From an uncultured Actinomycetota bacterium (GTDB taxonomy: Bacteria; Actinomycetota; Actinomycetes; Streptosporangiales; Streptosporangiaceae): a stretch of DNA of 64,000 nucleotides. Positions 1 to 64,000 of this stretch are shown here, piece after piece. The position numbers and the translations under genes were made by a program. The notes beneath the pieces are model-generated. The model searched no databases, was not told where the DNA came from, and saw nothing but the letters and a program-made list of their open reading frames with translations. Position 1 is the first letter of the stretch. Each line of letters begins with the position of its first letter. The stretch lies in the NCBI GenBank assembly GCA_963730085.1, contig CAVSQI010000012.1, positions 14,466 to 78,465 on the forward strand, given 5' to 3'.

Positions 1-338
1 TATTCGCTGGCTCGTTGCTCTCGCGGTCTGCGCGAGCGTTTCGCGCCTGATCTTGGTCGCTCGGGCGATAAGGCCGGTCCTCGCCTAGGGCGCTGGTGCG
101 TAGCTGAGAGTTGGCCCAGCCGGACCTCGGTCGCGCGTGTCGCCTTGTCAGTAGGGTAGGCCCCGCATTGCGCCTAATGGCATAACGCTGCTCAGCGAGC
201 TGGGAAACGCATGTCCCCGTCGTGGGCCCGCAGAAGTCGCAATATTGAGTTGCAAGCCGGTCGAGCTTTGAACGACGCTGCCGGGACGCAGGCGTGTAGC
301 GCGCTTGGCTGCCCTTCGGCGAATGGAATCAGGTCACG

Positions 339-557
339 GTGCGTCTGCCCTATCGTGACGTTCTGGCCCAGCGCGAGTTCCGGCTGTTCATTAGCGCGCG
401 GACGGTCTCCCAGCTGGGAAACTACGCGGGCATAACGGTCATCGCGTTCGCGGTGCTGTCCACTGGCGCCGGTGCGGGCGGGGTCGGCCTGGTCCTGGGC
501 GCAGAAGCCCTGGCAATGACGGTGCTGCTTCTGCTTGGCGGGGTGCTAGGCGACCGA
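339..557 (+). pseudogene. MFS transporter, 5' remnant (about 73 N-terminal codons only)
   Basis: ORF 339..752 starts MRLPYRDVLAQREFRLFISARTVSQLGNYAGITVIAFAVL...LLLLGGVLGDR, which looks like the first two TM helices of an EntS-like MFS protein. After about 557 it degenerates into Pro/Ser/Arg-rich non-membrane sequence. Confidence 0.5.
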
Positions 558-595
558 GCGTGCCGCGAGGGGCCAGACATCTCCGCGAACGCCGT

Positions 596-982
596 CCCCT
601 CACCGGCTACGCGGAGTACTGCACCGGGTCGACCTTCGTCTCGCCCAACCCAACCGGCGTCGACTACGAGAGCGCCTGCTTGGGTCTCACCAAGACCCCT
701 GGCGCTCCGGGGTGGTTCCACATCGGCGGAACCAGTCTCTCCGCGCCGCTGATGGGCGCTCTCTTCAGTGATCGCGACGCCTTCCGGCGTCATCGCTCTG
801 GGAACGCCAACTTCCTTCTCTACGCGCTCTACAACAACCGGCACACCCGTGCCGCCAACATCCACGACATCACCGGGATCGGCCAAGTCAGCAACAACAA
901 CGGCTTCTACCCGGTGACGCCTGGATACGACGAGGCAACTGGAATCGGCACGCCCAACTTCGCGGCTTTGATCACCGGCTAA
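596..982 (+). pseudogene. S53 (sedolisin-type) serine peptidase, 3' remnant
   Basis: ORF 560..982 contains GWFHIGGTSLSAPLMGALFS (catalytic-Ser motif GGTSxxAP) and the C-terminal DITGIG...GYDEATGIGTPNFAALI. Only about 125 C-terminal residues are present; there is no pro-domain and no Asp/Glu catalytic region. Confidence 0.55.
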
Positions 983-1011
983 CGCTGGTAATCAGAACCC
1001 AGGGCCCGTTA

Positions 1012-1055
1012 AGCGACGCCCGGCATACGGCATCTGCTGTATGCCGGGCGTCGCT
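1012..1055 (+). terminator. perfect 17-bp stem hairpin downstream of the peptidase remnant
   Basis: AGCGACGCCCGGCATAC (1012-1028), a 10-nt loop, then GTATGCCGGGCGTCGCT (1039-1055). There is no clear U tract. Confidence 0.45.
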
Positions 1056-1409
1056 CGCTCATCGCCGGCCTGGGTGGCAGCAGCCTGAGTGCAGCGCCCA
1101 GCCGAGCTTGGCTGCAGATCGCGGTCCGGCCCAGCCGCGGGTGTCAGGTTCTCTCGGCATGCGGCGAGGCGACGGGCACTCCAGCCGGTGCTCTCGCTGG
1201 GTCCGCCAGGCGTCGGCTCGCCCGGCAGACTGGCGTCTGTTGTGCTCCCGGAGCGCGTCGACGCAATCCGAGAGTGTCGGGACCAACCCCACGGCTCATT
1301 GGCGGCGTCGAGGTCGGCCCCGATGACGGCTTGGATGAGAAATCCTCCGTCAGCGCCTCGCGGTACGCGTCTGTACACATGGCTGCGACGCCTGACGGCT
1401 CAGCGCAGT

Positions 1410-1811
1410 TCCTGAATGCGGACCAGGTTGCCGGCCGGATCGCGGAAGGCGCAGTCGCGGATGCCATACGGCTGGTCGGTCGGCTCCTGAACGACCTCCG
1501 CGTCGCATGCTTGCAGTCGCTCGAAGGTGCCGTCGAGGTCCTTGGTGGCCAGAGAGGATCCAGCCGTAGGTGCCCTTGGCCATCATCTCGGCGATCGTGC
1601 GGCGCTCGTCATCTGTAGTCCCGGGATCGGTCGCCGGCGGCGCTAGGAGGATGGATGTGTCGGGCTGGCCGGCGGGGCCGACCGTGATCCAGCGCATCTT
1701 GCCGCGTCCGACGTCGTTGCGGACCTCAAAGCCGAGGCTGTCGCGATAGAAAACCAGCGAGGCTTCCGGGTCGTCGTGTGGCAGAACGCTCGCGTGAATG
1801 GTGATGTCCAT
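1410..1811 (-). CDS. VOC/glyoxalase family protein (frameshifted as assembled near 1555)
   Basis: The N-terminus MDITIHASVLPHDDPEASLVFYRDSLGFEVRNDVGRGKMRWITV is glyoxalase-like. After AKGTY the expected C-terminus ATKDLDGTFERLQACDAEVVQEPTDQPYGIRDCAFRDPAGNLVRIQELR* continues in another frame, ending at the stop 1410-1412. Confidence 0.75.
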
Positions 1812-1816
1812 AGCCC

Positions 1817-2293
1817 TCAGGCTAGTTGCGGCTCGGAGACCGGCGCTTCTCGATTCCTGACCGGCCTAGTCACCTGTTTCGCCACACACGGTGGGATCCC
1901 CGCCGTCCCGCGAGCTGCCTCGTGCCGGTAGGTGCTAGGTGGCATGCCGACCAACTCGGCAAAGCGAGTGCTGAAGGTCCCGAGCGACGAGCAGCCGACC
2001 GCGAAACAGACCTCGGTGACGCTGAGATCGCCGCGACGCAAGAGGGCCATTGCACGCTCGATCCGCCGCGTCATCAGGTAGCTGTACGGCGACTCACCGT
2101 AGGCCAGCTTGAATTCGCGGCTGAGGTGCCCGGCCGACATGTGCGCGCCGCGGGCGAGCGCCTCGACGTCTAGCGGCTGCGCGTACTCCCGGTCAATCCG
2201 GTCGCGGACGCGGCGCAGAGTTGCGAGGTCGCGAAGGCGCTGCGCGGGGGCGGATCTGCTGGTCACATGCAAGATCGTACGCTGCGTCCCCAC
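1817..2293 (-). CDS. AraC family transcriptional regulator
   Basis: The dual HTH region HLSREFKLAYGESPYSYLMTRRIERAMALLRRGDLSVTEVCFAVGCSSLGTFSTRFAELVGMPPSTYR is typical of AraC/XylS. It is adjacent to the VOC gene. Confidence 0.85.
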   Translation of the reverse strand: MGTQRTILHVTSRSAPAQRLRDLATLRRVRDRIDREYAQPLDVEALARGAHMSAGHLSREFKLAYGESPYSYLMTRRIERAMALLRRGDLSVTEVCFAVGCSSLGTFSTRFAELVGMPPSTYRHEAARGTAGIPPCVAKQVTRPVRNREAPVSEPQLA

Positions 2294-2582
2294 CGATTCC
2301 GAGCCCGTGTGGTAGCGCTACGGGCTATTGGTCGCGGACAGCGGGGAACGTCGTACGACTAGCGGGATTCAGTTTCCTGCGCCTGATGGTTGCTCGACGC
2401 CGGTCAGGGTACAAACCGGCATCGTCACGGGCGTGTTATGCATCCGCCCGGCACGCAGTCGCGGGAGCGGCAGGCGGAGGCCGTAGGCGCCGCATAGGGG
2501 TTCGCCGCCGCGACAGCTCAAGTCGGAGCCATCAAGTCCGGCAATGTCTCGTCGTCTACCAGCGCAGCGAGGTAGGGACTCA

Positions 2583-3768
2583 ATGTCCGTTGAGACTGAG
2601 ATCCGCCCGTTCCGGGTGAACATGCCCGAAGAAGCGATCACCGACCTCGAAAGGCGCGTCACCGCGACGCGCTGGCCATCAAAAGAGCTTGTCGCCGATC
2701 GGTCACAAGGCGTTCAGCTGGCGACAATTCAGGAGCTCGCCCGCTACTGGCCAACGGACTATGACTGGCGCCAGTGCGAGGCGAAGCTGAACGCGCTGCC
2801 GCAGTTCAAGACCGAGATCGACGGGGTGGACATCCACTTCATCCACGTGAAGTCGCAAGACGCGGGTGCATTGCCGCTGATCATGACGCACGGCTGGCCA
2901 GGCTCGGTCATCGAGCTGCTCGACGTTGTGGGCCCGCTCACCAACCCGACTGCGCACGGCGGACGCACCGAGGACGCTTTCGACCTGGTACTACCGTCCT
3001 TGCCCGGCTACGGATTCTCAGGCCAGCCGGCCGATGTCGGCTGGAACCCAAGCCGCATAGCCGAGGCGTGGGCGGAACTGATGCGCCGCCTCGGCTACTC
3101 GCGCTACGTCGCCCAGGGCGGCGACGTGGGCGCCGCGGTCACGGACGCCATGGGCCGCCAGGCCCCCGGAGGGACTGGTCGGCCTTCATATGAATCTGCT
3201 CCTGGCCGGGCTGGCGGGCGGTTATCAGTCCGCGCAACCCTCGGACGAGGAACGGGCAGCTCTCGAGGCAATGGCCGCATTCAACGCGAGCGGCAAGGGC
3301 TACCTCATCGAGCAGGACAACCGGCCGCAAACAATCGGCTATGCCCTGCTGGATTCACCCGTCGCCCTCGCGGCCTGGATGCTCGACCACGACACAGACA
3401 GTTACGAGAAGATCTCTCGCGCCTTTGTCGACGGCCAGCCGACGGGAAACCTCACCAGGGATCGGATCGTGGACAACATCACCTTGTACTGGCTCACAGG
3501 CACGGGCGCATCAGCGGCTCGCGAGTACTGGGAGAGCGGGCGAGCGGCCGCCCTCTCGGCCGGGCACGTTCCTCCTGAGGTCACGGTCCCGGTGGCCTTC
3601 ACCACGTTCCCTGGCGAGATCTTCCGGGCCCCGCGTAGCTGGGCCGAGAAGGCATACCCCACCCTCATGTACTTCAACGAGGTCGACAAGGGCGGCCACT
3701 TCGCCGCGTGGGAAGAACCTGAGCTGTTCGCCAGCGAGATGCGGGCGGCCTTCAAGTCGCTGCGTTAG
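2583..3768 (+). CDS. epoxide hydrolase, EHN N-terminal domain plus alpha/beta fold (frameshifted near 3168)
   Basis: Contains EIRPFRVNMPEEAITDLERRV...IDGVDIHFIHVKS...MTHGWPGSVIELL...SLPGYGFSG. After GRQAP the protein continues in another frame as EGLVGLHMNLLLAG...GGHFAAWEEPELFASEMRAAFKSLR. The break coincides with a C-run (gcccccgga). Confidence 0.85.
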
Positions 3769-3781
3769 CGACATCACCGCT

Positions 3782-3812
3782 GGGCGGCCCCGGATCCTGT
3801 CCGGGGCCGCCC
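3782..3812 (+). terminator. 13-bp GC hairpin after the epoxide hydrolase
   Basis: GGGCGGCCCCGGA, loop tcctg, then TCCGGGGCCGCCC. It lies 14 nt after the stop codon. Confidence 0.55.
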
Positions 3813-4054
3813 TAGTTGCGCGTCAGTGGACTTCGCCTGGCCGCGGCGAAGCCGCCCCGAGCTCCCGACGCGTCCCCGGTCCTCGCGGTGCCCGAGGGAC
3901 TGGCTGGGCAGCTGGGGCGAATGTCCAGGATACGAGCATGATCGGAACCGATAGCCCTGACGTCACCCGATAGCCCGAGACATCATAGTTTGCGCCAAAG
4001 ACGATAGTAAAGCTAAGGTAATGACCCTCTGTTCGATTAGTCACGCGACTGAGG

Positions 4055-5213
4055 GTGGGTCGGCTTCTGTTCACGATGCGACGCTGGGCAGCGGCTCGCG
4101 TGAACACTCGACTGCGGCCACGGAGCCGGGTCGCCTTGATCATGGCTGTGGCGTTCGCCGCGGTCGGTACCTTCGCCGGCGCCACCTCTTCGACGGCGAT
4201 TGGCTCGAAGAGCCCGCAGCAGGCCAGCATTGCCGAGCTTTTCGAGTCTTACAACCCGGACACGGGCCTCATTGGCAGGCTCCTGGTGGGAGGCCGCGGT
4301 GGCGCTGTCGGCCGTCGAGACCTACGCGCAGACGACAGGGGATACCAGCTACGACGGGGCGATCGCGCGAGCTTTCGCCTTTAACTCGCGCGGGAAATTC
4401 GAGAACAGCTCCGACGACGACACGGCGTGGTGGGCGCTGGCGTGGCTACAGGCCTACGACCTCACTCACGTCTCGGCGTACCTTTCGATGGCGGAGACCG
4501 ACGCTGACTACATCCATCAGGACTGGGACAGCACCTGTGGCGGCGGCGTGTGGTGGCAGCGGAGCCCGCGTGCTTACAAGAACGCGATCAGCAACGAGCT
4601 CTTCCTCCAGCTGACCGCTTGGCTGCACAACGACATCCCTGGCGATACGAAGTACCTGCGATGGGCTAAAGCCGAGTGGTCGTGGCTCAACCACAGCGGA
4701 ATGATCAACAACAGCGACCTGGTGAACGATGGCCTTGATGACAACTGTGCGAACAACGCGGGTGTCACCTGGACCTACAACCAGGGGGTGATCCTGGCCG
4801 GGCTGGCCGAGCTGTACCAGGCCACCGGTAATCAGTCGCTGCTGAGCCGAGCGGAACGCATGGCCTCGGCGGCAATCAGCCAGCTCGCTGTCCACGGCGT
4901 GCTAGCTGAGCCGTGCGAGCACGCCGCGTGCGCTGCGATGCTCGACAACAACACCCTGGCGTTCAAGGGAATCTTTATGCGCGACCTCAAGGTCCTCGCC
5001 GTCACTGCCAGGACGGCCCGGTTCAACGCGTTCTTCGTCAGGCAGGCCCGGTCGATCGAGACCCGCGACACTGGCGACTACCGCCAGCACGGCATGTTCT
5101 GGGTTGGCCCCATCGCCGATGTCAGCTCCGCTACTGAAGCCAGCGCGCTAGATGCGCTCGTTGCCTCGCTAGACCTGCCCGGGGCGGCTCGCGGGCCCGG
5201 GCAGGCCAGCTGA
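4055..5213 (+). CDS. glycoside hydrolase family 76 (alpha-1,6-mannanase-like), secreted (frameshifted near 4285)
   Basis: The signal-like N-terminus RSRVALIMAVAFAAVGTFAGA and YNPDTGLIG are in frame 1. SWWEAAVALSAVETYAQ...DDDTAWWALAWLQAYDLT...GGVWWQRSPRAYKNAISNELFLQL follow in frame 2. The start could instead be the ATG at 4076. Confidence 0.75.
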
Positions 5214-5281
5214 CCTGCTCGCCTCGGCCTCGTGGATGTTGCATGCAGGACGACGCCCAGGCCGCGGCCTCATCGGCTTGC

Positions 5282-6082
5282 TCACATGGGAACCTTGATG
5301 CCCCGCCTGACCAGCCATACGTTCGCGGGCCAGGAGGTGACGAATCCGATCATCATGCCGACCTGCATGAGGAACCAGAAGGCGGCGGAACTGGTCGCCA
5401 GGTGATGCGGCGCGGGGAACAGGACGAACGTCATGATGGCCATCCAGCCGAACAGGCCAATTTCGAACGCCGTCAGCGATATGAAGTCAGCCTTCGCCGC
5501 CGCCTTCAGGCCGTCTCTGAGGCCAAGACCACGCATCGGCGCGATGGCGAAATACTGGAACAAGATGCCGAACGCGAGCGCCAGGACGTAGTCACCGGTG
5601 TACTCCGCGAGCAGGGTTGTCCCGGCGATCGTGATGGCCAGCCAGAATATTGCGAACTCCGATATCACGTCGCCAAGAGCACATCCAGATCCGCAGTGGC
5701 TCACCTCAATGGCCATCGTGACCCAGCGCGGTCTGTGCCGAGCCGCCATCGGAGCCGCCATCCGATCTGGCTGCTCGTCGCTTTGCGCGGGACCCTGGCC
5801 TACGAGTTCGTCTTCCGCTCCCGGTGCCGTGGCCAGTCGGGCGGTTGCCATCGCGGCGGGCGTGGCCGCCACCATCGACCGGCCAGGTGCCCGGGCCCAG
5901 CGCCAGTAGAACGCGACGGCCAGGGGGCCGAAATACAAAGCGGTGATGGGATAGACGAAGTTCATTATCCCCATCTGCTGCCTGCGATGGTTAACGACGA
6001 CGTCGTAGGTAACAGCGGTCGCGCAGCAAAAGCAGATCGATAGGTAGACCCACGCGACAACCGTCAGCCACGTCGGCGTCAT
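5282..6082 (-). CDS. DUF4396 domain-containing membrane protein
   Basis: Multi-TM protein with MAIEVSHCGSGCALGDVISEF...FGILFQYFAIAPMRGL. The start is placed at the internal ATG (MTPTWLTVVAW). Confidence 0.7.
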   Translation of the reverse strand: MTPTWLTVVAWVYLSICFCCATAVTYDVVVNHRRQQMGIMNFVYPITALYFGPLAVAFYWRWARAPGRSMVAATPAAMATARLATAPGAEDELVGQGPAQSDEQPDRMAAPMAARHRPRWVTMAIEVSHCGSGCALGDVISEFAIFWLAITIAGTTLLAEYTGDYVLALAFGILFQYFAIAPMRGLGLRDGLKAAAKADFISLTAFEIGLFGWMAIMTFVLFPAPHHLATSSAAFWFLMQVGMMIGFVTSWPANVWLVRRGIKVPM

Positions 6083-6287
6083 CACGCATCCTCGGCCGGC
6101 ACGATTCCAGCGTCGCACGACGCACACGCGGGATGAGCCGCGACCCGCAAGTCCGCCTTGGCTATCGCAGCCCTGGCCGCAATCCAATGCATTGTTATCC
6201 GGCGTGGCAGCGCGTCATAATTTCGACAGCCCGTAGTGGCACGGCTAGCTGTACCTCAACGCGCCAGAACCGCTGCCGAGGAGACGC

Positions 6288-6932
6288 GTGCAGGATCACC
6301 CGACCAACGAAGGCCAGGCCGAGCACGGTAGATCCGATGTGCGGGTATCCGACGCCGACCGGGAACAGGTCGCCCACGTGCTCGGCGAACACGCCGTCGC
6401 CGGCCGACTGACTCCAGCCGAGCTTGACCAGCGTCTGAGCCGCGCGTATGCCGCCCGAACGGGCGGCGAACTGGCCGAGCTGATGCGCGATCTGCCCGTG
6501 CCGGCGAAGACGGACAAGGAATCCAAGCCTCGGCGCTGGTTCGTCTCGATCATGGGCAGCTCGAGCCGACGGACAAGACACCGCATCCGCCGGGCCAGCA
6601 GCGTCGCGGTCTTTGCCAGTCCGAACATCGACTTGTGCCACGACCAGCTAGACGGCGACGAGATTGTCGTCAGGGGGTTCGTGTTCTGGGGCTGGCCCGA
6701 CATCTACGTGCCCGACTCCGTGCGGCTAGAGATGAGCGGGTTCACTTTGCTGGGTGGCGACCACGAGCGCGGCAGCAGTCACATGCCGGCAGCGGACGCG
6801 CCGGTGGTCAAGGTTCGGTCCTACGGGCTCATCGGCGGCTACACGGTGTGGCGCCTGCCGCCGGAACTGCAGGAACTGTCGTACTACCAGGCAAGGAAGG
6901 CCGCCAGGCAGTTGCCACGGCATCCGAGCTGA
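6288..6932 (+). CDS. DUF1707 domain-containing protein
   Basis: The N-terminus VSDADREQVAHVLGEHAVAGRLTPAELDQRLSRAYAARTGGELAELMRDLP is the DUF1707/SHOCT-like motif. Confidence 0.75.
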   Translation: MQDHPTNEGQAEHGRSDVRVSDADREQVAHVLGEHAVAGRLTPAELDQRLSRAYAARTGGELAELMRDLPVPAKTDKESKPRRWFVSIMGSSSRRTRHRIRRASSVAVFASPNIDLCHDQLDGDEIVVRGFVFWGWPDIYVPDSVRLEMSGFTLLGGDHERGSSHMPAADAPVVKVRSYGLIGGYTVWRLPPELQELSYYQARKAARQLPRHPS

Positions 6933-6992
6933 CCGGCAGGTCGCTTCCCATCCGGCGCCCCGCGGCGGTCATTGCGCCGCTATTGTCTACCC

Positions 6993-7998
6993 GTGCACCG
7001 GCGGGGATACAGGAACGGGAACGGGGAAGTCGTCGGCTAGTCGACTTGTTGCGCTCGCGGTCGGCTGCGCTCTCGTCGCCCTCTGCCTGTCCGCCTGTAC
7101 GAACGCCGCGAGTCCTCAAGCAGGCGCGGCAGCCCAGTCGGCGACGACCAGCAGATCACCGTCGCCCACGCCCAGCCCTTCCGGAATGCAATCCATCCAG
7201 GTCGGCAGCGCCCCGCAGCGCGTGCTGGCCACCGGCGCGGCCTTGGCCGACGTCGACACCGACGATCTGCTGTGGAGTCGTCAACTCGATACCGAACGGC
7301 CGATCGGCAGCATCGCCAAGGTCATGACCGCGCTTGTCGTGCTCGAGTCCGGCGACCTGAACCAGCAGATCCGCATCCCGAAGGCCGTCATCGCATACGT
7401 CACGAAGTATCAGGGCGAGAGCGGGGGCCTGCGGCCCGGCGACGTCCTGACTGTCAGCGAACTGCTTGAAGCCTTGCTCCTGGCGTCGGCCTGCGACGCG
7501 GCGTACGTCTTGGCCACCACCTACGGGCCGGGCATACCTGCGTTCTTGGCCAAGATGAACGCGATGGCGCTCCGACTCGGAATGACGCATACGCAATTCA
7601 CCAGCCCGGATGGCCTTCCGTATCCCAGCGAGTACTCCACGTATTCGACCCCGGCTGATCTGCTGACGCTCGGTCTGGCGGCGATGAAACTACCGGCGTT
7701 CCGGTCGATAGTCGATCAGCGCTTCTACAACCTCCCGAAGAGCCGGGGCCTGCACCACGCCTACTGGTGGGGCAATACGAACTACCTGATCGGCAGCTAC
7801 CAGGGCGCGACCGGAATCAAGACCGGCTACACCGACGCCGCGAAGCACTGCCTGCTTTTCGAGGCGGTACGCCACGGTACGACGCTCCTCGGCGTGGTTC
7901 TCGGGAGTCCCGACACTGGACCGGCCGCAGGCGCTCAGGCGGCGGCGAAGCTCCTGGACTGGGGATTCGGACTCAAGCAGCTGCCGGCGTCCGGCTGA
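6993..7998 (+). CDS. D-alanyl-D-alanine carboxypeptidase (peptidase S11), lipoprotein; start uncertain
   Basis: Contains the SxxK motif in RPIGSIAKVMTALVVLE and a lipobox LVALCLSAC. The coding frame has no canonical start near the signal peptide. A GTG at 6993 in another frame (VHRRGYRNGNG) suggests one more indel near 7020. Confidence 0.7.
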
Positions 7999-8171
7999 CG
8001 TCCGGCGATTCTCGGCCCCGTTCCCGGCCTTAAGGTGGTTTTTGACATCTAGTGCCATTAGTCCCGGGCACTCGTGACCTTTGCGCCTGCCGTCGGCACG
8101 CGTCCTGCCGGAAGCTGATTCCAGAACCCGCGGGAACAGGGTTCACGAGCAAAGGGAAGAAGGCAATTCCG

Positions 8172-8780
8172 ATGGCGAGCCCAGTTGAATTTCTCGGTGA
8201 GCCGACCGCGCGCCGCAACCTCCGGGTGTGGGAGTGGGTGAAGGATTCCAAGATCATGGCAGTCGGCTGGACGGCGATGCGCGTCTGGCTAGGCGTCATG
8301 TGGATCCAGGCCGGCGTGGCCAAGCTGTGGGGAGCGGAGAACCCAGGATTCCTGCACAACAACGGTGCCGCGGTCGCCGGCTTCGCGGGTCACGGGACTC
8401 CTGCCTACACGTGGTGGGGCAGCTTCCTGCACAGCTTCGTCGTTCCGAACGCGGGCTGGATCGCCGTTCTCGTCGCGGTCAGTGAGTTCGCTATCGGCAT
8501 CGCGCTGTGCCTCGGCCTGTTCACCCGGATCGCGGCGCTCAGCAGCCTGGCCCTGCTGTTCACATACGTCATGTCGGGCACAGCGAGCGTGTGCGGATGG
8601 TATGCGCTGTTGGCCATCGTGATCCTGGTCATGTGGCGGACCTCAAGCTGGCTCGGCGTCGATGGCCTGGTGGCCAGCTACCGGCAGCGCCGCCACCACG
8701 AGAGCGGCCTGCACTCGCCAGTCCGTGACCTACTCAGCCGGGTGGCGGCCGGGACCCCCACGGTCGACAAGACCGCGTGA
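8172..8780 (+). CDS. DoxX/DoxD-like family membrane protein
   Basis: Contains WTAMRVWLGVMWIQAGVAKLWG...AVSEFAIGIALCLGLFTRIAAL. ATG at 8172 follows a purine-rich stretch (gggaagaagg). Confidence 0.55.
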   Translation: MASPVEFLGEPTARRNLRVWEWVKDSKIMAVGWTAMRVWLGVMWIQAGVAKLWGAENPGFLHNNGAAVAGFAGHGTPAYTWWGSFLHSFVVPNAGWIAVLVAVSEFAIGIALCLGLFTRIAALSSLALLFTYVMSGTASVCGWYALLAIVILVMWRTSSWLGVDGLVASYRQRRHHESGLHSPVRDLLSRVAAGTPTVDKTA

Positions 8781-8807
8781 GGATCCGTTTCCTCGGTCGA
8801 GTCCCTA

Positions 8808-8838
8808 CCGGTGCGGCCCCGCAAGCGGGCCGCACCGG
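8808..8838. terminator. 12-bp hairpin between the convergent doxX-like and pyrH genes
   Basis: CCGGTGCGGCCC, loop cgcaagc, then GGGCCGCACCGG. Confidence 0.5.
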
Positions 8839-8849
8839 GATTTGCCTAC

Positions 8850-9602
8850 TCAGTTCTTGGCGGTGATCCGCGTGCCGAGGTCGACGCCTTCGCAGATCAG
8901 TCGCATGGCGCCCGCGGCGGCGACGTCGAAGACGTGCATGGTCAGCGACTGCTCGTTCGCCAGTACGAAGGCGCTCAGGTCCATCACTCGCACGCCGGCG
9001 GCGAGCGCCTCGTCATACGTGAGGTACTCGTACCGGACGGCATCCGGGTTCAGCCGCGGGTCGCTGTCGTAAACGCCGTCGACGCCCTTCTTCGCCACGA
9101 GCAGCGCGTCCGCCTCGAGTTCGAGGGCACGCTGCACGGCCGGGTAGTCAGTCGTCACATACGGCTGACCGATGCCGCCGCCGAGTAGCACGATCGAGCC
9201 GTGCTCCAGGTGCCGCACCGCGCGCAGCCGGATGAACGGCTCAGCCACACTCTGCACTGGCACGGCCGTCATGACCCGGATATCGACGTCGGTCCGGGCC
9301 GTGAGCACACCGCGCAGCATCAGGCAGTTCATGATGGTGGCCAGCATGCCGATGTTGTCCGCCTCGGCCCGGCTGATGCCCCAGCCTTCGGCCATCCGGC
9401 CGCGGAAGTAATTACCGCCGCCGACGACGACTGCGACCTGGACGCCGAGTTCGCGCACCGACAAGATCTCGTCGGCCACCCGCGACAGGCTGGCCGGGTC
9501 CGAGCCCGAGCCGGCCGCTCCCGCCAGTGCCTCACCGCTGAGCTTGACGACGACCCTGTTGTACCGCGGCACGCTGCCTCCCTTCCCGGGTGCCGATGGC
9601 AT
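8850..9602 (-). CDS. pyrH: UMP kinase
   Basis: Contains RVVVKLSGEALAG...VVVGGGNYFRG...MLATIMNCLMLRG...LLGGGIGQPYVTTDYPAVQRALEL...VDGVYDSDP. Full-length amino-acid-kinase fold of the PyrH type. Confidence 0.85.
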   Translation of the reverse strand: MPSAPGKGGSVPRYNRVVVKLSGEALAGAAGSGSDPASLSRVADEILSVRELGVQVAVVVGGGNYFRGRMAEGWGISRAEADNIGMLATIMNCLMLRGVLTARTDVDIRVMTAVPVQSVAEPFIRLRAVRHLEHGSIVLLGGGIGQPYVTTDYPAVQRALELEADALLVAKKGVDGVYDSDPRLNPDAVRYEYLTYDEALAAGVRVMDLSAFVLANEQSLTMHVFDVAAAGAMRLICEGVDLGTRITAKN

Positions 9603-9948
9603 GCACTCCGCTCAGTATCCGCCATCGCAAACGGCGTCGCCGAGCTCCAGCTGACCTCGGGCATCGGTGACCGCGCGGACAACGCTACGATCACGTCTCA
9701 GCCGCCTGGCGCAGGATGTCGGTGACGCGTCGAACTAACCGGCGTCACCGCTGCGGCGGGCGGGGTCCACCGCGGGACGGGTTATTCGCGCAGGTCAGCG
9801 GCCTATGGGCCGCTGTCAGGCGATTCGGTGGCAATGCTCTGATTTCTTGTCCGCGCAGGCGGGCGGATGTCAGGCCCCGTCGCCCGCAGCTGGCCGGACA
9901 CGTTTCCGTTACTCGGGCGCGACGCAAGACACCATATGTTCACTTCTC

Positions 9949-9992
9949 GGATGCCGTCCGTTCACGACTGGTTCCGCGCCATATACCTGCGC
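9949..9992 (+). promoter_or_regulatory. candidate PhoP operator (PHO boxes) upstream of pstS
   Basis: GTTCAC at 9949, GTTCAC at 9971 and GTTCCG at 9982 fall on an 11-nt register. An inverted GGTGAAC lies at 10033-10039. The site is 70-160 nt upstream of the pstS ATG. Confidence 0.45.
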
Positions 9993-10111
9993 CCGCCAGA
10001 CTGAGCTGGCACCACCGTGTGGGGGGCTGACCGGTGAACCTGCATGCCGACCGTACGGCCAAGGCCTGCGCTGGCGGTCGCGAGACTCACAAATCTATAA
10101 GGAGCACAACT

Positions 10112-11199
10112 ATGCACCTTCGACGCAGAAGGCACGGAGCTACGGCCATCGTCGCCGTCAGCGGCTTGGCGGTATTTCTCGCCGCATGCTCGTCGTCGGG
10201 TACCCCGTCGTCGTCGTCGACCTCGGGCACGACGTCGGCGGCCCTGTCCGGCACGCTGAACGGGAGCGGATCGACCCTGCAGCTCGTGTACGAGCAGGCC
10301 GCGATCGCGGCCTTCAAGTCCGTCCAGTCCGGCATGACGGTCAACTACTCCGGCGTGGGCTCGGGCACGGGCCGCACGAACCTGGCGGCCAACACAGTGA
10401 ACTTCGCCGGCTCGGACTCGCCGATCCCATCCACCGAGCTGGCGGGCTTCAAGGGCAAGACGGTCCTGTACTTCCCGATTTTGATCGGCCCGATCTCGGT
10501 CGCGTACAACCTGCCCAGCGTTAGCAAGCAGATCCAGCTCACTCCCGACGGTCGATCGCGGATATCTTCCAGGGCAAGATCACGAAGTGGAACGACCCGG
10601 CGATCGCGGCGAGCAACCCAGGTGTCACGCTGCCGAGCACGGCCATCACGCTCGCCGTCCGGTCAGACTCGTCCGGTACGACGCAGAACTTCTCGCTGTT
10701 CCTCCAGACCGCCGTGGGGAGCGACTGGAAGCTTGGTAGCAGCTCCACCATCAGCTGGCCGTCCACTGCGCACGCGGGCAGCGGCAACTCGGGTGTGGCC
10801 TCCATCGTCAAGTCCACACCGGGCGCCATCGGGTACGTGGACCTTGCCACCGCCAAGGCGTCGTCGCTGACGTTTGCCTCGGTTAAGAACAAGGCCGGCA
10901 GCTACATCTCGCCATCGCCCGCGACGGCCACGGCCTCGGCGGCTACGGTCACCGTCAACCCAGACCTCACCTTCCACGCGGTCTGGGGCTCCGATCCCAC
11001 CGCCTACCCGATCACTGCCCAGTCGTGGGTGCTGGTGTACGCCAAGCAGCCGAACGCAACCGACGCAAAGCTGCTCAAGGCCTACATCGGCTACCTGGTC
11101 GGCAGCGGCCAGCAGCTGCTCACGTCGCTGAACTACGCGCCACTGCCCTCGAGCATCGACTCGATGGCCGTTGCCCAGCTCAGCAAGATCACCGGTTAA
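10112..11199 (+). CDS. pstS: phosphate ABC transporter substrate-binding protein PstS (frameshifted near 10550)
   Basis: RBS aaggag precedes ATG 10112, and a lipobox FLAACSS is present. NGSGSTLQ...YSGVGSGTG is in frame 1. IADIFQGKITKWNDP...RSDSSGTTQNF...GAIGYVDLA follow in frame 2. Confidence 0.9.
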
Positions 11200-11286
11200 T
11201 CTAGGAGAAGATGGCAAAGTAGCCAGATCGGATCGGCTCCTCGTGGTGAGAGGTGACATGTTCGCAGATCAGATCGGCTCGCCGTC

Positions 11287-12273
11287 GTGACGGCTGCGGC
11301 GCCGGCGGACCAGCCCGTGCGGGCTGAGTCCGTCGGCACGCTGTCGGCGAAGCGGCCGCTCGGCGACCGCAGCTTCCAGATCGTCGCGCTGGCCGCGGGC
11401 CTGCTGGTTCTCGTTATCCTCGTCCTGATCGCGGCCACGACGACCGATCAGGCCACGTCGTGGTTCTCCAAAGAGGGCATCACCGGGATCTTCTCCAAGA
11501 CGTGGGATCCCGCCGCTAACCAGTTCGGCGCCCTGACGTTCATCTTCGGCACTGCCGTGACCGCGGTCATCGCAGTTGTACTGTCGGTCCCGGTCAGCCT
11601 GGGCATCGCGCTGCTTTTGACCGAAGTCGTGCCGCGCCGGTTGGCGCGGCCGGTGGTATACGTCATCGACCTGCTGGCCGTCGTCCCGTCGGTGGTCTGG
11701 GGCCTGTGGGGATTCGTCGTTTTTGCACCCTGGCTGTTGAAGACCATCTACACGCCGGTCAGCAACTTCTTTACGGGCGTCCCGGTGTTGGGCAATCTGT
11801 TCGGGCCGCCGACCAGCGATGTGTCGTTCATGACGGCCGGCATCATCCTGGCCTTCATGATCACGCCGATCATCACGTCGCTGTCGCGCGAGGTGATCGC
11901 CACCGTGCCGACCATGGATCGGGAGGGCGCCTACGCACTGGGCGCCACCCGGCTGGAGATGATCCGCGGCGTCGTCATCCCGCATAGCCAGGGCGGCCTA
12001 GTCGGTGCCGTGCTGCTCGGGCTGGGCCGGGCGATGGGCGAGACGATCGCGGTGGCGCTCGTCATCGGCTCGTCGCCGACAATCACGTCGCACTTGTTCG
12101 CGCCGGGTTACAACATGCCCGCCGTTATCGCGAATCAGTTTGGCGAGGCCTCGGGCGTCTTCCGGGCTGCGCTGATGGGGATCGCCGTGTTGCTGTTCGT
12201 CTTCACGATCATCATCAACGTGGCCGCCCGCGGAATTGTTGGGCGTTCGGCCCGGAGAGCCGGAGGGGCCTGA
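11287..12273 (+). CDS. pstC: phosphate ABC transporter permease PstC
   Basis: Multi-TM permease with the EAA-like loop DREGAYALGATRLEMIRGVVIP. It sits between pstS and pstA. Confidence 0.9.
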   Translation: MTAAAPADQPVRAESVGTLSAKRPLGDRSFQIVALAAGLLVLVILVLIAATTTDQATSWFSKEGITGIFSKTWDPAANQFGALTFIFGTAVTAVIAVVLSVPVSLGIALLLTEVVPRRLARPVVYVIDLLAVVPSVVWGLWGFVVFAPWLLKTIYTPVSNFFTGVPVLGNLFGPPTSDVSFMTAGIILAFMITPIITSLSREVIATVPTMDREGAYALGATRLEMIRGVVIPHSQGGLVGAVLLGLGRAMGETIAVALVIGSSPTITSHLFAPGYNMPAVIANQFGEASGVFRAALMGIAVLLFVFTIIINVAARGIVGRSARRAGGA

Positions 12274-13169
12274 TGACTGCTGACACCGCGCAGCAGGCTA
12301 AGGCCGACCTGCGCGAGCCGGCTGGCTGGAGGCGAACGAAGAACCGGATCGCCACTTTCTTGATGGTGCTGTCGTTCATCGTCGTGATCATCCCGCTCGG
12401 CTTCGTCCTGTACACCGTCATCGCCAAGGGCGCCTCGATCATTAGCTGGCGATTCCTGACGAGCGACATCCCGCCGTTCGTACTGCCAGCGAGCTTCGGC
12501 GGGATCGGTCCGGCGGTGCTCGGCACGATTCTGATTACCGCGCTGGCGACCGTCATCGCCGTGCCGTTGGGCATCCTGGGCGCGATCTACCTCAACGAAT
12601 ACGGCGGCAAGGGGTTGCTCGGCCGTCTGATCGGGTTCATGTCCGACGTGATGACCGGCGTCCCGTCGATCGTCATGGGTCTCTTCATCTTCTCGATCTG
12701 GGTGATCCACTTCGGCTACTCGGGGCTCGCCGGAGCGTTCGCGCTCGGCTGCCTGATGCTGCCGATCGTGATCCGCTCTACCTACGAGATGCTGCGGCTG
12801 GTGCCGAATAGCCTGCGGGACGGCGCCTACGCGCTGGGAGCGAGCAAGACCCGGGTCACGATCACCGTCGTGCTGCCTGCGGCAGCCGGCGGCATCGTGA
12901 GCGGTTCGCTGCTGGCTGTCGCCAGAGCGGCAGGGGAGACGGCGCCGCTGCTGTTCACCATTCTCGGCGGGCTGACCACAGCGAACCCGAACGTGTTCAG
13001 CGGCGCCAACACCGCGCTGTCCTTGCTGATCTTCTCGAACGCGTCACAGCCGTATACCGGCGCTCAGGACCGCGGCTGGGGCGCCGCGCTCACCCTCGTT
13101 GCGATCGCCTTCATCCTTATGATTGTGGCTCGCCTGGTCACCGCCCGATTCAGCCGATACTCGCGCTAG
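12273..13169 (+). CDS. pstA: phosphate ABC transporter permease PstA
   Basis: Contains [24 protein letters not shown]. Its start overlaps the pstC stop. Confidence 0.9.
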
Positions 13170-13176
13170 GAACGTC

Positions 13177-14050
13177 ATGGAAGAGCCAGAGCAGACCGTC
13201 ACCAACCTCACGCGGCCCGCCTCGGCGTCTCAGCCGCCGCGAGAGTTTCCGGATGCGCCCATGGGCGAGCGCGTCTTCGACGTCCGGAACGTCTCGATCT
13301 GGTACGGAGCGTTCAAGGCTGTCACCGACGTCACGCTGCCCGTCCACGAGAACGAGATCACGGCGTTCATCGGTTCGTCCGGCAGCGGCAAGACGACGGT
13401 GCTGCGGTCCTTCAACCGGATGAACGACCTAATACCCGGCGCGCGCGTCGAAGGCGAGATGGACTATCGCGGGCAGCCACTCTACGCAAGCGACGTCTCG
13501 CCCGCAGCGGTGCGACGGCGGATCGGCATGGTCTTCCAGAAGCCGAACCCGTTCCCGAAGTCGATCTACGACAACGTCGCTTATGGCCCCCGCATCAACG
13601 GCGAGCGCAAGAGGGGCAGGCTGGACGAGATCGTGGAGCGGTCGCTCAAGCCGGGCGGCTCTCTGGGACGAGGTGAAGAACCGGCTCAAGACGTCGGGCC
13701 TGAGCCTGTCGGGCGGACAGGCTCAGCGACTGTGCATCGCCCGCACGATCGCCGTCGAACCTGACGTGGTGCTCATGGACGAGCCGGCGTCGGCGCTCGA
13801 CCCGATCGCGACCGGCGCCATCGAGGAACTGATGCACGAGCTTAAGTCGCAGTACACGATCGTCATCGTGACGCACAACATGCAGCAGGCCACCCGCGTC
13901 AGCGACCGCACGGCATTCTTCTCGGTGCTGACCGACAGCGATGACGACACCCGTACGGGCGTCCTCGTCGAATACGGCCGGACTGAGCAGATATTCCAGG
14001 ACCCGAGAGATCCGAGGACCCAGGCGTACGTGAGCGGCCGGATGGGCTGA
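13177..14050 (+). CDS. pstB: phosphate ABC transporter ATP-binding protein PstB (frameshifted near 13650)
   Basis: Walker [10 protein letters not shown] is in frame 1. The signature [13 protein letters not shown], Walker [13 protein letters not shown] and VTHNMQQA are in frame 2. Confidence 0.9.
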
Positions 14051-14094
14051 CCTGACGCGCGCAAGCGCGGTCCCGTTGCGGAGACCGCAATCGG

Positions 14095-14739
14095 TCAGCC
14101 TAGATTGTGGGTGCCCGCCAGATAGATCACCCGTCGGGCGATGTTCACGGCGTGGTCGCCGAGACGCTCGTAGAAGTGCGCCACCAGGGTTATCTCCATC
14201 GTCACCGCCAGGGCCATGCCGCCCGAAGCCAGTTCGGCGATGAGGCTGGCGTACAGATCGTCCATCTCGTCGTCGCGCTCCTCCAGCGTCGCTGCCGCTG
14301 ACCGGTCGCGCTGGTACCAGGAGTCGGCTGCCTGCCGCCACATCTCGGACGACAGCTCGCCCATCCTCGCGACCAGCCCCTGGCAGCGCGGCGAGAGGTC
14401 CCCACCGAGAACGTGGTTCGCCCGCGACACGATTTGCATCACGAGGTCGTGGGTGCGCTCGAGCTCAGGCACGATTCGCAGCACGGAGAGCAAGAACCGC
14501 AGGTCGGCGGCGACGGGCGACTGCAAGAGGATCTCGCGGTTGACCAGATTCTCGATCTCCAGGTAGAGCGCATCGATGGCCCGCTCGCGCTCGGTCAGGA
14601 CCTGTATGACTTCGGTGTTGCCAGTCAGCAATGCTTGCGTGGCGCCGGGCAGGTCTTCGGCGACCATGGCGAACAGCTCGATGACCTTGCCTTCAATCGT
14701 CTCGAGGTCGTGCTGAAATTCCTGCCGGTTCTCGACCAT
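14095..14739 (-). CDS. phoU: phosphate signaling complex protein PhoU
   Basis: Contains two PhoU repeats (ERAIDALYLEIENL...; ELERTHDLVMQI...; FYERLGDHAVNIARRV). It is convergent with pstB. Confidence 0.9.
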   Translation of the reverse strand: MVENRQEFQHDLETIEGKVIELFAMVAEDLPGATQALLTGNTEVIQVLTERERAIDALYLEIENLVNREILLQSPVAADLRFLLSVLRIVPELERTHDLVMQIVSRANHVLGGDLSPRCQGLVARMGELSSEMWRQAADSWYQRDRSAAATLEERDDEMDDLYASLIAELASGGMALAVTMEITLVAHFYERLGDHAVNIARRVIYLAGTHNLG

Positions 14740-14826
14740 GAGGCAAAGTTACTGTCGGTCGTCGGAGTTTTCCAAGCGGCGGCGCGCGGCGCAGTTCGGC
14801 CCAGGTCGGTGGTGGTTGCCCGGAGC

Positions 14827-15159
14827 TCAGCCGCGTGGTGCGAAGTAGATGATGCCGACGCCGACAAGCACTACTGCGGCGCCGACGACGTCCCATCGAT
14901 CAGGCCGCATGCCGTCGAAACCCCAGCCCCACAGCAGAGACGCCACTACGAAGACGCCACCGTAGGCGGCGTAGATGCGGCCGAAGTCGTGGCTGCGCTG
15001 AAGTGTCGGGATGATTCCGTAGCCGACCAGGATGATCGCGCCGAGCACGCCGAGGACGACGGGCGCGCCCTCGCGCAGCCAGCGCCAGATCAGGTAGCCG
15101 CCGCCGATCTCGGCGAGGCCGGCAGCGATGAACAGCCCGATTGAGCGAGCGACGGTCAT
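14827..15159 (-). CDS. YnfA (UPF0060) family small membrane protein
   Basis: 110-aa protein with IAAGLAEIGGGYLIWRWLREG...GRIYAAYGGVFVVASLLWGW, typical of UPF0060. Confidence 0.8.
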   Translation of the reverse strand: MTVARSIGLFIAAGLAEIGGGYLIWRWLREGAPVVLGVLGAIILVGYGIIPTLQRSHDFGRIYAAYGGVFVVASLLWGWGFDGMRPDRWDVVGAAVVLVGVGIIYFAPRG

Positions 15160-15201
15160 GCGCTGACTCTTACGCGCCGATTGGTGCGGCGAGCCACGCG
15201 G

Positions 15202-15453
15202 TCAGGCCGCGCCGCGGCGGGGCTTGCCATGACGGAGCCGCGCGCGCAGCCTCAGTACAGCTCCGGGGAGGAATGATCCGATGACCGCGCATGTCGCGCT
15301 GATCAGCGCGACATAGCCGCCGCGCCCGTCGCCCACGTGGTCGCCGAACCAGGCCCCCGCGGCCGCGCACACAACCACGGTGCCGACGATCCAGGAGGTC
15401 AGGCGCTGGTGCCGCACGCACACATCCTGACATCCCTGGCCTGCGGCAGTCAC
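15202..15453 (-). CDS. hypothetical small membrane protein
   Basis: 83-aa ORF with two hydrophobic segments. No recognisable motif, so the call is weak. Confidence 0.25.
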   Translation of the reverse strand: MTAAGQGCQDVCVRHQRLTSWIVGTVVVCAAAGAWFGDHVGDGRGGYVALISATCAVIGSFLPGAVLRLRARLRHGKPRRGAA

Positions 15454-15475
15454 CTCGGCTGCCTACCCTGGGCAC

Positions 15476-16660
15476 GTGACCTCTGACACGCCCGCGCACG
15501 AACTGCTCCGCAGGTTCCCCGTCTTTGACGGGCACAACGATCTCGCCTGGGCTCTGCGCGAGGCTACCTCGCGCGACCCGACCAAAGTTGATATCTCGCT
15601 GCCTGTCGATTTCACGCACACCGATCTACCGCGTCTCGCCCAGGGCCAGGTAGGCGCTCAGTTCTGGTCAGTCTTCGTGCCGGCGCAGCTGCAGGGTGAG
15701 TCGGCAGTTACAACAACCCTGGAGCAGATCGACCTGGTGCATCAGCTCGCCGCTCAGTATCCGGGCGCGCTGCAGCTTGCAGCCACTTCCGCGGACGTGC
15801 AGCGGATCATGGATTCGGGCCGGGTGGCCTCGCTGCTCGGCGCCGAGGGTGGTCATTCGATCGCGGGTTCGCTGGGTGTGCTCCGGTCCCTCTACCTGCT
15901 GGGCGTCCGGTACCTGACCCTCACGCACAACTTGAGCCTGCCCTGGGCTGATTCGGCGACCGACGAACCGGTAGCCGGCGGCCTTAGCGCATTCGGGCGC
16001 GAGGTTGTCAGGGAGATGCAGCGGCTCGGAATGCTGGTCGACCTCTCACACGTGGCGCCGACGACGATGAACGAGGCCCTGGACATCGCCGAGGCGCCGG
16101 TCATCTTCTCCCACTCCTCGGCCTTCGCCGTATGCGATCATCCGCGGAACGTTCCCGACGCCATCTTGGCCAGACTGGCGAGCAACGGCGGCGTGTGCAT
16201 GATCACCTTCGTGCCGGCCTTCGTGGCGCAGCGCTGCCGGGACTGGGAGCTGGAACTGGCTGCCGAAATGGACCGGCAGGGCCTCGATTATCGCGACCTC
16301 GCCCACCGCAAGCAGATCAGGGCGGATTGGATGGCCGAGCACCCGCGTCCGAAAGCCGCGATCGCCGACGTGGTGGTCCACCTCGAGCATGCCCGCGAGG
16401 TCGCGGGGGTCGATCACATCGGCCTCGGCGGCGACTACGACGGGGTCGACGAGCTCCCAGTCGGCCTGGAGGACGTGTCCTGCTATCCGGCGCTCATCGA
16501 AGCACTACTCGCGCGCGGCTGGTCTGAGTCCGATTGCGGCAAGCTGGCGAACGGCAACATCCTTCGGGTCATGCGGGACGCCGAGACAGCGGCCGGTGTC
16601 CTCCAGAGCCGCCGCGAACCGTCCACGGCCACCATGGCGGGCGTAGCCGACGAGAACTGA
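15476..16660 (+). CDS. membrane dipeptidase (peptidase M19)
   Basis: Contains FPVFDGHNDLAWALRE...GAEGGHSI...YLTLTHN...DLSHV...IFSHSSA...GLGGDYDG. Confidence 0.85.
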   Translation: MTSDTPAHELLRRFPVFDGHNDLAWALREATSRDPTKVDISLPVDFTHTDLPRLAQGQVGAQFWSVFVPAQLQGESAVTTTLEQIDLVHQLAAQYPGALQLAATSADVQRIMDSGRVASLLGAEGGHSIAGSLGVLRSLYLLGVRYLTLTHNLSLPWADSATDEPVAGGLSAFGREVVREMQRLGMLVDLSHVAPTTMNEALDIAEAPVIFSHSSAFAVCDHPRNVPDAILARLASNGGVCMITFVPAFVAQRCRDWELELAAEMDRQGLDYRDLAHRKQIRADWMAEHPRPKAAIADVVVHLEHAREVAGVDHIGLGGDYDGVDELPVGLEDVSCYPALIEALLARGWSESDCGKLANGNILRVMRDAETAAGVLQSRREPSTATMAGVADEN

Positions 16661-16702
16661 CGGCTGGCGCCGCCGACTGCCGCGGCGCGGTGACGACCGG
16701 CG

Positions 16703-17449
16703 TCAGCTGAACTTCGTGTGGGGCCGCCGCTGCGGCACGCCATCGACGAACACGTCAACCCTCTCGTCGTAGAAGGCAGCCAGGCCGGCGATCTTCTGGC
16801 TCTCTGGCAGCGGGGCCCGATAGATCCACACGACGTCCTCGTGAACGCTCGTGCCGGTGTCAACCGACCAGTAGCTAGCCGCTCCCTTGTAGGGGCAGTG
16901 ACTTTGGCTTTCCGACGGCCGCAGCAACTCGGTCCGGATGTCAGTCAGCGGGAGGTAATACCTGGGCGGCAAGCCGGTTTCGAACAGGATTCGCGGGCTT
17001 CGTGAGTCGGCGACCGTCACGCCATCGATCTCCACGCGCACGTGCCGGGAGCTGGCGAGGATGTCGACCCGCGTGTGCGGGTCCCTGGGGTGCGTGTAGA
17101 CAGGCTCATCTTCCTCTAGCCATTCGCTCATGGCGCTCCACTCAAAGCGGACTGCGTCGTTGAGCTGGCGGGCCGGGCTGGACGGATACCGACGAGCAGC
17201 CCGGTCGGCCGTCGCCCCGCCGGGAACCTCGACCGTCAAGACCTCGGCTTCGCCCAGGAGCTTGCTGGTGTCGACGCCAGCCGGAATGAGCTTGGCGTGG
17301 ACATCCGCGCCCGGAATGTAGTACGTCGGGTAATAAGGCACTTCCCATACCAGTAGCGGACTAGTTGTATCCGCGACCAGCTCCCCGGCTAGCAGGATGC
17401 GCACTCGCTTGCGGCTGTGCTCCACCCGGACATCGTGTGCTGCGGTCAT
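16703..17449 (-). CDS. DUF427 domain-containing protein (two tandem DUF427 repeats)
   Basis: The N-terminal repeat has VRILLAGELVADTTSPLLVWEVPYYPTYYIP and the C-terminal repeat has CPYKGAASYWSV... Confidence 0.7.
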   Translation of the reverse strand: MTAAHDVRVEHSRKRVRILLAGELVADTTSPLLVWEVPYYPTYYIPGADVHAKLIPAGVDTSKLLGEAEVLTVEVPGGATADRAARRYPSSPARQLNDAVRFEWSAMSEWLEEDEPVYTHPRDPHTRVDILASSRHVRVEIDGVTVADSRSPRILFETGLPPRYYLPLTDIRTELLRPSESQSHCPYKGAASYWSVDTGTSVHEDVVWIYRAPLPESQKIAGLAAFYDERVDVFVDGVPQRRPHTKFS

Positions 17450-17586
17450 AGTCGCCTCCCGAGCCGCTATCAGTGCCTGAGACAGCGCTGACTAGGGGCC
17501 CAGATGTTCCCGGGTTATCGGGCCGGACGGGAATCCCGTCGGTTGCACGATGTCCTAGCCGATCGGCGCCAGGTAGCGTCTGAGGT

Positions 17587-18516
17587 ATGCGACTTGGCGT
17601 CCTAGATGTGGGTTCGAACACAGTGCACCTGCTCGTCGTCGATGCCCACCAAGGCGGCAGGCCGCTGCCTGCCTTCTCGCACAAGGCCGAATTGCGGCTG
17701 GGGGAGAACCTGGACGAGTCCAACCGGCTTAGCGATAGCTGCGCGCAGCGGCTTCGGGACTTCGTGCAGGAAGCCCTGCAAATCGCCGAAGACAAAGGCG
17801 TGAGCGAAATAGTGGCGTTCGCGACGTCGGCCGTCCGCGACGCGGCGAATGCGGACGAGCTGCTGGCCCAGATCGAGGCCGAAACCAACGTGCCGATCAG
17901 AGTCCTGCCCGGCTCGGACGAGGCCCGGCTGACGTTCCTGGCCGCGAGGCGCTGGTTCGGCTGGTCCTCGGGCCGGCTCCTCCTGCTCGACATCGGCGGC
18001 GGCTCGCTGGAGATCGCCACCGGCCTTGACGAGGAACCCGAGACGGCCGCGTCGCTGCCACTCGGAGCCGGGCGGCTCACTCGGGACTGGCTGCCAGGCG
18101 ACCCACCGACGGCGGACGCCGTTCGCCGGCTTCGCAGGCACGTCCGCGCCGAGATCGCGACGATGGCCGGCCCGCTGCTACGGAACGGCCCGCCCAATCA
18201 CGCGGTGGCCACCTCCAAGACGTTCCGACAGCTCGCGCGCGCGGCCGGAGCCGCGGCATCCGGCGAGGGTCAATACGTGCGGCGCGTGCTCAAGCACACC
18301 GACGTCATCGCGCTGGCCGAGCGGTTGCCACAGCTCACGAGGGCGGAGCGGGAGGAACTGCCCGGCGTGTCGGTCGGCCGTGCGCACCAGCTCGCGGCCG
18401 GCGCCATGGTCGCGGATGCAGCGATGGACCTGCTCGGCCTACCGGTTCTGGAGATCTGCCCGTGGGCACTGCGCGAGGGCGTCATCCTGCGGCAACTGGA
18501 CCTGCTGCCGTCTTGA
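17587..18516 (+). CDS. Ppx/GppA family phosphatase (exopolyphosphatase-like)
   Basis: Contains [18 protein letters not shown]...[13 protein letters not shown]...[13 protein letters not shown]. Confidence 0.85.
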
Positions 18517-18525
18517 CTGCCGGCG

Positions 18526-18798
18526 CTAGCTGCCGACCTTCGTCGCCTCGGCGAGTATGCCGGTAATGGCGGCGACTGCCTCCGCCGCGTCCGGGCCGGT
18601 CGCGCGCACGGTTACCACCTGTCCGCTGGTCGCGCCGATGCCCATGACGCTCAGCACGCTCTTGGCGTCGGCTGTGCGCTCGGCGGCAGCGAGCTCGATG
18701 GACGACTTGAACCTTGCGGCCGCGATCGCTAGCGATCCGGCCGGCCGGGCGTGCAGGTCACCGGCCAGCGTGATCGACGCCTCAGAGCTTGCGTGCAT
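18526..18798 (-). CDS. HPr-family phosphocarrier domain protein (DhaM HPr module)
   Basis: Contains ITLAGDLHARPAGSLAIAAARFKS...DAKSVLSVMGIGATSGQVVTVRATGPDA. The phospho-His context (LHARPA) is present. The start may lie at 18846. Confidence 0.7.
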   Translation of the reverse strand: MHASSEASITLAGDLHARPAGSLAIAAARFKSSIELAAAERTADAKSVLSVMGIGATSGQVVTVRATGPDAAEAVAAITGILAEATKVGS

Positions 18799-19187
18799 GC
18801 CGTGCCTCTTCGGCCGCGCGGGCAACTGCCTTGACGTCGCCGCCAACGGCGGCTGCGATCGCTGCGGCGACGGCGCCCTCGACGAACGGCGCGTCCGCGA
18901 CGGCGAGCGGATCCGGAACGCCCTCCCCGTCGGCCAGCAGCGCCCGGACCGTCAGGACCGAACTGCCGAGATCCGGCAGCACGACGACGCCCGCGCCACG
19001 ATCGGCCGCAGCGAGCGCCTGGCGGATCTTGCCAATGCTCGTGCCCAGGCCGCCCGTCGTCGGTGCCGCCGGCGGGCACGATGGCAACCTCGCCGCCGCC
19101 GACCTGGCTCGCGAGCTCCGCAGTCCCGGCCGCGAGCGCGGCACTGTGCGACACGAGCACGATCCCCACCCGCTCGACTTCGCTCAT
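18782..19187 (-). CDS. dhaM: dihydroxyacetone kinase phosphotransfer subunit DhaM, EIIA(Man)-like domain (frameshifted near 19053)
   Basis: VGIVLVSHSAALAAGTAELASQV...IVPAGGTDDG is in one frame. GLGTSIGKIRQAL...VVVLPDLGSSVLT is in the next. Confidence 0.7.
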
Positions 19188-19228
19188 GGCCTATCCTGAA
19201 TACTGTTCGACATTACCGAAAGGCCTCC

Positions 19229-20011
19229 ATGATTCAGTCGGTGGAACGGGCCGCGGCGATCCTGACCGCGCTTGGATCGGGGACACCACGGCTGGGCGTG
19301 ACCGAGATCGCCGACCGAGTGGGGCTGGCCAAGCCGACCGTCTACGGGCTGCTGCGGACGCTGGAGAAGCACGACCTCGTCGCGCAGGATCCCGATACGG
19401 GCAAGTACAGCCTCGGGCCCGGCGTGCTCCAGCTGGGCAATGCGTTCCTCGACGGCTCGGAGCTGCGGGCCCGGTCGCTGCTGTGGGCTGAGGCCCTGGC
19501 CCAGCGGGCGGGGGAGGCCGTATGGGTGGCGACACTGTCCGGTTCGCGGGTCATCGTTCTGCACCACGTGTTCCGCCCCGACAACACGGTTCAGATCCTC
19601 GAGGTAGGCGCCGCGATCCCGTGGCATGCGTGCGCGCTCGGCCACGCAATCGCGGCGAACCTGCCGCAGACCAGCTGCGCGCGTCTGCTGGCCGCCGATC
19701 TGACGCCGCTGACCGGCCGGACGAAGACGACCCGGGCCGCACTCAGCCGGGCCCTGGCCCAGGTACGCAAGCAGGGCTACGCGATCGAAGACCAGGAGGC
19801 GACCGTCGGCGACGCCGGCATTGCCGCTCCGATCGTCAACCGTGAAGGCACGGTCGCCGGCTCGATCGGCGTGGTCGGCCCGGCCGAGCGGCTGCTGGCC
19901 GGCGCGGTGCGGGACGAGCTGGCCAGGGCAGTGACCGAGTCGGCCCGCAGCATTTCCCGCGATCTCGGGGCCGGCCGCGGCGGGGGTGCGGCGCTGACGG
20001 CTCTCAGCTGA
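19229..20011 (+). CDS. IclR family transcriptional regulator
   Basis: Contains MIQSVERAAAILTALGSGTPRLGVTEIADRVGLAKPTVYGLLRTLEKHDLV...GYAIEDQEATVGDAGIAAPI. It is the 3' third of the spurious 484-aa ORF 18557..20011. Confidence 0.85.
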   Translation: MIQSVERAAAILTALGSGTPRLGVTEIADRVGLAKPTVYGLLRTLEKHDLVAQDPDTGKYSLGPGVLQLGNAFLDGSELRARSLLWAEALAQRAGEAVWVATLSGSRVIVLHHVFRPDNTVQILEVGAAIPWHACALGHAIAANLPQTSCARLLAADLTPLTGRTKTTRAALSRALAQVRKQGYAIEDQEATVGDAGIAAPIVNREGTVAGSIGVVGPAERLLAGAVRDELARAVTESARSISRDLGAGRGGGAALTALS

Positions 20012-21621
20012 GGTCAGCACCGTGCACCAGCTCCCAGTTTTCCTGCGCCGATGTTGACGTCAGCGCCTTGGCGGCGATGGCCGCGCAGGCTGCGGCGTCG
20101 AGCGTGCCGATCCACTCGCGGACCCGGCTCACGCTGGCGGCGGGCACGCTTACCACCCGGACGCCGAGGCCGATCAGCAGCGGCAGGACCCGTGGGTCCG
20201 CTGCCGAGTCGCCGCAGACCGAGACCGAGATCTTGGCCGCCGCGGCGGCGTCGGTGACGTGCTTGACGAGCTGCAGAACGCGCGGATCGGCGGCGAGGCC
20301 CGGGCCGGCCGACGGATCCAGCCGATCGAGTCCGAGCACCTGCCCGGCCAGATCGTTCGTGCCGATGGAGAAGAAGTCCACGTCGCCGGCGAAACTCTCC
20401 GCCGTGGCAGCCGTCGTCGCCAGTTCGACCATGATCCCGAGCCGGGGCGCCGGCACCGCCAGCTCGGCCGCGATCGCGTCGATGGCGTCCCGTACGGCGG
20501 TGACCTCAGCCAGCGCGCTCACCATCGGGATGAGAATGGCCAGCTCGGCATCCGCGCCGGCGGTAAGCGCCACTCGCAGCTGATCAGCGAGCGCAGCCGG
20601 GTGAGCCAGGAGCTCGGCCAGGCCAGCGTCGGCCCGGCGCCAGAAACGGCGGGACCTTGTCGCCAGAGAAGTCCAGCAGCCGGACCGTTGCCGGGCGTCC
20701 GCGCAGCATCGACAGTATCGGCGCGAGCTGCCGCTCGTGCTGCTCGGCGGTGGGCCACGCGGTCGCACCCGTAAACGGGATCTCCGTCCGCAAAAGCCCG
20801 ACGCCCGCAGCGCCTTCGGCCAGGCCGCGCCGCGTCTCGGCGGCGGAGGCGACATTGCACAAGATCACTATCTGGGAGCCGTCGGCGGTTCGTGCCGCCG
20901 TGGAACCCGGGCGCGGCCCCGTTCCCGTCTTGATCGGGGCGCGCGCCAGGACCTCCGCGCTTGGCTCGACCGTCAGCTCACCGGCGACGCAGTCCAGGAG
21001 CGCTGCCTGGCCGTCAGTCGCGGCCAGGACCGCATCGTCCACGCCGGTGAGCATCGGCACGCCGAGTCCGCGCGCGATGATGGCGGCGTGCGAGCTGGCG
21101 CCGCCCGCTACCGAGACGGCCCCCACCAGGCCGGCATCCGCTAGCTCGATGAGGTCCGCTGCCGCCACTTCGCGACGCACCAGGATGAAGTCCCCGGTCG
21201 GCGGCTCCGGCGTGCCGCCAGCCAGCTGCTCGAGGACGGCTCGCGCGATCTGGCGGACGTCGCCGGCGCGCTCGGCCAGTTCCGGGCTGTCAAGACTGGC
21301 CAGCACCGTGGCCTGTGCCTCGGCGGCCGCCGATACGGCCGTGACCGCGTCGGTTCCGGCCCGGACGGCGTCCACGGCCGGACCGACCAGGACTGGATCT
21401 GCCGCGATGAGGGCCGCAACCGCGACGATGTCCGCCTCCTGCGCTCGGCCCTGAGATCGCAGCTGCCCGGCCAGCGCGTCTCTGTCGGCGGCGACCGCGG
21501 CAAAGGCGGCGGCCACTTCCTCGGCGGTGGCGCCAGCGCGGGCGGTTACGTCCGCAAGGAAGAGGACGCCGACCGCCGTGCCGTCGGAGACGGCCGTTCC
21601 GGGGAATCGCGACGACGTCAT
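20004..21621 (-). CDS. PEP-utilizing Enzyme I-like protein (PtsI/DhaM EI module; frameshifted near 20635)
   Basis: The N-terminal part has GGASSHAAIIARGLGVPMLTG (phospho-His). The C-terminal part, in another frame, has DFFSIGTNDLAGQVLGLDR...VSVCGDSAADP. The start overlaps the dhaL stop. Confidence 0.8.
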
Positions 21622-22253
21622 GTGGCCTGCCGCTGCGCGACCTCGCTCAGCGCGCCCATGATGATCGCGGTGGACGCCGCTCCCGGATCCTCGTGCCCGA
21701 CGCTGCGCGGCCCCAGGTAGCTCGCCCGACCCTTGAGCGCCTGCATCGAGATCGTGGCCTGCGCGCCCGCGGCCGCGGCCGCGGCAGCTGCCGCCAGTGC
21801 GTCTGCGGCATCGGCGCCGTCGGACACCGACTTCTGCAACGCCGCTACGGCCGGTGCCAGGGCGTCGACCATCGTCTTCTCGCCCTCGCGGGCCGCCCCG
21901 AGCTTCTGCACACCGGCGAGCGCGGCCTCCAGGCTCGCGGCCAGCTCGGGCAGGCTGGCGTCGGCGGTGTCACCCAGCGCCTTACCCGCCTGCCGCAGCG
22001 CCATCCCGTACAACGGCCCGGAGGCACCGCCGACCTTCGAGATCAGTGTCGAGCCTGCCAGGATCAGGACTGACCCAGGCGTCGGCGTTGCCGCCTGGTC
22101 CAGCGCCACGGCGATGGCACCGAAACCCCGCGCCAGGTTGATCCCGTGGTCCGCGTCGCCGATGGCGGCGTCCAGCTGGGTGAGGTGGTCGCGCTGCGAC
22201 TCGATGACGGTGCCGGCCTCGGCGAGCCAGGCCCGGAAGAATGCGGCGTCCAT
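21618..22253 (-). CDS. dhaL: dihydroxyacetone kinase subunit DhaL
   Basis: Contains LTQLDAAIGDADHGINLARGF...GGASGPLYG...GASYLG. Confidence 0.9.
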   Translation of the reverse strand: MDAAFFRAWLAEAGTVIESQRDHLTQLDAAIGDADHGINLARGFGAIAVALDQAATPTPGSVLILAGSTLISKVGGASGPLYGMALRQAGKALGDTADASLPELAASLEAALAGVQKLGAAREGEKTMVDALAPAVAALQKSVSDGADAADALAAAAAAAAAGAQATISMQALKGRASYLGPRSVGHEDPGAASTAIIMGALSEVAQRQAT

Positions 22254-22314
22254 TACAGCTCCTCGCGGTAGCGGCCGGCGGCCGTACGCATCAGCGGCCG
22301 CCGGCTTGTCATTC

Positions 22315-23307
22315 CTACCGTGTCCACCGCAAGGCGGGCGTGTCTACTGCCGCATCCCAGAGGTCGGTGAGCGAATCTGTGAGCCGGCAGACTGTCACCG
22401 AGAAGCCCTGCATCTCCAGGCTGGTGATGTAGTTGCCGACCAGGTTCCTCGTGATCCGGGCGCCCTTACCGGTGATGTACTTGTGCACCTCGTTGTAGAG
22501 GACGTAGAGCTCGATGAGCGGCGTGCCGCCCATGCCGTTGACCATCACCAGGACGTCGCCGGACAGCGGCAGGTCGGCGTGGATGGCGTCGAGGGCACCG
22601 GCGACGATCTCGCTGGCGGGAGCCAGTGGGGCACGCTGCCGGCCCGGCTCGCCGTGAATGCCGATGCCGAGCTCGATCTCGGATTCGCCGAGATCGAACG
22701 TCGGCTTGCCCGCGGCCGGGACCGTACACGATGTCAGCGCCACCCCGAACGAGCGGCTCCGCTCGTTGACCTCGGTCGCGACGGCCGCCACGTCGGGCAG
22801 CGGCGCAAGGCGCTCGGCTAGGGCGCCTGCGATCTTCTCGACGAAGACCGTAGCGCCCACGCCGCGCCGACCCGCGGTGTAGAGCGAGTCCTGCACGGCC
22901 ACGTCGTCGTTCACTACGACGGAAGCCACTTCGATGCTGTCGTCGTCGGCCAGCTCGGCGGCCATCTGGAAGTTGAGCACGTCGCCCGTGTAGTTCTTGA
23001 CGATGTGCAGCGCCCCGGCGCCAGCGTTGACGGCTCTGGTGGCGACCAGCATCTGGTCGGGAACCGGCGAGGTGAAGACTTCGCCCGGGCAGGCGGCGTC
23101 GAGCATGCCGTACCCGACGAAGCCGCCGTGCAGCGGCTCGTGTCCCGATCCGCCGCCGGACACCAGACCGACCTTGCCAGGGGTCGGACCACCGGCTCGC
23201 GTGATTACCTTGTTCTCGATGTCGACAGCGAGGCTGGGATGAGCTGCCGCCATCCCGGCCAGCGCATCGGTCACGACGCTGTCGGGCGAGTTGATGAGCT
23301 TCTTCAT
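22315..23307 (-). CDS. dhaK: dihydroxyacetone kinase subunit DhaK
   Basis: Contains [20 protein letters not shown]...[18 protein letters not shown]...NYTGDVLNF...IGIHGEPG. Confidence 0.9.
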
Positions 23308-24098
23308 GCGGTCGTCTCCCGGACTGGTTCGGATGCGGTGTCGGGGTCGGGTGACAGGCTGGTCAGCCTGGCGTCCTGGCGCACCTTGGACATGCCCACA
23401 TAAGCAAGGGCGCCGACTACGCCGCCGCCGAGCTCGCCGATGAGGTAGGCAGGCACCTCCGACCAGGTGATGTGGCCGCCGAACGCGCCCTGCATGAACA
23501 CGGCGCCGAGGTAGCGGGCCGGGTTGATTGCGGCGCCGGTGGCTGGGCCGACGATGATGATGATCGCGAAGACGATGGCGCCGATCGCCATCGGTGCCCA
23601 GCCGGGCACCGCCCGGTGATCGATGACGCCAAAGATGACGAATACCAGAATGGCGGTGCCGATGGCCTCGATGAGCAGTGCCCGGCCGAATCCCATCGAC
23701 GCCGGGTTATACGCGGTGACACCGCCGCCTGCGGCGACGGCGGCAGCCCGGCCAAGCGTCAGGAAGATTGCGGCTGCCCCGATGATGGCGCCCACGAGCT
23801 GCGCGAGCATGTAACCAGGTACTTCGCGCCAGGGGAACTTGCCGGACACGGCTAGCGAGAGCGTGACGGCCGGGTTGATGTGACCGCCCGAGATATGGCC
23901 GATCGCATATACCACGCCCACGATCACGAGCATGAACGCGAACGAGATCATCCCCAGGTCAGCGAGCGAGAACGGAGCCTTGCTGCTGGCGGCGATCACT
24001 CCGGTTGCGGCGGCCGAGCCGGCGCCGATGTAGACCAGGCATGCGGTCCCCACTAGTTCCGCAAGGAGTTTCTGCGGGGTCGTTGGTGCAGCGGCCAT
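23304..24098 (-). CDS. glpF: MIP/aquaporin family channel (glycerol facilitator-like)
   Basis: Both NPA boxes are present (GGHINPAVTL and AAINPARYLG). Its stop overlaps the dhaK start. Confidence 0.85.
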   Translation of the reverse strand: MAAAPTTPQKLLAELVGTACLVYIGAGSAAATGVIAASSKAPFSLADLGMISFAFMLVIVGVVYAIGHISGGHINPAVTLSLAVSGKFPWREVPGYMLAQLVGAIIGAAAIFLTLGRAAAVAAGGGVTAYNPASMGFGRALLIEAIGTAILVFVIFGVIDHRAVPGWAPMAIGAIVFAIIIIVGPATGAAINPARYLGAVFMQGAFGGHITWSEVPAYLIGELGGGVVGALAYVGMSKVRQDARLTSLSPDPDTASEPVRETTA

Positions 24099-24280
24099 GC
24101 GTTCGCCCGTCGGCTGCGCTGCTCACTGAAGCGACAGGCGGCGGGCTTCTCACCTCCCTCAGCGAGATCTCTGAATACCGTTCGACAATGTGGAACAACA
24201 TTTCAAACTGAAACGTAAGACGGCCGGCGTGACCGCGTCAAGACTTGCGGCGAGGTTAAATCGCCGCGCGCCCTCGGGCC

Positions 24281-24415
24281 GGGCTCAAATACGTCATCGC
24301 TGGGCATCTGCTGTTGCTCTAGCAGCAGTAGGTCCCCAGCCACGCTGTTGGAAGGTGCGCGCGGGCCCGAATACGTCATTGCTAAGCATCTGCTGTCGCT
24401 CTAGCAGCAGCAGTC
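24281..24415. repeat. two approximately 54-nt direct repeats, each carrying a CTGCTG-N9-CAGCAG palindrome
   Basis: 24281-24335 reads GGGCTCAAATACGTCATCGCTGGGCATCTGCTGTTGCTCTAGCAGCAGTAGGTCC. 24362-24415 reads GGGCCCGAATACGTCATTGCTAAGCATCTGCTGTCGCTCTAGCAGCAGCAGTCC. About 47 of 54 positions are identical. Confidence 0.7.
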
Positions 24416-24428
24416 CGCAGCGATGCTG

Positions 24429-24448
24429 CTCTGGGCGGCCGCCCAGAG
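24429..24448. terminator. perfect 20-nt palindrome downstream of the DivIVA-domain gene
   Basis: CTCTGGGCGGCCGCCCAGAG lies about 90 nt past the stop at 24538. No U tract, so terminator function is uncertain. Confidence 0.35.
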
Positions 24449-24537
24449 TTGCTGCGACGATCTGCGGCTAGTCCGGACGATGCGAAGGCCCCAGGGTGGT
24501 GCTCACCCCGGGGCCAGGTTGCCTTGCGTGCTGGCGG

Positions 24538-25650
24538 TTACTCCTTGACGAGGCTGATGCCGTCGGTGCGGTCGTCGCCGTCTGGCGCGCCGCCTCCGGT
24601 TGACGCGATCCTCGCCCCGGTGGGACCGACGTGCAGTCCCTTGCCTGGACCCGGCTGAATGCCGGGGCCGCCCGGTAGCTGCCCGGTGCGGCCAACAGGC
24701 TGCGGACCCGACTGCCCGCCGCCCGCCGGCTGGCCAGGCCGCTGCGCTGTTGACAGCGCCGGCGCACCCTCTGGCTGTCCGTTCCCACCTGCGTGGCGGC
24801 CCTCGGCCGGACTAGGGGCGCGACCGTTCCCGGCGCGGCCAGGCTGCCCGTCGCTACCGGCAGCACCGCTGACGATCCTGGCTACCTCGTCCTCGAGCGA
24901 GCCGCGGTCTGCCTCGCCAGCGACTAGCGACGTGACGACGTCGCGGATCTCGGTGAGCCGCCGGACCGCCTCGGTGTGCCGCGACATCAGCAGATTCAGC
25001 CGCCGCTCGGCACCGTCGTGGATCGCCGTGGCGCGTGCCGTCGCCTCGTCAAGCTGCTGCTTGGCTTGGCTCTTGGCAGTGGCGACGGCGCTCTCCGCTT
25101 GCCTCGTCGCCTCGGCAACTACCTGTTGCGATTCAGTCGCGGCGGCCTTTCGCGCGGCCTCCGCCTCGGACTTCGCGCTCCCGACCGTGGCGTCGGCTTG
25201 CTCCTGCGCCGCGCTCAGCATGCGCTCGGCCTGCTCGTGCGCCTCAGCCCGGCTGCGGTCTGTATCGGCCTTCGCGTCCGCGCGCAGCTTGGTGCTCTCG
25301 GCCTGTGCACCGGCGCGCAGCTTGGCGATCTCATCGTCGGCCTTGACACGCTGCGACTTCGCCTCGTCGTCGGCGAGCTTCAGGATCTGGCCGATCCGCT
25401 CGCTGATTTCCTCGTGAGCTGGCTTGCCGTGAGACCTGGCCGCCGACAGTTCCAGCTTGAGTCTCTCCAGGTCGTCGAGTGCCTGGGAAAGCCGGTCCTC
25501 TAGGTCGCGCTTGCCTTCCTCGAGTGAGCGCACGTCGATCCGGAGCGCTGCGACGTACTCGTCCACCGCCCTGCGACTGTAGCCGCGCATCTCGCGCTCG
25601 AACTGGTCTTCGTGGCCCAAGTCGGCAGAGAGGTGGCCTTGCTCACTCAT
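24538..25650 (-). CDS. DivIVA domain-containing coiled-coil protein with Gly/Pro-rich tail
   Basis: The N-terminus FEREMRGYSRRAVDEYVAALRIDVRSLEE is a DivIVA motif. A long Ala/Glu/Lys/Arg coiled coil follows, then a GQPG/GGPG-rich C-terminus. The start is placed at MSEQGH (ATG at 25650). Confidence 0.75.
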   Translation of the reverse strand: MSEQGHLSADLGHEDQFEREMRGYSRRAVDEYVAALRIDVRSLEEGKRDLEDRLSQALDDLERLKLELSAARSHGKPAHEEISERIGQILKLADDEAKSQRVKADDEIAKLRAGAQAESTKLRADAKADTDRSRAEAHEQAERMLSAAQEQADATVGSAKSEAEAARKAAATESQQVVAEATRQAESAVATAKSQAKQQLDEATARATAIHDGAERRLNLLMSRHTEAVRRLTEIRDVVTSLVAGEADRGSLEDEVARIVSGAAGSDGQPGRAGNGRAPSPAEGRHAGGNGQPEGAPALSTAQRPGQPAGGGQSGPQPVGRTGQLPGGPGIQPGPGKGLHVGPTGARIASTGGGAPDGDDRTDGISLVKE

Positions 25651-25937
25651 CGTTTCACCTATCGGGGTCCTGAGGCAGTCGCCGGACCGCGGGCGGCTTG
25701 GCGCACCCGTCTTTGGACTGCTGGTAATTACGCTTTGCCGGGCCCGCCAGGCAACTCGCGGGGAAATCAACGGCCACCGGGCGCGCGCGGCGAATCTGCG
25801 ACGCTGGGGATGACTCTGTCCCCTTGCCTCCCACGGCGCAACCGAAACGATGTTTTGTCCTGTTTATCGGGTTTGCCGCACCAATCGGACCGTCGAGTGC
25901 GATTCCCGGCCCGCCAGGGCCTGCGAGAATCTGCCCC

Positions 25938-26474
25938 GTGAACGCGAACAGGCTCATTGGATCAATCGGCGGCCAAGGCCCGGTCATCCATCCGGAGGCC
26001 TGGATCGCTCCCGGAGCAGTCGTTGTCGGCCGTGTGACGCTAGGGCGGGCCGCGTCGGTCTGGTACGGATCGGTGCTGCGCGCCGACGACGACGAGATTG
26101 TCGTCGGGGCTGAGTGCAACATCCAGGACCTGTGCTGCCTACACGTGGATCCAGGAGAGCCGGCCGTGCTGGAGGATCGGGTGAGCGTCGGACATCGAGC
26201 CGTCGTGCACGGCGCGTACATCGAGACTGGCGCCCTGATCGGTATCGGCGCCGTCGTCCTTGGCCGCGCACGGATCGGGGCCGGGACGCTGGTTGCCGCC
26301 GGAACCGTCGTGCGCCCCGGCGCGACAGTGCCGGCTGGCGTCCTGATGGCCGGTATTCCGGGGCGGATCGTCCGCGAACTGACCGACGCTGACCGGCTCT
26401 CCTTCGCTGACACGTCGCGGCACTATGCCGAGCGGTCCGGCCGTCACCGCCGTGCGGAGTGGTTCGATCACTAA
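25938..26474 (+). CDS. gamma carbonic anhydrase family (left-handed beta-helix) protein
   Basis: Contains hexapeptide repeats: IHPEAWIAPGAVVVGRVTLGRAASVWYGSVLRAD...CNIQDLCCLH...VSVGHRAVVHGAYI. Confidence 0.8.
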   Translation: MNANRLIGSIGGQGPVIHPEAWIAPGAVVVGRVTLGRAASVWYGSVLRADDDEIVVGAECNIQDLCCLHVDPGEPAVLEDRVSVGHRAVVHGAYIETGALIGIGAVVLGRARIGAGTLVAAGTVVRPGATVPAGVLMAGIPGRIVRELTDADRLSFADTSRHYAERSGRHRRAEWFDH

Positions 26475-26617
26475 GCGCGACGGATGAGGCAGCCCGAGCT
26501 GGGCGGGGGCCCGGGAAATGGCTCTGATGGGTCATGCGCCGCGAGCTTTCTCGCCATTAGCCTGGTTGGAACGACGGAAGATTCGGCGCTGATGGTGGGC
26601 ACAGGAGGTGGGCGCGC

Positions 26618-26791
26618 ATGCACGACGACGTCAACCTCAGGTTCCACGACCGGGTCGCGCTCGAGGAGATCGAGCTCTACGCGGAGGTACTCAGCGCCGT
26701 CGCGGCGGCAGACCGGTCGCTGACGATCGATGAGATCGACGAAGTGCTTGGGGTGCGCAAGCGCGCCGGCGCCGAGGCCCGCTCTTACTAA
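26618..26791 (+). CDS. hypothetical small protein (57 aa, below the ORF-track cutoff)
   Basis: ATG at 26618 lies 8 nt after aggagg. Third-position GC is high throughout: MHDDVNLRFHDRVALEEIELYAEVLSAVAAADRSLTIDEIDEVLGVRKRAGAEARSY. Confidence 0.4.
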   Translation: MHDDVNLRFHDRVALEEIELYAEVLSAVAAADRSLTIDEIDEVLGVRKRAGAEARSY

Positions 26792-26797
26792 CAGTTC

Positions 26798-27793
26798 TTA
26801 CGGTGTGCGCGCGGCCGTCTCTCGTTCGGACAAGGCCCGGCTCGAGAACATGACGTCGGTGTCCCAGTGGGTAAAGCCCAGCGATTCGTACAACCGGATG
26901 GCAGCGGTATTGGTCTCGTCGACGTACAGCATGACCTGAGCTAGGCCGCGGGCACGCAGGTAGCGCATGCCCGTGATTGTCAGCGCGCGGCCGAGACCGC
27001 TGCCGCGCTCGTCCGGATCGACGCCGACGACGTAGACCTCGCCGATCGGCTCGTGGCCGTGGCCACCGGCGTCGGGCTTGTCGTTGCCGCCGTGGATTTT
27101 CGTCCAGTGGAAGCCGACGAGGTGCCCGTTCCGCTCGGCCAGGAAGAAGCCGTCGGGATCGAACCAGGGCTCATGCTCGCGCATGTTCAGGTCTTCCCTG
27201 GTCCAGGCGCCCTGTTCCGGGTGCCGCGCGAAAGCGCGGCGATTGAGCGCTACCCAGGCATCCTCGTCCTCGCCGATCCGAAACGTCCGCACGGAGATGC
27301 CGTCGGCGAACTGCGGCCTGCCGATGTGCGTCTGCAGGGACCGGCGCATCTGCCAGAGCGCGCGTGAGCGGTGGAAGCCGGCTGCGGCAGCCAGCCGAGC
27401 GGCAGCCGGAAGGTCCCCGTGGGCCCACAGGCGTAGCCCTGCCGGGCCGGCCTCAGTTTCAAGCGCGCGGCCGAGTGTCAGGCCGAGTCCATGCCGCCTG
27501 GCCGCAGGATCGACGACCATCTCGCCGGCCGGGCCCTCGACCGGATCGGTCGGATCGAGGTGGCCGTAGCCTGCCAAGGCTCCGTTTAGCCAGAGCAAGA
27601 CGTTGCGTGCCCGCGGATCGCCGCCGTACCGCAAGTGCAGCATCACGTGCTCGGACAGCGGGCTCACGCCATCCTCCTCGGCGGCACGGCGAATCAGATC
27701 GAGGACCTGCGCCGCCTGGTCGGCTGGCAGCGGCCCGCTGGTGATGACGTGCACCTGATCGGGCGATCCGGCCCCAGGGCTATCGGTCGGCAT
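26798..27793 (-). CDS. mshD: mycothiol synthase (two-GNAT-domain acetyltransferase)
   Basis: Two GNAT repeats are present (LSEHVMLHL...[12 protein letters not shown]... and [11 protein letters not shown]...[23 protein letters not shown]). It sits next to glnR, as in other actinomycetes. Confidence 0.8.
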
Positions 27794-28595
27794 GGGCAAT
27801 CGCTCGCACCCCGCGCGGATCCGCGGCCCCTGGCTGGGGGACGTCGTCACTGTCTATCGAGCCGTCTTGGCTCGTGCCGGCGCTGGGCGCCTCGGCCTGC
27901 GCACCCTCCGATCCCAGTGCGCTGTTCTTGACGGGCACAAACCGGTAGCCGACGTTGCGAACGGTGCCAATCAGCGCTTCATTCTCGACGCCGAGCTTGG
28001 CGCGCAGTCGCCGGACGTGCACGTCGACAGTCCGGGTGCCGCCGAAGTAGTCATAGCCCCAGACCTCCTGAAGCAGCTGGGCCCGGCTGAATACCCGACC
28101 CGGGTGCTGCGCCAGGAATTTCAGCAGCTCGAACTCCTTGAAGGTCAGGTCCAGCGATACGCCGTTCATGCGAGCCGAGTACGTGGCCTCATTGATGACC
28201 AGGCCGCTGGAGCGGATCTCGTCCGGTAGCTCGGCCGCTGCTCGGGCCCGCCGTCCGATAGCCAGCCGGAGCCGCGCTTCGACTTCGGCCGGTCCGGCCG
28301 TATGCAGGAGCAGGTCGTCCGCGCCCCACTCGGCCGACACCGCCGCCCAGCCACCGTCGGTGACGATGGCGATCAAGGGCAGCGGATTAACAGTGGCGCG
28401 AAGCGTCATCAGCACCCGCCGCGCGAGAACGAGGTCGCGCCGGGCGTCAACGAGCACCGCGTCGGGGGCTGGACCGCCGGTCACGCTCTCGGCTGCCGCC
28501 GGGGCCACCCGGACCGCGTGCGGCAGCAGGCTCAGCGACGGGAGGATGTCGGCAGGCGATTCGCGCCCGCTGGTCAGCAGCAGGACATTGCTCAA
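27780..28595 (-). CDS. glnR: OmpR-family orphan response regulator, GlnR-like
   Basis: Contains [29 protein letters not shown]...[23 protein letters not shown] and the winged helix [53 protein letters not shown]. It matches my recollection of Streptomyces GlnR. Confidence 0.7.
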
Positions 28596-28709
28596 CCGCC
28601 GCCACCTCCGGCCCCCGGCGCAACGTGCCGGAAAGAGAACCCAAATGTCTCCTGCGTCTACACCCGGGTCGTCATTGTCCGGTGCCGCTTATGAGCGAGG
28701 ATAGCTGAC

Positions 28710-28967
28710 ATGGCCACAGTGACCATGCGCTACTGGGCAGCAGCCAAGGATGCGGCGGGCGTCGCGGAGCAGCGCCTTGAGGCCGACACGCTCGCGGCCG
28801 CGCTGAAGCAGGCGGCGGACGCCGATGGCGCTGGCCGGCTGCGGCCAGTACTTGCCAGGTCTTCGTTCCTCGTGGACGGCGACCCGGTCGGCCGACGGGC
28901 AGCCGAATCCGTTGCGCTTCGCGACGGAAGCGTCATCGAGGTGCTGCCACCCTTCGCGGGTGGCTGA
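28710..28967 (+). CDS. MoaD/ThiS family sulfur-carrier protein
   Basis: 85-aa protein starting MATVTMRYWAAAKDAAGV... and ending in the diglycine ...VIEVLPPFAGG. Confidence 0.75.
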   Translation: MATVTMRYWAAAKDAAGVAEQRLEADTLAAALKQAADADGAGRLRPVLARSSFLVDGDPVGRRAAESVALRDGSVIEVLPPFAGG

Positions 28968-29087
28968 GGTGGCCGAGCCCAGGCGCTTGACCTGCGCGAT
29001 CGCGCTGATCCCGTGAGCGGTCACAAAGACCGGCCGGCCCGGTGGACGCGGTTGAACCGAGCGCCCTCGGCGCACGTTCAAGGAGAT

Positions 29088-29633
29088 ATGGCAGGTCTGG
29101 GCGGCGCAGGCGCGCGCAACTCCCGCCGGATCTCATCCGACGAGGACCTTGTTCGCGCGCTCTACGCCGAGCACGCTGGCCCGCTGCTGAGGTACGCGGT
29201 GCACCTCATGAGCGGCGACCGGCAGCGTGCCGAAGACATCGTGCAGGAGACGCTGCTGCGGGCCTGGCAGCATCCCGAGGCCATCGCCGGACGTCCGGCC
29301 CGGCCATGGCTATTCGCTGTTGCGCGCAACCTGGCAATCGACTCCTATCGGGCCCGGAAGGCCAGGCCGAATGAGGTCGGCGAAAGCGCCCTTGAGGTGC
29401 TGCCCGCGCCGGACGAGGCGGAGCGAGCCCTGGAGTCGTGGGCGGTAGCTGACGCGCTGAGCTCGCTGCGGCCGGAACACAAACGGGTGCTGCTAGAGAC
29501 CTACTATCAGGGCAAGTCGGTCGCCGAGGCGGCCGCAACACTGGGCGTCCCCGCCGGAACTGTGAAGTCTCGGACGTTCTACGCGCTCAGGGCGCTCCGG
29601 CTCGCATTGGAGGAAAGGGGGCTCGCGCCATGA
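29088..29633 (+). CDS. ECF (sigma-70 family) RNA polymerase sigma factor
   Basis: RBS aaggag precedes ATG 29088. Region 2 is DIVQETLLRAWQHPE...WLFAVARNLAIDSYR and region 4 is ETYYQGKSVAEAAATLGVPAGTVKSRTFYALRALR. Confidence 0.85.
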   Translation: MAGLGGAGARNSRRISSDEDLVRALYAEHAGPLLRYAVHLMSGDRQRAEDIVQETLLRAWQHPEAIAGRPARPWLFAVARNLAIDSYRARKARPNEVGESALEVLPAPDEAERALESWAVADALSSLRPEHKRVLLETYYQGKSVAEAAATLGVPAGTVKSRTFYALRALRLALEERGLAP

Positions 29634-30319
29634 CGATCAGCGAATACAGCGGCCCCGCCTGCCGGGAGATAAGGCAGTTGCTCGGCGTCTACGTGGTCGG
29701 TGCGATCGACCCGGCCGAGCGGGTGCTCGTCGATGAGCATCTTGGAGAGTGCCCGCAGTGCCGCGACGAGCTGGCGGGTCTGGCTGGCTTGCCGGCCATG
29801 CTGAGCCGCGTGCCTGCGGCCGACGTCGAGCGGATGAGTTTTGAGCCGAGCGGCCTGCCCGACATGACGGAGCCATCAGCTGAGCTGCTGAACTCCCTGC
29901 TGCGCAAGGTGTCGGCCAAGCACAGGAGCCGGCTGTGGCGTGGCGCCGTGGCTGTCGCGGCGTCGGCCGCCATCGCTGCCGGGGCGGCAACGGCGGCGAC
30001 CGAGCTGGCAAGGTCCTCGTCGCACCTCAACGACGTGGCGAGCGGAGCCAATGCGCAGACGCACGTGGCTGCCATCGTCGACTACGCGCCGACACCGTGG
30101 TCCGGCACCGAGATGCGGGTGCAGGTGACCGGGATCCAGCCAGGTACCGTCTGCCGGTTCTCGATCAATGGCCACACCTACGTGTCTTCCTGGACGGTGC
30201 GCGCACCCTACGGCGAGAAGGCCTGGTACACGGTCTATTCGCCGGTTCGGGCCAGCACCGTGCACAGCTTCCAGATCACGAGCGCGGGCAAGCTACTGGT
30301 CAACATTCCCGTGACCTAG
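29630..30319 (+). CDS. zinc-binding (ZAS-type) anti-sigma factor, single-pass membrane protein
   Basis: The HxxxCxxC motif occurs in VDEHLGECPQCRDEL. There is one TM segment (AVAVAASAAIAAGAATAA). The start overlaps the sigma factor stop. Confidence 0.75.
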   Translation: MTISEYSGPACREIRQLLGVYVVGAIDPAERVLVDEHLGECPQCRDELAGLAGLPAMLSRVPAADVERMSFEPSGLPDMTEPSAELLNSLLRKVSAKHRSRLWRGAVAVAASAAIAAGAATAATELARSSSHLNDVASGANAQTHVAAIVDYAPTPWSGTEMRVQVTGIQPGTVCRFSINGHTYVSSWTVRAPYGEKAWYTVYSPVRASTVHSFQITSAGKLLVNIPVT

Positions 30320-30358
30320 GTCGGGAATGCCTGGGACTGGCCAAGCGCTGTTAGGGCC

Positions 30359-30832
30359 GTGGCACCTGGTCTGGTCGTGCTTGCCGTTGCGCTGGCGATC
30401 GCGCTGATGAGCGGCGTCGTCTGGCGGCTCCTGAACGGGAGGATGCGCGGCCCTCGCACTTCTCGCCTGCCCGTCGACAATCGCAAGGGCGTCGAGCTGG
30501 CGAGTGAGGCGCCGCTAAACGACGTCCTGACGAGCAGTCAGCTCGGTCAACCACTAGGCGAGCGGGCCACGCTGGTCCAGTTTTCGTCCGCGTTCTGCGC
30601 GCCATGCCGAGCCACCCGTCAGATCCTTGCGGACGTTGCGGGCATGACTGAAGGCGTCGCTCACGTCGAGATCGACGCCGAGTCACGGATGGATCTCGTT
30701 CGGGATCTGGGCGTCCTGCGGACGCCGACTGTTCTGGTGCTCGCCGGCGACGGTCGCGTCGTCCGTCGTGCCAGCGGGCAGCCGCGCAAGCCAGACGTGA
30801 TCGCTGCGATCGGCGTGGCGGTCGGCGCGTGA
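30359..30832 (+). CDS. membrane-anchored thioredoxin-family protein
   Basis: An N-terminal TM helix is followed by a thioredoxin fold with CxxC in LVQFSSAFCAPCRATRQIL...VLRTPTVLVL. Confidence 0.7.
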   Translation: MAPGLVVLAVALAIALMSGVVWRLLNGRMRGPRTSRLPVDNRKGVELASEAPLNDVLTSSQLGQPLGERATLVQFSSAFCAPCRATRQILADVAGMTEGVAHVEIDAESRMDLVRDLGVLRTPTVLVLAGDGRVVRRASGQPRKPDVIAAIGVAVGA

Positions 30833-30923
30833 GTCCGCGATGCGAGACGGCAGCGAGATGATTCCTATGCAAAAGGTCGGGATTTACGTGACAGCAGGAC
30901 CAGCGCCGCATAGCATCGGCACC

Positions 30924-31037
30924 GTGCTTGCACCGAAGTCCAGAGTCACCTGGGCGCGTCGCACTGACCTCGCGCTGACCAAGCGCCGCGCCGTGGACTT
31001 CTGCCGCGTGACGACGAGCATCTGTCCGGCGGGCTAG
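30924..31037 (+). CDS. possible leader-type micro-ORF ending ...DLALTKRRAVDFCRVTTSICPAG
   Basis: In-frame GTG at 30924. The LTxRRxVDxCRV motif resembles, from memory, small actinobacterial leader peptides. It is followed by a 194-nt untranslated spacer before the DUF4395 gene. Weak call. Confidence 0.25.
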   Translation: MLAPKSRVTWARRTDLALTKRRAVDFCRVTTSICPAG

Positions 31038-31231
31038 CTGCCGCGGGCCCGCTGCCTGTCTCCGTTCTGATAGGCCTGCGCACAGGCGTGACGGCCGTGG
31101 GCGATCACGGCCCCGTTCCCATCCAAATCCCGCTCGAATGCGGTCGACGCGGGACAACCCAGCCGGCGGAGCTGGGGAGCAGCCCATAGCAGACTCGCCT
31201 GAATACGAAGATCGAAAAGGAACTGACACAA

Positions 31232-31663
31232 ATGCGGATTGACCCGCGTGGACCGCGTTTTGGCGCTCTGGTCACGATGGTGGTTTTTGCCGTCGTTCTG
31301 GCCACGGGCAGTGCCTGGCTTCTCGCCGCCCAGGCAGTCGTGTTCGCCGCGGGCGCGATCTTCGGCGTCGGGTACTCGCCCTATGGACTCGTCTACAAGT
31401 GGCTGGTCAGGCCCCGCCTGAAGCCGCCCGCTGAGCTTGAGGACGCGGCGCCGCCTCGGTTCGCCCAGGCGGTGGGCCTGGTGATTTCGATCGTCGGCAT
31501 TATTGGCTTTGCGGTCGGGCTGCGTCCGCTGGGGCTAATCGCGGCGGCGCTCGGTCTCGTGGCCGCCGTACTGAACGGGGTGTTCGGGATCTGCCTGGGT
31601 TGTGAGCTGTACCTGATCATCCGGCGTGCCTTGCCTGCGCAGGCGGGCGCCGGCCGGAGCTGA
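31232..31663 (+). CDS. DUF4395 domain-containing membrane protein
   Basis: Contains MRIDPRGPRFGALVTMVVF...PPRFAQAVGLV...GICLGCELYLIIRR. Confidence 0.75.
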   Translation: MRIDPRGPRFGALVTMVVFAVVLATGSAWLLAAQAVVFAAGAIFGVGYSPYGLVYKWLVRPRLKPPAELEDAAPPRFAQAVGLVISIVGIIGFAVGLRPLGLIAAALGLVAAVLNGVFGICLGCELYLIIRRALPAQAGAGRS

Positions 31664-31697
31664 CAGACAACTGGCTAGCAAAGAGGAGGAATTGAGC

Positions 31698-32537
31698 ATG
31701 AGCCGTTCCGATGTCCTGGTGGACGCTGATTGGGTCGAGGCCCATCGCGACGACCCTGGTGTCGTCTTGGTCGAAGTGGACGAAGACACCAGCGCCTACG
31801 ACAAGGGCCACATCCGCGGAGCCGTGAAGCTCGACTGGAAGAAGGACCTGCAGGACCCCGTTCGCCGCGACTTCGTCGACCGGGCGGGTTTTGAGGCCCT
31901 GCTGTCGGAGCGCGGCATCTCGAACGACGACACGGTGATCCTGTACGGCGGCAACAACAACTGGTTCGCCGCGTACGCGTACTGGTACTTCAAGCTCTAC
32001 GGCCACAACAACGTCAAGCTGCTGGACGGCGGCCGCAAGAAGTGGGAGCTGGACTCGCGCGAGCTCGTGACCGAGGTGCCGTCGCGCCCGGCTACCAGTT
32101 ACAAGGCGCAAGAGCAGGACAGGTCTATCCGGGCGTTCCGCGATGAGGTGGTCAACGCCATCGGCAGCAAGAACCTGATCGACGTGCGGTCCCCGGACGA
32201 GTTCGCCGGTCGCCTCCTTGCGCCCGCGCACCTTCCGCAGGAGCAGGCACAACGCGGCGGGCACGTGCCGACAGCCAGGAACGTCCCCTGGTCCAAGGCG
32301 GCGGAAGACGACGGCACATTCAAGTCGGATGAAACCCTGCGGACGCTCTACGGTGACGCGGGCGTCGACTTCGCCATCGACACCATCGCTTACTGCCGGA
32401 TCGGCGAGCGCTCGGCTCATACCTGGTTCGTGATGCACGAGCTGCTGGGTCAGCCGAACGTCAAGAACTACGACGGCTCCTGGACCGAGTACGGCTCGCT
32501 GGTCGGCGTTCCGATCAAGCTGGGTGATGAGTCATGA
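31698..32537 (+). CDS. thiosulfate sulfurtransferase (tandem rhodanese)
   Basis: RBS gaggagga precedes the start. Contains LVDADWVEAH...DEDTSAYDKGHIRGAVKLDW...NNWFAAYAYWYFKLYGH and the active-site loop IAYCRIGERSAHTWF. Confidence 0.9.
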   Translation: MSRSDVLVDADWVEAHRDDPGVVLVEVDEDTSAYDKGHIRGAVKLDWKKDLQDPVRRDFVDRAGFEALLSERGISNDDTVILYGGNNNWFAAYAYWYFKLYGHNNVKLLDGGRKKWELDSRELVTEVPSRPATSYKAQEQDRSIRAFRDEVVNAIGSKNLIDVRSPDEFAGRLLAPAHLPQEQAQRGGHVPTARNVPWSKAAEDDGTFKSDETLRTLYGDAGVDFAIDTIAYCRIGERSAHTWFVMHELLGQPNVKNYDGSWTEYGSLVGVPIKLGDES

Positions 32538-32854
32538 GCGAGGCGGCTCAGGCTACCGCGGCGGGATGTGGCGCGCCGGCTGGCGGAGCGCCCGTCAAGG
32601 ATGCTGGCAATCAGGCCATCGTTCAGGGCCGGGTGACCAAGGGCGGGGCCCCGGTGCAGGTCGGATACGCACGGTTGCTCAACTCTGGCGGCGAGTTCGT
32701 GGCCGAGGTGCCGCTGGGGGAGGACGGCGGATTTCGGTTCTTCGCGGCGCCAGGTGACTGGACGCTGCGCGTGCTGGCGCCCGGCGGCATAACCGCCGAT
32801 CGAGGCGTGACCGCGGCGATCGGCGAGATCCGGGAGCTGCAGGTCGCCGTCTAG
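32534..32854 (+). CDS. DUF1416 domain-containing protein (SseC-like)
   Basis: 106-aa protein with IVQGRVTKGGAPVQVGYARLLNSGGEFVAEVPLGEDGGFRFFAAPGDWTLRVL. It overlaps the rhodanese stop, as in the cysA-sseC pairs. Confidence 0.8.
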   Translation: MSEAAQATAAGCGAPAGGAPVKDAGNQAIVQGRVTKGGAPVQVGYARLLNSGGEFVAEVPLGEDGGFRFFAAPGDWTLRVLAPGGITADRGVTAAIGEIRELQVAV

Positions 32855-32910
32855 CTGTCGCCGCAGCTTGCGACGCGGCGGCTTGCACGCGGCAGGACAT
32901 TCCCAGGGGA

Positions 32911-32948
32911 GCGGCTGCCCGGTGAACCACCGGGCAGCCGCTTTCTGG
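32911..32948 (+). terminator. intrinsic terminator after the rhodanese-DUF1416 operon
   Basis: GCGGCTGCCCGGTG, loop aac, CACCGGGCAGCCGC, followed by TTTCTGG. Confidence 0.6.
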
Positions 32949-33268
32949 CTGGGCTTACTAGCCATGCGAGGGGCAGCGATAGCGGCGGGCTGTTCCCCTA
33001 CTTGCCACCTGGCCGTCGAGACTTTCAGCCTGTTGGTTCAACTACCGTTCACTCAGCCCGCCTACAAAGGACCTGGTCGGCCGCCACTTATTCGGTCGGT
33101 CCCGGTCACCGAGAGTCAGGGGCGAGGCAGCGTGCTGCGTGGAGCCTACGAGGTGCAGCGGCAAACCTCGCATATTGCATTTCATGTCGCTGGTCGCGCG
33201 ACACCGGCCGACCACCAAGTGGGCCTGACATCCGCCCTGTCTGTACCGCCCACCGCGAAGTAAACGCC

Positions 33269-34393
33269 ATGGGGACCGCGAACGTCGGCTCGCCAGTGGC
33301 GGCAGACGATAGCGACCCAGGGGGACGGGCCGCCAGACACAGCGACGCCACGTCCGTCGACAGCGCCCGGAGCGACCGGACTGCGACCAGCACCGGCCGG
33401 CGCGGCAGCAGCTCACGAGCATCGCGTCCCGGTCGGCCGGGAAACGGCCAGACGAGGGCCGCGAGGTCCGCGGTCAGTGTGCTCGCCGACCGGCTCGCTG
33501 CAGCGCTGGTACACCACGAGCCCGGCTGGCGGTTGCCCCGGCACTCAGCCCTGGCCCGCCGGTACAACGTCAGCACGGCCGAGATAGAAGCGGCAGTCGA
33601 GGAACTTGTGAACCGGCACCTGGTCCGGCGCCTCGCTGACGGCCAGGTATATCGCGCCAGCCCGGCCGAGTACGTCATCGACCTGGAAGGCATTTCAGGC
33701 CTGGCCACTCGCCTAGACGCCATGGGCGCCGAGTTCGCGTGTCGCAGCCGCCAGCTGAGCTGGCGGCTGCCGCCCGAGGACATCAGCTGGGCGCTCCGGA
33801 TGGAAGCCGATCAGCAAGTCTGCGTTGTCAGGTACCTCTGGACCGCCGATGCCGCGCCCGCCGCACTCCTCACCACTTATGTCCCCGGTGACATCGCGTC
33901 CAAGGCCGACAACGGGCTGACGGCTGCGTCTCCGAGTGTCCTGAACCTCTTCAAGCTCGCCGGCGGACCGGGCGCAGTCTCGGCCGACGTCGTGGCGGCG
34001 GACGCTACGGTCGGCCCCGCGTCAGTCGACGCTCCGAGAGTAGGCGCGGTGGCGGCAGGCGCGGCCACGGTAGGCGCGGCCACGGTAGGCGCGGCGACGG
34101 TAGGCGCGGACGGTAGGCGCGGCGACGGTAGGCGCGGCGACGGCGCGGATCTCGAGCTGCAGGCTCCGCCACCGTCGATCGCGCGCAGCCTTCGCCTCGG
34201 CGCCGGCCAGCCGGCCACGATCGTGACGATCCGGTTTGACGACGTTGCCACCGATCGGCCCATCGCCTTGACAATCGCTGTGCTGCGGCCGGAGATGTTC
34301 CGGCTGGTGCTGGAGAGCCCCTTCCATCCGCCGGCGGATTCGGGCAATCTGACAGGTTCGTGGACACGCGCCGTCGAGGGCTGGGAACCTTGA
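33269..34393 (+). CDS. GntR/HutC-like transcriptional regulator with a long disordered N-terminus and an internal tandem repeat
   Basis: The wHTH is LADRLAAALVHHEPGWRLPRHSALARRYNVSTAEIEAAVEELVNRHLVRRLADGQVYRA. A UTRA-like C-terminal half follows (VCVVRYLW...ATIVTIRFDDVATDRPIALTIAVLRPEMFRLV). Confidence 0.55.
   Translation: MGTANVGSPVAADDSDPGGRAARHSDATSVDSARSDRTATSTGRRGSSSRASRPGRPGNGQTRAARSAVSVLADRLAAALVHHEPGWRLPRHSALARRYNVSTAEIEAAVEELVNRHLVRRLADGQVYRASPAEYVIDLEGISGLATRLDAMGAEFACRSRQLSWRLPPEDISWALRMEADQQVCVVRYLWTADAAPAALLTTYVPGDIASKADNGLTAASPSVLNLFKLAGGPGAVSADVVAADATVGPASVDAPRVGAVAAGAATVGAATVGAATVGADGRRGDGRRGDGADLELQAPPPSIARSLRLGAGQPATIVTIRFDDVATDRPIALTIAVLRPEMFRLVLESPFHPPADSGNLTGSWTRAVEGWEP
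34040..34149 (+). repeat. 15-bp tandem repeat (about 7 units, one unit only 13 bp) inside the GntR-like gene
   Basis: The unit is GTAGGCGCGGC(C/G)ACG. It is read as VGAAT x3, then after the 13-bp unit at 34100-34112 as DGRRG x2. Confidence 0.85.
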
Positions 34394-34400
34394 CTCCGAT

Positions 34401-35783
34401 ATGCGCACGAATGTGGGGATGGCCCGTCGCCGGTCGATGCGCTGGCGTCTTGATGACCACCGCGACCCGGGCGTCGGCTTCCGCCCGGGGGAGTTACCCG
34501 CTGGGCTCGCTACCGCGGCGATCGTGGGCCAGCTTCTGTTCGCTCCCGTGATGCTGCTCGGTGCCATGGCGCTGGTCATCGTCGGCCGCGTGTCCCGCTG
34601 GCGCCCAACTTGGCTCGCGGTGACGACGGCCGCCAGCGTCATCTGGTTATTCGCTAGCGGGCTGCTTCCGCCTGTGGCCGCATTCACGGCGGGGTCACAC
34701 CACTTAGCCAGCTTCGTCCTGGCAGCCGCAACCCACCCGCGAATGTTCGCCCATCCTGGTGTGGTGGTCGCGAAGGCGGCCCAGTGGTCGGCGATGGGGC
34801 TGCTCGTTGCGATCGTCGCCGCGTGTGCCGAGGCGTGGCTCGTGCTGTGGCTTGGCTGGTGGCGGCCGGGCGCGCGGTCGGAATCCCGGTGGGTGTGGCG
34901 GCCCGGCCTCGTAGCTGCCGTGCGCCGCCGGATGTCCGCGGCGGCGCTCAGAGCCGGGCACACAGGCACTCGCGACGGGTGCGCCGTCGGCGTCGCGACC
35001 GAGACCGGCAAGCTAGCGAGCTTCACGTGGGCGGAAGCCATGCACGGCGTACTCCTGACGGGCGCAGACCGCGACGTATCGGGCCTCGCGATTACGTGCG
35101 CAGCGCTCAGGCGCCGCAAGACCGTAGTAGTCCTCGGGTGCGCTGGCCTGTGCGCGGATGCTGGCGCGAACGGCGACCGCGATGCCGTGGCTGACCGCGT
35201 GGTCCGGCTCGCACGATCCTTCAACGTTCCTGTCATCGTGGCCGGCGCTGGCTCCGCTGCTGCGGCCATCGGCCGCGCCATCCGCCGCCGGGAGGCCGTC
35301 CTGATCGCCGCACCCACCGGAGCGCAGGACATGGACAAGATCCGATGCGCCGCCGCCGACCTGACCACGGTGCTCAGCGGCCTGCGGGATCTGGGGTTGC
35401 GGGCCGACTGCCTAGCCTGGCTCGACGGTGTCGAGCTCTTGGATCCCGCGAGCGTGCGCGAGTTGCAGGCGCTCGCCCCGCTGACTGGCGTCGGCATGGT
35501 TTTGAGCACGGCGGATTCCGCCGCCGCCGCGCAGCTGGCGGCCACCACCGCCGTGCTAGCCATCGGCCAGCCCGTCGGCATCGACCTCGAGGTCGCCTTG
35601 GCGGCCCGCCTGCGCGATACGGGCGGATGGGCGCCAGATCCAATCTGGCGCCCAATGAAACAACGCCGGCGCGGGGCTCGCCCGGGCGGGGTCACGATGA
35701 TCGCTTCCTCGTCCGGTCTCGGCGGCTCGCCACGCGCCATCACGCACTGCCGACTTCAGCCGATCACGCAGGCAGACTCGTGA
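34401..35783 (+). CDS. polytopic membrane protein with a degenerate coupling-protein/FtsK-like P-loop domain (component A)
   Basis: About 4 N-terminal TM helices. HGVLLTGADRDVSGLAITCAALRRRKTVVVLGCAG stands where a T4CP has H-hhhh-GxTGSGKT...hhhhDpKG. CLAWLDGVELL stands in place of hhhhDE. It starts 7 nt after the regulator stop. Confidence 0.5.
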   Translation: MRTNVGMARRRSMRWRLDDHRDPGVGFRPGELPAGLATAAIVGQLLFAPVMLLGAMALVIVGRVSRWRPTWLAVTTAASVIWLFASGLLPPVAAFTAGSHHLASFVLAAATHPRMFAHPGVVVAKAAQWSAMGLLVAIVAACAEAWLVLWLGWWRPGARSESRWVWRPGLVAAVRRRMSAAALRAGHTGTRDGCAVGVATETGKLASFTWAEAMHGVLLTGADRDVSGLAITCAALRRRKTVVVLGCAGLCADAGANGDRDAVADRVVRLARSFNVPVIVAGAGSAAAAIGRAIRRREAVLIAAPTGAQDMDKIRCAAADLTTVLSGLRDLGLRADCLAWLDGVELLDPASVRELQALAPLTGVGMVLSTADSAAAAQLAATTAVLAIGQPVGIDLEVALAARLRDTGGWAPDPIWRPMKQRRRGARPGGVTMIASSSGLGGSPRAITHCRLQPITQADS

Positions 35784-37789
35784 GCAGCGTGTGGCCACCA
35801 GTAACTCGAGGCCCGACCGCGCCCTGGCCGCCGCCACGCGGGCGGCTCAGGGCCGATCTGATCTACCTCGGCTGGCAGCCGGTCCCGGCCGTCGCCGAGC
35901 CCGTTCCGCCGCTTCGGCTGAAAGCGTCCGCCGAACCCGACGGCGTCAGCGCGGACTGGATCGCAGCCCAGCGTCGCGAATACAGCAGGCTCTCCCGGCC
36001 GAGCAGGGTGGGTGCCGCAGCCAGCGTCACGGTCGCTGGTGGAATCACCGCGGCCTGGCTGACGGGAGTCGTGGTAGGCGCGTTCGTCCCGCTCGGCGCT
36101 GTCGCGGCCGCGTGCGTAGCCGCCTGGTATGCGCATGCCAGCTGGCGCCAACGCAGGGTGCTCGGCGAGCAGCTGCGCGCCGAGGAACTGCGCGTGGCTG
36201 CGTTCGCCGACGCGCAGCGCAACCAGCTGGCGGCCACTGCGGCGCAGCACGCCCGCGAAGCCAGCGCCTGGAAGCAGCGAAGCACGGCGATGCGACTCCA
36301 GCCGCGCTGGTATCCCGTCACGATGCCGACGACGGTGCACCGCATCGATATAGCTGGCGGAACGCTCGCAGGGTGGTCCGCGGTCCTGACGATGATCGCC
36401 GCACCCCGGCTCGCGGCCGGGGCCGAGGTGACGGTGCTGGATCTCACCGAAGGTGGCGTCGCGACCGACCTCCTCGCGGTCGCTCGCGGGGGCGGGGTCG
36501 CTCCGCTCGTCTGGGTATTGCCCGGCGACCTTCCGCAGCTCGACCTCGGCACGCAACTGGCGCCAGACATCCTGGCTGACGTTCTCGCCCAGACCGTCAA
36601 CGCCGCCGATGGCCCAGCCGGCCCGGGCGCAGCCGTTCGGGCCGACCCGGCCGGCGACGCGGCCCTGATCGCAGGCGTCTTCCAGGCGCTCGGCGGCAAC
36701 GCCACGATGCCGCAGCTAATCGCCGCTTTGCGGGCGCTCGGACAGATCGGCGGTCCAGCGGAGCACCTTGGCCGTGGCGGCCTCGCGCACAACCAGCTGG
36801 CTAGCTTGACCAACCTCGCCGGCCGAGCCGCTGGGCACCTCGCCGCCGAACGGGCCTGGGCCATCGAGGCGCGACTGCGCGCACTCGCGGCGCTGGGAAC
36901 GTCGGCCGTGAGCGTGCCAGCCAGTCGGCTGACGGTGGCCTGGCTCGACCGGCGCGCAGCTGTCGTGACCAACGCAGCGATCAGGGCCTATCTGGCGATC
37001 GCGCTGACGGCGGCGCTTCGGCAGGCGCCTGCGGGCACGTTCTGGCAGCGGACGATCTGCCTGCTCGGCGCTGAGCGACTGCCAGGCGGCGTCCTGGACC
37101 GGCTGTGCGACGCCGCCGAAGTCGCGGGCGCCGGGCTCGTCCTTTGTTACCGCTCGATTCCGCCGCACGTGCGGGAGCGGCTTGGCCGCGGCGACGCCGC
37201 GGTGGGATTCATGCGGCTCGGGAACGCTGACGACGCCCGGTTCGCGGCCGAGCACATCGGAACCGAGCATCGGTTCGTCGTGAGCCAGCTAACCGACACC
37301 GTCGGGTCGTCCGTCACCGACACGCTCGGCATGTCTTACACCAGCACCGTCGGCACGGCCGACTCCGTCACCGGCTCGGACTCGGTCACGCAGACTGCTG
37401 GCCGCAGTCGCGGCCGCCGGACCGGCGCCGTCGGGCCGTCGCCGATCGCCGACGTGAGCGGATCGGCCAGCCTGGATACCAGCGCGTCAGCCGCCGTCTG
37501 CGACTCGCGGTCTATCACCGCCGGTATCAGCACCGGCACGTCCTGGGGCTGGACGACGTCTCGTGCCATCGGCGGCACCGACTCGGCGGGCATGACTATG
37601 CAGCGGTCCCGCGAATCGCTCGTCGAGCAGCACGAGCTTCAGCAGCTACCGCAGAGCGCGGTACTGCTGTGCTACCCGGGACCGGGCGGTCGTGAGGTCC
37701 GACTGGCTGATGCCAATCCGGCCATCATCGGGCTGCCGACCGCGACGCTGGCAGCCCGGCCGCCCCTGCGTGCAGTCTGGCCATCGTGA
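35780..37789 (+). CDS. TraG/VirD4-like coupling-protein homolog with eroded Walker motifs (component B)
   Basis: The GTG start overlaps the stop of A (GTGA). It has a two-TM hairpin and a coiled coil. RIDIAGGTLAGWSAVL...EVTVLDLTEG replaces Walker A, and TICLLGAERL replaces Walker B. The C-terminus RLGNADDARFAAEHIGTE, a Ser/Thr/Gly-rich tract, then LPQSAVLLCYPG resembles T4CP tails. Confidence 0.5.
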   Translation: MSSVWPPVTRGPTAPWPPPRGRLRADLIYLGWQPVPAVAEPVPPLRLKASAEPDGVSADWIAAQRREYSRLSRPSRVGAAASVTVAGGITAAWLTGVVVGAFVPLGAVAAACVAAWYAHASWRQRRVLGEQLRAEELRVAAFADAQRNQLAATAAQHAREASAWKQRSTAMRLQPRWYPVTMPTTVHRIDIAGGTLAGWSAVLTMIAAPRLAAGAEVTVLDLTEGGVATDLLAVARGGGVAPLVWVLPGDLPQLDLGTQLAPDILADVLAQTVNAADGPAGPGAAVRADPAGDAALIAGVFQALGGNATMPQLIAALRALGQIGGPAEHLGRGGLAHNQLASLTNLAGRAAGHLAAERAWAIEARLRALAALGTSAVSVPASRLTVAWLDRRAAVVTNAAIRAYLAIALTAALRQAPAGTFWQRTICLLGAERLPGGVLDRLCDAAEVAGAGLVLCYRSIPPHVRERLGRGDAAVGFMRLGNADDARFAAEHIGTEHRFVVSQLTDTVGSSVTDTLGMSYTSTVGTADSVTGSDSVTQTAGRSRGRRTGAVGPSPIADVSGSASLDTSASAAVCDSRSITAGISTGTSWGWTTSRAIGGTDSAGMTMQRSRESLVEQHELQQLPQSAVLLCYPGPGGREVRLADANPAIIGLPTATLAARPPLRAVWPS

Positions 37790-37821
37790 TGGCGCCAAGC
37801 CCGTCTGTCAGGATGTAGTCC

Positions 37822-38652
37822 ATGCTGAGACAGTTCCGCGAGGTGGACGTCTTCACCGACGTGCCGTACCAGGGCAACCCGCTAGCGGTTGTGCTCGGGG
37901 CTGACGGCCTGACCACTGAGCAGATGCAGCGGTTCGCCAACTGGACCAACCTGTCAGAGACCACGTTTGTCCTTGAGCCGAACGCCAGTGCGGCGGATTA
38001 CCGGGTGCGGATCTTCACGCCAAGCCAGGAACTGCCGTTCGCCGGCCATCCGACGCTCGGTACGTGTCATGCCTGGCTGGAAGCTGGTGGCGCACCGCGC
38101 ATCCGCGGAGTGATGATTCAGCAGTGCGAAGCGGGGCTCGTGACCGTCAGCGCCGACGAAGACGGCTTGAAGTTTGGCGCGCCCCCGCTCATCCGCTCGG
38201 GTCCAGTGGATGAGCAGCTCGCCCGGCACATCGCGGAGATACTCGGGGTCAGTCGCGACGAGATCGTCGACGTGCAGTGGGCCGACAATGGCCCGGGCTG
38301 GATCGCCGTACTTCTCGCCAGCGCCGACGCCGTACTCGCGGTCAAGCCTGGGCCGACCGACTTGGATCTCGGCATCGCCGGGGCTTACCCACCCGGTGGG
38401 CCAGCGGCGTTTGAGGTGCGTGCCTTCGTGCCGAAGAACGGCAGCACAGACGAGGATCCCGTCACCGGCAGCCTCAATGCCTCGCTAGCGCAATGGCTGA
38501 TCGCCACCGGCCGCGCCGACCCGCCGTATGTGGTCAGACAAGGAACTGCCCTGGGCCGCCGTGGCCTCGTGCGGATTTCTACCGACGCCGACGGCCAGGT
38601 CTGGGTTGGCGGCGGCACCATCACGTGCGTCTCTGGCACGGTGGACATCTAA
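37822..38652 (+). CDS. PhzF family isomerase
   Basis: Contains MLRQFREVDVFTDVPYQGNPLAVVLGADGLTTEQMQRFANWTNLSETTFV...FAGHPTLGT...EDPVTGSLNASLAQW. Confidence 0.85.
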   Translation: MLRQFREVDVFTDVPYQGNPLAVVLGADGLTTEQMQRFANWTNLSETTFVLEPNASAADYRVRIFTPSQELPFAGHPTLGTCHAWLEAGGAPRIRGVMIQQCEAGLVTVSADEDGLKFGAPPLIRSGPVDEQLARHIAEILGVSRDEIVDVQWADNGPGWIAVLLASADAVLAVKPGPTDLDLGIAGAYPPGGPAAFEVRAFVPKNGSTDEDPVTGSLNASLAQWLIATGRADPPYVVRQGTALGRRGLVRISTDADGQVWVGGGTITCVSGTVDI

Positions 38653-38715
38653 CCGAGTGTCACAATTCCCCGCAATCCGGTAGCACGTCGCCAGCCGGCC
38701 TGGTAAGCACGCAGC

Positions 38716-41700
38716 ATGGCAGCGGAGTCAGGCATCGGTGGCGGCGCGGCCGGGCTCTGGTATCGCGTCCAGGCTGTCAGCCAGCGCAGCCTCGGTGGCG
38801 GCGCCGATGGCGACTATGCCTCGGTGCTGCCTGCTGCCCTGAACGCGGCCCGGCATCGGTTGCCGTTCATCGCTGGCTGGCTGTCGCTGGGTGGCGGCGC
38901 CCCGCTCGAGCTCGTCACTAATGCTGGCCCGCTGCCCGCCCCAGGGCTGCCTGCCCGGGCCCGGACGGCTGACAACGCCGACAACGCCGACGGCGCCGAC
39001 AGAGCCGATGGGGCCGATGGGGCCGCTGATCCCGCCCACAAAGCTGACGCGGGCGCCCTCAGGCCGATAAGCCGCCGAGGCGCAGGCGAACCGTCGGTGG
39101 TGGCACCGGGCCGCGCCGCGGGCGAAGATCTGCTCTTCCCGTGGGGCGCCCGCGGCGTAGTCATCGACAGGAACATGCTCGCCGATCTTGACCAGCTTGT
39201 CTGGGCGCCGTGCCCGGGACGCCAGGTGGCTCTCGGCGCCGATGCCGTCGCGCGAGCCGCGCGAGCCGCTGGCCCGCCGGGACTGGGCCAGCCGACATTG
39301 TTCGAGTCCGCCCTCCAGACGGTGATGGGCAGGCCGTTTGGCTGGCTGATCGTGGCCGATCCGACCGACCTGCTCGATGCGGAAACCGTTGAGCTGCGCA
39401 ACCAGCTGACGGTGCTGCGCCAGTACGAGGACGAGCACGCACGGTTCGACGCCGACCGGATCCAGCGGCGGCTAGGCGAGCTGGACGCTTACCGCGAGGC
39501 CGGCCTGTGGAACGTCCGCGTCCTGGCCGGAGCCGCGACCGAGCAGGAGCTACGGCTGATCGCTCCGGTGCTGGTCGGCGCCGTTGACCTGAGCGCGCAT
39601 CCGTATCGGCTCCGGTGCCCCGACGGTGCCCAGGAGTTCGCCGACGTGCTGGCGGCCAGGACTGCCGACCCGGCGGACGGGTCCGCAGTCCCGTTTGCGG
39701 CTACCGCTGGGGTGCTCGTGGCGCTGACCGGCCTGCCGGAGCGAGAAGTGCCGGGCGTTCGGGTCATGCAACCCGGCTACTTCGACCTGACCAGCGAGAC
39801 GCCCGCCGGGCCGTCCATCGAGCTTGGAACCATCCTGGACGGCCAGGACCGGCCGGTCGGTGCCATGCGGATTCCACTGGCCACGCTCAACCGGCACGCG
39901 CTGGTCGCCGGGGCGACGGGCGCTGGCAAGTCGCAGACGGTGCGCCACGTGCTAGAACAACTGACCGGCGCCGGCGTCAGCTGGCTCGCAATCGAGCCGG
40001 TCAAGTCCGAATACGCCGTCATGGCGGCGCGCCTAGCCGGGACGGCAGAAGGTTCCGGAGTCGCCGCGGGTGGTGGCAGGTCGGTCACCATCATCAACCC
40101 GGCCGACCCGGAGTCGGTGCCGCTGTCGGTCAACCCGCTCGCGCCCGAGCCCGGCTACCCGGTCCAGGCGCATATCGACATGGTCCGCGCGCTGTTCCTG
40201 GCGGCGTTCGATGCCCCGGAGCCGTTCCCGCAGATCATGTCCCAAGCGCTGCAGCGCTGCTATGAGGAGTGCGGCTGGGATCCGCTGACGGGAGCCGGGC
40301 CGAGCCGATGTCGACGTCCCGCCCGCGGTGCCGACGCTGGCCAGGCTCCAGGCGGCGGCGCTCGCTGTGATCGAGGACGTGGGCTACGGCCGGGAACTGC
40401 AGGCCGACATGCGGGGCTTCGTCGACGTTCGGCTCAGGTCGCTACGGACCGGCTCGGCTGGCCGCTTCTTCGAGGGTGGTCACCCGGCGGACATCGCCGC
40501 GCTCCTGGATCGGAACGTGGTCCTCGCGCTCGAGGACGTCGCCAACGACGAGGACAAGGCGTTCGTGATCGGCACCTTGATCATCAGAATGGTCGAGCAC
40601 CTACGCCTGCGGTCGAAGACCGATCCGGCTGACGGCCTCCGGCACGTCGTCGTGCTCGAGGAAGCGCACCGGCTCCTGCGCGCGGGGCGGACGGGCGCGA
40701 GCGCGCACGCCGTGGAACTGTTCGCTGGCTTGCTCGCGGAAATCCGTGCCTACGGCGAAGGCGTCGTGATCGCCGAGCAGATCCCGGCCAAGCTCGTGCC
40801 CGACGCGATCAAGAACACTGCGCTGAAGGTGCTCCACAGGCTGCCGGCGGCTGACGACCGCCAGCTGGTGGGCGCCACCATGAACTTGGACGCCGAGCAG
40901 TCTCGCCAGGTGGTGTCCCTGGCGCCCGGCGAGGCGGCGGTCTTCGCCGATGGCATGGACCGGCCGATGCGGGTCCTGGTCCCGTTCGGTGGTGACCGCG
41001 AGCGCAGCCCGGGCGCCCTGATCAAGAGCGGCAACGCGCCGCTAGCTGGCCGGAGGTCGGCGGCGTGCGGCCGCGGTTGCACGGGCACGCGGCCGTGCAC
41101 GCTCGTCGAGATTCGGGCGGCCGACCTTGTGGCGAGATCGCCGGAGGACGCGTGGCTGCGCGTCTGGACCGAGGTGTACGTGCTGGCGCACCTGGTAAAC
41201 CAGCCCCGGCCGCGGGTGCCGGTGCCGCTGCGGCAGCGTTGGGCAGGCCTCGACGGTCGCCTGCGCGAATGTGCACTCGCGACGGCGATCGACGGCGCCG
41301 CTCTCGGCCGTGGTCAGGCCCTCCGCGAGTCATACGATCCGGCGAAGCTATCGGCGGCGTGTGCCGAATCGGCCACTGCGATGCTCGACGGCGGCAAGGG
41401 CGCCGGCACTCGGCCCGGCACGACGTGGGTGATTCCGCAGCTTCGGTGGCTCCATGAGCTAGAACGCGTCTGCCCGCACGACGGTCCCGCGCCGGATCCT
41501 TTCGCCGCGGCTCCTGCCCTCGACTACGGGCTGCCCGACCTCACCGACCGTGCCGATGTCAAGATCGGCCAGCGTGTCAGCGGCTTGCGTCGGCATCCGC
41601 TGTCGATGGAGGTGACGCGGAACCGGCTCATTGCCTGGACTGCGCTCCTCGGTGAGGACGATCAGCGCGCGTTCATCGAGGACCTCGCGTTCGTCGCCAT

Positions 41701-41860
41701 CGGCGTGAGCCATCGCGGTCAGCTTCGCAAAGCTGCTGGTGAAATGGGAGTGACCGGGTGGCTTGAGGCCGTGCTGTCCTGGCCCCGGCGCTTCATCGTC
41801 GGGTCGGACGACCAGGCGGCCAGTCTCGAGACCCGCGAGCCAGACCCAGTGGCCGGATAG
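38716..41860 (+). CDS. HerA/FtsK-superfamily (DUF87-like) ATPase, about 1040 aa (component C; frameshifted near 40297)
   Basis: RIPLATLNRHALVAGATGAGKSQTVRHVLEQL gives a HerA-type barrel-to-Walker-A transition. Walker B is LRHVVVLEEAHRLL. VVIAEQIPAKL is also present. The N-terminal approximately 420 aa and C-terminal approximately 270 aa have no motif I recognise. Confidence 0.7.
38971..39024 (+). repeat. 9-bp in-frame tandem repeat (6 units, Asp-x-Ala) in the ATPase N-terminal region
   Basis: GACAACGCC GACAACGCC GACGGCGCC GACAGAGCC GATGGGGCC GATGGGGCC encodes DNADNADGADRADGADGA. Confidence 0.85.
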
Positions 41861-41871
41861 CATCGGCCCAC

Positions 41872-43110
41872 ATGAGCAAGCTTCCGCTGCGCGCCCGCCT
41901 CGCGACGTCCCTGAGCGGGGCGGCGGGTCGCGTGTCCCGCATGACTGGCCGTGGCGACGGCTCGGTCATCGGTGGCGTGCTCGGCCTACGGGTCGAGCCT
42001 GAGCTGCTCCGGCTGCTGGCGGCCGATCGCCAGGTGGTGCTCGTCACCGGTACCAACGGCAAGACAACAACCACGCGGCTGATCACGGCCGCACTCGGCG
42101 CGCTCGGTCAGGACGTCGCCAGTAACGCGTTCGGTGCCAACATGGCGGCTGGCCTAGCCTCGGCGCTCGGCCGCTCTCCCGACGCGCCGTACGCCGTCCT
42201 GGAGACCGACGAGCGATACCTGCCAGCTGTCATCGAGGCCACGCACCCTCGGGTCGTGGTGTTGCTCAACCTGAGCCGAGACCAGATGGATCGTGCGGCC
42301 GAGATATGGCTCACGGCCCGGAGGTGGCGGCAAGCGCTCGCCATCGCGGAAGGCTGCGTCGTCGTCGCGAACGCCGACGATCCGCTGATCGCCTGGGCCG
42401 CATCGACGGCTCCCCGGGTGACGTGGGTCGCTGCTGGGCAGCGCTGGCATGAGGATTCCTGGTGCTGCCCCGAGTGCGGGTCGCATCTGCGGCGCGACGA
42501 GCTGGGCTGGCGATGCGGTGAGTGCGGTTTCGCGCGGCCCTCGACTCGATGGGTGCTGAGTGGCGACTCGGTCATCGACGAGTCCGGCCAGATGCGCGAG
42601 CTGGCCCTGGCCCTGCCGGGCCGGGCGAACGCGTCGAACGCGGTGATCGCGCTCGCCGTGGCGAGCCAGTTCGGCGCGACGGTCGACCAGGCACTGCCAC
42701 GCGTGCGCAGCGTCAAGTCCGTCGCGGGTCGCTACACCCAGGTGCAGCGGAACGGCAAGCTTGTCCGGCTGCTGCTGGCCAAGAACCCGGCCGGCTGGCT
42801 CGAGGCGTTCGACGTGCTCGCGCCGATCCCGGCGCCGGTCCTGCTCGCCGTCAACGCCCAGACGCCCGATGGCAAGGACACGTCGTGGCTGTGGGACGTC
42901 GACTATCGAGTGCTCATTGGCCGGCCTGTGTACGTCACCGGGGAACGCCGGATCGACCTTGCAGTCCGGCTGGAAGCAGATCAGGTTCCGTTCGAGCTTG
43001 TCGACGGCATCGACGATGCCGTCGGCCGGGTCATCGGCGGTGAACTTGACGTCATCGCCAATTACACGGCCTTTCAGCAGATCCGGGCAATAGTTGGCCG
43101 GACCGAGTGA
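41872..43110 (+). CDS. murT: lipid II isoglutaminyl synthase subunit MurT (Mur ligase family)
   Basis: Contains VVLVTGTNGKTTTTRLI, a Cys4 ribbon CCPECG...CGECG, and a DUF1727-like C-terminus DGKDTSWLWDVDY. gatD follows. Confidence 0.85.
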   Translation: MSKLPLRARLATSLSGAAGRVSRMTGRGDGSVIGGVLGLRVEPELLRLLAADRQVVLVTGTNGKTTTTRLITAALGALGQDVASNAFGANMAAGLASALGRSPDAPYAVLETDERYLPAVIEATHPRVVVLLNLSRDQMDRAAEIWLTARRWRQALAIAEGCVVVANADDPLIAWAASTAPRVTWVAAGQRWHEDSWCCPECGSHLRRDELGWRCGECGFARPSTRWVLSGDSVIDESGQMRELALALPGRANASNAVIALAVASQFGATVDQALPRVRSVKSVAGRYTQVQRNGKLVRLLLAKNPAGWLEAFDVLAPIPAPVLLAVNAQTPDGKDTSWLWDVDYRVLIGRPVYVTGERRIDLAVRLEADQVPFELVDGIDDAVGRVIGGELDVIANYTAFQQIRAIVGRTE

Positions 43111-43128
43111 GCGCGGGAGACTAACCCG

Positions 43129-43882
43129 ATGACCGAGCGCGTAGGCCGCCACGCCGCCGCCCACGGCCGGAGCAGCGCGCTCCGGCTCGTCTGGGTGTAT
43201 CCAGACCTGCTGAGCACGTACGGCGACCGCGGCAACTTGCTCGTGCTGACCCGCCGCGCCAGGCTTCGCGGTATCGAGGTCGAGGCCATCGAGGTGAACT
43301 CGGACCAGCCGGTTCCTCGCCAGGGCGATATCTACCTGCTCGGCGGCGGCGAGGACCTGCCACAGATCCTCGCTGCTAACAGGCTTCGTAACGACGGAGG
43401 CCTGGCGGCGGCCGCGCAGCAGGGTGCCGTCGTCTTCGCCGTCTGCGCGGGTTACCAGGTCATCGGCCGGACGTTCGGTGGCGTCGAGGGAGAGCCGGTC
43501 GATGGGCTGGACGTCCTGGACATCAGCAGCGGTCGGGGTGACAGGCGTGGCGTCGGCGAGCTGGTCGCCGACGTCGATCCGGCCCTGAGCGTGCCACGTT
43601 TCACCGGCTTTGAGAATCATCAGGGCGTGACGCAGGTCGGTCCGGCGGCCCGGCCGCTCGCGCAGGTCACGCTTGGCGTCGGCAACGGCGACGGAACCGA
43701 GGGCGCGTACGCGGGCAAGATACTCGGCACGTACATGCACGGTCCGGCGCTCGCGCGCAACCCTGGCCTGGCCGACCTGCTGCTCAGCTGGGCGGCCGGG
43801 CAGCCTGGCGCCGCTGGATCCAGATGCCGAAGAGTGGGCGAGCCAGCTGCGGGCCGAGCGGCTCGCGGCAGTCGGCGGGTAG
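43129..43882 (+). CDS. gatD: lipid II isoglutaminyl synthase glutaminase subunit GatD (frameshifted near 43803)
   Basis: Contains YPDLLSTYGDRGN...YLLGGGED...VFAVCAGYQVIG...GFENHQG...TYMHGPALARNP. The C-terminus LAPLDPDAEEWASQLRAERLAAVGG continues in the next frame. Confidence 0.8.
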
Positions 43883-43896
43883 CAGCCGGCCGGCGT

Positions 43897-44262
43897 CAGT
43901 ACACGAGCGCTTGTGCGCCGTCGGCCAGGATCTCCGCTACGAACGTCGCGGCGCCAGCGATCCGTACGCCAGGTGACGACGTCATCAGTGGTGATGTCGC
44001 GTCGGGCCGCGCACTGCGTGCACAGCGTCACCGTTCCACCGTCCAGCACGGTAGCGAACAACTCCGGCAGCGGGGTTGCGTGCGGCAGGGCCAGATCCGG
44101 GCATCCATCCGGCAGGGCCAGCCAGGACGCCTCGCCGGTGAGCCACAGCGACACCGGAACGCCGCTGACAACGGCGGCGGCGGCCACGGTGAGCGCCTGG
44201 TTGCAGCGCTCAGGCTCGTCCTTGCCGATTGTCACCTTCACTACCAGCGAGCGCGAGGGCAT
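43897..44262 (-). CDS. DsrE/DsrF-like sulfur-relay family protein (frameshifted near 43975)
   Basis: Contains SLVVKVTIGKDEPERCNQALTVAAAAVVSGVPVSLWLTGEASWL...VTLCTQCAARRDITTDDV. PGVRIAGAATFVAEILADGAQALVY* then follows in another frame. This is the 5' part of the spurious 736-aa antisense ORF. Confidence 0.6.
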
Positions 44263-44354
44263 GGACTGCACACTAGCGCGACCTCGGGCGCCGTCCGCCT
44301 GCGGCCGCGTGGCAGCCGTGCGATCGCGACGTACGCTGCCTACACTGCCCAGGC

Positions 44355-44510
44355 ATGACGGCAATGCTGAGCGGCGTCATCGTGATGGCCGCCTTCGGCT
44401 TGGTAGCCGCGGCCAGCCTGATCCTGCTCGTGTCGCTCTACCGGATCAGCGGCCGTCGCGGTGCCGGATCCGACGGCGATACTGGCCAGGTCGACCCGGA
44501 AGGCGGTTAG
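44355..44510 (+). CDS. hypothetical 51-aa single-TM protein
   Basis: MTAMLSGVIVMAAFGLVAAASLILLVSLYRISGRRGAGSDGDTGQVDPEGG. High GC3. It lies directly upstream of the nitrobindin-like gene. Confidence 0.3.
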   Translation: MTAMLSGVIVMAAFGLVAAASLILLVSLYRISGRRGAGSDGDTGQVDPEGG

Positions 44511-44515
44511 CAGCC

Positions 44516-45047
44516 GTGGACACAGACGAGCCTGCCGAGGGCGTTCCGTCCGGTCTGCCGTCGGAATTCGAGCTGCACCCGCAGGCTAGCGCCCCTGCGC
44601 TTCCTGCTCGGCCGGTGGGAAGGTGCCGGAGTGGTCGGCTATCCCACCATCGAAAGCGCCAACTTTGGCCAGGAGATCAGCTTCAGCCACAACGGCAAGC
44701 CATTCCTGATCTACACGTCCAGGACCTGGTTGCTCCATGCGGATGGCACAATCGGCCGGCCACTGGCGATGGAAACGGGGTTCTGGCGGCCGCAGGCGGA
44801 CGGCAGCCTCGAGGTCGTGCTAGCGCATCCGACGGGCATCACGGAGATCTACATAGGCCAGATCACCGGCACCAAGATCGAGCTGGCCACCGACGCCGTG
44901 GTGCGCACGGCCACGGCCAAGGAAGTGACAGCTGGCCGTCGGCTCTACGGTCTCATCGGCGCGGATCTCGGCTGGGCCTACGACATGGCCGCGATGGGGC
45001 AGCCGCTGCAGTCGCACGTCTCGGCCCAGCTCAAGCGCGTTGGCTAA
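44516..45047 (+). CDS. FABP/nitrobindin family (DUF1794) heme-binding beta-barrel protein (frameshifted near 44588)
   Basis: VDTDEPAEGVPSGLPSEFELHP is in one frame. LAPLRFLLGRWEGAGVVGYPTIESANFGQEISFSHNGKPFLIYTSRTW...ETGFWRP follows in the next. Confidence 0.7.
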
Positions 45048-45514
45048 GGGGCTGCTGGCCCGGCGATCGAACCGCGGCGCGCCCGAACAAGAAGAAGCCC
45101 CCGGGCTTTTCTCGCGCCAGGCCAGCCACGGCCCGATCGGATCGATCGCACCATGAACTAAGGCCCACCGCGGGGACCGGCTGGACAGGCCGGTCGGCCC
45201 GGGGGTCCGGTGTCTGCCGTGAATTCGCCGGCCTCCGCCCTGACCAACCCGCCATGCACGGGCAGCAGCCAATGGGGCCACCATCCGATAAGCAGGACCA
45301 GTCAGCTCGATCGAGCGGCCGGTGATGCGCTCGCACGGGGATAGCCGCGCTAAGGCGCTTCACGCAGGCGGCGGCTAGCGGACAGCCACCTCGCAAGTCC
45401 GACATCTATGCATACTGTTGGACCACCTCCTTTCCTGCGTTAGGCGAAACGCTACGTCACGTCGGCTGCTGCGGGCAAGCGTGTTATGCGCTGGGCGTCA
45501 TTAGACTCAGGAGC

Positions 45515-45928
45515 ATGGTGGAGACGTGGGATGACACCCTGCGGGCCGGCGGCTACCGGGTGACCCCGCAGCGTCAGCTCGTGCTGGAGGCCGTCGCCCG
45601 GCTCGAGCACGCGACGCCGGAGGAGATCTACGGCGAGGTAAGGCAGACAGCGCGCGGTGTCAACGTCTCGACGGTCTACCGGACCCTCGAGCTGCTCGAG
45701 CAGCTCGGTCTTGTTCAGCACACGCACATCCATCACGGCGCCCCGAGTTATCACCTGGCCGAGCACGCCAAGCACGTGCACCTTGTCTGCCGCCAGTGCG
45801 AGCTCGTCACCGAGGTCGACCAGGACGCGGTGTCGCCGCTGGTCGACGCCCTCGAGCAGCACCAGGGGTTCCTGACCGACGTCGGGCACCTGACGGTGTT
45901 CGGGCTGTGTGCCGCGTGCCGCCCATGA
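45515..45928 (+). CDS. Fur family transcriptional regulator
   Basis: Contains RVTPQRQLVLEAVARLEHATPEEIYGEV...VSTVYRTLELLEQLGLV...HHHLVC-type CxxC pairs (LVCRQCE and GLCAACR). Confidence 0.85.
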   Translation: MVETWDDTLRAGGYRVTPQRQLVLEAVARLEHATPEEIYGEVRQTARGVNVSTVYRTLELLEQLGLVQHTHIHHGAPSYHLAEHAKHVHLVCRQCELVTEVDQDAVSPLVDALEQHQGFLTDVGHLTVFGLCAACRP

Positions 45929-46959
45929 CCAGTCCACTACTCAGCGAACCCGGGGCCGTCGCGGCCACCGGGCCGGACGCGGGCGTTGCCGCCCACTACG
46001 GCGATCCGTTCGCCGAGCAGCGCGCGATGGCGACCGGCTGGGGACTGGTCGACCAGTCCCACCGCGGAGTGCTGCGGATCACCGGTGCCGACCGGCTCAG
46101 CTGGCTGCACAGCCTCACGACCCAGCATCTGGAGCGGCTGGCGCCAGGGGCCGCCGCCGAAGCCCTCGTGCTGAGCCCGCAAGGCCACGTGGAGCACGAG
46201 CTCACGCTCACGGACGACGGGACAGCGGTCTGGGTTCATGTCGAACCAGGGACGGCCGCTGCTCTGCTGGAGTTCCTGACGTCGATGCAGTTCATGCTCC
46301 GAGTCGACCCGCGGGACGTCTCGTCCGACTACGCGGTCGTCAAGCTGCTGGGCCCCGAGGTCCCGGCTGATACGCAGCCGGCGATTGCCCGCCTGGACGT
46401 CGGATTCGGCACCGACCTGATCGTGCCGCGGGCGGAGCTGGCCGAGCGGGTTGCTGATCTGCGTGCGGCCGGAGCCGCACTGGCCGGCACGTGGGCGCTG
46501 GAAGCCCTGCGCATCGCGGCCGCCCGCCCGCGGCTCGGACTCGACACAGATCACCGGACGATCCCGCACGAGGTCGGCTGGATCGAGACGGCGGTGCACC
46601 TCAGCAAGGGCTGCTACCGGGGCCAGGAGACGGTCGCCAGAGTGCATAACCTGGGCCGCCCGCCGCGTCGGCTTGTCCTGCTGCACCTCGACGGCAGCGA
46701 GGACAAACTGCCGGTACACGGCGATCCGGTGCTGCTCGATGGCGACAGCGTCGGCTTTACGGGGTCGACGGCACGTCACTATGAGCTGGGTCCTATCGGC
46801 CTGGCGCTGGTCAAGCGCACCACACCGGTGGACGCCACGTTGACCGTCGACGGTGTCGCTGCCGCGCAGGAGGTCATCGTTTCGCCGGATGCTGGCGCTA
46901 ACATCCAGATTGAGCTCAAGCGTCAGCGCAGCGGTCTGATGGGCCGCGCTCGCGACTAG
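45925..46959 (+). CDS. ygfZ: folate-binding YgfZ / GcvT-like protein
   Basis: Contains YGDPFAEQRAM...GLVDQSHRGVLRITGADRLSWLHSLTTQ...KGCYRGQETVARVHNLGRPPRRLVLL. The start overlaps the fur stop (ATGA). Confidence 0.8.
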   Translation: MTSPLLSEPGAVAATGPDAGVAAHYGDPFAEQRAMATGWGLVDQSHRGVLRITGADRLSWLHSLTTQHLERLAPGAAAEALVLSPQGHVEHELTLTDDGTAVWVHVEPGTAAALLEFLTSMQFMLRVDPRDVSSDYAVVKLLGPEVPADTQPAIARLDVGFGTDLIVPRAELAERVADLRAAGAALAGTWALEALRIAAARPRLGLDTDHRTIPHEVGWIETAVHLSKGCYRGQETVARVHNLGRPPRRLVLLHLDGSEDKLPVHGDPVLLDGDSVGFTGSTARHYELGPIGLALVKRTTPVDATLTVDGVAAAQEVIVSPDAGANIQIELKRQRSGLMGRARD

Positions 46960-47004
46960 CCTGGGCCGGCAGCGGACAACGTCGTTCCCTGGAGGTCCCC
47001 CGAA

Positions 47005-47941
47005 GTGCTGCGCCGAGCGCTCCTGGCCTTGTCGGCCAGTCACCAGGCCCGCGATCTCATCATGGCCACGCCCGTCACCAGGGACGTGGTGGCGAGATTC
47101 GTCGCCGGCCCGACCGCCGCCGATGCGCTCGCGGTCACCGAGCGGGCTGATCGCCGACGGGCGCCTCGTCACCATCGACTTCCTCGGCGAGGACACCACC
47201 GATCCGGATCAGGCGGCCGCCGTCGCTGAGGAGTATGTCCGGCTGCTTGGTCTGCTGGGGGCCGCCGGACTCACCGCTGATGGTCGCGCTGAGGTGTCGG
47301 TAAAGCCGACGGCGGTCGGTCTCGGTCTCGCCGATCACGGGGAGAAGACAGCCCGAGAGAACATCGCGCGCATCGCGACCGCGGCCCGCAACGCGGGCAC
47401 CACGGCCACCCTGGACATGGAGGATCACACCAGGGCCGAGGCTACGTTGCGGCTCGTGGGGGAGCTTCGGGCCGACTTCCCCGATCTCGGCTGCGTCATC
47501 CAGTCGTATCTGCGACGCAGCGCTGACGATTGTCGCGATCTCGCCGTCTCGGGATCTCGCGTACGGCTGTGCAAGGGCGCCTACCAGGCGCCCGAAGCCG
47601 TCGGCCTGACGAAACGGGCCGAGGTCGACCTCAGCTATGCCCGCTGTCTGCGCATCCTCCTCGATGGGCCTGGGTACCCCATGCTGGCCACGCACGACCC
47701 GCGCCTGATCAAGATCGCGAGCGTCAGGGCCGAGCAGGCTGGCCGGGCGGCGGACAGCTTCGAGTACCAGATGCTGTATGGCATCCGTCCGGCCGAGCAG
47801 GCAAGGCTGGCCGCCGCAGGCGCCCAGATGCGGGTCTACCTGCCGTATGGCAGCGACTGGTACGGCTACCTCGTGCGCCGGCTGGCCGAGCGGCCGGCCA
47901 ACCTGGCGTTCTTCCTGCGGGCGCTCAGCTCGCACCGCTAA
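47005..47941 (+). CDS. proline dehydrogenase (frameshifted near 47146)
   Basis: The N-terminus LLALSASHQARDLIMATPVTRDVVARFVAGPTAADAL is in one frame. LIADGRLVTIDFLGEDT...RLCKGAYQAPE...YQMLYGIRP...RVYLPYGSDWYGYLVRRLAERPANL follows in the next. Confidence 0.8.
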
Positions 47942-47986
47942 CCCGCCGTCGGCCGCGGGCTCGCCTGTCCCGGTAGGCTGCTGCCC

Positions 47987-48784
47987 GTGATCGCCATTCT
48001 TGGCGCAGGCCAGATGGGCGAGGCGCTCGCCTCGGGTCTGCTGCGGGCAGGCGTGGTGCGGCCCGATCAGATAGTTGCCGCGGCTCGCCGCGCCGACCGC
48101 GCCGCCCAGCTGCGGGACGCGTACGGCATCGACGTGTTGTCCGCCGCGCAGGCCGCGGCCAAGGCGGAGACGCTGGTGATCGCCGTGAAGCCGCAGGACA
48201 TGGAGGCGCTGCTCACGGAGATCAGCCCGGTCGTGACCCGCGACCAGCTCGTCATCTCGGTCGCGGCCGGGATCACTACCGGTTACATCGGCCGCCGGCT
48301 AGCGGCCGACGTTCCGGTGGTTCGCGTCATGTCCAACACACCGGTCCTGGTGGACGAGGCCATGAGCGTCATCTCGCCAGGCCCGCACGCGACCGAGCAG
48401 CACCTGCGGCGAGCCGAGGAGCTGCTCCGGCCGGTCGGCAAGGTGTTGCGGATCCCTGAATCGCAGCAGGACGCGGCGACTGCGCTCTCGGGCAGCGGGC
48501 CAGCGTACGTGTACTTTCTCGTCGAGGCCATGGTGGATGCGGGCATCCTGCTCGGTATGCCACGCCAGAACGCGCTGGAGATGGTCAAGCAGGCGGTCTA
48601 CGGCGCGGCGACGATGCTCAAGGACTCCGGAGAACATCCAGTGCTCCTCCGGGAGGCCGTCACGTCGCCCGGCGGGACGACCATCAACGCAATCCGCGAA
48701 CTCGAACGGCATGGAGTGCGGGCGGCGGTGCTCGCGGCCATCGAAGCAGCCCGAGACCGCGGGCGGGAACTGGGCGCCGAGTAG
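47987..48784 (+). CDS. proC: pyrroline-5-carboxylate reductase
   Basis: Contains IAILGAGQMGEALASGL...VIAVKPQD...VVRVMSNTPVLV...LSGSGPAYVYFLVEAM...TSPGGTTINAIRELE. Confidence 0.9.
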   Translation: MIAILGAGQMGEALASGLLRAGVVRPDQIVAAARRADRAAQLRDAYGIDVLSAAQAAAKAETLVIAVKPQDMEALLTEISPVVTRDQLVISVAAGITTGYIGRRLAADVPVVRVMSNTPVLVDEAMSVISPGPHATEQHLRRAEELLRPVGKVLRIPESQQDAATALSGSGPAYVYFLVEAMVDAGILLGMPRQNALEMVKQAVYGAATMLKDSGEHPVLLREAVTSPGGTTINAIRELERHGVRAAVLAAIEAARDRGRELGAE

Positions 48785-49080
48785 TCGCAGCGATTCGGCT
48801 GGCTGCCAGGCAGGCGTGATCTTCGTGAGCTCTCAGTTTGGCTGGCTGCAATGGCATCGTAAATGGCGCCTGAGATTCGCCGCCGCCGATCCTCAGAGCA
48901 GCCGCTCACCTGCGGAGATGCGGAAATACCGGCGAATCAGTGGCGATCGATGCTGGCGGCGACGAATTGGCAGCGCTCGCCGGGGTTGCCCTTTTCCATA
49001 CAGGACTTACGCTGGAGACGGGCGTGACTGATGCGCCAGGTCTCGCGTGGCGTTTCAGTCTGGTCGGAAGAGGGCTATCA

Positions 49081-49284
49081 ATGGCAGCAGACGCTACTCC
49101 GCTCAGCGAGGTCAGGTTTCTGACGGTGGCCGAGGTGGCCGCGATCATGCGCGTTTCCAAAATGACTGTCTACCGACTCGTTCACTCAGGCGAGCTTGAG
49201 GCGATCCGGGTCGGACGCTCGTTCCGTGTACCCGAACAGGCCGTGACCGGCTACCTGCGCGAAGCGTTCGTGGCATCAGCCTGA
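49081..49284 (+). CDS. excisionase-family helix-turn-helix DNA-binding protein (Rv0500A-like)
   Basis: Contains FLTVAEVAAIMRVSKMTVYRLVHSGELEAIRVGRSFRVPEQAV. Its position after proC is conserved. Confidence 0.8.
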   Translation: MAADATPLSEVRFLTVAEVAAIMRVSKMTVYRLVHSGELEAIRVGRSFRVPEQAVTGYLREAFVASA

Positions 49285-49495
49285 CGGCGGTGCGCCTTCA
49301 GTGCGCTGGGCGGGCCCTCGGATAGGGAGTAGATACAGCCAGGCCGCGGGCGGCAGAGGGCCAGATGCCGGGCGATGCCGGGCAATGCGGCCTTACAGAG
49401 GTACGCTGTGGCCTTGGCATGTGCCCGGCCGCCGGATATGGCGAGCATGCAACGCGGACATGCCCGTCAGCCAGTAAGCAATTAAGGGTGGTCTC

Positions 49496-49594
49496 GTGGG
49501 TTCGGTCATCAAGAAGCGTCGCAAGCGCATGGCGAAGAAGAAGCACCGCAAGCTGCTGCGCAAGACGCGTGTCCAGCGTCGGAACAAGAAGTAG
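49496..49594 (+). CDS. 30S ribosomal protein bS22 (32 aa)
   Basis: GTG at 49496 gives [32 protein letters not shown]. This is the characteristic actinobacterial bS22 sequence. It is below the ORF-track size cutoff. Confidence 0.8.
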
Positions 49595-50441
49595 CCTGCC
49601 TGATCCGCGGGGCTGGCGGCGGCTGACCGCCGCCGCCGAGTTCGCCCGGCGCCGCCTGGCTGGGGACTTTGAAGTCGATGAGTATGGGTTCGACCCCGAC
49701 CTGAACTCAGCCCTGCTGATGCCAGCCGCGCTCGCGTTGTACCGGAACTGGTTCCGGGTCCAGGCTCGCGGGCTGGCCAACATTCCGGACACCGGGGCCG
49801 CACTTATTGTGGCGAACCACTCAGGCGTGCTTCCACTCGACGCCATCATGCTCCAGGTCGGCATATTCGCCGATCATCCGGCCAAGCGCAACCTGCGGCT
49901 GCTAGGTGCAGATCTGGTGTACACGATGCCGGTGCTGTCGTCGCTGGCTCGCCGCAGCGGGCACACGCGAGCAGATCCCGGCCAAGCGCACCGCATGCTG
50001 GTCGGCGGCGAAATTGTCGGAGTGTTCCCCGAAGGCTTCAAAGGCATCGGCAAGCCATTCAGCGAGCGGTACCGGCTGCAGCGGTTCGGCCGGGGCGGAT
50101 TCGCCCGGGCGGCCCTGCGGGCAGGTGTGCCGATCATTCCGTGCGCCATCGTCGGGGCCGAGGAGATCTATCCCATGCTGGGCAACTCGGCTGCCCTCGC
50201 CGACGCGCTCGGACTGCCCTATTTCCCGCTAACGCCGCTCTTCCCATGGCTTGGTCCGCTGGGCGCCGTGCCGCTTCCGTCGAAGTGGATCATCGAGTTC
50301 TGCGAGCCGGTTGCTGCCTGTGACGAGCCAATCGCCGAACCGGATGAAGACCTCGTCGCGCGTCTGGCGGACGCCGTGCGGGACACGATCCAGCTCAAGC
50401 TCGACGACCTCGTCGCGGCGCGCGGCCCGGCGTTCGGCTAG
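49569..50441 (+). CDS. lysophospholipid (PlsC-type) acyltransferase; start uncertain
   Basis: Contains [15 protein letters not shown]...GVFPEGFKG...[13 protein letters not shown]. The only upstream in-frame canonical start is GTG 49569, which overlaps the bS22 3' end. The next is ATG 49719. Confidence 0.7.
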
Positions 50442-50443
50442 GG

Positions 50444-51370
50444 CTAGCCGGCCGCTCGGCGGCGCCTGAGCGCGATCGCAGCGGCCGTGCCACCGGCGAT
50501 CGCACCGGCGCCGGCTGCCATCGGCAGGGCGATCATGGTCGCGCGGCGCCCAGAGCGGAACTCGTGGACTGGCCAGTCCTGGGTGCGCGCCTGCCTCAGC
50601 AAGGCACCGTCCGGATTGACCACGTTCGGGTGACCGACCAACTCCAGCATGGGCAGGTCATTCGAGGAATCGCTATACGCGCTCGAGCGGGCCAGGTCGA
50701 GACCCTCGCGCTCGGCCAGCGCCCGCACGGCCGCCGCCTTCGCCTCACCATGCAGCAGGCCGCCGACCAGCCGACCGGTGTAGACGCCGTCGGATGTCTC
50801 GGCCACAGTCCCGAGTGCTCCGGTCAGGCCTAGACGGCGCGCCAGGATGTTGGCGAGCTCCACCGGAGTCGCTGTGACAAGCCAAACTCGCTGGCCGGCG
50901 GCCAGATGCTGGCGGGTCAGCTCGCGTGCACCCGCCCAGATCCGGTCGGCCATGGTGTCGTCATAGATCTCTTCGCCGAGCGCTACGACGTCGTCGACTC
51001 GGTGACCCGCCACGAAGGCCAGCGCCGCTTCCCGAACGGCGTCGATGTGGTCGGCGTTCTCGGCGCCGCGCAGGCGGAAGGCGATCTGGCCCCAGGTCAG
51101 CCTCAGCAGATCCCGCGGCCCGAACATCTTCCGTGCGGCCAGGCCGCGGGCGAAGTGATAGATGGACGCGCCGCGCATCAGGGTGTTGTCCACGTCGAAG
51201 AAGGCGGCAGCGGTCGGATCGGGCACGGCCGCGAACTCGACGTCAGCTGCCGCGGCCGAAGCCTCGCCGGCGACGTCTGCCGAGCTCTTCTTCGCGATGC
51301 CCAGCTTGGCCAGTGCGCCCGTCCGGGCGCCAGCTCGAGGCCTGCCGGTCAGGTCGGACTCGCCGCTCAT
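50444..51370 (-). CDS. HAD-IB family hydrolase (SerB1-like phosphatase)
   Basis: Contains AAFFDVDNTLMRGASIYHF...VWLVTATPVELA...YSDSSNDLPMLELVGHPNVVNPD. Confidence 0.8.
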   Translation of the reverse strand: MSGESDLTGRPRAGARTGALAKLGIAKKSSADVAGEASAAAADVEFAAVPDPTAAAFFDVDNTLMRGASIYHFARGLAARKMFGPRDLLRLTWGQIAFRLRGAENADHIDAVREAALAFVAGHRVDDVVALGEEIYDDTMADRIWAGARELTRQHLAAGQRVWLVTATPVELANILARRLGLTGALGTVAETSDGVYTGRLVGGLLHGEAKAAAVRALAEREGLDLARSSAYSDSSNDLPMLELVGHPNVVNPDGALLRQARTQDWPVHEFRSGRRATMIALPMAAGAGAIAGGTAAAIALRRRRAAG

Positions 51371-51601
51371 GAAGTCGAGCCTACCGGCGGCCCGCCCAGC
51401 GATTGGCGCCGTGCACAGCCGTCACCGAGTCGTCAACGAGTGGTCACCTGCCCGGCGGGCGATGGTCGCGCAGCCACCACCGGCCGGGCGCGATCGGCGG
51501 GTAGGACAGCACGTTCGAGGTCGGCCCAAAGCGACCGCCGCGGGCACTGCACGTCAAGCCTTTGGTCACATCATGGCGCTGCGTCGTGCACCATAGCAGC
51601 A

Positions 51602-53323
51602 ATGCATATATCACTTGCCATCGCTGGGATTGGCGCGATCGTGGCCGCAATCGGCGGCGGCGTGCTGCTGGCGCGCTGCTTCCGTGAGCCGCGCAGTGAT
51701 CTCATTGCCTTCTCCCTGGCCCTGCTCGGCCTCCTGGTCAGCCTCGGCTCCCAGGCGGTGGGCTACCTGGCGGGCTTTGACGGGACCATATTCCGTGCCA
51801 TGGAGCTGGGCGGTCAGGTGATCGCCCCCCTTGCGCTCATTCTCGCGTTGTCCGAGATCGCCGCGAAGAGCACGGCGGTCAGGTTCCTGGCGCGCTTGTA
51901 TATCCCGACGATCGGCCTCATCGCAGTCGTGGTCCTGGCCCTCGATCAGCTGGCCCAGACCACGTTCACCAAAGCCTGGCCGGATCCGGCCGCGTTCTAC
52001 CAGACACCGCCGAACTACATCCTGGAGTTTGCGATCGGGCCGGTGACCGCCTTTGCCGCGCTGTTCGCGATCGGTGTGGTCATGAACCGGGGCGGCCAGC
52101 CCGCGTGGAACGCGGCGTTGCCGGCCCAGCTCATGGGCGGTGCGGCCGCTCTGCTACTCGCTTATCCCGCGCTGGCGGAGCTCGCCGCCTATAAAGAGCA
52201 CATCCACTTGCCCGTGGCCTCCGTCTTCGCCTTGCTCGGAGCCGCAGCGGCCGCACTTACCTGGCTTGCCGGGATGCGTTCCGGGCGGGTGCCGCTGGCG
52301 TCACGGGGCCCGCAGGACGAGGACGACTGGCGTCGCGACGCCGACGAGAGCAGAGACTTCAGGCGGTTCGAGCCAGCGACAGAAGGCGGCGTCTATCGGG
52401 ACGGCGGTCTTTATCGCTCGGAGCCGCCCGGCCGGAACGGCAGGCGATACGAGCGCGAAGCGGACGACGGAGACCTGGGCTGGGACGACGACGAATCCGG
52501 CCGCGGCTATGACCACTGGGGGGACGCATCACGGAGCGGCTCACCGGACTGGCGCGACGGCCCGGGCCGCGACGACTGGCGCGCTGATCCCCGAGAGGGT
52601 GGCTACAAGGCACCAGACTTCGCTACTGGTGACTTCGAGACCGGCGACTTCGTGCCGGGGGATTACGCAGGCGATCCTCGTGACTACGTCGGCGACGACT
52701 CGATCGACGTTCCGGCGGGCAGCTGGCAGTCCAGGCAAGGATCAGACGACCGACTGGAGCCTTACGACCAGCTGTATAAAGATGATCTTGGAAGCCGCGT
52801 CGCCGGCGGGGCAGTTGACGAGCTCGACAGGTACGGCCGCCATGACAACCAGGGGGGCGCTGACCTGCCTGGCAATGACGGCCGCCGGGCTGAGCTCTTC
52901 GGCCAGATAGCGATCTTTACGCTGCTCGAGGACCGGGTCGAGGAGTTCGATCGGCTGACGCGTCGCGTCGTCGAGCAGGTTCGCAGTCGTGAGTCGGACA
53001 CCCTCGTGTTCATCGTCCACGCGGTGCCGTCGGCGCCTATGCAGCGCATCCTCTACGAGGTGTACCGCGACCGCGCTGCCTACCAGCGGCATACCCAGCA
53101 ACCGCACGTGCAGCAGTTCGAGGCCGATAAGCGGCCGTACGTGCTGGCTACGAACGTCATCGAGCTCGGTCTCCAGCAGGCAACGGTCTCGCCGTTCCCG
53201 TCGGTCTCGGAGCTGTTCAGCGAGCCTGGCTACGACACGGCTGGCTTCGAGCGTCCCGACTACCTGCGCGACTACGGGCGGACATCTGCGCAGCCCGGCA
53301 GCGGGACGCGGGAATACAGGTGA
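51602..53323 (+). CDS. membrane protein with a long acidic/Arg-rich linker and a C-terminal ABM (antibiotic biosynthesis monooxygenase-like) domain
   Basis: About 6-7 TM helices cover residues 1-230. A low-complexity DDWRRDADESRDF...GDFETGDFVPGDYAGDPRDY region follows. The C-terminus is IAIFTLLEDRVEEFDRL...LVFIVHAV...ILYEVYRDRAAYQRHTQQPHVQQF. The first 230 codons of ORF 50906..53323 are antisense to the HAD gene and are excluded. Confidence 0.6.
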   Translation: MHISLAIAGIGAIVAAIGGGVLLARCFREPRSDLIAFSLALLGLLVSLGSQAVGYLAGFDGTIFRAMELGGQVIAPLALILALSEIAAKSTAVRFLARLYIPTIGLIAVVVLALDQLAQTTFTKAWPDPAAFYQTPPNYILEFAIGPVTAFAALFAIGVVMNRGGQPAWNAALPAQLMGGAAALLLAYPALAELAAYKEHIHLPVASVFALLGAAAAALTWLAGMRSGRVPLASRGPQDEDDWRRDADESRDFRRFEPATEGGVYRDGGLYRSEPPGRNGRRYEREADDGDLGWDDDESGRGYDHWGDASRSGSPDWRDGPGRDDWRADPREGGYKAPDFATGDFETGDFVPGDYAGDPRDYVGDDSIDVPAGSWQSRQGSDDRLEPYDQLYKDDLGSRVAGGAVDELDRYGRHDNQGGADLPGNDGRRAELFGQIAIFTLLEDRVEEFDRLTRRVVEQVRSRESDTLVFIVHAVPSAPMQRILYEVYRDRAAYQRHTQQPHVQQFEADKRPYVLATNVIELGLQQATVSPFPSVSELFSEPGYDTAGFERPDYLRDYGRTSAQPGSGTREYR

Positions 53324-53565
53324 GACCTGCGCCGAGGGTCACGCTGCTGTCGCGGCCCGGGTGCCACCTGTGTGACGAGGCTCGGACGGTCATTGCCGGG
53401 GTGGCGGCCGAGCTGGACGTTGGCTGGGAGGATCGCGATATCAGCGATTCTGCCGCAGATCTGGCGCAGTACTCCGACATGATCCCGGTCACGTTCGTTG
53501 ACGGGGTCCAGCATGACTTCTGGCACGTCAGCGCCGACCGCCTGCGGGCCGCCCTCCTCGGTTGA
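53320..53565 (+). CDS. glutaredoxin-like (DUF836) protein
   Basis: 81-aa protein with CxxC in VTLLSRPGCHLCDEARTVI. Confidence 0.75.
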   Translation: MRPAPRVTLLSRPGCHLCDEARTVIAGVAAELDVGWEDRDISDSAADLAQYSDMIPVTFVDGVQHDFWHVSADRLRAALLG

Positions 53566-53683
53566 CCAGCGACGAAAGCACGCGCCCGGTCCCCTGCTGC
53601 CCAGGGGCGGGAACACCACGACGCGCGCGCTGCTCCCATGGCGGTACTCAGCCGGGCCTCGATCCTCTGGCCAGCGGCCGACT

Positions 53684-53701
53684 TTGTGCAAACGTTCACA
53701 A
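53684..53701 (+). promoter_or_regulatory. candidate Rex operator (ROP)
   Basis: TTGTGCAAACGTTCACAA matches the TTGTGAA-N4-TTCACAA inverted repeat. It lies about 85 nt upstream of the proposed rex ATG. Confidence 0.6.
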
Positions 53702-53785
53702 GAGCGTACGGTGGAAGCCGAAGTCGCGCCCAGGTATCCCCTGGCCACGGGCGCCGCCAGATCGAGTCCTCAGGAGTCCCGGCGC

Positions 53786-54641
53786 ATGTCTCGCCGTCCC
53801 TCGTCGGCTAGCCCCGCACGGCTCCGCCAGCCCGGCTCGTGCCGGTTCGGCAAAGCCGGGCGGTGGTCCTGGCATCCCGGACGCGACCGTCGCACGGTTG
53901 CCCGTCTACCTGCGTGCCCTGTATGCGCTCGCCGATCACGAAGTCGCCACCGTCTCGAGCGAGGAGCTCGCCGCGGCCGCTGGCGTGAATTCGGCCAAGC
54001 TGCGCAAGGACCTTTCGCATCTCGGGTCGTACGGCACCCGCGGCGTCGGTTACGACGTCGACTACCTGATCTATCAGGTATCCAGAGAACTCGGCCTGAC
54101 CCAGGACTGGCCCGTGCTCATCGTCGGAGCCGGCAATCTGGGCCGCGCACTGGCCAACTACGGCGGGTTCGCCTCCCGCGGCTTCCGGATCGCGGCGCTG
54201 GTTGACTGCGACTCGGCAGTCGTCGGCAGCGTGATCGCCCGGCACACGGTTCGCAGCGCCGCGGATATGGAGGACGTGATCCACCGCTTCGACGTCTCCA
54301 TCGGCGTGATCGCGACGCCGGCCGCGGTCGCCCAGAATGTCTGCGATCGGCTGGTAGCCGCCGGGGTCACGAGCATTCTGAACTTCGCGCCCGTCGTGCT
54401 CAGCGTGCCTTCGGGCGTCGATGTGCGTAAGGTCGACCTGTCGATCGAATTGCAGATCCTCGCCTTCCATGCGCAGCGGCGCGGGACTGGTACCACGCGC
54501 GCGAATGGCGCCAGGGACGCGACGCATGCCGGTCGCCGGCTGGAGAGCGTGCCCACAGGCGACCTGGGCCTGAATATCGCTGCGGATGCTGGCACGAATG
54601 GGAACGACTACACGACAGGGGTGCAGGCGGTAGGCACATGA
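53786..54641 (+). CDS. rex: redox-sensing transcriptional repressor Rex (probable frameshift in the first approximately 30 codons)
   Basis: Contains GIPDATVARLPVYLRALYAL...VSSEELAAAAGVNSAKLRKDLSHLGSYGTRGVGYDVDYL...LIVGAGNLGRALANYGGF...ILNFAP...VDLSIELQILAFH. The only nearby ATG (53786, MSRRPSS) is in the adjacent frame. Confidence 0.8.
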
Positions 54642-56023
54642 GCGTGCTGGTGGTCGGGCTCAGCCACAAGGGCGCGCCGTTGGCGACGCTCGAGCGCGTA
54701 TCGCTGACCGGTGACGCGCTGGATAAGCTGCTGCACGACGTGGCCAGGGCCGATGACGTCGCGGGCGCGCTCGTGCTCAGCACGTGCAACCGAGTCGAGA
54801 TCTACGCCGAGGTCGGCAAGTTCCACGGAGCCGTGGCCGCGATCTGCGAGCTGCTGTCCCGTCACTCGAACGTCCCGATCGCAGAGCTGACGCCGTGCCT
54901 CTACGTGCACTACGAAGATCGGGCGATTCAGCACCTGCTCGCTGTCGCCTGCGGTCTTGACTCCGTGGTCATCGGCGAGAGCCAGATTCTCGGCCAGCTG
55001 CGGCAGGCGCTGCATGTCGCGAGGCAGCAGGGGACGCTCGGCCGGTCGCTGTCCGAGCTAGGGTCCCTGGCTCTGCGCGCTGGGAAGCGCACCCACACGG
55101 AGACAAAGGTCGGCGCCGCTGGCGCCAGTCTGGTCAGCGTCGGCCTCGAGGCCGCCGCGCGGCACTTCGGGGATGGGCCGGCCGACGTGGCGGCGCTCGC
55201 CGGGCGGCGCGTGCTCGTCGTAGGCGCCGGATCCATGAGCGGCCTCGACGGTCGCGAGCGTCACCAGGGCCGGCGCCGCCGAGCTGACGGTCACGAGCCG
55301 GACGAGGCACCGGGCCGAGCGACTCGCTGCGTCGGCTGGCGGCCGGGTCGGCGACATGTCCGACCTTGTCGACTTGATCGCGGCCGCGGATCTGGTCGTG
55401 ACGTGCACCGGAGCCTCCGGCCACGTCGTCACGGCCGACATGGTGACGGCGGCGCTGGAACGGCGAGCGCAGCTGCCGGAACGTTCTTCGGCGGTCCTGG
55501 TGCTTGCTGGACCTTGCGATGCCGCGCGACGTCGACCCGGACGTAGGAAGCCTCGACGGCGTGGCGCTGACCGACCTGGAGGCCCTGGCCGCCGACGACC
55601 AGGCAGGCCTGCGACCAGGCGACGCCGAAGTGGCAGACGTGCGCCGCATCATGGCTGAAGAGCTCGCCGCGTATGTCTCGGCTCACCGGGCGGCCGCGGT
55701 GACGCCGACGGTCGTCGCGCTGCGCGCCAAGGCAGCAGGCGTCGTTGACGCGGAGCTGGCGAGGCTCGCGGGCAGGCTCGACCTGGACGCATCGGCGATG
55801 GCCGAGGTGCAGAAGTCAATGCGCCGCGTCACGCGACAAGCTGCTGCACGACCCGACGGTTCGGGTCAAAGAGCTCGCCGGATCACCAGGCGCCGACACG
55901 TACGAGGACGCGCTGCGCGTGCTATTTGATCTCGATCCGGCGACGGTGCAGGCTGTGGCCCAGGCCGACGCTGAGCTGGCCGGCTGGCCGCAATCAACAA
56001 CTGACCGGGAGGACAGGCGATGA
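54638..56023 (+). CDS. hemA: glutamyl-tRNA reductase (three frameshifts: near 55245, 55502 and 55832)
   Basis: [15 protein letters not shown]...[10 protein letters not shown]...[12 protein letters not shown]...[12 protein letters not shown] is in the first frame. [13 protein letters not shown]...DLVVTCTGA is in a second frame, [12 protein letters not shown] in a third, and [14 protein letters not shown] in a fourth segment. Confidence 0.85.
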
Positions 56024-56964
56024 GCCGCGCACCATTGCGCCTCGGCACGCGCCGCAGCCCGATGGCGGTCGCCCAGTCGCAGGCGATCGGTAACGCCATC
56101 ACAGCGCGGACCGGACGCGAGGTCGAGCTGGTCGGCATCACGTCAGCGGGCGACAAGAGCGCGGAGCCGCTGACCCAGATCGGCGGTACCGGCGTGTTCG
56201 TCAGCGCGCTGCGGGCCAGCCTGCTGGCCGGCGAGGTGGACATCGCCGTGCACTCGCTGAAGGATCTGCCGGTCGGGCCCGCCGACGGGATCGCGCTGGC
56301 TGCCGTGCCCGACCGGGACGACCCCCGCGACGCGCTCGTCGGTCAGAACGGCGCGAAGCTGGCCGACTTGCCCCCGGGAGCGAGGATCGGCACCGGTTCG
56401 CCCCGCCGGGCCGCGCAGTTGCTGCTGCTGCGCCCCGACATCCAGCCCGTTCCCGTCCGCGGGAACGCGGGCACGCGCCTGGCGAAGGTCGAGACCGGTG
56501 ATCTCGAAGCGGTGGTACTCGCTCAGGCCGGCCTGGCGAGGATCGGCAGGCTCGACGCGGTGTCTCAGGTCTTCGAGCCGGACGAGATGCTGCCCGCCGC
56601 CGGCCAGGGCGCCCTCGCGGTTGAGTGCAATGCGGGCAGGGAAGACCTCGTTGCGTTGCTCGGCTGCATTGACGACGCGGTCAGCAGGGCTGCGACCACG
56701 GCGGAGCGCAGCCTGCTCGGCGGACTTCAGGCAGGCTGCGCGGCGCCGGTCGGCGCGTATGCTGCCGGAACAGACGTACTTCGGCTGAGCGGCGTGGTCG
56801 TCGCGGCCGACGGGGGGATGGCGCTTCGCGGCAGTGCGAGCGGCGCGCTGGTGCAGGCCGAGTTGATCGGCCACCAGCTAGCTGCCGATCTGCTGAGCCG
56901 GGGCGCGGGACGGTATATGGCAGTGTCCGGCGGACACCTCATCAGCGGGGACGATGACAAGTGA
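56020..56964 (+). CDS. hemC: hydroxymethylbilane synthase (porphobilinogen deaminase)
   Basis: Contains [15 protein letters not shown]...[11 protein letters not shown]...[11 protein letters not shown]...IGTGSPRR...RGNAGTRL...[10 protein letters not shown]. Confidence 0.9.
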
Positions 56965-58620
56965 ACCCCACACCGACGACCGGCAAGGTCGGCAAGCAGA
57001 CCAAGACAGCGACCGAGAGAACCGGCGGGCGGTCGGCCAGCCACACAGCGGACACGCACGTCACAGGGTGGGTCGCCTTCGTCGGCGCGGCGACGGGCGA
57101 TGAGAACCTGCTGACCGTGCGGGCGGCGGCCCTGATGGCTCAGGCGGACCTCGTCGTCGCGCCGCAGTGGCTCTGCGAGCGGCTTGGCCACCTGCTCAAG
57201 CCCGGCAGCCACGCTCGCAGACTCGGACGCGCAGATCGCTGACCCGAAGCTGCTGATCAAGGCGGCGAAAGCGGGCCAGCTGGCCGTGCGGCTCTGCGCC
57301 GGTGACCCGTTCCTCTTCGGTAGCGCGGCCGCCGACGCCGCCGCGTGCGCGAAGGCCCGGGTGCCGTTCGAAATCGTGCCCGGCGTCTCGCCCGCCACCG
57401 CCGTGCCCGCCTACGCAGGCATTCCGCTGACAACTGACGTGACCGGCGACGTCCGCATCATCAATGTCGGCGAGGTAACCCGCGTGTCGGTCAGCGACGG
57501 GACGCTCGTGATCCTGGGGGCCGAGACCGGGCCTGTCGACCTCGGGAAGATGCTCATCGCCAACGGCTGGTCGGAGACGGCGCCGTTCGCGATCACGTGG
57601 AACGGCACGACGACAGATCAGCACACCGTGGTCGGCACGCTGGGCTCGATCGCGGCCGATCTCAAAGCCGCGGGCGTGAGCCTGCTGACCGCGCACGGCC
57701 CGGCTGTCGCGGTGGTCGGCGACGGCGTGACCGCGCAGGCTGCGCTTTCGTGGTTCGAGACCAAGCCGCTGTTCGGCTGGCGGGTACTCGTCCCACGGAC
57801 AAAGGATCAGGCCGACGAGGTCTGCGACCTGCTGAGGGCTCGCGGAGCCGTCCCGGAGCAGGTGCCGACCATCGCGGTTGAGCCGCCCCGCACGCCGCAG
57901 CAGATGGAGCGGGCGGTGAAGGGCCTGGTGACCGGCCGATACCAGTGGATCGGCTTCACCTCGGTGAACGCGGTGCGCGCGATCCGGGAGAAGTTCGAGG
58001 AATACGGCCTCGACGCCCGGGCTTTCGCCGGGGTCAAGGTCGCGGCCGTGGGCGACCAGACCGCGAAGGCGCTCCGCGAGTTCGGAATCATGCCGGACCT
58101 GGTTCCGGACGGCGAGCAATCGGCCGAAGGCCTGGCCGACGCCTGGCCCGCGTATGACGACATTCTCGATCCGATTAACCGCGTGCTGCTGCCCCGGGCC
58201 GACATCGCGACCGAGACGCTGCTGTCGAGGCTGACGGACCTGGGCTGGGAGGCCGAGGACGTCACCGCGTACCGCACCGTGCGCGCGGCTCCGCCGCCGG
58301 CGCCGATCAGGGAAGCCATCAAGGGCGGCGGGTTCGATGCGGTGCTATTCACGTCCTCCTCGACGGTGCGCAACCTGATCGGCATCGCTGGCAAGCCGCA
58401 CGCCGTCACTGTGATCGCGGTGATCGGCCCGCAGACGGCGAAGACCGCGGCCGAGTTCGGACTGCGGGTCGATGTCGTCGCGGCGAAGCCGTCAGTCGCC
58501 GCTCTCGTCGAGGCGCTCGCGGCCCACGGCGCTGCGGTCCGCGACGCAGCGATCGAGGCGGGAGAGCCGGTGCGCAAGCCGAGCGAGCGCCGGCGGGGCG
58601 CGCGCCGCCGGATCAGGTAG
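56961..58620 (+). CDS. bifunctional uroporphyrinogen-III C-methyltransferase / uroporphyrinogen-III synthase (frameshifted near 57205)
   Basis: The methyltransferase part is VAFVGAATGDENLLTVRAA...RLCAGDPFLFGSAA...FEIVPGVSPATAVPAYAGIPLT. The HemD part is GWRVLVPRTKDQ...WIGFTSVNAVRA...VLFTSSSTVRNL. Confidence 0.85.
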
Positions 58621-58626
58621 CCAGCG

Positions 58627-59610
58627 TTGACCGGCCGGTTCCCCGCGTCGCGGCCGCGCCGGCTGCGCCAGTCCGCACCGCTTCGGCGCCTCGTCGCCCA
58701 GGTCAGCGTGCGGCCAGCGAACCTGGTCTTGCCGCTCTTCGTCAAGGAGGGCATCAGCGAGCCGGTGCCTGTCGGCTCCATGCCCGGCGTCGTCCAGCAC
58801 ACGAGGGAGAGCCTGCGCAAGGCGGCGGCCGAGGCCGTCAGCGCGGGTGTCGGCGGCCTGATCCTCTTTGGTATTCCGGCCGTCAAGGACGATCGTGGCT
58901 CGGGCGCCGATGACCCGGGCGGCATCGTGCAGCTCGCGCTGGCCGATCTAGCGGCGGAGGTCGGACACGACAGCGTCCTCATGGCTGACCTGTGCCTGGA
59001 CGAGTACACCGACCACGGGCACTGCGGTCTTCTGACGCCCGCGGGCCAGGTCGACAACGACGCGACGCTCGAGCGGTATGCGTCGATCGCGGTGGCTCAG
59101 GCGAACGCCGGAGCGCACGTCGTCGCGCCGAGCGGAATGATGGACGGCCAGGTAGGCGCCATCCGATCTGCCCTCGACGCGGCGGGCCACGACGACGTCG
59201 CCATCATGGCCTACTCGGTCAAGTACGCCTCCGCGCTCTACGGGCCGTTCCGGGATGCGGCCGAATGCACGCCGCAGTTCGGTGATCGGTCCGCCTACCA
59301 GCAGGACCCGGCCGCGGCGAAGGACGGGTTGCGTGAGGCGCTGCTCGACGTCGATGAGGGCGCCGACATCGTGATGGTCAAGCCTGCGCTGGCGTACCTA
59401 GATGTGATCAGCGAGCTGGCCGCGAACGTGCCGCTGCCGGTCGCGGCCTACCAGGTCAGTGGCGAGTACTCGATGGTGGAAGCGGCCGCCGCCAACGGCT
59501 GGCTGGACCGGGACAGGGTGATCATGGAGACGCTGACGGCGATCAGCAGAGCTGGCGCCGACATCATCCTGACGTACTGGGCCGCCGAGGTGGCCCGCAA
59601 GCTGGGCTGA
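58627..59610 (+). CDS. hemB: porphobilinogen synthase (delta-aminolevulinate dehydratase)
   Basis: Contains RPRRLRQSAPLRRLV...NLVLPLFV...VAPSGMMDGQVGAIR...YSVKYASALYGPFRDA...VKPALAYLDVI...AYQVSGEY. Confidence 0.9.
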   Translation: MTGRFPASRPRRLRQSAPLRRLVAQVSVRPANLVLPLFVKEGISEPVPVGSMPGVVQHTRESLRKAAAEAVSAGVGGLILFGIPAVKDDRGSGADDPGGIVQLALADLAAEVGHDSVLMADLCLDEYTDHGHCGLLTPAGQVDNDATLERYASIAVAQANAGAHVVAPSGMMDGQVGAIRSALDAAGHDDVAIMAYSVKYASALYGPFRDAAECTPQFGDRSAYQQDPAAAKDGLREALLDVDEGADIVMVKPALAYLDVISELAANVPLPVAAYQVSGEYSMVEAAAANGWLDRDRVIMETLTAISRAGADIILTYWAAEVARKLG

Positions 59611-59615
59611 CGTGG

Positions 59616-60720
59616 CTATTGCAGGCCGGTGGGCGCGTGCGGGCCGAAGGGCCAGTACTCAAACAGCCCCGATCCGGTGATGGTCCGGCCGTTCTCGGTG
59701 CACTCGAACGCGGCGACGCTGTCGATCATGCCCCACATCCGAGCCTTGTCCGCTGGAGCGGACAGGTCGTAGCAGACCCCCTGCACCACCAGTTCCGACC
59801 CCTGGTACATGCCGTGCTTCCAGTCGGGCTCCAGCCCGTAGCCCGTGCCAACCATGATGGAGACAGGCAGGACCGGGCGAACCGTCACCTCGATCGGGTC
59901 GCCGTCTGGCGGCGCGAAGGAAATGGTGGCGACCTGGACCTCCCGCGTGCCCGGAGCGTACTGCGGCCGGTACTCAGGCCTCCCCAGGTGCTGCGGCGGA
60001 CGGCCTGAGCTCTCCGGCCAGACTCGCACGCGCCTCCTCTAGCAGGCGGGCGCCGGCCGCGTCCTCCTGGATGATGGTCAGGATCGAGAAGTCGTCGAAC
60101 TGCATCGGCGCGTACATCCAGTAGAACTGTGCCGGGTTTCGCACCTGGATGCCTGGCGGTTCGCTCTCGCCTACGGGACGCACGCCCCAGGATCTGTCTC
60201 GTGCGCCGCGCCATCGGTCGGGCGTGACAGCGAACTCCGCGCCGCCGCTGCGCACGTGGCCGGACCATCTGCCGGTCTGGGCCAGCCGGCAGGAGTCAAA
60301 AATCACGCGCTCCTGCTGTCGGATGAAGTGTCTCGGCTCAGCCTGGGCCGGGATGACGCCTTCCCAGGTCAGGTCGAACTCCAGGTCATGGTCGTTCGGC
60401 TCAAGGACGACGCGGAGGCGCCGCAGCCCCTCGATGACCTCGATCCGGAACGGGCCGATGGACGTGTCCATGCGGTCGGCGCCGAGCTCGCGTGACGCGC
60501 GCACCACGCGATGCGTGTCCCCGTGTCGGGCCAGCGCGAAGGCGTCCGTGACGCCCAGGTTCGGGTACTGCCCCATGCCGACGATGAGCATCAGCTCATC
60601 AGTGCCGGCGTGGCAGTTGAAGTAGTACCGGTCGTAGAAGTTGCGATCGGAGGTCGCCGGGTACCTGATCGGCTGCGCAACCTGATGAACTGGATAGTCG
60701 TCGAGCGGCGACAACGTCAT
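59616..60720 (-). CDS. conserved hypothetical protein (frameshifted near 60020)
   Basis: MTLSPLDDYPVHQVAQPIRYPATSDRNFYDRYYFNCH... continues after LLEEAR in another frame as VRVWPESSGRPP...GYGLEPDWKHGMYQG. I recognise no motif. Confidence 0.5.
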
Positions 60721-60757
60721 TCTGGGTTCTCCGTGGTCGGTCGGCTCGCGGGTATCG

Positions 60758-61865
60758 TCAGCCCAACGGATTGGTCAGCTCGCCACCAGGCGGCGGCAGG
60801 CCCATGATCTTGGCCAGCAGCTGAGTGGCTGTGTTGTTGTAGGGGAAGTCGTTGTCGGGCGGCACGAGCTCATAGTGGATGAAAAGCTGGCCGATCCGAG
60901 CCATGACGACGGCGAATTTCATCGCCGAGAGCACCTCGTAGTAGTCCATGTGCGCCAGCGTTCGGCCGGTGAGCTGCTCGTAGCGCTCAATGGTCAGGTC
61001 CGCACTCGGAAAGCCGGCGAGCCTAGCGACCCCGACCCCTTCGCTGTGGTGGCGGTCGAGCAGCAAGAACCAGGCCAGATCCTCTTCGGGCTGGCCCAGC
61101 GTGGCCATTTCCCAGTCGAGCACCGCGGCCGTGCTGCCCGGCCGCGAAGATGATGTTGCCGATCCGGGAGTCACCCCACAGCAGGACGGGCTCGCCGTCT
61201 TCGGCTGGCTGGTGTCTGCGCAGCCAGGCCAGCGCTGTTTGGGCCACCGGAACGGTGCCCGCGTAGGCCCAGTCCAGGTAGTGCTCGTAATAGGCGAGGC
61301 GCTGGCTGAGCCCGGTCGGCCCGTAGCTCAGCTGGTCCACGAACCCCAGCCCGAGACCGGCGACGTCCAGCGCGTGCACTTGCGCCAGAATGCCGACGCC
61401 GGACCACCACATGCGTTCGCGCTCCGCCGGGCTAACCTCGGTGACCCAGCCACCGGTGTGATAGGGCGGCATGTCGGTCGGAACGTCGCCATCCACCCGC
61501 GTCATCACGTAGAACGGCGCACCGAGCACGGCCGGGTCGACTTCGTGCCAGTGCACTCCCGGAACCGGGATCGCGGTCTTGGCGAGGATCCGCAGTAGCG
61601 CTACCTGCTCATCGAATCTGGGCTCAGGGAAAATCTGATGGCCGGTGGGCGCCACCTTGGCCACCAGACGCTCGCGCCGCCCGGCGGCCTGGCCGCTCTC
61701 GCGCCAGGCCGCTTCGAACATGAGCGTCTCAGACGAGAAGCCGGTGTTCGCCGGCGTCTGCACCGCGTCGACCACCACGCTGTCGGCGGCCGGAAGCTGA
61801 CGAGCGAGCCATTCCTGCAGGATCTGTCGCGTCGACTCGGGGTCGCGCTGGTCAGGTACGGGCAC
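60758..61865 (-). CDS. phosphotransferase (APH/choline-kinase-like) family protein (frameshifted near 61147)
   Basis: VLLWGDSRIGNIIF is the catalytic-loop region in one frame. AAVLDWEMATLGQPEEDLAWF follows in the next. The start is placed at GTG 61865. Confidence 0.7.
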
Positions 61866-62037
61866 GTGACTGTCTCCCGCCTTGGCTGCCGTGCGCCAGA
61901 AACTGGAACACGTTCTACACGCTGGGTCGCCCTTCGTCAATGCGCGCGTCGGCGGGAGACAGGGTGGGCGCTAATGTGGCAGCGATACCGTGGTGGTCTT
62001 TGGCGCATCGCAGGCCAGGCAGGAGTGGGGTAACTAG

Positions 62038-62706
62038 TTGGTCGACACCGTGCTGCGGGTCAGACGCCGTCGGGCCGTTACCAGGACCGCCGAAGCCGCG
62101 CTCCGATACGCGGCTCTCGGGTGGCCAGTGTGCCCGGGCGAGTTCCCGCCGACGGCAACCCAGCGAAGCACCGACCGGCAGCGCGCCTGTTCATGCGATC
62201 GGATCGGGTGTCCTGCACCTGGAGCCCATCCGGTGTCGCCAGCGTGGCAGAGCGTCGCCAGCAGCGACGCCGAGGTCATCGCGAACTGGTGGCTGGCGTC
62301 GCCGACCGCCAACGTAATCCTGGTGACCGGGCGCACGTTCGATGTGCTTGACGTACCGGGCTCGGTCGGCATGACCGCCCTCGCCCGGATGGAGCGGTCC
62401 GGGCTGCGACCCGGTCCGGTCGCCATGAGCACAGGGCGGGCGCAATTCTTCGTCCGGTCCAGGGGCGCACCAGCCGACGAGAACGAATGGTGGAGTTGTC
62501 ACCTTGATTGCGAGCCCGAGACGATCGCGGATGTAACCGGGCTGCGCTGGCACTGCCGGGACAGTTACGTCCTGGCGCCGCCGTCGGTGACTGGCACGGG
62601 TGCAGCGTGCCGCTGGCTCCGGGATCCGCGCACTCACGAGCTGCCCGACGGCCTGCTGCTCCTGGAGATTCTCTCCGATGTCTGCGAGGAGGCCAGCTCG
62701 TCGTGA
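62038..62706 (+). CDS. bifunctional DNA primase/polymerase (prim-pol) N-terminal domain protein
   Basis: [15 protein letters not shown]...[16 protein letters not shown]...[17 protein letters not shown] resembles the pfam Prim-Pol N-terminal domain. The true start may be an internal GTG. Confidence 0.55.
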
Positions 62707-64000
62707 GTCGTACCCGCGGTACGTCAGCCGAGCTTTTCAGGCGCGCGACGGAGCTGATGCCGGGCGGAGTCAACTCACCGGTACGAGCCTTCGGCTCGGT
62801 CGGCGGCGTTCCCGTCTTTATGGCGTCAGGACGCGGCCCGTACCTCACCGATGTAGACGGCAACACGTACGTCGACTTGGTGTGCTCCTGGGGGCCGATG
62901 ATCCTTGGCCATGCGCATCCAGCGGTGATTGGCGCTGTGACATCGGCCGCCGCGCACGGCACATCGTTCGGCACGGCGACCGCCGCCGAGGCGGACCTGG
63001 CGGCTGAGCTCATTCGCCGGACGCCCGTGGAGAAGGTTCGGTTGGTCAACTCCGGCACCGAGGCCACGATGTCCGCCCTGAGGCTCGCCAGGGGATACAC
63101 CGGCAGACGGCTGGTCGTCAAGTTCGCGGGCTGCTACCACGGCCACGTGGACGCGCTGCTGGCCGCCGCCGGTTCGGGCGTCGCGACGTTCGGCCTGCCT
63201 GACTCGCCCGGCGTAACCGGTGCGGCGGCCGCCGACACGCTCGTGCTTCCGTATAACGACCCCGAGGCAGTGCGGCAGGCCTTCGCCGCGAACGGAGCGG
63301 ACATCGCGTGCGTCATCACGGAGGCGTGCCCGGCGAACATGGGCGTGGTGCCGCCAGCTGCGGGATTCAACGAGCTGTTGTCCGCGCTCTGCGGCGAATA
63401 CGGCGCGCTGCTGATCATGGACGAGGTGCTGACCGGATTCCGCGTGACTGGTTCTGGCTGGTATGGGCGCGAAGGGATCGCCGGCGACCTGATGACGTTC
63501 GGCAAGGTGATGGGCGGCGGCCTGCCTGCCGCGGCGTTCGGTGGCCGGGCCGACATTATGGATCGGCTCGCCCCGGTCGGACCCGTGTACCAGGCTGGCA
63601 CGCTATCCGGGAACCCCCTCGCGACCGCGGCCGGGATGGCCACGCTGCGGGAGTGTACGGCTGAGGTGTACGCGCGAGTCGACGAGGCGGCCGCCGTAAT
63701 CGCGAAGCTGGCCGCCGACGCGCTGACGTCCGCCGGCGTGCCGTTCCGCCTGCAGGAGGCCGGCAGCCTCTTCTCGATTTTCCTCGGCGTCACCGACCCG
63801 GTCCGCGATTTCGGCGCTGCTCGCTCACAGTCCTCGCCGGCCTACGCCGCGTTCTTTCACGCGATGCTGGACGGCGGCGTCTACCTGCCGCCGTCGCCGT
63901 ATGAGGCCTGGTTCCTGTCGGCCGCGCATGACGAGGTCGCGATCGGCCAGATCGCGGACGCGCTGCCAGCGGCCGCGTCGGCGGCGGCCGCTGCTATCGG
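62703..64000 (+). CDS. hemL: glutamate-1-semialdehyde 2,1-aminomutase (3' end runs off the window)
   Basis: GTG 62703 overlaps the previous stop. Manual translation gives [28 protein letters not shown]...[17 protein letters not shown]...[20 protein letters not shown]...FAGCYHGH...[11 protein letters not shown]...[11 protein letters not shown]. It is absent from the ORF track because no stop is reached. Confidence 0.9.

Follow-up and report, generated by a model that had tools for sequence, protein, structure and literature searches.

Five genes lie on the plus strand at positions 33269-41860 of the window (the whole 64000-nt stretch of DNA that was analyzed): a GntR/HutC-type regulator (33269..34393), component A (34401..35783), component B (35780..37789), a PhzF-family isomerase-like protein (37822..38652) and component C (38716..41860). 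They are joined by a 7-nt gap, a GTGA overlap at 35780-35783 and gaps of 32 and 63 nt, and murT, which encodes a lipid II isoglutaminyl synthase subunit (41872..43110, plus strand; Pfam Mur_ligase_M and MurT_C), starts 11 nt beyond the stop of C. These coordinates agree with the layout given in the first-pass annotation of this DNA. Genes for a rhodanese and a DUF1416 protein lie directly to the left of the block, the genes around it are core chromosome, and the G+C content of the window shows no anomaly at this position. No tRNA was found in the 64-kb window and no integrase or relaxase among the approximately 35 window ORFs scanned with Pfam, in agreement with the earlier judgement that the locus is neither an ICE nor an AICE.

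Component C had been described as a single giant ORF, which does not hold for the window as assembled. Its 3145 nt are no multiple of three, and C is read as two overlapping ORFs in different frames, 38716..40632 and 40328..41860. Alignment to the ENA contig L001, which is 98.7% identical and encodes C intact as the 1050-aa protein P0001, placed the split at an extra G at position 40297 on the plus strand (GCCGGGC in the window, GCCGGC in L001). In the 10.4 kb common to the two sequences, 5 of the 11 genes are broken between frames in the window but not in L001: C, gatD and the genes for DsrE-like, THAP4-like and Pro_dh-like proteins. For gatD (43129..43879, plus strand), tblastn with the 250-aa GatD of L001 returned two frames, and the split at approximately 43797-43800 is an insertion of the same GCCGGGC type as in C. 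Because C is intact in L001 and four other window genes are broken alike, the frameshift is almost certainly an indel error of assembly and not the mark of a pseudogene.

The N-terminal part of C (38716..40299, plus strand, frame 1) matches HerA_C and DUF87, is 98.9% identical to residues 1-531 of P0001, and contains an acidic segment of 9-nt repeats, an N-domain and the Walker A motif GATGAGKS (39910-39933). The C-terminal part (40298..41860, plus strand, frame 2), with partial matches to the NCBIfam CedD/HerA models, contains the Walker B motif VVVLEEAH (40646-40669) and a conserved cluster of cysteines, three of them as Cx3Cx5C (41066-41098) and a fourth within 41264-41281. Across 34 diverse members of the family, GATGAGKS and the Walker B EEAH show little or no variation, and the four cysteines are present in 28 to 30. 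The C-terminal domain is probably DUF8350 (PF27615), judging from the order of precomputed Pfam hits. HerA_C (39.5-40.6 bits, cutoff 22) and DUF87 (24-25 bits, cutoff 23.2) both score above their curated cutoffs, and FtsK_SpoIIIE gave a P-loop-level match below its cutoff. Against PDB, the C profile matched HerA (9x1l) with an E value of 5.7e-14 and VirB4 with 6.5e-3. PADLOC returned generic HerA models, which cover parts of the ATPase core, and mad8 (E = 1.3e-18), which aligns residues 394-756 with most of its 314 positions; it gave no match to A or B and nothing at the locus beyond C. Judged by these matches, C belongs to the HerA clade of ATPases and, with its motifs intact, is predicted to be active, as its Walker motifs had suggested at first reading.

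Component B resembles the TrwB/VirD4 proteins when its AF2 model, of moderate confidence (pLDDT 69), is searched with Foldseek: TrwB (1e9r) was the best match (E = 1.5e-5), and HerA, VirB4, Cag-beta and TdpA were also matched. A TM hairpin (amino acids 81-118, nt 36020-36133) and a long helix lead into a P-loop fold whose core strands are interrupted by a helical insert (helices at 262-369). Beyond it lie a conserved segment rich in Ser and Thr and, at the C-terminus, a small beta domain. In this moderate-confidence model, B has the T4CP layout of an N-terminal TM anchor and an NBD fold with an all-alpha insert; no match was found to Pfam T4SS-DNA_transf, TraG-D_C or TrwB_AAD_bind, and neither Walker motif is functional. 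The Walker A motif, GGTLAGWS (36356-36379), is dead, its Lys being exchanged for Trp, and the Walker B position reads LLGAER (37055-37078), a degenerate form. None of the 1310 homologs of B has a Pfam domain. Within the family G198 and S200 are invariant and W199 nearly so; most copies read GGTxxGW, and the form GG[TS]xxxW is retained in the Streptomyces, Nocardia and metagenome copies. Model and motifs support B as a membrane-anchored protein of FtsK/HerA/T4CP fold with no working P-loop.

The same assignment is supported more weakly for component A, which belongs to no Pfam, NCBIfam or PADLOC family and takes its HerA/FtsK fold from an AF2 model of moderate confidence (pLDDT 76). Three to four N-terminal TM helices (nt 34500-34862, with TM-like segments at approximately amino acids 34-65, 71-98 and 121-154) precede a predicted cytosolic domain of this fold, in which the P-loop is deleted: GVLLTGADRD (35046-35075) forms a beta-strand, a turn of approximately three residues and a helix. 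Foldseek matched the model to Sir2/HerA (8woc, E = 1.7e-4), STIV2 B204, EssC-D3 and EccC. All 112 homologs of A are annotated as hypothetical proteins. The first-pass annotation had proposed N-terminal TM helices and coupling-protein-like domains without a working P-loop for both proteins, and the TM segments and folds bear this out, less strongly for A. It had also called A, B and C paralogs, a term we would not retain: neither BLASTP nor hhalign finds significant similarity among the three. The likeness of A and B lies in their predicted fold, and the nucleotide sites of both appear dead.

In the regulator, an extension rich in Ser and Arg at the N-terminus precedes an HTH and a UTRA effector domain, the latter broken up by a pentapeptide repeat (a 15-nt tandem repeat in seven copies at 34040-34143). 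Pfam UTRA scores above its cutoff (30.6 bits, cutoff 23.8; E = 3.3e-7), the GntR HTH below (20.7 bits, cutoff 27; E = 3e-4), and NCBIfam HutC is a weak match. The PhzF-like protein is matched by Pfam PhzC-PhzF (PF02567; E = 2e-54, 185 bits) and TIGR00654 (180 bits).

Across genomes, the expectation that the genes of the block co-occur was borne out for B and C, which are found together widely, and failed for A, GntR and PhzF, which are confined to one uncultured Streptosporangiaceae clade. Of 77 Streptosporangiales loci, 72 have B upstream of C at a distance of at most 3.5 kb and 75 at a distance of at most 10 kb; two MAG loci (L011 and L030) have C with no B nearby. In the Streptosporangiales the pair is usually followed by murT-gatD, murT being the downstream neighbor of C in nearly all loci; the cultured species with the pair include Nonomuraea gerenzanensis (NZ_LT559118.1, 1440324-1445227). 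B-C is also present on pSCL4 of S. clavuligerus, on Nocardia and S. antimycoticus plasmids and on metagenome contigs, and outside the Streptosporangiales it occurs without murT. On pSCL4 the pair is BB341_RS29380/29385, and an ADP-ribosyltransferase gene lies downstream. It is thus a widespread actinobacterial gene pair, combining an inactive membrane-anchored coupling-protein look-alike with a predicted active HerA-type ATPase, of which we found no description in the literature searched. Identities between the window proteins and those of cultured genera are 54-58% for C, 60-64% for MurT, 63-69% for GatD and 38-42% for B. On these identities and a G+C content without anomaly, the block is vertically inherited core DNA and not an insertion. 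Its placement at a breakpoint between two core neighborhoods, as first annotated, is misleading, since the neighborhood B-C-murT-gatD is conserved in its own right.

The main functional clue comes from toxin-immunity cassettes beside related B-C pairs. Outside the Streptosporangiales, B-C is often followed, with start overlapping stop, by ORFs that join a leader to a varied C-terminal toxin domain. The leader opens with M-[S/A/T]-x-D ("MSxD") and continues with polyproline and a long acidic disordered stretch; in accessory copies these ORFs are accompanied by small immunity-like genes. The toxin domains found at the stop of C include ADPrib_exo_Tox, Zeta_toxin, Tox-REase-2, a calpain-like protease and a barnase-type ribonuclease; also among them are a RelA_SpoT-like (alarmone-synthetase-like) domain, followed by an HD_4 gene, and a GHSLG lipase-like domain, followed by an ankyrin gene. 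Of the 31 loci that have B, 16 carry a leader ORF after C, compared with 1 of the 18 that lack B (Fisher p = 0.0014), and an earlier, stricter scan demanding a proline run found none elsewhere in approximately 2 Mb of loci. The accessory relatives show the hallmarks of polymorphic toxins: a trafficking N-terminus, a variable toxin C-terminus and an immunity gene. No toxin cassette was found in the 64-kb window, and a leader or toxin ORF at the stop of C is absent from the window and from all 81 Streptosporangiales loci tested, so the toxin link is extrapolated to the window from relatives that are 40-49% identical in C. The first-pass annotation had missed this link.

It had concluded that no named system fits the block, and the PADLOC results, limited to generic HerA models and mad8 for C, are in line with that. 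B resembles the T4CPs (TrwB/VirD4/TraG) in its two-helix N-terminal anchor, its P-loop fold with a helical insert and its best structural match, but it lacks the Pfam T4CP signature, has a near-invariant Trp for the Walker A Lys and a degenerate Walker B, carries the Ser/Thr-rich segment, and is paired with a HerA-clade ATPase in place of a relaxase or T4SS partner. The core of C, with HerA_C/DUF87 matches and intact Walker motifs, resembles the ATPases of HerA-NurA, Sir2-HerA, DUF4297-HerA and TdpAB, but C is approximately 1050 aa long, with an extra N-terminal region of approximately 370 aa and a four-Cys C-terminal domain of approximately 270 aa (the probable DUF8350); its partner is a membrane pseudo-ATPase instead of NurA, Sir2 or DUF4297, and its relatives precede leader-bearing polymorphic toxins with immunity genes. 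No NurA nuclease (Mre11/Rad50 context) was present among the neighbors in the window or in locus L002, no Sir2 or DUF4297 effector beside C, and no full-length PADLOC HerA match.

The EccC/EssC proteins of type VII systems, which export polymorphic toxins in Gram-positives, also unite an active FtsK/HerA-superfamily domain with degenerate ATPase-like domains and an anchor in the membrane, and A matches EssC-D3 and EccC at the level of fold. Here, however, separate proteins carry the inactive and the active module, a polyproline/acidic disordered N-terminus is the candidate signal, and no tandem FtsK_SpoIIIE repeats, WXG100/LXG substrates or partners of the EccB/D/E or EssA/B type were seen. 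In the TraB/Spd systems of Streptomyces AICEs and plasmids, an actinobacterial FtsK-superfamily motor likewise works with small membrane proteins, but C has a sub-cutoff FtsK_SpoIIIE match, the locus is core and syntenic, and integrase, replication, spd and tRNA genes are missing from it. MADS supplies the best PADLOC match for C (mad8, 1.3e-18), but this covers the ATPase core alone and the rest of the locus has no PADLOC match.

Our preferred reading, to which we assign a probability of roughly 0.4, is that B and C make up a two-part translocation machine of the FtsK/HerA superfamily, toxin-less in the lineage of the window. C would dock as a ring motor on a membrane ring of B and drive a polymer through it. 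The clients would most likely be proteins with an N-terminal polyproline/acidic leader and a C-terminal toxin, encoded in accessory copies directly after C along with immunity-like genes. In the lineage of the window, the pair has become fixed in core chromosomal DNA ahead of murT-gatD and has gained A as a second membrane partner of the dead-ATPase kind, together with a PhzF passenger and a regulator of HutC type. The toxin-less copy would work in like manner, and its putative client could have its gene at another place in the genome, or be no toxin at all. A further and more doubtful step, which we put forward tentatively, is that B-C may be the core of an undescribed protein-export pathway of Actinomycetota. 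The polyproline/polyanionic leader would then mimic nucleic acid and be threaded by the HerA-type ring on the dead B ring, and the chromosomal copy of Streptosporangiaceae would go back to an ancient domestication and serve a housekeeping client. To our knowledge, those HerA relatives whose function is known either work on DNA or serve as scaffolds for defense effectors, and none exports protein.

Translocation and defense were the two functions first suggested for the block, and they are still the right pair to consider. A defense function is somewhat unlikely in our estimate, though the strongest of the alternatives. Like HerA in Sir2-HerA and DUF4297-HerA, C would scaffold or activate the toxin encoded downstream on infection in an intracellular anti-phage or abortive-infection system, with B as membrane sensor or anchor and the small downstream genes as antitoxins, and the window copy would be a decayed or repurposed version with no effector. 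The HerA and mad8 matches over the ATPase core of C are consistent with this, as is the presence of the Sir2-HerA and TdpAB defense complexes among its best solved relatives. Accessory copies adjoin other conflict systems (CHAT/CATRA in L090, an integrase in L094, ABC-three-component and DUF6615 on the S. antimycoticus plasmid), the RelA_SpoT-like toxin with its HD_4 hydrolase resembles toxSAS-antitoxin pairs, and toxin-plus-immunity pairs also fit intracellular abortive infection. However, known HerA defense systems have no membrane partner and are not known to have an immunity gene, and the other mad genes, Sir2 and DUF4297 are all absent. The long N-terminal leaders are typical of trafficked polymorphic toxins, and the ADPrib_exo_Tox, barnase-type RNase and lipase-like domains are classic among exported toxins. 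The window copy is also stably inherited family-wide, beside housekeeping genes and at housekeeping-like rates, which is unusual for defense islands.

We consider it improbable that B-C, with or without A, has a housekeeping envelope role tied to murT-gatD in Streptosporangiaceae, in the biology of cell wall or septum, such as movement of a polymer or organization of peptidoglycan-precursor amidation, with the toxin-linked copies as a separate offshoot. The B-C-murT-gatD order in nearly all Streptosporangiales loci, the 11-nt C-murT gap in the window and L002, the rate of change resembling that of MurT and GatD, the toxin-free Streptosporangiales loci and the core chromosome genes all around would suit such a role. 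Synteny by itself is weak evidence, however, and the C-murT gap is as a rule approximately 45-800 nt in cultured genera, with 3.7-5.9 kb of unrelated genes in two Actinomadura loci. The pair also occurs without murT outside the order, and none of A, B and C has a peptidoglycan chemistry domain.

The preferred reading centers on B and C, which alone travel together; the earlier treatment of all five genes as one unit is not supported. PhzF is missing from every cultured-genus locus and from several MAG loci that either have B directly beside C or carry other inserts there, and it is a passenger at a B/C junction that in other MAGs carries unrelated inserts. GntR and A are likewise in no cultured-genus locus, HMM matches to A are confined to the uncultured MAG clade, and L030 keeps GntR-PhzF-C without A and B. 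That GntR, A and PhzF are all unrelated neighbors, their operon-like look due to chance packing, nevertheless seems very unlikely, as GntR-A-B occur in the same order in approximately 25 loci of the MAG clade, A and B overlap in both the window and L002, and A shares its fold class with B and C. Least probable is a relic of DNA transfer, derived from a T4SS/AICE-like module with B as coupling protein and C as VirB4/TraB-like motor: the fold of B is nearest TrwB with VirB4 also matched, HerA/FtsK motors are DNA pumps, and in Embleya a TraG/VirD4 coupling protein (TraG-D_C, E = 9e-29) divergently adjoins a C-like gene, but no relaxase, integrase, tRNA, TraB, Spd or VirB gene was found in the window ORFs scanned or the syntenic loci examined, B combines a dead P-loop with the lack of a Pfam T4CP match, C matches HerA far better than VirB4, and the locus is fixed and syntenic family-wide.

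The five closely packed same-strand genes described in the first-pass annotation were borne out, junctions included, by ORF listing and translation. A GntR-like gene (33269-34393) is followed by A (34401-35783), B (35780-37789, with a GTGA overlap with A), a PhzF gene (37822-38652) and the HerA-type gene C, which starts at 38716; murT begins after an 11-nt gap from 41860. C had been taken for a single ORF, which does not hold in the assembled sequence: 38716-41860 is 3145 nt long, and the N-terminal 531 codons, which contain Walker A, are read in another frame than the C-terminal 520, which contain Walker B.

The sole base by which the break in C differs from L001, a short-read ENA contig 98.7% identical to the window, is an extra G at 40297 (GCCGGGC). 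Within the 10.4 kb common to both contigs, five of 11 genes (C, gatD and the DsrE-like, THAP4-like and Pro_dh-like genes) are frame-split in the window only, and single-base indels relative to L001 were found at 40297, 43797-43800, 43974, 44585 and 47145, as well as at 45098, 45257 and 45344. Two of the indels show the context GCCGGGC versus GCCGGC, gatD having the same context as C, and this looks like a systematic long-read error. Since L001 encodes an intact C of 1050 aa (P0001) and so many shared genes are split in the window only, the break was taken for a probable assembly indel, with C unbroken in the organism itself. The extra base is missing from the near-identical contig and other genes are broken in like manner, which ruled out a programmed frameshift. 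Single-base indels in this assembly give rise to false pseudogenes, and ORF-based readings elsewhere in the window need care. A 9-nt repeat array at 38971-39025, which encodes an acidic stretch rich in Ala, Asp and Gly close to the N-terminus of C, differs from L001 by one 9-nt unit.

The proposal that C is a HerA-type ATPase with intact Walker A and B motifs was confirmed. HerA_C and DUF87 scored above the Pfam cutoffs, the profile of C matches solved HerA proteins, and PF27615 (DUF8350) is assigned to C in precomputed annotation. Walker A and the EEAH Walker B are invariant in 34 diverse homologues, and C is predicted to be an active HerA-clade motor; its family comprises 2322 clusters at 50% identity (E ≤ 1e-30). 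Four cysteines of the C-terminal domain (Cx3Cx5C...C; P0001 residues 787, 791, 797 and 855, window 41066-41098 and 41264-41281) are kept in 28 to 30 of the 34 homologues and form a possible zinc or iron-sulfur site, hence a possible redox or metal switch.

No family of Pfam, NCBIfam or PADLOC matches B, for which 1310 homologues were found. The protein is anchored in the membrane by a two-helix hairpin, and among PDB structures its AlphaFold model, of moderate confidence (pLDDT 69), matches TrwB best and, after it, HerA, VirB4, Cag-beta and TdpA. At the P-loop position B carries GGTLAGWS, in which the Lys-to-Trp change (W199) is nearly invariant and G198 and S200 are invariant; the change is kept in Streptomyces, Nocardia and metagenome copies. 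In A, three to four TM helices are combined with a cytosolic domain, modeled with moderate confidence (pLDDT 76), that in model comparison resembles HerA, the STIV2 B204 packaging ATPase, EssC-D3 and EccC; the P-loop of A is missing. Profile searches with A and B against PDB sequences gave nothing significant. A and B had been called inactive paralogs of C. Their status as pseudo-ATPases of the fold class of C stood, while the term paralogs was dropped, since pairwise BLASTP and hhalign comparisons of A, B and C detected no sequence similarity. The one or two membrane partners of C are, judged from the models, of its fold class and have long been fixed in a dead state.

One low-G+C metagenome contig, L093, encodes a B-like protein (4812-6383), with the Ser-rich segment and the ELQxL C-terminal motif, downstream rather than upstream of a C-like gene of 1210 aa. 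The NCBIfam family NF033849 (serine-rich protein, 1163 aa) matches the C-terminal half of C (E 9.6e-6) and, weakly, the Ser-rich segment of B (E 0.05). From these two observations, fused B/C forms may exist. The 1483-aa protein P0463 was ruled out as such a fusion, as neither its N-terminus nor the upstream 594-aa gene matches the B profile.

At least 585 loci came out of a genome scan with the C profile, and all of the best 80 belong to Streptosporangiales (uncultured MAGs, Nonomuraea, Streptosporangium, Planobispora, Planotetraspora, Microbispora and Actinomadura). Among these best 80, B lies upstream of C within 3.5 kb in 72, and within 10 kb in 75, of the 77 loci with room for it. The co-occurrence of B and C is tight and evidently ancient. 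In the cultured genera B and C are direct neighbours, and the next gene upstream lies on the opposite strand; identities to the window proteins are 54-58% for C, 60-64% for MurT, 63-69% for GatD and 38-42% for B. Nonomuraea and S. clavuligerus have divergent 253-aa genes upstream of B, which are not homologous.

Outside Streptosporangiales, S. clavuligerus pSCL4, plasmids of Nocardia and S. antimycoticus, and metagenome contigs carry B-C pairs. In these accessory loci the gene after C typically overlaps the C stop, and its product has an M-[S/A/T]-x-D start, a proline run, a long acidic disordered stretch and a C-terminal toxin domain. Leader ORFs of this kind follow C-like genes in nine related loci: L084 (11394-12796), L086 (10487-13358), L085 (11544-14385), L090 (9204-10652), L097 (12059-14612), L094 (12027-14879), L100 (5882-7894), L135 (8936-9496) and L168 (6825-8345). 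The toxin domains are ADPrib_exo_Tox (twice), RelA_SpoT-like (twice, one by motif only; downstream of one of them lies an HD_4 hydrolase gene), Tox-REase-2, a barnase-type ribonuclease, Zeta_toxin, a calpain-like protease and a GHSLG lipase-like domain, the last with an ankyrin-repeat gene downstream. Small unannotated genes after leader ORFs are placed like immunity genes. On sequence features, the leader proteins seem to represent a class of polymorphic-toxin leader that has not been described before.

In a metagenome scan seeded with accessory C proteins, an acidic-leader ORF was present at the C stop in 16 of 31 loci with B versus one of 18 without B (Fisher p = 0.0014). A stricter scan, in which a proline run was required, placed leader ORFs nowhere else in approximately 2 Mb of loci. 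The window has no leader ORF, and by the composition criterion none was found at the C stop in 81 Streptosporangiales loci; the toxin link of the window pair is thus extrapolated from relatives 40-49% identical in C. Just upstream of B, L094 (6768-7103) and L097 (6582-7031) encode homologous single-TM proteins of 111 and 149 aa, respectively; no counterpart turned up in the window, where A holds that position.

Our preferred reading, to which we assign a probability of roughly 40%, is that B and C form a translocation or export machine. A ring of C would dock onto a ring of B in the membrane and translocate a polymer, as we infer from the active motor, its dead partners, the co-occurrence of B and C and the toxin linkage in relatives. 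The leader proteins would be clients of this pump, with the polyanionic disordered leader a plausible handle, since relatives of the pump move nucleic acid. The pair would act as a split version of the type VII EccC ATPase or of a type IV coupling complex while being a member of neither. In the window lineage, the pair stands without a cassette before murT-gatD and has gained A, the regulator and PhzF. That the pair constitutes a new export pathway is less likely than not, though the chance is appreciable.

On their defining features, B and C fall outside type VII, TraB/Spd, MADS and defence-HerA systems. The full-text literature searched contained no description of DUF8350/PF27615, of the B-C pair or of its toxin link, and searches combining HerA with toxin, coupling protein, Streptomyces or secretion likewise returned no description of the pair. 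Nor do the pertinent passages of Zhang 2012, Kaur 2020, Iyer 2022 and a 2025 T4SS review describe it, and papers from 2025-26 on exported alarmone synthetases and Esx defence proved unrelated. In our rating, the pair has its kin among membrane machines of the FtsK/HerA superfamily that are associated with conflict systems. Should it move or activate toxins, it would add a new toxin-handling route in Gram-positives beside type VII secretion and umbrella toxins. The Gram-positives concerned are makers of many antibiotics. Such a role would mean that a DNA-pump family has been redeployed together with a partner subunit that is permanently dead. The pair also offers a functional entry point to two large 'hypothetical' families, the DUF8350 ATPases and the GGTxxGW membrane proteins. 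The predicted N-terminal leader could be used for mining new toxins.

An intracellular defence function in the manner of Sir2-HerA is the strongest competitor, though itself unlikely. C has the HMM matches and motifs of HerA proteins, but every known HerA partner is missing. An envelope housekeeping role tied to murT-gatD is rather improbable. The murT-gatD genes follow C in nearly all of the best 80 of the at least 585 loci. None of the genes that separate C from murT in Actinomadura and some MAGs is a toxin gene.

It is very improbable that the five genes form no system at all. Among the best 80 of at least 585 loci, GntR, A and PhzF are limited to the uncultured clade that includes the window, and neither A nor PhzF had an exact match in the contig collection. 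A few MAGs have unrelated genes inserted at the B/C junction, and PhzF, a clear family member, is most readily understood as a passenger of this kind. In the regulator, a UTRA domain is accompanied by a GntR HTH match that falls below the threshold. A 15-nt tandem repeat of approximately seven copies (34040-34143) lies inside the UTRA domain and encodes (V/A)GAAT-type pentapeptides, then GDGRR repeats.

A relic of DNA transfer is the least probable reading: B has the architecture of a type IV coupling protein but lacks its motifs, HMM matches and context. In a locus of Embleya sp. NBC_00888 that lacks a B homologue, the divergent neighbour of a C-like gene encodes a bona fide TraG/VirD4 coupling protein (TraG-D_C, T4SS-DNA_transf; L087 4637-6391, minus strand), a hint that true coupling proteins may be able to take the place of B as a partner and vice versa. 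An 803-aa Embleya ORF is by composition a spurious antisense ORF.

No tRNA was found in the 64-kb window, and base composition is unremarkable. The neighbours of the block among the ORFs scanned are core chromosomal genes (GlnR, MshD-like GNAT, rhodanese, DUF1416, ProC, Rex and HemC/D/B), and the block is vertically inherited DNA and no island. A related locus with 77% identity in C, L002, has a four-gene ABC transporter with a phosphate-type PBP_like_2 protein (761-4976) between DUF1416 and the GntR gene; window 32854-33269 lacks it, and a paralogous set 35-50% identical is found at approximately 10.3-14.0 kb. Positions 18001-22000, which include an IclR-family regulator (18530-20011) whose N-terminal extension is long, have a G+C content of 0.72-0.73 versus approximately 0.66-0.70 elsewhere.

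Follow-up and report, generated by a model that had tools for sequence, protein, structure and literature searches.

At positions 34401 to 37789 of the 64,000-nucleotide stretch from an uncultured Actinomycetota bacterium analysed here (the window), two adjoining genes, A and B, resemble coupling proteins with eroded P-loops, raising the question of whether such genes encode functional proteins and what their products would do beside an intact ATPase. The first-pass annotation had taken them for paralogs retained as noncatalytic scaffold or receptor subunits of that ATPase; its observation is confirmed and its interpretation is supported, with the amendments given below.

Gene A (34401..35783, + strand) starts with ATG and encodes 460 aa, and gene B (35780..37789, +) starts with GTG and encodes 669 aa. 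The two share the tetranucleotide GTGA, in which the start of B overlaps the TGA stop of A, consistent with the translational coupling originally proposed. Full-length orthologs of B were found in at least 505 species genomes, the B family comprises 902 clusters at 50% identity, and A lies 5' of B in 73 of 73 related loci. From the analysis of 45 ortholog pairs, median dN/dS was approximately 0.36 for A and 0.26 for B, compared with 0.2 for C and 0.15 for MurT, both encoded downstream; values below 1 place A and B under purifying selection, the property that the proposed dN/dS check was meant to test. Given these homologs and dN/dS values, together with a GC3 of 0.82 in both, A and B are genuine genes that are coupled in translation. 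Two arguments made earlier did not hold. The length of the open reading frames is no evidence for a gene in 70% G+C DNA, where a spurious 573-aa antisense ORF lies over A, and the phrase "riddled with indels" does not fit this region, as none was found across A, B, and the neighboring PhzF gene relative to an independent contig at 98.8% identity. The alternative that the two are pseudogenes in decay, or ORFs arising by chance in a high-G+C genome, has next to no probability left. Long spurious ORFs do arise in such DNA, and A is fast evolving, has lost one domain, and shows a dN/dS of 0.82 in its closest pair, a value based on only 22 substitutions; nevertheless, this explanation is refuted by the orthologs and conserved gene order, dN/dS values far under 1, invariant motifs, and confidently predicted folds.

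Upstream, a GntR/UTRA (HutC-type) regulator gene (33269..34393, +; Pfam UTRA, E 6.5e-7, and GntR, 4e-4; NCBIfam HutC-type) ends 7 nt 5' of A, and such a regulator also precedes A in relatives. Its start is uncertain: the ORF opens with TTG at 33002, and the ATG at 33269 suits orthologs of approximately 330 aa. A 15-bp tandem repeat lies within this gene (34040-34143). Between B and C is a gene for a PhzF-family isomerase (37822..38652, +; Pfam PhzC-PhzF, 2e-54), an insertion found at only a subset of loci, in closer relatives. Gene C (38716..41860, +; approximately 1,050 aa in relatives) is followed after 12 nt by MurT (Mur ligase/MurT_C; 41872..43110, +), which is probably cotranscribed and is followed by GatD in relatives. 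No terminator-like sites were found between genes at the locus, and the regulator, A, B, PhzF, C, MurT, and GatD appear to form a single operon. Across 52 loci the identity of B correlated with that of MurT (Spearman 0.84), indicating vertical inheritance.

Using Pfam, C was matched by HerA_C (39.5 bits; cutoff, 22) and DUF87 (25.0 bits; cutoff, 23.2), and a phmmer comparison with PDB HerA gave 4.6e-10. Its orthologs are 1,023 to 1,068 aa with DUF87, HerA_C, and DUF8350 domains; no TM helix was predicted in C, and both Walker A (GATGAGKSQ) and Walker B (VVLEEAHRLL) are intact. Judged from its sequence, C is a genuine, catalytically intact HerA/DUF87 ATPase. In the window its reading frame is broken into two ORFs (38716-40632 and 40328-41860) by an extra G in a GGG run at approximately 40297 to 40299, which is the sole local frameshift and is probably a homopolymer sequencing error.

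Protein A has three to four N-terminal TM helices (aa ~34-154, with which the AF2 helices concur), followed by a cytoplasmic FtsK/HerA-fold domain (aa ~170-455) without a P-loop. Using Foldseek, its AF2 model (pLDDT 77, core ~90) matched HerA (8woc, E 6.5e-5), STIV B204, EssC-D3, TcpA, and EccC, including EccC ATPase 2/3; E values for HerA, STIV B204, and EssC-D3 ranged from 7e-5 to 1e-3, with a Foldseek probability of 1.0 for HerA, B204, EssC, and EccC. The Walker-A site reads GVLLTGADRDVSG (aa 216-228; nt 35046-35084), and is followed by a conserved helix, AALRRRK, and a strand, TVVVLG (whole feature, 35046..35138, +). In the model this region forms strand 217-220, helix 224-237, and strand 241-246, and the helix behind the loop bears R239-K240, which are invariant. 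Distant orthologs carry GSPGSGTT or GAGGSGTT in this column, and one, from locus L059, carries GAADSGKT and scores above the Pfam TrwB_AAD_bind cutoff (22.5 versus 20.5 bits) precisely here, giving a graded erosion from GAADSGKT through GSPGSGTT to GADRDVSG. In A the P-loop is deleted or degenerate, and the shortened loop varies in sequence and length across orthologs. The Walker-B position, GLRADCLAWLDGVE (aa 332-345; 35394..35435, +), contains the AF2 strand CLAWLD (aa 337-342), after which comes G-V-E345; across the family this stretch conforms to L.W(I/F/L)(S/D/N)(G/Q/H)CE, in which the "D" position is variable. Orthologs of A of 600 to 750 aa retain an all-alpha insert that the window's A is without. 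A decayed from a T4CP-like protein with a genuine P-loop and an all-alpha insert, and it is a lineage-specific third component alongside B and C.

Protein B begins with a conserved cytosolic motif, PRGRxRADLxYLGW, followed by two TM helices (aa 81-118, in agreement with AF2), a long stalk helix that runs as far as aa ~173, and a T4CP-like domain into which a helical segment (aa 262-369) is inserted. The top Foldseek match of its AF2 model (pLDDT 70, core 80-95) was TrwB (1e9s, E 1.2e-5, TM 0.49 on the target), and the helical insert is a candidate counterpart of the T4CP all-alpha domain. HerA, Cag-beta, VirB4, TdpA, and DotL were also matched; E values for TrwB, HerA, Cag-beta, VirB4, and DotL were 1e-5 to 1e-4, with a Foldseek probability of 1.0 for TrwB, HerA, and VirB4. 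The degenerate Walker A of B, HRIDIAGGTLAGWS (aa 187-200; 36338..36379, +), lies in the model between strand 188-192 and helix 196-212. Its GGTLAGWS stands against GATGAGKS in C, with Trp199 in place of Lys and Leu in place of the middle Gly. The site is invariant in 39 close relatives, and R.D..GGxxxxGW is retained in 26 distant relatives, with rare C, N, or H and never K. The degenerate Walker B, RTICLL-GAERL (aa 424-434; 37049..37081, +; strand 424-429), aligns to HVIVLEEAHRL of C and has the family consensus hhhhGA(D/E)xL. In the sensor-strand region (37133..37276, +; strands 452-457 and 473-478, helix 483-496), GLVLCYRSIP of B corresponds to GVVIAEQIP of C, and the region includes the conserved motif FMRLGNxxDARxAAEHIGTEHRF, in B FMRLGNADDARFAAEHIGTEHRF (aa 477-499). 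The catalytic residues are missing at all three sites in B, where Lys is Trp, the acidic EE is L-G, and the sensor Gln is Arg; the only two Lys residues of the protein (48 and 165) both lie outside the ATPase-like domain.

Within a Ser/Thr/Gly-rich tract (aa ~500-614) there follows an insertion (aa ~502-614; 37283..37620, +), which is predicted to be disordered (pLDDT <50 over aa 492-614) and is conserved in sequence; S502, Q503, T505, G509, T515, P555, T587, W589, and G590 are near-invariant, and the insertion was found in all distant relatives. In the C-terminal part lies a beta-hairpin module (37601..37750, +; strands 627-634 and 637-644) with invariant columns, in which QRSRESLVEQHELQQLPQSAVLL (aa 608-630; pattern QRSRExLVEQHELQQLPQSAVLL) is followed by LADANPAIxxLPTATL; the counterpart in distant relatives is RVYExxVEPxxLQxL...CNPxI. 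This C-terminal architecture had been ascribed to the coupling-protein family; it is conserved within the B family but is not a T4CP hallmark. B is a member of a large, old actinobacterial family with Trp at the Walker-A Lys position.

The motif strings quoted in the first-pass annotation are all present, and neither A (TGADRDVSG / CLAWLDGVE) nor B (GGTLAGWS / CLLGAERL) contains a canonical Walker A (GxxGxGK[ST]) or Walker B (hhhhDE). A search for an intact Walker motif elsewhere in the two proteins found none, and [AG]xxxxGK[ST] is absent throughout A, B, and 118 aligned relatives. Both models follow the FtsK-HerA core order (strand, P-loop, helix; Walker-B strand; sensor strand), and the Foldseek matches identify the cytoplasmic domains as predicted ASCE folds of the FtsK/HerA/T4CP superfamily. 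The Walker positions had been correctly chosen, as in the models they fall on a strand-loop-helix and on the Walker-B strand; for B the counterparts in C are GATGAGKS and VLEEAH (in the alignment path only), and for A the aligned orthologs have GxxGSGTT or the intact GAADSGKT. Each refuting condition set out in the first-pass annotation was examined, and each outcome favored its interpretation. A and B share the fold, but direct paralogy gets no significant support from their sequences (hhalign E 0.03). Profile comparisons of A with B, B with C, and A with C were all not significant (E 0.03 to 0.4), the Walker-B region being the only match between A and B; thus, homology rests on the fold and on local motifs. 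Both proteins have the N-terminal TM anchor of T4CPs, but neither fits any T4CP or HerA family model. No Pfam or NCBIfam match to the window's A and B was found at E<=1, diverse B relatives gave just stray subthreshold family matches, and a T4CP sequence-model cutoff was passed only by the L059 ortholog of A, which has an intact P-loop.

The ATPase previously described as adjacent and active corresponds to C, with which A and B co-occur. C was located 3' of B in 64 of 80 clade loci, and the two were adjacent in eight of eight distant Actinomycetota contexts looked up, as well as in further metagenome loci; C is missing beside B in seven clade loci whose flanks extend for 5 kb or more and in several distant loci (L100, L103, and L105 to L107). 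B is usually encoded beside a soluble HerA-type ATPase with a DUF8350 C-terminal domain. In distant Actinomycetota, where the neighborhoods around B-C are variable, the gene directly after C is in many cases a toxin gene (colicin E5, TNT, colicin E3, or DddA-like), although the sample is small and unsystematic, with four recognized toxin domains among approximately 16 loci. These genes often have overlapping starts and stops and a small ORF downstream, and the N termini of proteins encoded after C were disorder prone with net negative charge in 11 of 11 cases. No toxin or acidic-leader gene adjoins the locus in the window's own clade. The toxin-gene neighbors hint at an undescribed export machine.

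The reading toward which we lean, with somewhat better than even confidence, is that A and B are membrane-anchored proteins that have kept the P-loop fold, lost the catalytic Walker residues, and work with the HerA motor C as its noncatalytic portals or adaptors, with protein or toxin export as the leading guess for its substrate. From the genomic context, B, together with A in the window lineage, would form ring-shaped membrane portals or adaptors onto which a C hexamer would dock, and ATP hydrolysis would be supplied by C alone. By analogy, this arrangement would parallel T7SS EccC/EssC, with a single active domain among degenerate ones, as well as the placement of T4CPs at secretion channels. 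More speculatively, the translocated polymer may be protein with an acidic, disordered leader, including polymorphic toxins in other Actinomycetota.

Rather than being inert scaffolds, A and/or B could be regulatory ATP-sensing subunits that bind, and perhaps slowly hydrolyze, nucleotide via noncanonical residues. Residual binding is conceivable from the acidic residue conserved two positions past the Walker-B strand in both families, and the kept geometry of the glycine-rich loop of B (invariant GGxxxGW[S/A/E]) and the invariant R239-K240 of A are compatible with it. In EccC/EssC, degenerate domains bind ATP but do not turn it over, and EssC-D3 (6tv1) is a top fold match of A. However, the phosphate-binding Lys is missing family-wide, the bulky Trp of B would fill the phosphate site, and the variability of the shortened loop of A argues against a conserved ligand site, making such a role decidedly improbable. 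It is unlikely, too, that B and C, with or without A, constitute a HerA-based antiphage or abortive-infection system, in which a HerA hexamer senses invasion and frees or activates an adjacent antitoxin-held toxic effector (NADase, RNase, or deaminase), B and A tethering or regulating it at the membrane. The best PADLOC matches of C are defense HerA models and mad8 (3e-19), the types of effector after C and the variable neighborhoods of distant lineages suit the pattern, and in known HerA defense systems the partners of HerA are NADase or nuclease effectors (SIR2-HerA and DUF4297-HerA), 8woc and 8uae being among the PDB fold matches. Against this, PADLOC matched C alone and not A, B, or any neighbor, and in the window clade the locus is vertically inherited in a fixed housekeeping position without an effector gene. 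Effectors that have long acidic disordered leaders and precede immunity-like ORFs fit exported polymorphic toxins better, and HerA defense systems are not known to have an obligate transmembrane T4CP-fold partner.

The close structural relatives, by comparison, are all DNA or nucleoprotein pumps (TrwB, HerA, VirB4, TdpA, and the STIV packaging ATPase), which would suit a module moving DNA across or at the membrane in the manner of T4CP/TraB/FtsK or the archaeal Ced system, in conjugation-like transfer, uptake, or chromosome segregation, with A and B as channel or anchor. The TrwB coupling-protein model matched by one A ortholog, the match of C to NCBIfam CedD, a "DNA-translocating ATPase" (9e-12, far below cutoff), and the effect of the conjugation-derived Streptomyces membrane cluster cmdABCDEF on chromosome segregation (PMC2782261) point the same way. 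This is nonetheless quite unlikely: relaxase, VirB4, TraB, NurA, and other conjugation genes were not found in the flanks, the recurrent neighbors are toxin/immunity cassettes and not mobile-element genes, and the locus sits on the chromosome and is inherited vertically.

Among known systems, cmdABCDEF (SCO4126-4131) is a chromosomal membrane cluster in which a single ATPase of the FtsK/HerA superfamily, associated with the membrane, depends on its Walker lysines, and CmdB, of approximately 500 aa, resembles conjugation (VirB4-type) genes of plasmid SLP2 (PMC2782261). Compared by description, it is likewise an actinobacterial chromosomal operon of several membrane proteins and one ATPase, but its five small membrane proteins are unlike the A-B-C gene content. 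HerA translocases (HerA-NurA, SIR2-HerA, DUF4297-HerA, and MADS) are related to C at the sequence level (HerA/DUF87) and share the fold of A and B, and they commonly act together with a toxic effector and a partner that is not an ATPase. No NurA, SIR2, or DUF4297 gene was found in the flanks; here the partners are transmembrane pseudo-ATPases of the same superfamily, and C has an additional N-terminal region of approximately 360 aa and a DUF8350 C-terminal domain. T4CPs (TrwB, VirD4, TraD, Cag-beta, and DotL) resemble B in their N-terminal two-TM anchor and cytoplasmic FtsK/HerA-type domain, perhaps in the helical insert, and in the proposed role of a membrane receptor or portal passing substrate to the translocation step. 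They differ in that A and B are missing the Lys of Walker A as well as the acidic pair of Walker B and have a separate soluble HerA-type ATPase as partner, while B has a conserved 110-aa Ser/Thr-rich insertion that T4CPs are without; no T4SS or relaxase Pfam families were found in the 10 kb to either side in relatives, nor in the flanks covered in the window. With T7SS EccC/EssC the locus shares one competent ATPase unit with several degenerate FtsK/HerA-fold units, membrane anchoring, occurrence in Actinobacteria, and, as proposed here, toxin export. No FtsK_SpoIIIE match above threshold was obtained for A, B, or C, and WXG100/LXG substrates, EccB/D/E, and ESX genes are absent from the flanks. 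A, B, and C are separate polypeptides in contrast to the single EccC/EssC chain, and the active unit is HerA/DUF87-like; the resemblance to EccC/EssC is functional and architectural only.

The two coupling-protein-like genes are located on the forward strand as ORF A (34401..35783, ATG start, 460 aa) and ORF B (35780..37789, GTG start, 669 aa), with the stop codon of A overlapped by the start codon of B in the sequence GTGA. Every string quoted from A and B in the first-pass annotation was found at its position. The annotation had also taken the long open frames as a sign that both genes are retained; however, this is uninformative at the G+C content of the window (~70%, actinobacterial DNA), where a 573-aa ORF lies antisense over A (34022-35743, minus strand) and the B frame extends upstream to form an 814-aa ORF (35345-37789, plus strand), both typical of the spurious ORFs of high-G+C DNA. 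The reality of the genes was therefore tested by separate means. GC3 was 0.82 in A and in B, compared with 0.83 in MurT. More than 1310 homologs of B were identified in a 90%-clustered database, and its relatives span at least 505 species genomes; for A, 112 homologs were found. The closest relatives of the window are uncultured Streptosporangiaceae/Actinomycetota MAGs, and an independent contig sharing 98.8% identity carries A, B, and the PhzF gene without any indel. As dN/dS from this pair alone is too noisy, 45 ortholog pairs were used (Nei-Gojobori), giving medians of ~0.36 for A, ~0.26 for B, ~0.2 for C, and ~0.15 for MurT; the ortholog comparison proposed in the annotation thus revealed purifying selection on both A and B, more relaxed on A. 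Based on the homologs, GC3, the indel-free contig, and dN/dS, the possibility that A and B are pseudogenes or artefacts was rejected. Apparent A-B and B-C fusion ORFs at six loci (L011, L015, L018, L048, L094, and L096) were also discarded. A direct check of L094 and L096 found B and C in different frames, and the long ORFs there are thus high-G+C read-through artefacts; those of the other four loci were assumed to be the same.

A and B were without a match in Pfam, NCBIfam, and PADLOC, even at an E value of ≤1, searches of PDB sequences with the family profiles A1, A2, and A3 returned nothing meaningful, and a member-by-member comparison of diverse B relatives against Pfam gave only stray sub-threshold matches. 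Using hhalign, none of the comparisons of A with B, B with C, or A with C was significant, the alignment paths alone being informative. Judged by sequence and the standard applied for membership, A and B are not members of the type IV coupling protein (T4CP), FtsK, or HerA families. A profile search placed B in a family of 902 clusters at 50% identity that has no Pfam or NCBIfam model; the clusters include cultured Plantactinospora, Micromonospora, Amycolatopsis, Pseudonocardia, and Nonomuraea, and all are annotated as hypothetical.

The best PDB matches to the AlphaFold2 model of B (pLDDT 70, core 80-95) were TrwB (E 1.2e-5, TM 0.49 on target), HerA, Cag-beta/VirD4, VirB4, TdpA, and DotL (E 1e-5 to 4e-4, probability 1.0). 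The model of A (pLDDT 77, cytoplasmic domain ~90) best matched SIR2-associated HerA (6.5e-5), the STIV B204 packaging ATPase, EssC domain D3, TcpA, and EccC ATPase 2/3. These matches argue that A and B have FtsK/HerA-superfamily P-loop folds, in line with the P-loop NTPase fold previously claimed for them. Hydropathy and the models predicted three to four transmembrane helices in A (aa 34-154) and two in B (aa 81-118), the latter followed by a ~50-aa stalk helix, and hydropathy identified no transmembrane helix in C. A ~110-aa Ser/Thr/Gly-rich insertion in B (aa ~502-614) is predicted to be disordered, yet its individual positions are conserved throughout the family.

In the model of A, the P-loop position consists of a strand at residues 217-220 (VLLT), the loop GAD, and a helix at 224-237, and the Walker B position of a strand at 337-342 (CLAWLD) followed by GVE. 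The model therefore places both motifs where they had been assigned from the sequence, and the P-loop column coincides with GAADSGKT (aa 215-222) of the A ortholog at L059, a locus from a Streptosporangiales MAG (L059:7990-9858). Alignment of A orthologs from 80 loci revealed graded erosion exactly at this column, from the canonical GAADSGKT of L059, through GSPGSGTT and GAGGSGTT in many distant orthologs, in which Lys is replaced by Thr, to the shortened GADRDVSG of the window and its close relatives. The L059 protein passes the Pfam model TrwB_AAD_bind over the P-loop segment (22.5 bits versus a cutoff of 20.5) and, on the alignment, represents an extant intermediate stage in the decay of the window copy. 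An all-alpha insert present in A orthologs of 600-750 aa has been lost from the 460-aa window protein.

The model of B contains a strand at residues 188-192 (RIDIA) leading through GGTLAGWS to a helix at 196-212, a strand at 424-429 (RTICLL) followed by GAERL, and a strand at 452-457 (GLVLCY) followed by RSIP. On the statistically non-significant hhalign path against the C family, these three motifs land on matching motifs of C, namely, IAGGTLAGWS on VTGATGAGKS, TICLLGAERL on HVIVLEEAHRL, and GLVLCYRSIP on GVIIAEQIP. The order of strand, loop, and helix and the alignment path agree with the Walker positions proposed earlier for B, and the pairing implies that B has Trp in place of the Lys, Leu-Gly in place of the acidic pair, and Arg in place of the sensor Gln. 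The sequence AGGTLAGWS does not vary among 39 close B relatives; in 26 distant relatives (~25% identity), R.D..GGxxxxGW is kept, Cys, Asn, or His being rare and Lys never found, and Walker B reads hhhhGA(D/E)xL. The only two lysines of B lie outside the ATPase-like domain, and at other positions a Walker A motif was absent from both proteins and from all aligned relatives. Overall, A and B are pseudo-ATPases that are conserved and under selection, predicted from the models to be membrane anchored and to share the FtsK/HerA/T4CP fold.

C (38716..41860) matched HerA_C (39.5 bits, cutoff 22) and DUF87 (25 bits, cutoff 23.2), recovered HerA from PDB (phmmer, 4.6e-10), and carries the Walker A motif GATGAGKSQ and the Walker B motif VVLEEAHRLL; by these sequence criteria, it is a genuine HerA/DUF87 ATPase. 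C is a single protein of 1023-1068 aa with a C-terminal DUF8350 domain in relatives, and in the window it is split into ORFs 38716-40632 and 40328-41860 by one extra G in a GGG run (~40297-40299). Orthologs read uninterrupted through this site (GAGRADLEVPPAVPTLARLQ), and the extra G probably reflects an error in sequencing the homopolymer, not a pseudogene. The N-terminal region of C contains tandem repeats of 9 bp and 18 bp (38971-39025), which encode an Ala/Asp/Gly/Asn repeat (ADNADNADGADRADGADGA); this region varies among orthologs.

Within the clade of close relatives, the locus order is GntR/UTRA, A, B, (PhzF), C, MurT, and GatD. A was 5' of B in all 73 informative loci, and C was 3' of B in 64 of 80. 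In seven species of the clade (L047, L069, L038, L048, L061, L063, and L083; flank of at least 5 kb), the A-B pair persists but C is missing from the 5-10 kb downstream, with MurT 260-374 nt after B and no C between them in L047 and L069; C has either been lost or relocated. B identity tracked MurT identity (Spearman 0.84, n = 52), indicating vertical inheritance of B. The PhzF-family isomerase gene (37822-38652) separates B and C in closer relatives only; in more distant clade members (within L004-L083), PhzF is missing or B and C are separated by other insertions of 1-6 kb. A promoter/terminator scan gave no signal above chance and no terminator-like sites between the genes. The locus includes a small-molecule-sensing GntR/UTRA regulator and adjoins MurT/GatD. 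A 15-bp tandem repeat in the regulator gene (34040-34143, ~7 copies, 89% matches) encodes GAATV/GDGRR-type repeats in the effector-binding domain region. In relatives (L001:3776-7838 and L003:3680-7895), a pstBSCA phosphate-transport operon lies between a rhodanese/DUF1416 pair and the regulator; in the window, the regulator comes very shortly after DUF1416 (32534-32854; region 32534-33269), and the operon is thus absent.

Outside the clade, B adjoined a DUF87/HerA_C/DUF8350 gene, in tandem or divergently, in all eight contexts looked up, none of which contained an A homolog, and a further metagenome scan again found B-C adjacency with some exceptions. B is an ancient family with a fixed Trp-for-Lys replacement, paired with a HerA-type ATPase; A is more recent, a T4CP-like addition that is still decaying. 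Genes following C were called by walking along its strand, as GC3-based calling missed toxin genes. Toxin-type genes were located directly 3' of C, often overlapping its stop codon, and encode a Colicin-E5 RNase (L084:14922-15844), a TNT NADase (L085:14913-17053), a Colicin-E3 "Cytotoxic" RNase with DUF6980 (L087:2168-4831), and a DddA-like deaminase (L096:5156-5977; 4e-26); at six other loci the protein after C had no Pfam match. All 11 proteins after C have disorder-prone N termini (76-93% P/E/D/S/T/Q/G/K/R/A) with a net charge of -1 to -129; those of the four toxins are long and acidic, without a signal peptide, and SGW(K/R/E)AGAPP repeats are common to the L087 proteins. Small immunity-like ORFs follow the genes of these proteins, including a recurrent ~150-aa family without a Pfam match, found after acidic-leader genes at three unrelated loci (L110:22-255, L118:4432-5330, and L122:5205-5684), whose members are possibly immunity proteins or chaperones. 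A 336-aa protein of L122 and a 787-aa protein of L088 have a C-terminal module in common. In Nonomuraea endophytica, a 233-aa protein encoded between B and C (L089:9202-9900) has the motif KGINTRW...FEVQFHT, which recalls RelA/SpoT-type small alarmone synthetases, a likeness unconfirmed by Pfam.

By analogy with the degenerate domains of EccC/EssC and with T4CPs, A and B would form membrane rings or adaptors for a soluble C hexamer, the latter being the sole ATP-hydrolysing unit of the proposed assembly; this corresponds to the non-catalytic scaffold or receptor role suggested in the first-pass annotation. Single-chain motors such as EccC/EssC contain pseudo-ATPase subunits. More speculatively, the substrates that the C motor threads through the membrane may be proteins whose disordered, acidic leaders bear a resemblance to polyanionic DNA, and in other lineages toxins might be exported in this way. 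DNA translocation by A-B-C is a rival to such leader threading. The toxin genes could alternatively encode the effectors of a HerA-type abortive-infection system; PADLOC gave no match for the toxin-type or downstream genes or for B relatives. In a third rival, which concerns the pseudo-ATPases themselves, A and B would retain some nucleotide sensing; x-G-x-(D/E) after the Walker B strand is conserved in both families alike. A more novel reading, with a probability well below even, is that B-C, with A as a lineage-specific addition, is the core of a pathway of Actinomycetota, not described before, that exports proteins with HerA as its motor. In this reading, a Trp-for-Lys pseudo-ATPase ring would be the membrane portal and a soluble HerA/DUF8350 hexamer would thread polyanionic, DNA-mimicking leaders, with polymorphic toxins (TNT, colicin E5/E3, and DddA-like) as cargo in Micromonospora, Plantactinospora, and relatives and some cargo in the Streptosporangiaceae-like lineage of the window.

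B represents a whole widespread family in which Trp is fixed at the Walker lysine position beside a HerA motor, and it offers a clean natural system for studying the role of dead P-loop rings. The decay series of A, from an intact P-loop through Lys-to-Thr to a deleted loop and loss of the all-alpha domain, is a stepwise record of an ATPase turning into a scaffold. Should the link to toxins be due to export, antibiotic-producing actinomycetes would have a further, new route for secreting interbacterial toxins, and this would be the first HerA-type DNA-pump homolog that moves proteins. A HerA-linked export route is not described in the chief comparative survey of polymorphic toxins (Zhang/Aravind), and the subject of a 2026 Esx/epibiont preprint is another system, the T7SS. 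The cmdABCDEF cluster was considered as an equivalent of A-B-C; its published description is of a VirB4-like, conjugation-derived cluster with a different gene composition (PMC2782261).

Follow-up and report, generated by a model that had tools for sequence, protein, structure and literature searches.

A HerA-clade ATPase gene of the DUF8350 family beside murT-gatD in the Streptosporangiaceae, with a predicted VirB4-like N-terminal fold and a conserved four-cysteine C-terminal domain

The window (the whole 64,000-nucleotide stretch of DNA that was analysed, from an uncultured member of the Streptosporangiaceae) carries a single gene of ~1045 aa at 38716-41860 on the + strand. Its frame is split by one extra base at ~40289-40291, and as assembled it appears as two overlapping + strand ORFs in different frames (38716..40632 and 40328..41860). 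The gene and its surroundings hold the following features:

34401..35783, + strand: partner A, likewise a membrane protein, with TM segments and a degenerate P-loop-like region, in this lineage only
35790..37789 (true start uncertain), + strand: partner B, a type IV coupling protein (T4CP)-like membrane protein without Walker motifs, conserved neighbour of the ATPase
37822..38652, + strand: PhzF-family gene between B and the ATPase (Pfam PhzC-PhzF, 2e-54)
38716..39810, + strand: DUF8350 (aa 1-365), the N-terminal domain, whose predicted structure has a fold like that of the VirB4/TrwK N-terminal domain; PF27615 on orthologues
38938..39120, + strand: disordered linker of variable length inside the N-terminal domain (low pLDDT; gapped and variable among orthologues)
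39910..39933, + strand: Walker A, GATGAGKS; G, K and S invariant in the family alignment
40289..40291, + strand: site of the extra base that breaks the frame, lying after Walker A and ahead of Walker B; one base fewer in 7/7 orthologues
40304..40996, + strand: second half of the ATPase domain (NCBIfam CedD, 9.6e-12; HerA models)
40646-40669, + strand: Walker B, VVVLEEAH, within the second half of the ATPase domain
40772-40795, + strand: conserved AEQIPAKL, within the second half of the ATPase domain
40997..41860, + strand: family-specific C-terminal domain, all-helical in the predicted model, with four conserved Cys
41066, 41078, 41096 and 41270, + strand: the four conserved Cys codons (C-x3-C-x4/5-C...C)
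41872..43110, + strand: murT (Pfam MurT_C and Mur_ligase_M), followed by gatD

A first-pass annotation of this DNA had described the gene as frameshifted in the assembly, and the overlapping ORFs bear this out. Frame 1 ends with GWDPLTGAG, and in-frame sequence picks up as RADVDVPPAVPTLARLQ in frame 2. The stretch GGAGCCGGGCCGAGCC is one base shorter in all seven orthologous DNAs, which indicates a +1 insertion at ~40289-40291 that, set against these seven, is unique to this assembly. The insertion site is a short G/C run. The intact frames of three relatives map onto window frames 1 and 2, with the junction at 40298-40299. All peptides quoted at first pass were located, including one beginning PFGWLIVADP at aa 207, LTGLPEREVPGVRV at aa 337-350 and CGRGCTGTRPC at nt 41066-41098. 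The domain limits proposed there needed only a slight shift: the N-terminal domain covers ~aa 1-365 and not 420, the ATPase ~366-770, and the C-terminal domain approximately the last 285 aa.

The frame break is most likely an assembly or consensus error, and the protein is probably intact in the organism. Orthologues with intact frames of ~1000-1100 aa are present in 21 of 24 congeners (20/23 excluding G011). When the window was compared with the intact frames of relatives, ~12 frame breaks were counted in 64 kb, and the reciprocal tests gave 0-3. Other broken genes in the window include hemA, hemD/cobA, pstS and pstB. The alternative is a real frameshift, by which the gene would have become a pseudogene in this organism only recently. 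The break does stand in the assembly, it severs Walker A from Walker B (a real break there would abolish activity), and broken frames also occur in a few congeners (G017, G005 and G021). Against this, three of the comparable breaks fall within the haem-biosynthesis gene hemA, the window gene keeps 70/70 family-invariant residues, constraint is not relaxed past the break (dN/dS 0.09-0.13 downstream, 0.15-0.18 upstream) and the insertion falls in a G/C run. We consider inactivation highly improbable. The first-pass annotation had allowed for an inactivating frameshift, to be judged from raw reads; the intact orthologues, the downstream constraint and the dozen or so similar breaks in the window lend it no support. 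Given its frequent single-base indels, apparent pseudogenes in this assembly should not be taken at face value.

Judged by its sequence, the core is a P-loop ATPase of the HerA clade, and both of its Walker motifs are intact. The central part had been called HerA/DUF87-like at first pass, and Pfam agrees: the first fragment matches DUF87 at 25.4 bits (cut-off 23.2) and HerA_C at 39.9 bits (cut-off 22), and both models are matched by 22/22 aligned relatives. The second fragment matches HerA and CedD models in NCBIfam and PADLOC. The equivalog cut-off of CedD (NF053655) was not reached (44.3 and 17.2 bits vs. 600), and the PADLOC HerA models cover P-loop segments only, with a best E of 3e-11 and no full-length match. 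The best PDB sequence matches of the ATPase are HerA proteins (E 1e-9). An hhalign comparison with a VirB4 profile aligned the whole domain (probability 89.5%, E 2e-6, 281 columns), and by sequence the ATPase is closer to HerA than to VirB4.

At first pass, no motif had been recognised in the N-terminal region, and an effector or sensor of defence had been suspected there. This is not supported, since the region is catalogued as DUF8350 (PF27615). The assignment comes from precomputed PF27615 annotations of relatives rather than from a direct model match to the window protein: orthologues at 72-93% identity carry PF27615, as do distant relatives retrieved with the window's N-terminal 365 aa. 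Our literature search found no paper that names PF27615 or DUF8350. The AlphaFold model of the domain (pLDDT 83.8, pTM 0.81) has TrwK as its top Foldseek matches (probability 0.98). VIA-align against five TrwK entries gave Z 10.1-10.9 over 217-236 aligned residues, with rmsd 3.8-5.3 and 8-9% identity. The next-best match (~Z 7) covers a helical hairpin only, and TrwK alone covers most of the domain. As to the N-terminal HAS barrel of HerA, the fold matches of residues 1-365, where the model ended, included no HerA structure. The linker at 38938..39120, in which pLDDT is < 50 over aa 99-132, includes an (Asp-x-Ala) repeat at 38971-39024.

The relationship to the VirB4 N-terminal domain is structural only, as judged from the predicted model, with no detectable sequence similarity. 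The hhalign comparison of the N-terminal domain with the VirB4 profile, which is of low diversity and alphaproteobacterial, gave nothing (probability 0.6%). This low diversity arose because the seed contig, in an actinobacterial MAG, turned out to be a contaminant. PF03135 (CagE_TrbE_VirB) had no match in 22 family members at E up to 1, nor anywhere in the genome. The protein-language-model neighbours of the domain were DUF8128 clusters only (0.88-0.89), below the level of trust. In VirB4/TrwK, the N-terminal domain is the part that dimerises and docks the ATPase onto its membrane partners. On the predicted fold, the N-terminal region of the window protein looks like a docking domain rather than an effector.

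The C-terminal model (pLDDT 87.3) is all-helical over ~285 aa. The structural search that the first-pass annotation had proposed for both flanks came out unevenly, with a VirB4/TrwK match for the N-terminal flank and no known fold for this one. Against all PDB representatives there was no fold match (Foldseek E > 0.3; best VIA-align Z 5.8), and an Atlas structure search recovered the domain's own family only, and the first-pass view of this region as one without a recognised motif stands. The Cys cluster singled out at first pass is conserved across almost all of the full-length relatives examined. The motif is found in 119/120 close homologues and in most distant ones. In P0158, the sole motif-less row checked in the alignment, the four Cys have been lost together, and two more distant relatives are without the C-x3-C-x4/5-C motif. 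The four Cys probably form a metal site, Zn or Fe-S.

Almost every locus examined has partner B next to the ATPase, with differences in their order and orientation. Profile searches of PDB and Pfam returned no HMM match for B. Its nearest named clusters by protein-language-model features are T4CP families (scores 0.92-0.93), and by these features alone B resembles a type IV coupling protein. Partner A was found in the genus and in locus L014. We considered A as a paralogue of B and set this aside, as the two have no profile similarity. The PhzF-family gene is probably a passenger; in L033 and L014 there is no PhzF match and insufficient room between B and the ATPase. The murT start lies 11 nt past the ATPase stop, and this adjacency is kept in the genus, L014 and L033. 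We found no terminator-like site between the two genes on the + strand, in a promoter/terminator scan that is uninformative in such GC-rich DNA; the two are probably co-transcribed. The neighbouring genes have no NurA-like Pfam match and no SIR2 or nuclease gene adjoins. PADLOC had no match for A, B or the regulator. No Pfam match to VirB3, VirB6, VirB8 or pilin was found among the window neighbours or in ~30 related loci. The relatives' loci do hold small TM proteins of no assigned kind.

The DUF8350 family is patchy across the class (25/401 genomes) and confined to mycelial, large-genome actinomycetes. Most congeners, and other genera of the Streptosporangiales too, keep the gene in synteny next to murT-gatD. 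A 25%-identical HerA-like protein beside dynamin-like GTPases (L015) was treated as belonging to another family and left out. In distant relatives, the ATPase-B pair flanks proteins whose leaders are very acidic and whose toxin heads can be swapped. Loci L025 and L057 have ADP-ribosyltransferase proteins as such neighbours, another relative has Colicin-D together with its immunity gene, and a further one has a calpain-like protease followed by DUF6406. In 8/9 candidate cargo proteins, the net charge of the leader over 200 aa lies between -17 and -78. Long acidic leaders are typical of exported polymorphic toxins and not of compact toxin-antitoxin (TA) toxins. The same neighbourhoods also hold TA-type genes (AbiEi, HipA-like and NADAR), and one relative adjoins an integrase. 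We found no acidic-leader cargo near the window gene; a genome-wide scan found two strongly acidic proteins, both elsewhere.

The gene appears to encode a large motor ATPase from an uncharacterised actinobacterial family, with a front end that is VirB4-like in its predicted fold and a new four-Cys helical domain at its C-terminus. We put somewhat better than even odds (roughly 0.55) on a translocation motor that derives from type IV secretion and is a single intact ~1045-aa protein, whose frame a consensus error has split. The reading is built on the gene structure, the domain folds of the predicted models, the conservation, the linkage to the partner and the toxin neighbourhoods of relatives. 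The protein would be a hexameric HerA-clade P-loop motor, docked by its N-terminal domain, if the predicted fold is a guide, onto membrane partners A and B. These putative catalytically dead coupling-protein-like partners, B and here also A, would form with the motor a minimal translocon for which the motor supplies ATP hydrolysis. The likely cargo in distant relatives is the neighbouring protein, with its acidic disordered leader serving as a presumed export signal for an interchangeable toxin head. The helical four-Cys domain would add a probable metal site. In this lineage, no cargo gene adjoins the module, which precedes murT-gatD. Several points speak against a translocon: the VirB4 link of the N-terminal domain is one of predicted fold only, the ATPase sequence is nearer HerA, the Pfam matches of the neighbours gave nothing like VirB3, VirB6 or VirB8, the gene has no acidic-leader cargo close by, and the TA-type genes in relatives would fit a defence or TA context.

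The motor may instead move DNA (in uptake, transfer or septal clearance) through its membrane partner, like the archaeal import ATPases CedB/CedD, conjugative VirB4/T4CP pairs or the FtsK-like septal pumps of sporulating actinomycetes. CedD, the top NCBIfam match, is an ATPase that translocates DNA. In Sulfolobales, CedB and CedD join a HerA-clade ATPase domain to a structural homologue of the VirB4 N-terminal domain (PMC11868833), and the window protein shares this architecture. The likeness of B to a DNA coupling protein, the integrase beside one relative, the restriction of the family to mycelial, large-genome hosts and the lack of a visible protein cargo in this genome would all fit. However, no relaxase, pilin or VirB6-like channel was noticed near any copy examined, B is without the ATPase motifs that coupling proteins use, the CedD score is far under its cut-off (44 vs. 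600 bits), and what recurs beside the gene in relatives is proteins of toxin type rather than genes for DNA processing. We regard DNA transport as doubtful. A further reading, close to that of the first-pass annotation, is HerA-type anti-phage defence or abortive infection, in which the ATPase would sense infection and activate B or neighbouring toxins as in SIR2-HerA and DUF4297-HerA. The PADLOC and PDB sequence matches are indeed defence-type HerA proteins, the spread over the class is patchy, and toxin, AbiEi-like, HipA-like and NADAR genes lie near relatives. Yet those matches span the shared P-loop core only, no defence effector such as SIR2 and no nuclease or NurA partner adjoins, the N-terminal domain matches VirB4/TrwK alone rather than an effector, and the neighbouring toxins have long acidic leaders. 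The synteny beside murT-gatD, across the genus and neighbouring families, is also unlike a variable defence island. A defence role seems very unlikely to us.

Translocation by a type IV secretion-derived motor can be set beside known systems. R388 TrwK (PDB 7o42, 7o43, 8rtd and 8rtb) likewise has two parts, a large domain at the N-terminus and behind it a P-loop domain of the FtsK/HerA superfamily, and its residues ~33-400 can be superposed with the N-terminal fold predicted for the window protein (Z 10-11). Both have a coupling-protein-like partner, but the window's is without ATPase motifs. The window protein also differs in having no PF03135 match, no detectable N-terminal sequence similarity, an ATPase closer to HerA and an extra ~285-aa four-Cys domain, and in having no Pfam match to VirB3, VirB6, VirB8 or pilin among its neighbours. 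The Ced system, which imports DNA in crenarchaea, combines a HerA-clade ATPase with a VirB4-like N-terminal domain, and CedD is the best NCBIfam match (E 9.6e-12). Ced is archaeal, however, and each Ced protein corresponds to part of the VirB4 N-terminal domain, often with a TM helix, whereas the window protein has the predicted whole domain and no TM helix. The Ced partners are CedA and pilins rather than a dead T4CP-like protein, the four-Cys domain is absent from Ced proteins, and the window score is far under the CedD cut-off. HerA proteins, including SIR2-HerA and DUF4297-HerA (PDB 8wiv, 8xau and 4d2i), share the P-loop core above the DUF87 and HerA_C thresholds. Unlike them, the window gene has no NurA, SIR2 or nuclease partner, a conserved chromosomal position, an extra C-terminal domain and an N-terminal fold whose only large match is VirB4.

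Many of the toxins exported by Gram-positive soil actinomycetes lack a Sec signal. A compact module of a VirB4-like ATPase and a dead coupling protein beside swappable acidic-leader toxins may be the route that some of them take. If so, it would be an example of DNA-pumping ATPases re-used for protein export, and the window copy, without adjacent cargo and conserved before murT-gatD, could reveal a second, non-antagonistic use of the same machine. More speculatively, and with the odds well against it, DUF8350 ATPases and their dead partners would be the core of an undescribed mycelial-actinobacterial secretion route that arose from type IV secretion/DNA-pumping machinery. The motor, akin to a DNA pump, would thread proteins through by their polyanionic, DNA-mimicking leaders, and the four-Cys domain would be an Fe-S or Zn gate. 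The Streptosporangiaceae copy would be without the toxin cargo that it once had and would now serve a housekeeping function tied to the murT-gatD cell-wall operon. The four-Cys helical domain, which is without structural precedent, is a simple biochemical target.

Exported alarmone-synthetase toxins of Streptomyces that have no signal peptide are found together with uncharacterised clusters of TrwB-, TrwK- and TrwI-like genes (Ahmad et al. 2025, PMC12691689), and a possible type IV secretion link of these clusters is mentioned in passing (PMC12691689). They are probably the same kind of module, likened by their VirB4-like and T4CP-like genes beside a toxin with no Sec signal, DUF8350 content aside. 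Unlike these clusters, the window copy lies beside no toxin gene, comes with two coupling-protein-like genes and sits within a murT-gatD neighbourhood.

The ATPase is one protein encoded by two overlapping + strand ORFs, 38716..40632 and 40328..41860. Frame 1 ends sensibly at ...QRCYEECGWDPLTGAG, beyond which the translation is Arg/Gly-rich nonsense, and the coding sequence is picked up again in frame 2 at RADVDVPPAVPTLARLQ. In a DNA alignment, the stretch GGAGCCGGGCCGAGCC is one base shorter in 7/7 orthologous loci, and the break in the window is therefore a +1 insertion at approximately 40289-40291, inside a short G/C run. The alignment bears out the single frameshift proposed by the first-pass annotation, whose quoted peptides were all located in the window sequence. 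The break separates the two Walker motifs of the ATPase:

39910-39933, + strand, Walker A, GATGAGKS, upstream of the break
40646-40669, + strand, Walker B, VVVLEEAH, downstream of the break

Four observations favour an assembly artefact. The orthologues are single open frames of ~1000-1100 aa in 21 of 24 congeners (20/23 without the unpublished genome G011). Across 22 diverse members of the family, 70 residues never vary, and every one of them is kept in the window's ATPase (70/70). Against three orthologues, pairwise dN/dS is 0.09-0.13 past the break vs 0.15-0.18 before it, and therefore there is no decay downstream. Finally, mapping the intact frames of three relatives onto the 64-kb window gave about a dozen frame switches, while reciprocal tests gave 0-3. 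The other broken genes include the glutamyl-tRNA reductase hemA (three breaks), a hemD/cobA fusion, pstS, pstB, and proline dehydrogenase. Three frameshifts in hemA make mis-assembly of the genome more likely than mutation, and single-base indels look frequent in this assembly. The approximately eleven further switches lie near positions 10550, 13651, 32218, 44000, 47143, 55248, 55490, 55834, 57190, 60030, and 61137; an APH-type kinase and other genes are also hit. The gatD ORF (43129-44358) encodes 409 aa vs a stretch of ~225 aa that aligns as GatD in relatives, where its tail is read in a different frame. Judging from the reading frames, this long ORF is probably another indel joining two frames.

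The N-terminal region of homologues has a precomputed Pfam match to PF27615 (DUF8350). Residues 1-365 matched only 225 proteins in a search of 1.8 billion representatives, and the full-length proteins among these are all ~960-1080 aa. A confident model built from a 50-sequence alignment (A3) had a pLDDT of 83.8 and a pTM of 0.81, with disorder confined to a linker (aa 99-132). Foldseek placed only TrwK/VirB4 entries from plasmid R388 at the top (probability up to 0.98, E 0.016). TrwK was likewise the sole match with Z of at least 8 in a VIA-align search of 48,161 PDB representatives (Z 10.7 over 223 residues, model 2-344 vs chain 33-400), and a second comparison placed five TrwK entries at Z 10.1-10.9. 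Other matches had Z ≤7.3 and were restricted to a helical hairpin (217-264). With TrwK the only match over most of its length, the region is predicted to have the VirB4 N-terminal domain fold, and the earlier suggestion of an effector or sensor is not supported. In R388, this domain joins protomers and, at the membrane, is in contact with VirB3 and VirB8 (PMC12857230). An hhalign comparison of A3 with a VirB4 profile found no similarity, and PF03135 did not match the ATPase family; the modeled link to VirB4 is structural only.

The last 287 aa are predicted as a confident all-helical domain (pLDDT 87.3). As the first-pass annotation had it, no known domain is recognizable here: searches of the PDB returned no match (Foldseek E >0.3, best VIA-align Z 5.8), and the ESM Atlas returned only fragments of the same family. 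The Cys cluster is well conserved. C-x3-C-x4/5-C with a fourth Cys 54-71 residues on is present in 21/22 diverse relatives. Of 120 close full-length homologues that were checked, 119 carry the motif, as do most of the more distant homologues; two of the latter lack C-x3-C-x4/5-C. In one relative's protein, P0158, all four Cys are gone together, as would be expected of one metal site, the putative metal being Zn or Fe-S.

The gene order in the genus is GntR-like regulator, A, B, PhzF, ATPase, murT, gatD. B is a membrane protein without HMM matches. Among its language-model neighbours that have a name, type IV coupling proteins are the closest (0.92-0.93), and other residues occupy the Walker motif positions. 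B-like genes adjoin the ATPase in nearly every examined locus, across several families, and may be upstream, downstream, or divergent; that of locus L034, which is divergent, was picked up by hhalign only. A is restricted to the window's lineage. In L013:4954-7590 of one congener, the N-terminal portion of A and the whole of B are matched within a single 878-aa open frame, and therefore an indel may also affect the A/B boundary in the window, where A has an odd C-terminal tail and the B ORF extends far upstream, from 35345. The murT gene starts 11 nt past the ATPase stop, and this adjacency is kept in the genus, in L033 (another genus of the family), and in L014 (another family). PhzF is probably a passenger, since L033 and L014 have no match to it, and too little room, between B and the ATPase. 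A congener carries a 7.6-kb insertion (1137-aa and 790-aa ORFs) between B and PhzF (L012:203-7817). One congener genome (contigs L017/L016) has an orthologous locus without A and B, in the order GntR-PhzF-ATPase-murT; a second B-ATPase pair, 37% identical, lies elsewhere with a DUF2510 small protein, beside an HTH/NB-ARC/TPR regulator.

A subfamily at greater distance (29-46% identity) has a module made up of a small DUF2510/TM protein, B, and the ATPase, in this order. The gene that follows encodes a strongly acidic Pro/Glu/Asp-rich leader, with a net charge over 200 aa of -17 to -78 in 8/9 candidate proteins, and the C-terminal part varies among loci. Such a combination is the hallmark of polymorphic toxin systems. 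The variable C-terminal part is an ADP-ribosyltransferase toxin in two independent loci and a calpain-like protease, followed by DUF6406, in one relative, all of them beside the ATPase:

L057:12341-13962 and L025:14172-15612, putative ADP-ribosyltransferase toxin and small partner, extremely acidic Pro/Glu-rich leaders
L029:12430-14159, putative calpain-like protease toxin and small partner DUF6406, extremely acidic Pro/Glu-rich leader

Colicin-D, with its immunity gene, takes this C-terminal position in a relative, and the surroundings of the ATPase in relatives also contain NADAR, HipA-like, and AbiEi-like genes. Streptomyces alarmone-synthetase toxins without signal peptides have been mentioned in passing to co-occur with TrwB-, TrwK-, and TrwI-like genes (PMC12691689). 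In the window's own genome, a scan for strongly acidic proteins turned up no acidic-leader protein close to the locus.

The simplest reading makes the ATPase a motor with its origin in type IV secretion. This HerA-clade enzyme would use its VirB4-type domain for docking to one or two membrane partners that resemble dead coupling proteins, and in relatives the motor would export the acidic-leader toxins. The core is nearest to HerA by sequence, as first proposed (PDB 8wiv, E 1e-9, vs VirB4 4ag5, E 0.5); in a profile-profile comparison, VirB4 aligns with the entire ATPase domain, including the helical insert (probability 89.5%, E 2e-6, 281 columns). The main rival is a DNA-pumping role of the Ced type. 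The best curated match of the core is the archaeal DNA-translocating ATPase CedD, and CedB and CedD are a published precedent for the mix seen in this protein: both belong to the HerA clade, and their N-terminal domains are structurally homologous to that of VirB4 (PMC11868833). A role in defence is less likely.

The N-terminal domain profile matched 25/401 sampled genomes of the class (13/175 genera), including half of the Streptosporangiaceae in the sample and a few further families with large genomes. The only match to PF03135 VirB4 in 301 sampled genomes of the class was on L049, a 1.9-kb contig of an actinobacterial MAG; the protein shares 97% identity with VirB4 proteins of Rhodobacterales, and the contig is thus probably a contaminant of that MAG. 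What looks like a different module lies at L015:2300-10692, where a 1142-aa HerA-like ATPase (25% identity, similar Cys motif) is preceded by two genes for dynamin-like GTPases and one for a protein with a weak ALF-repeat match.
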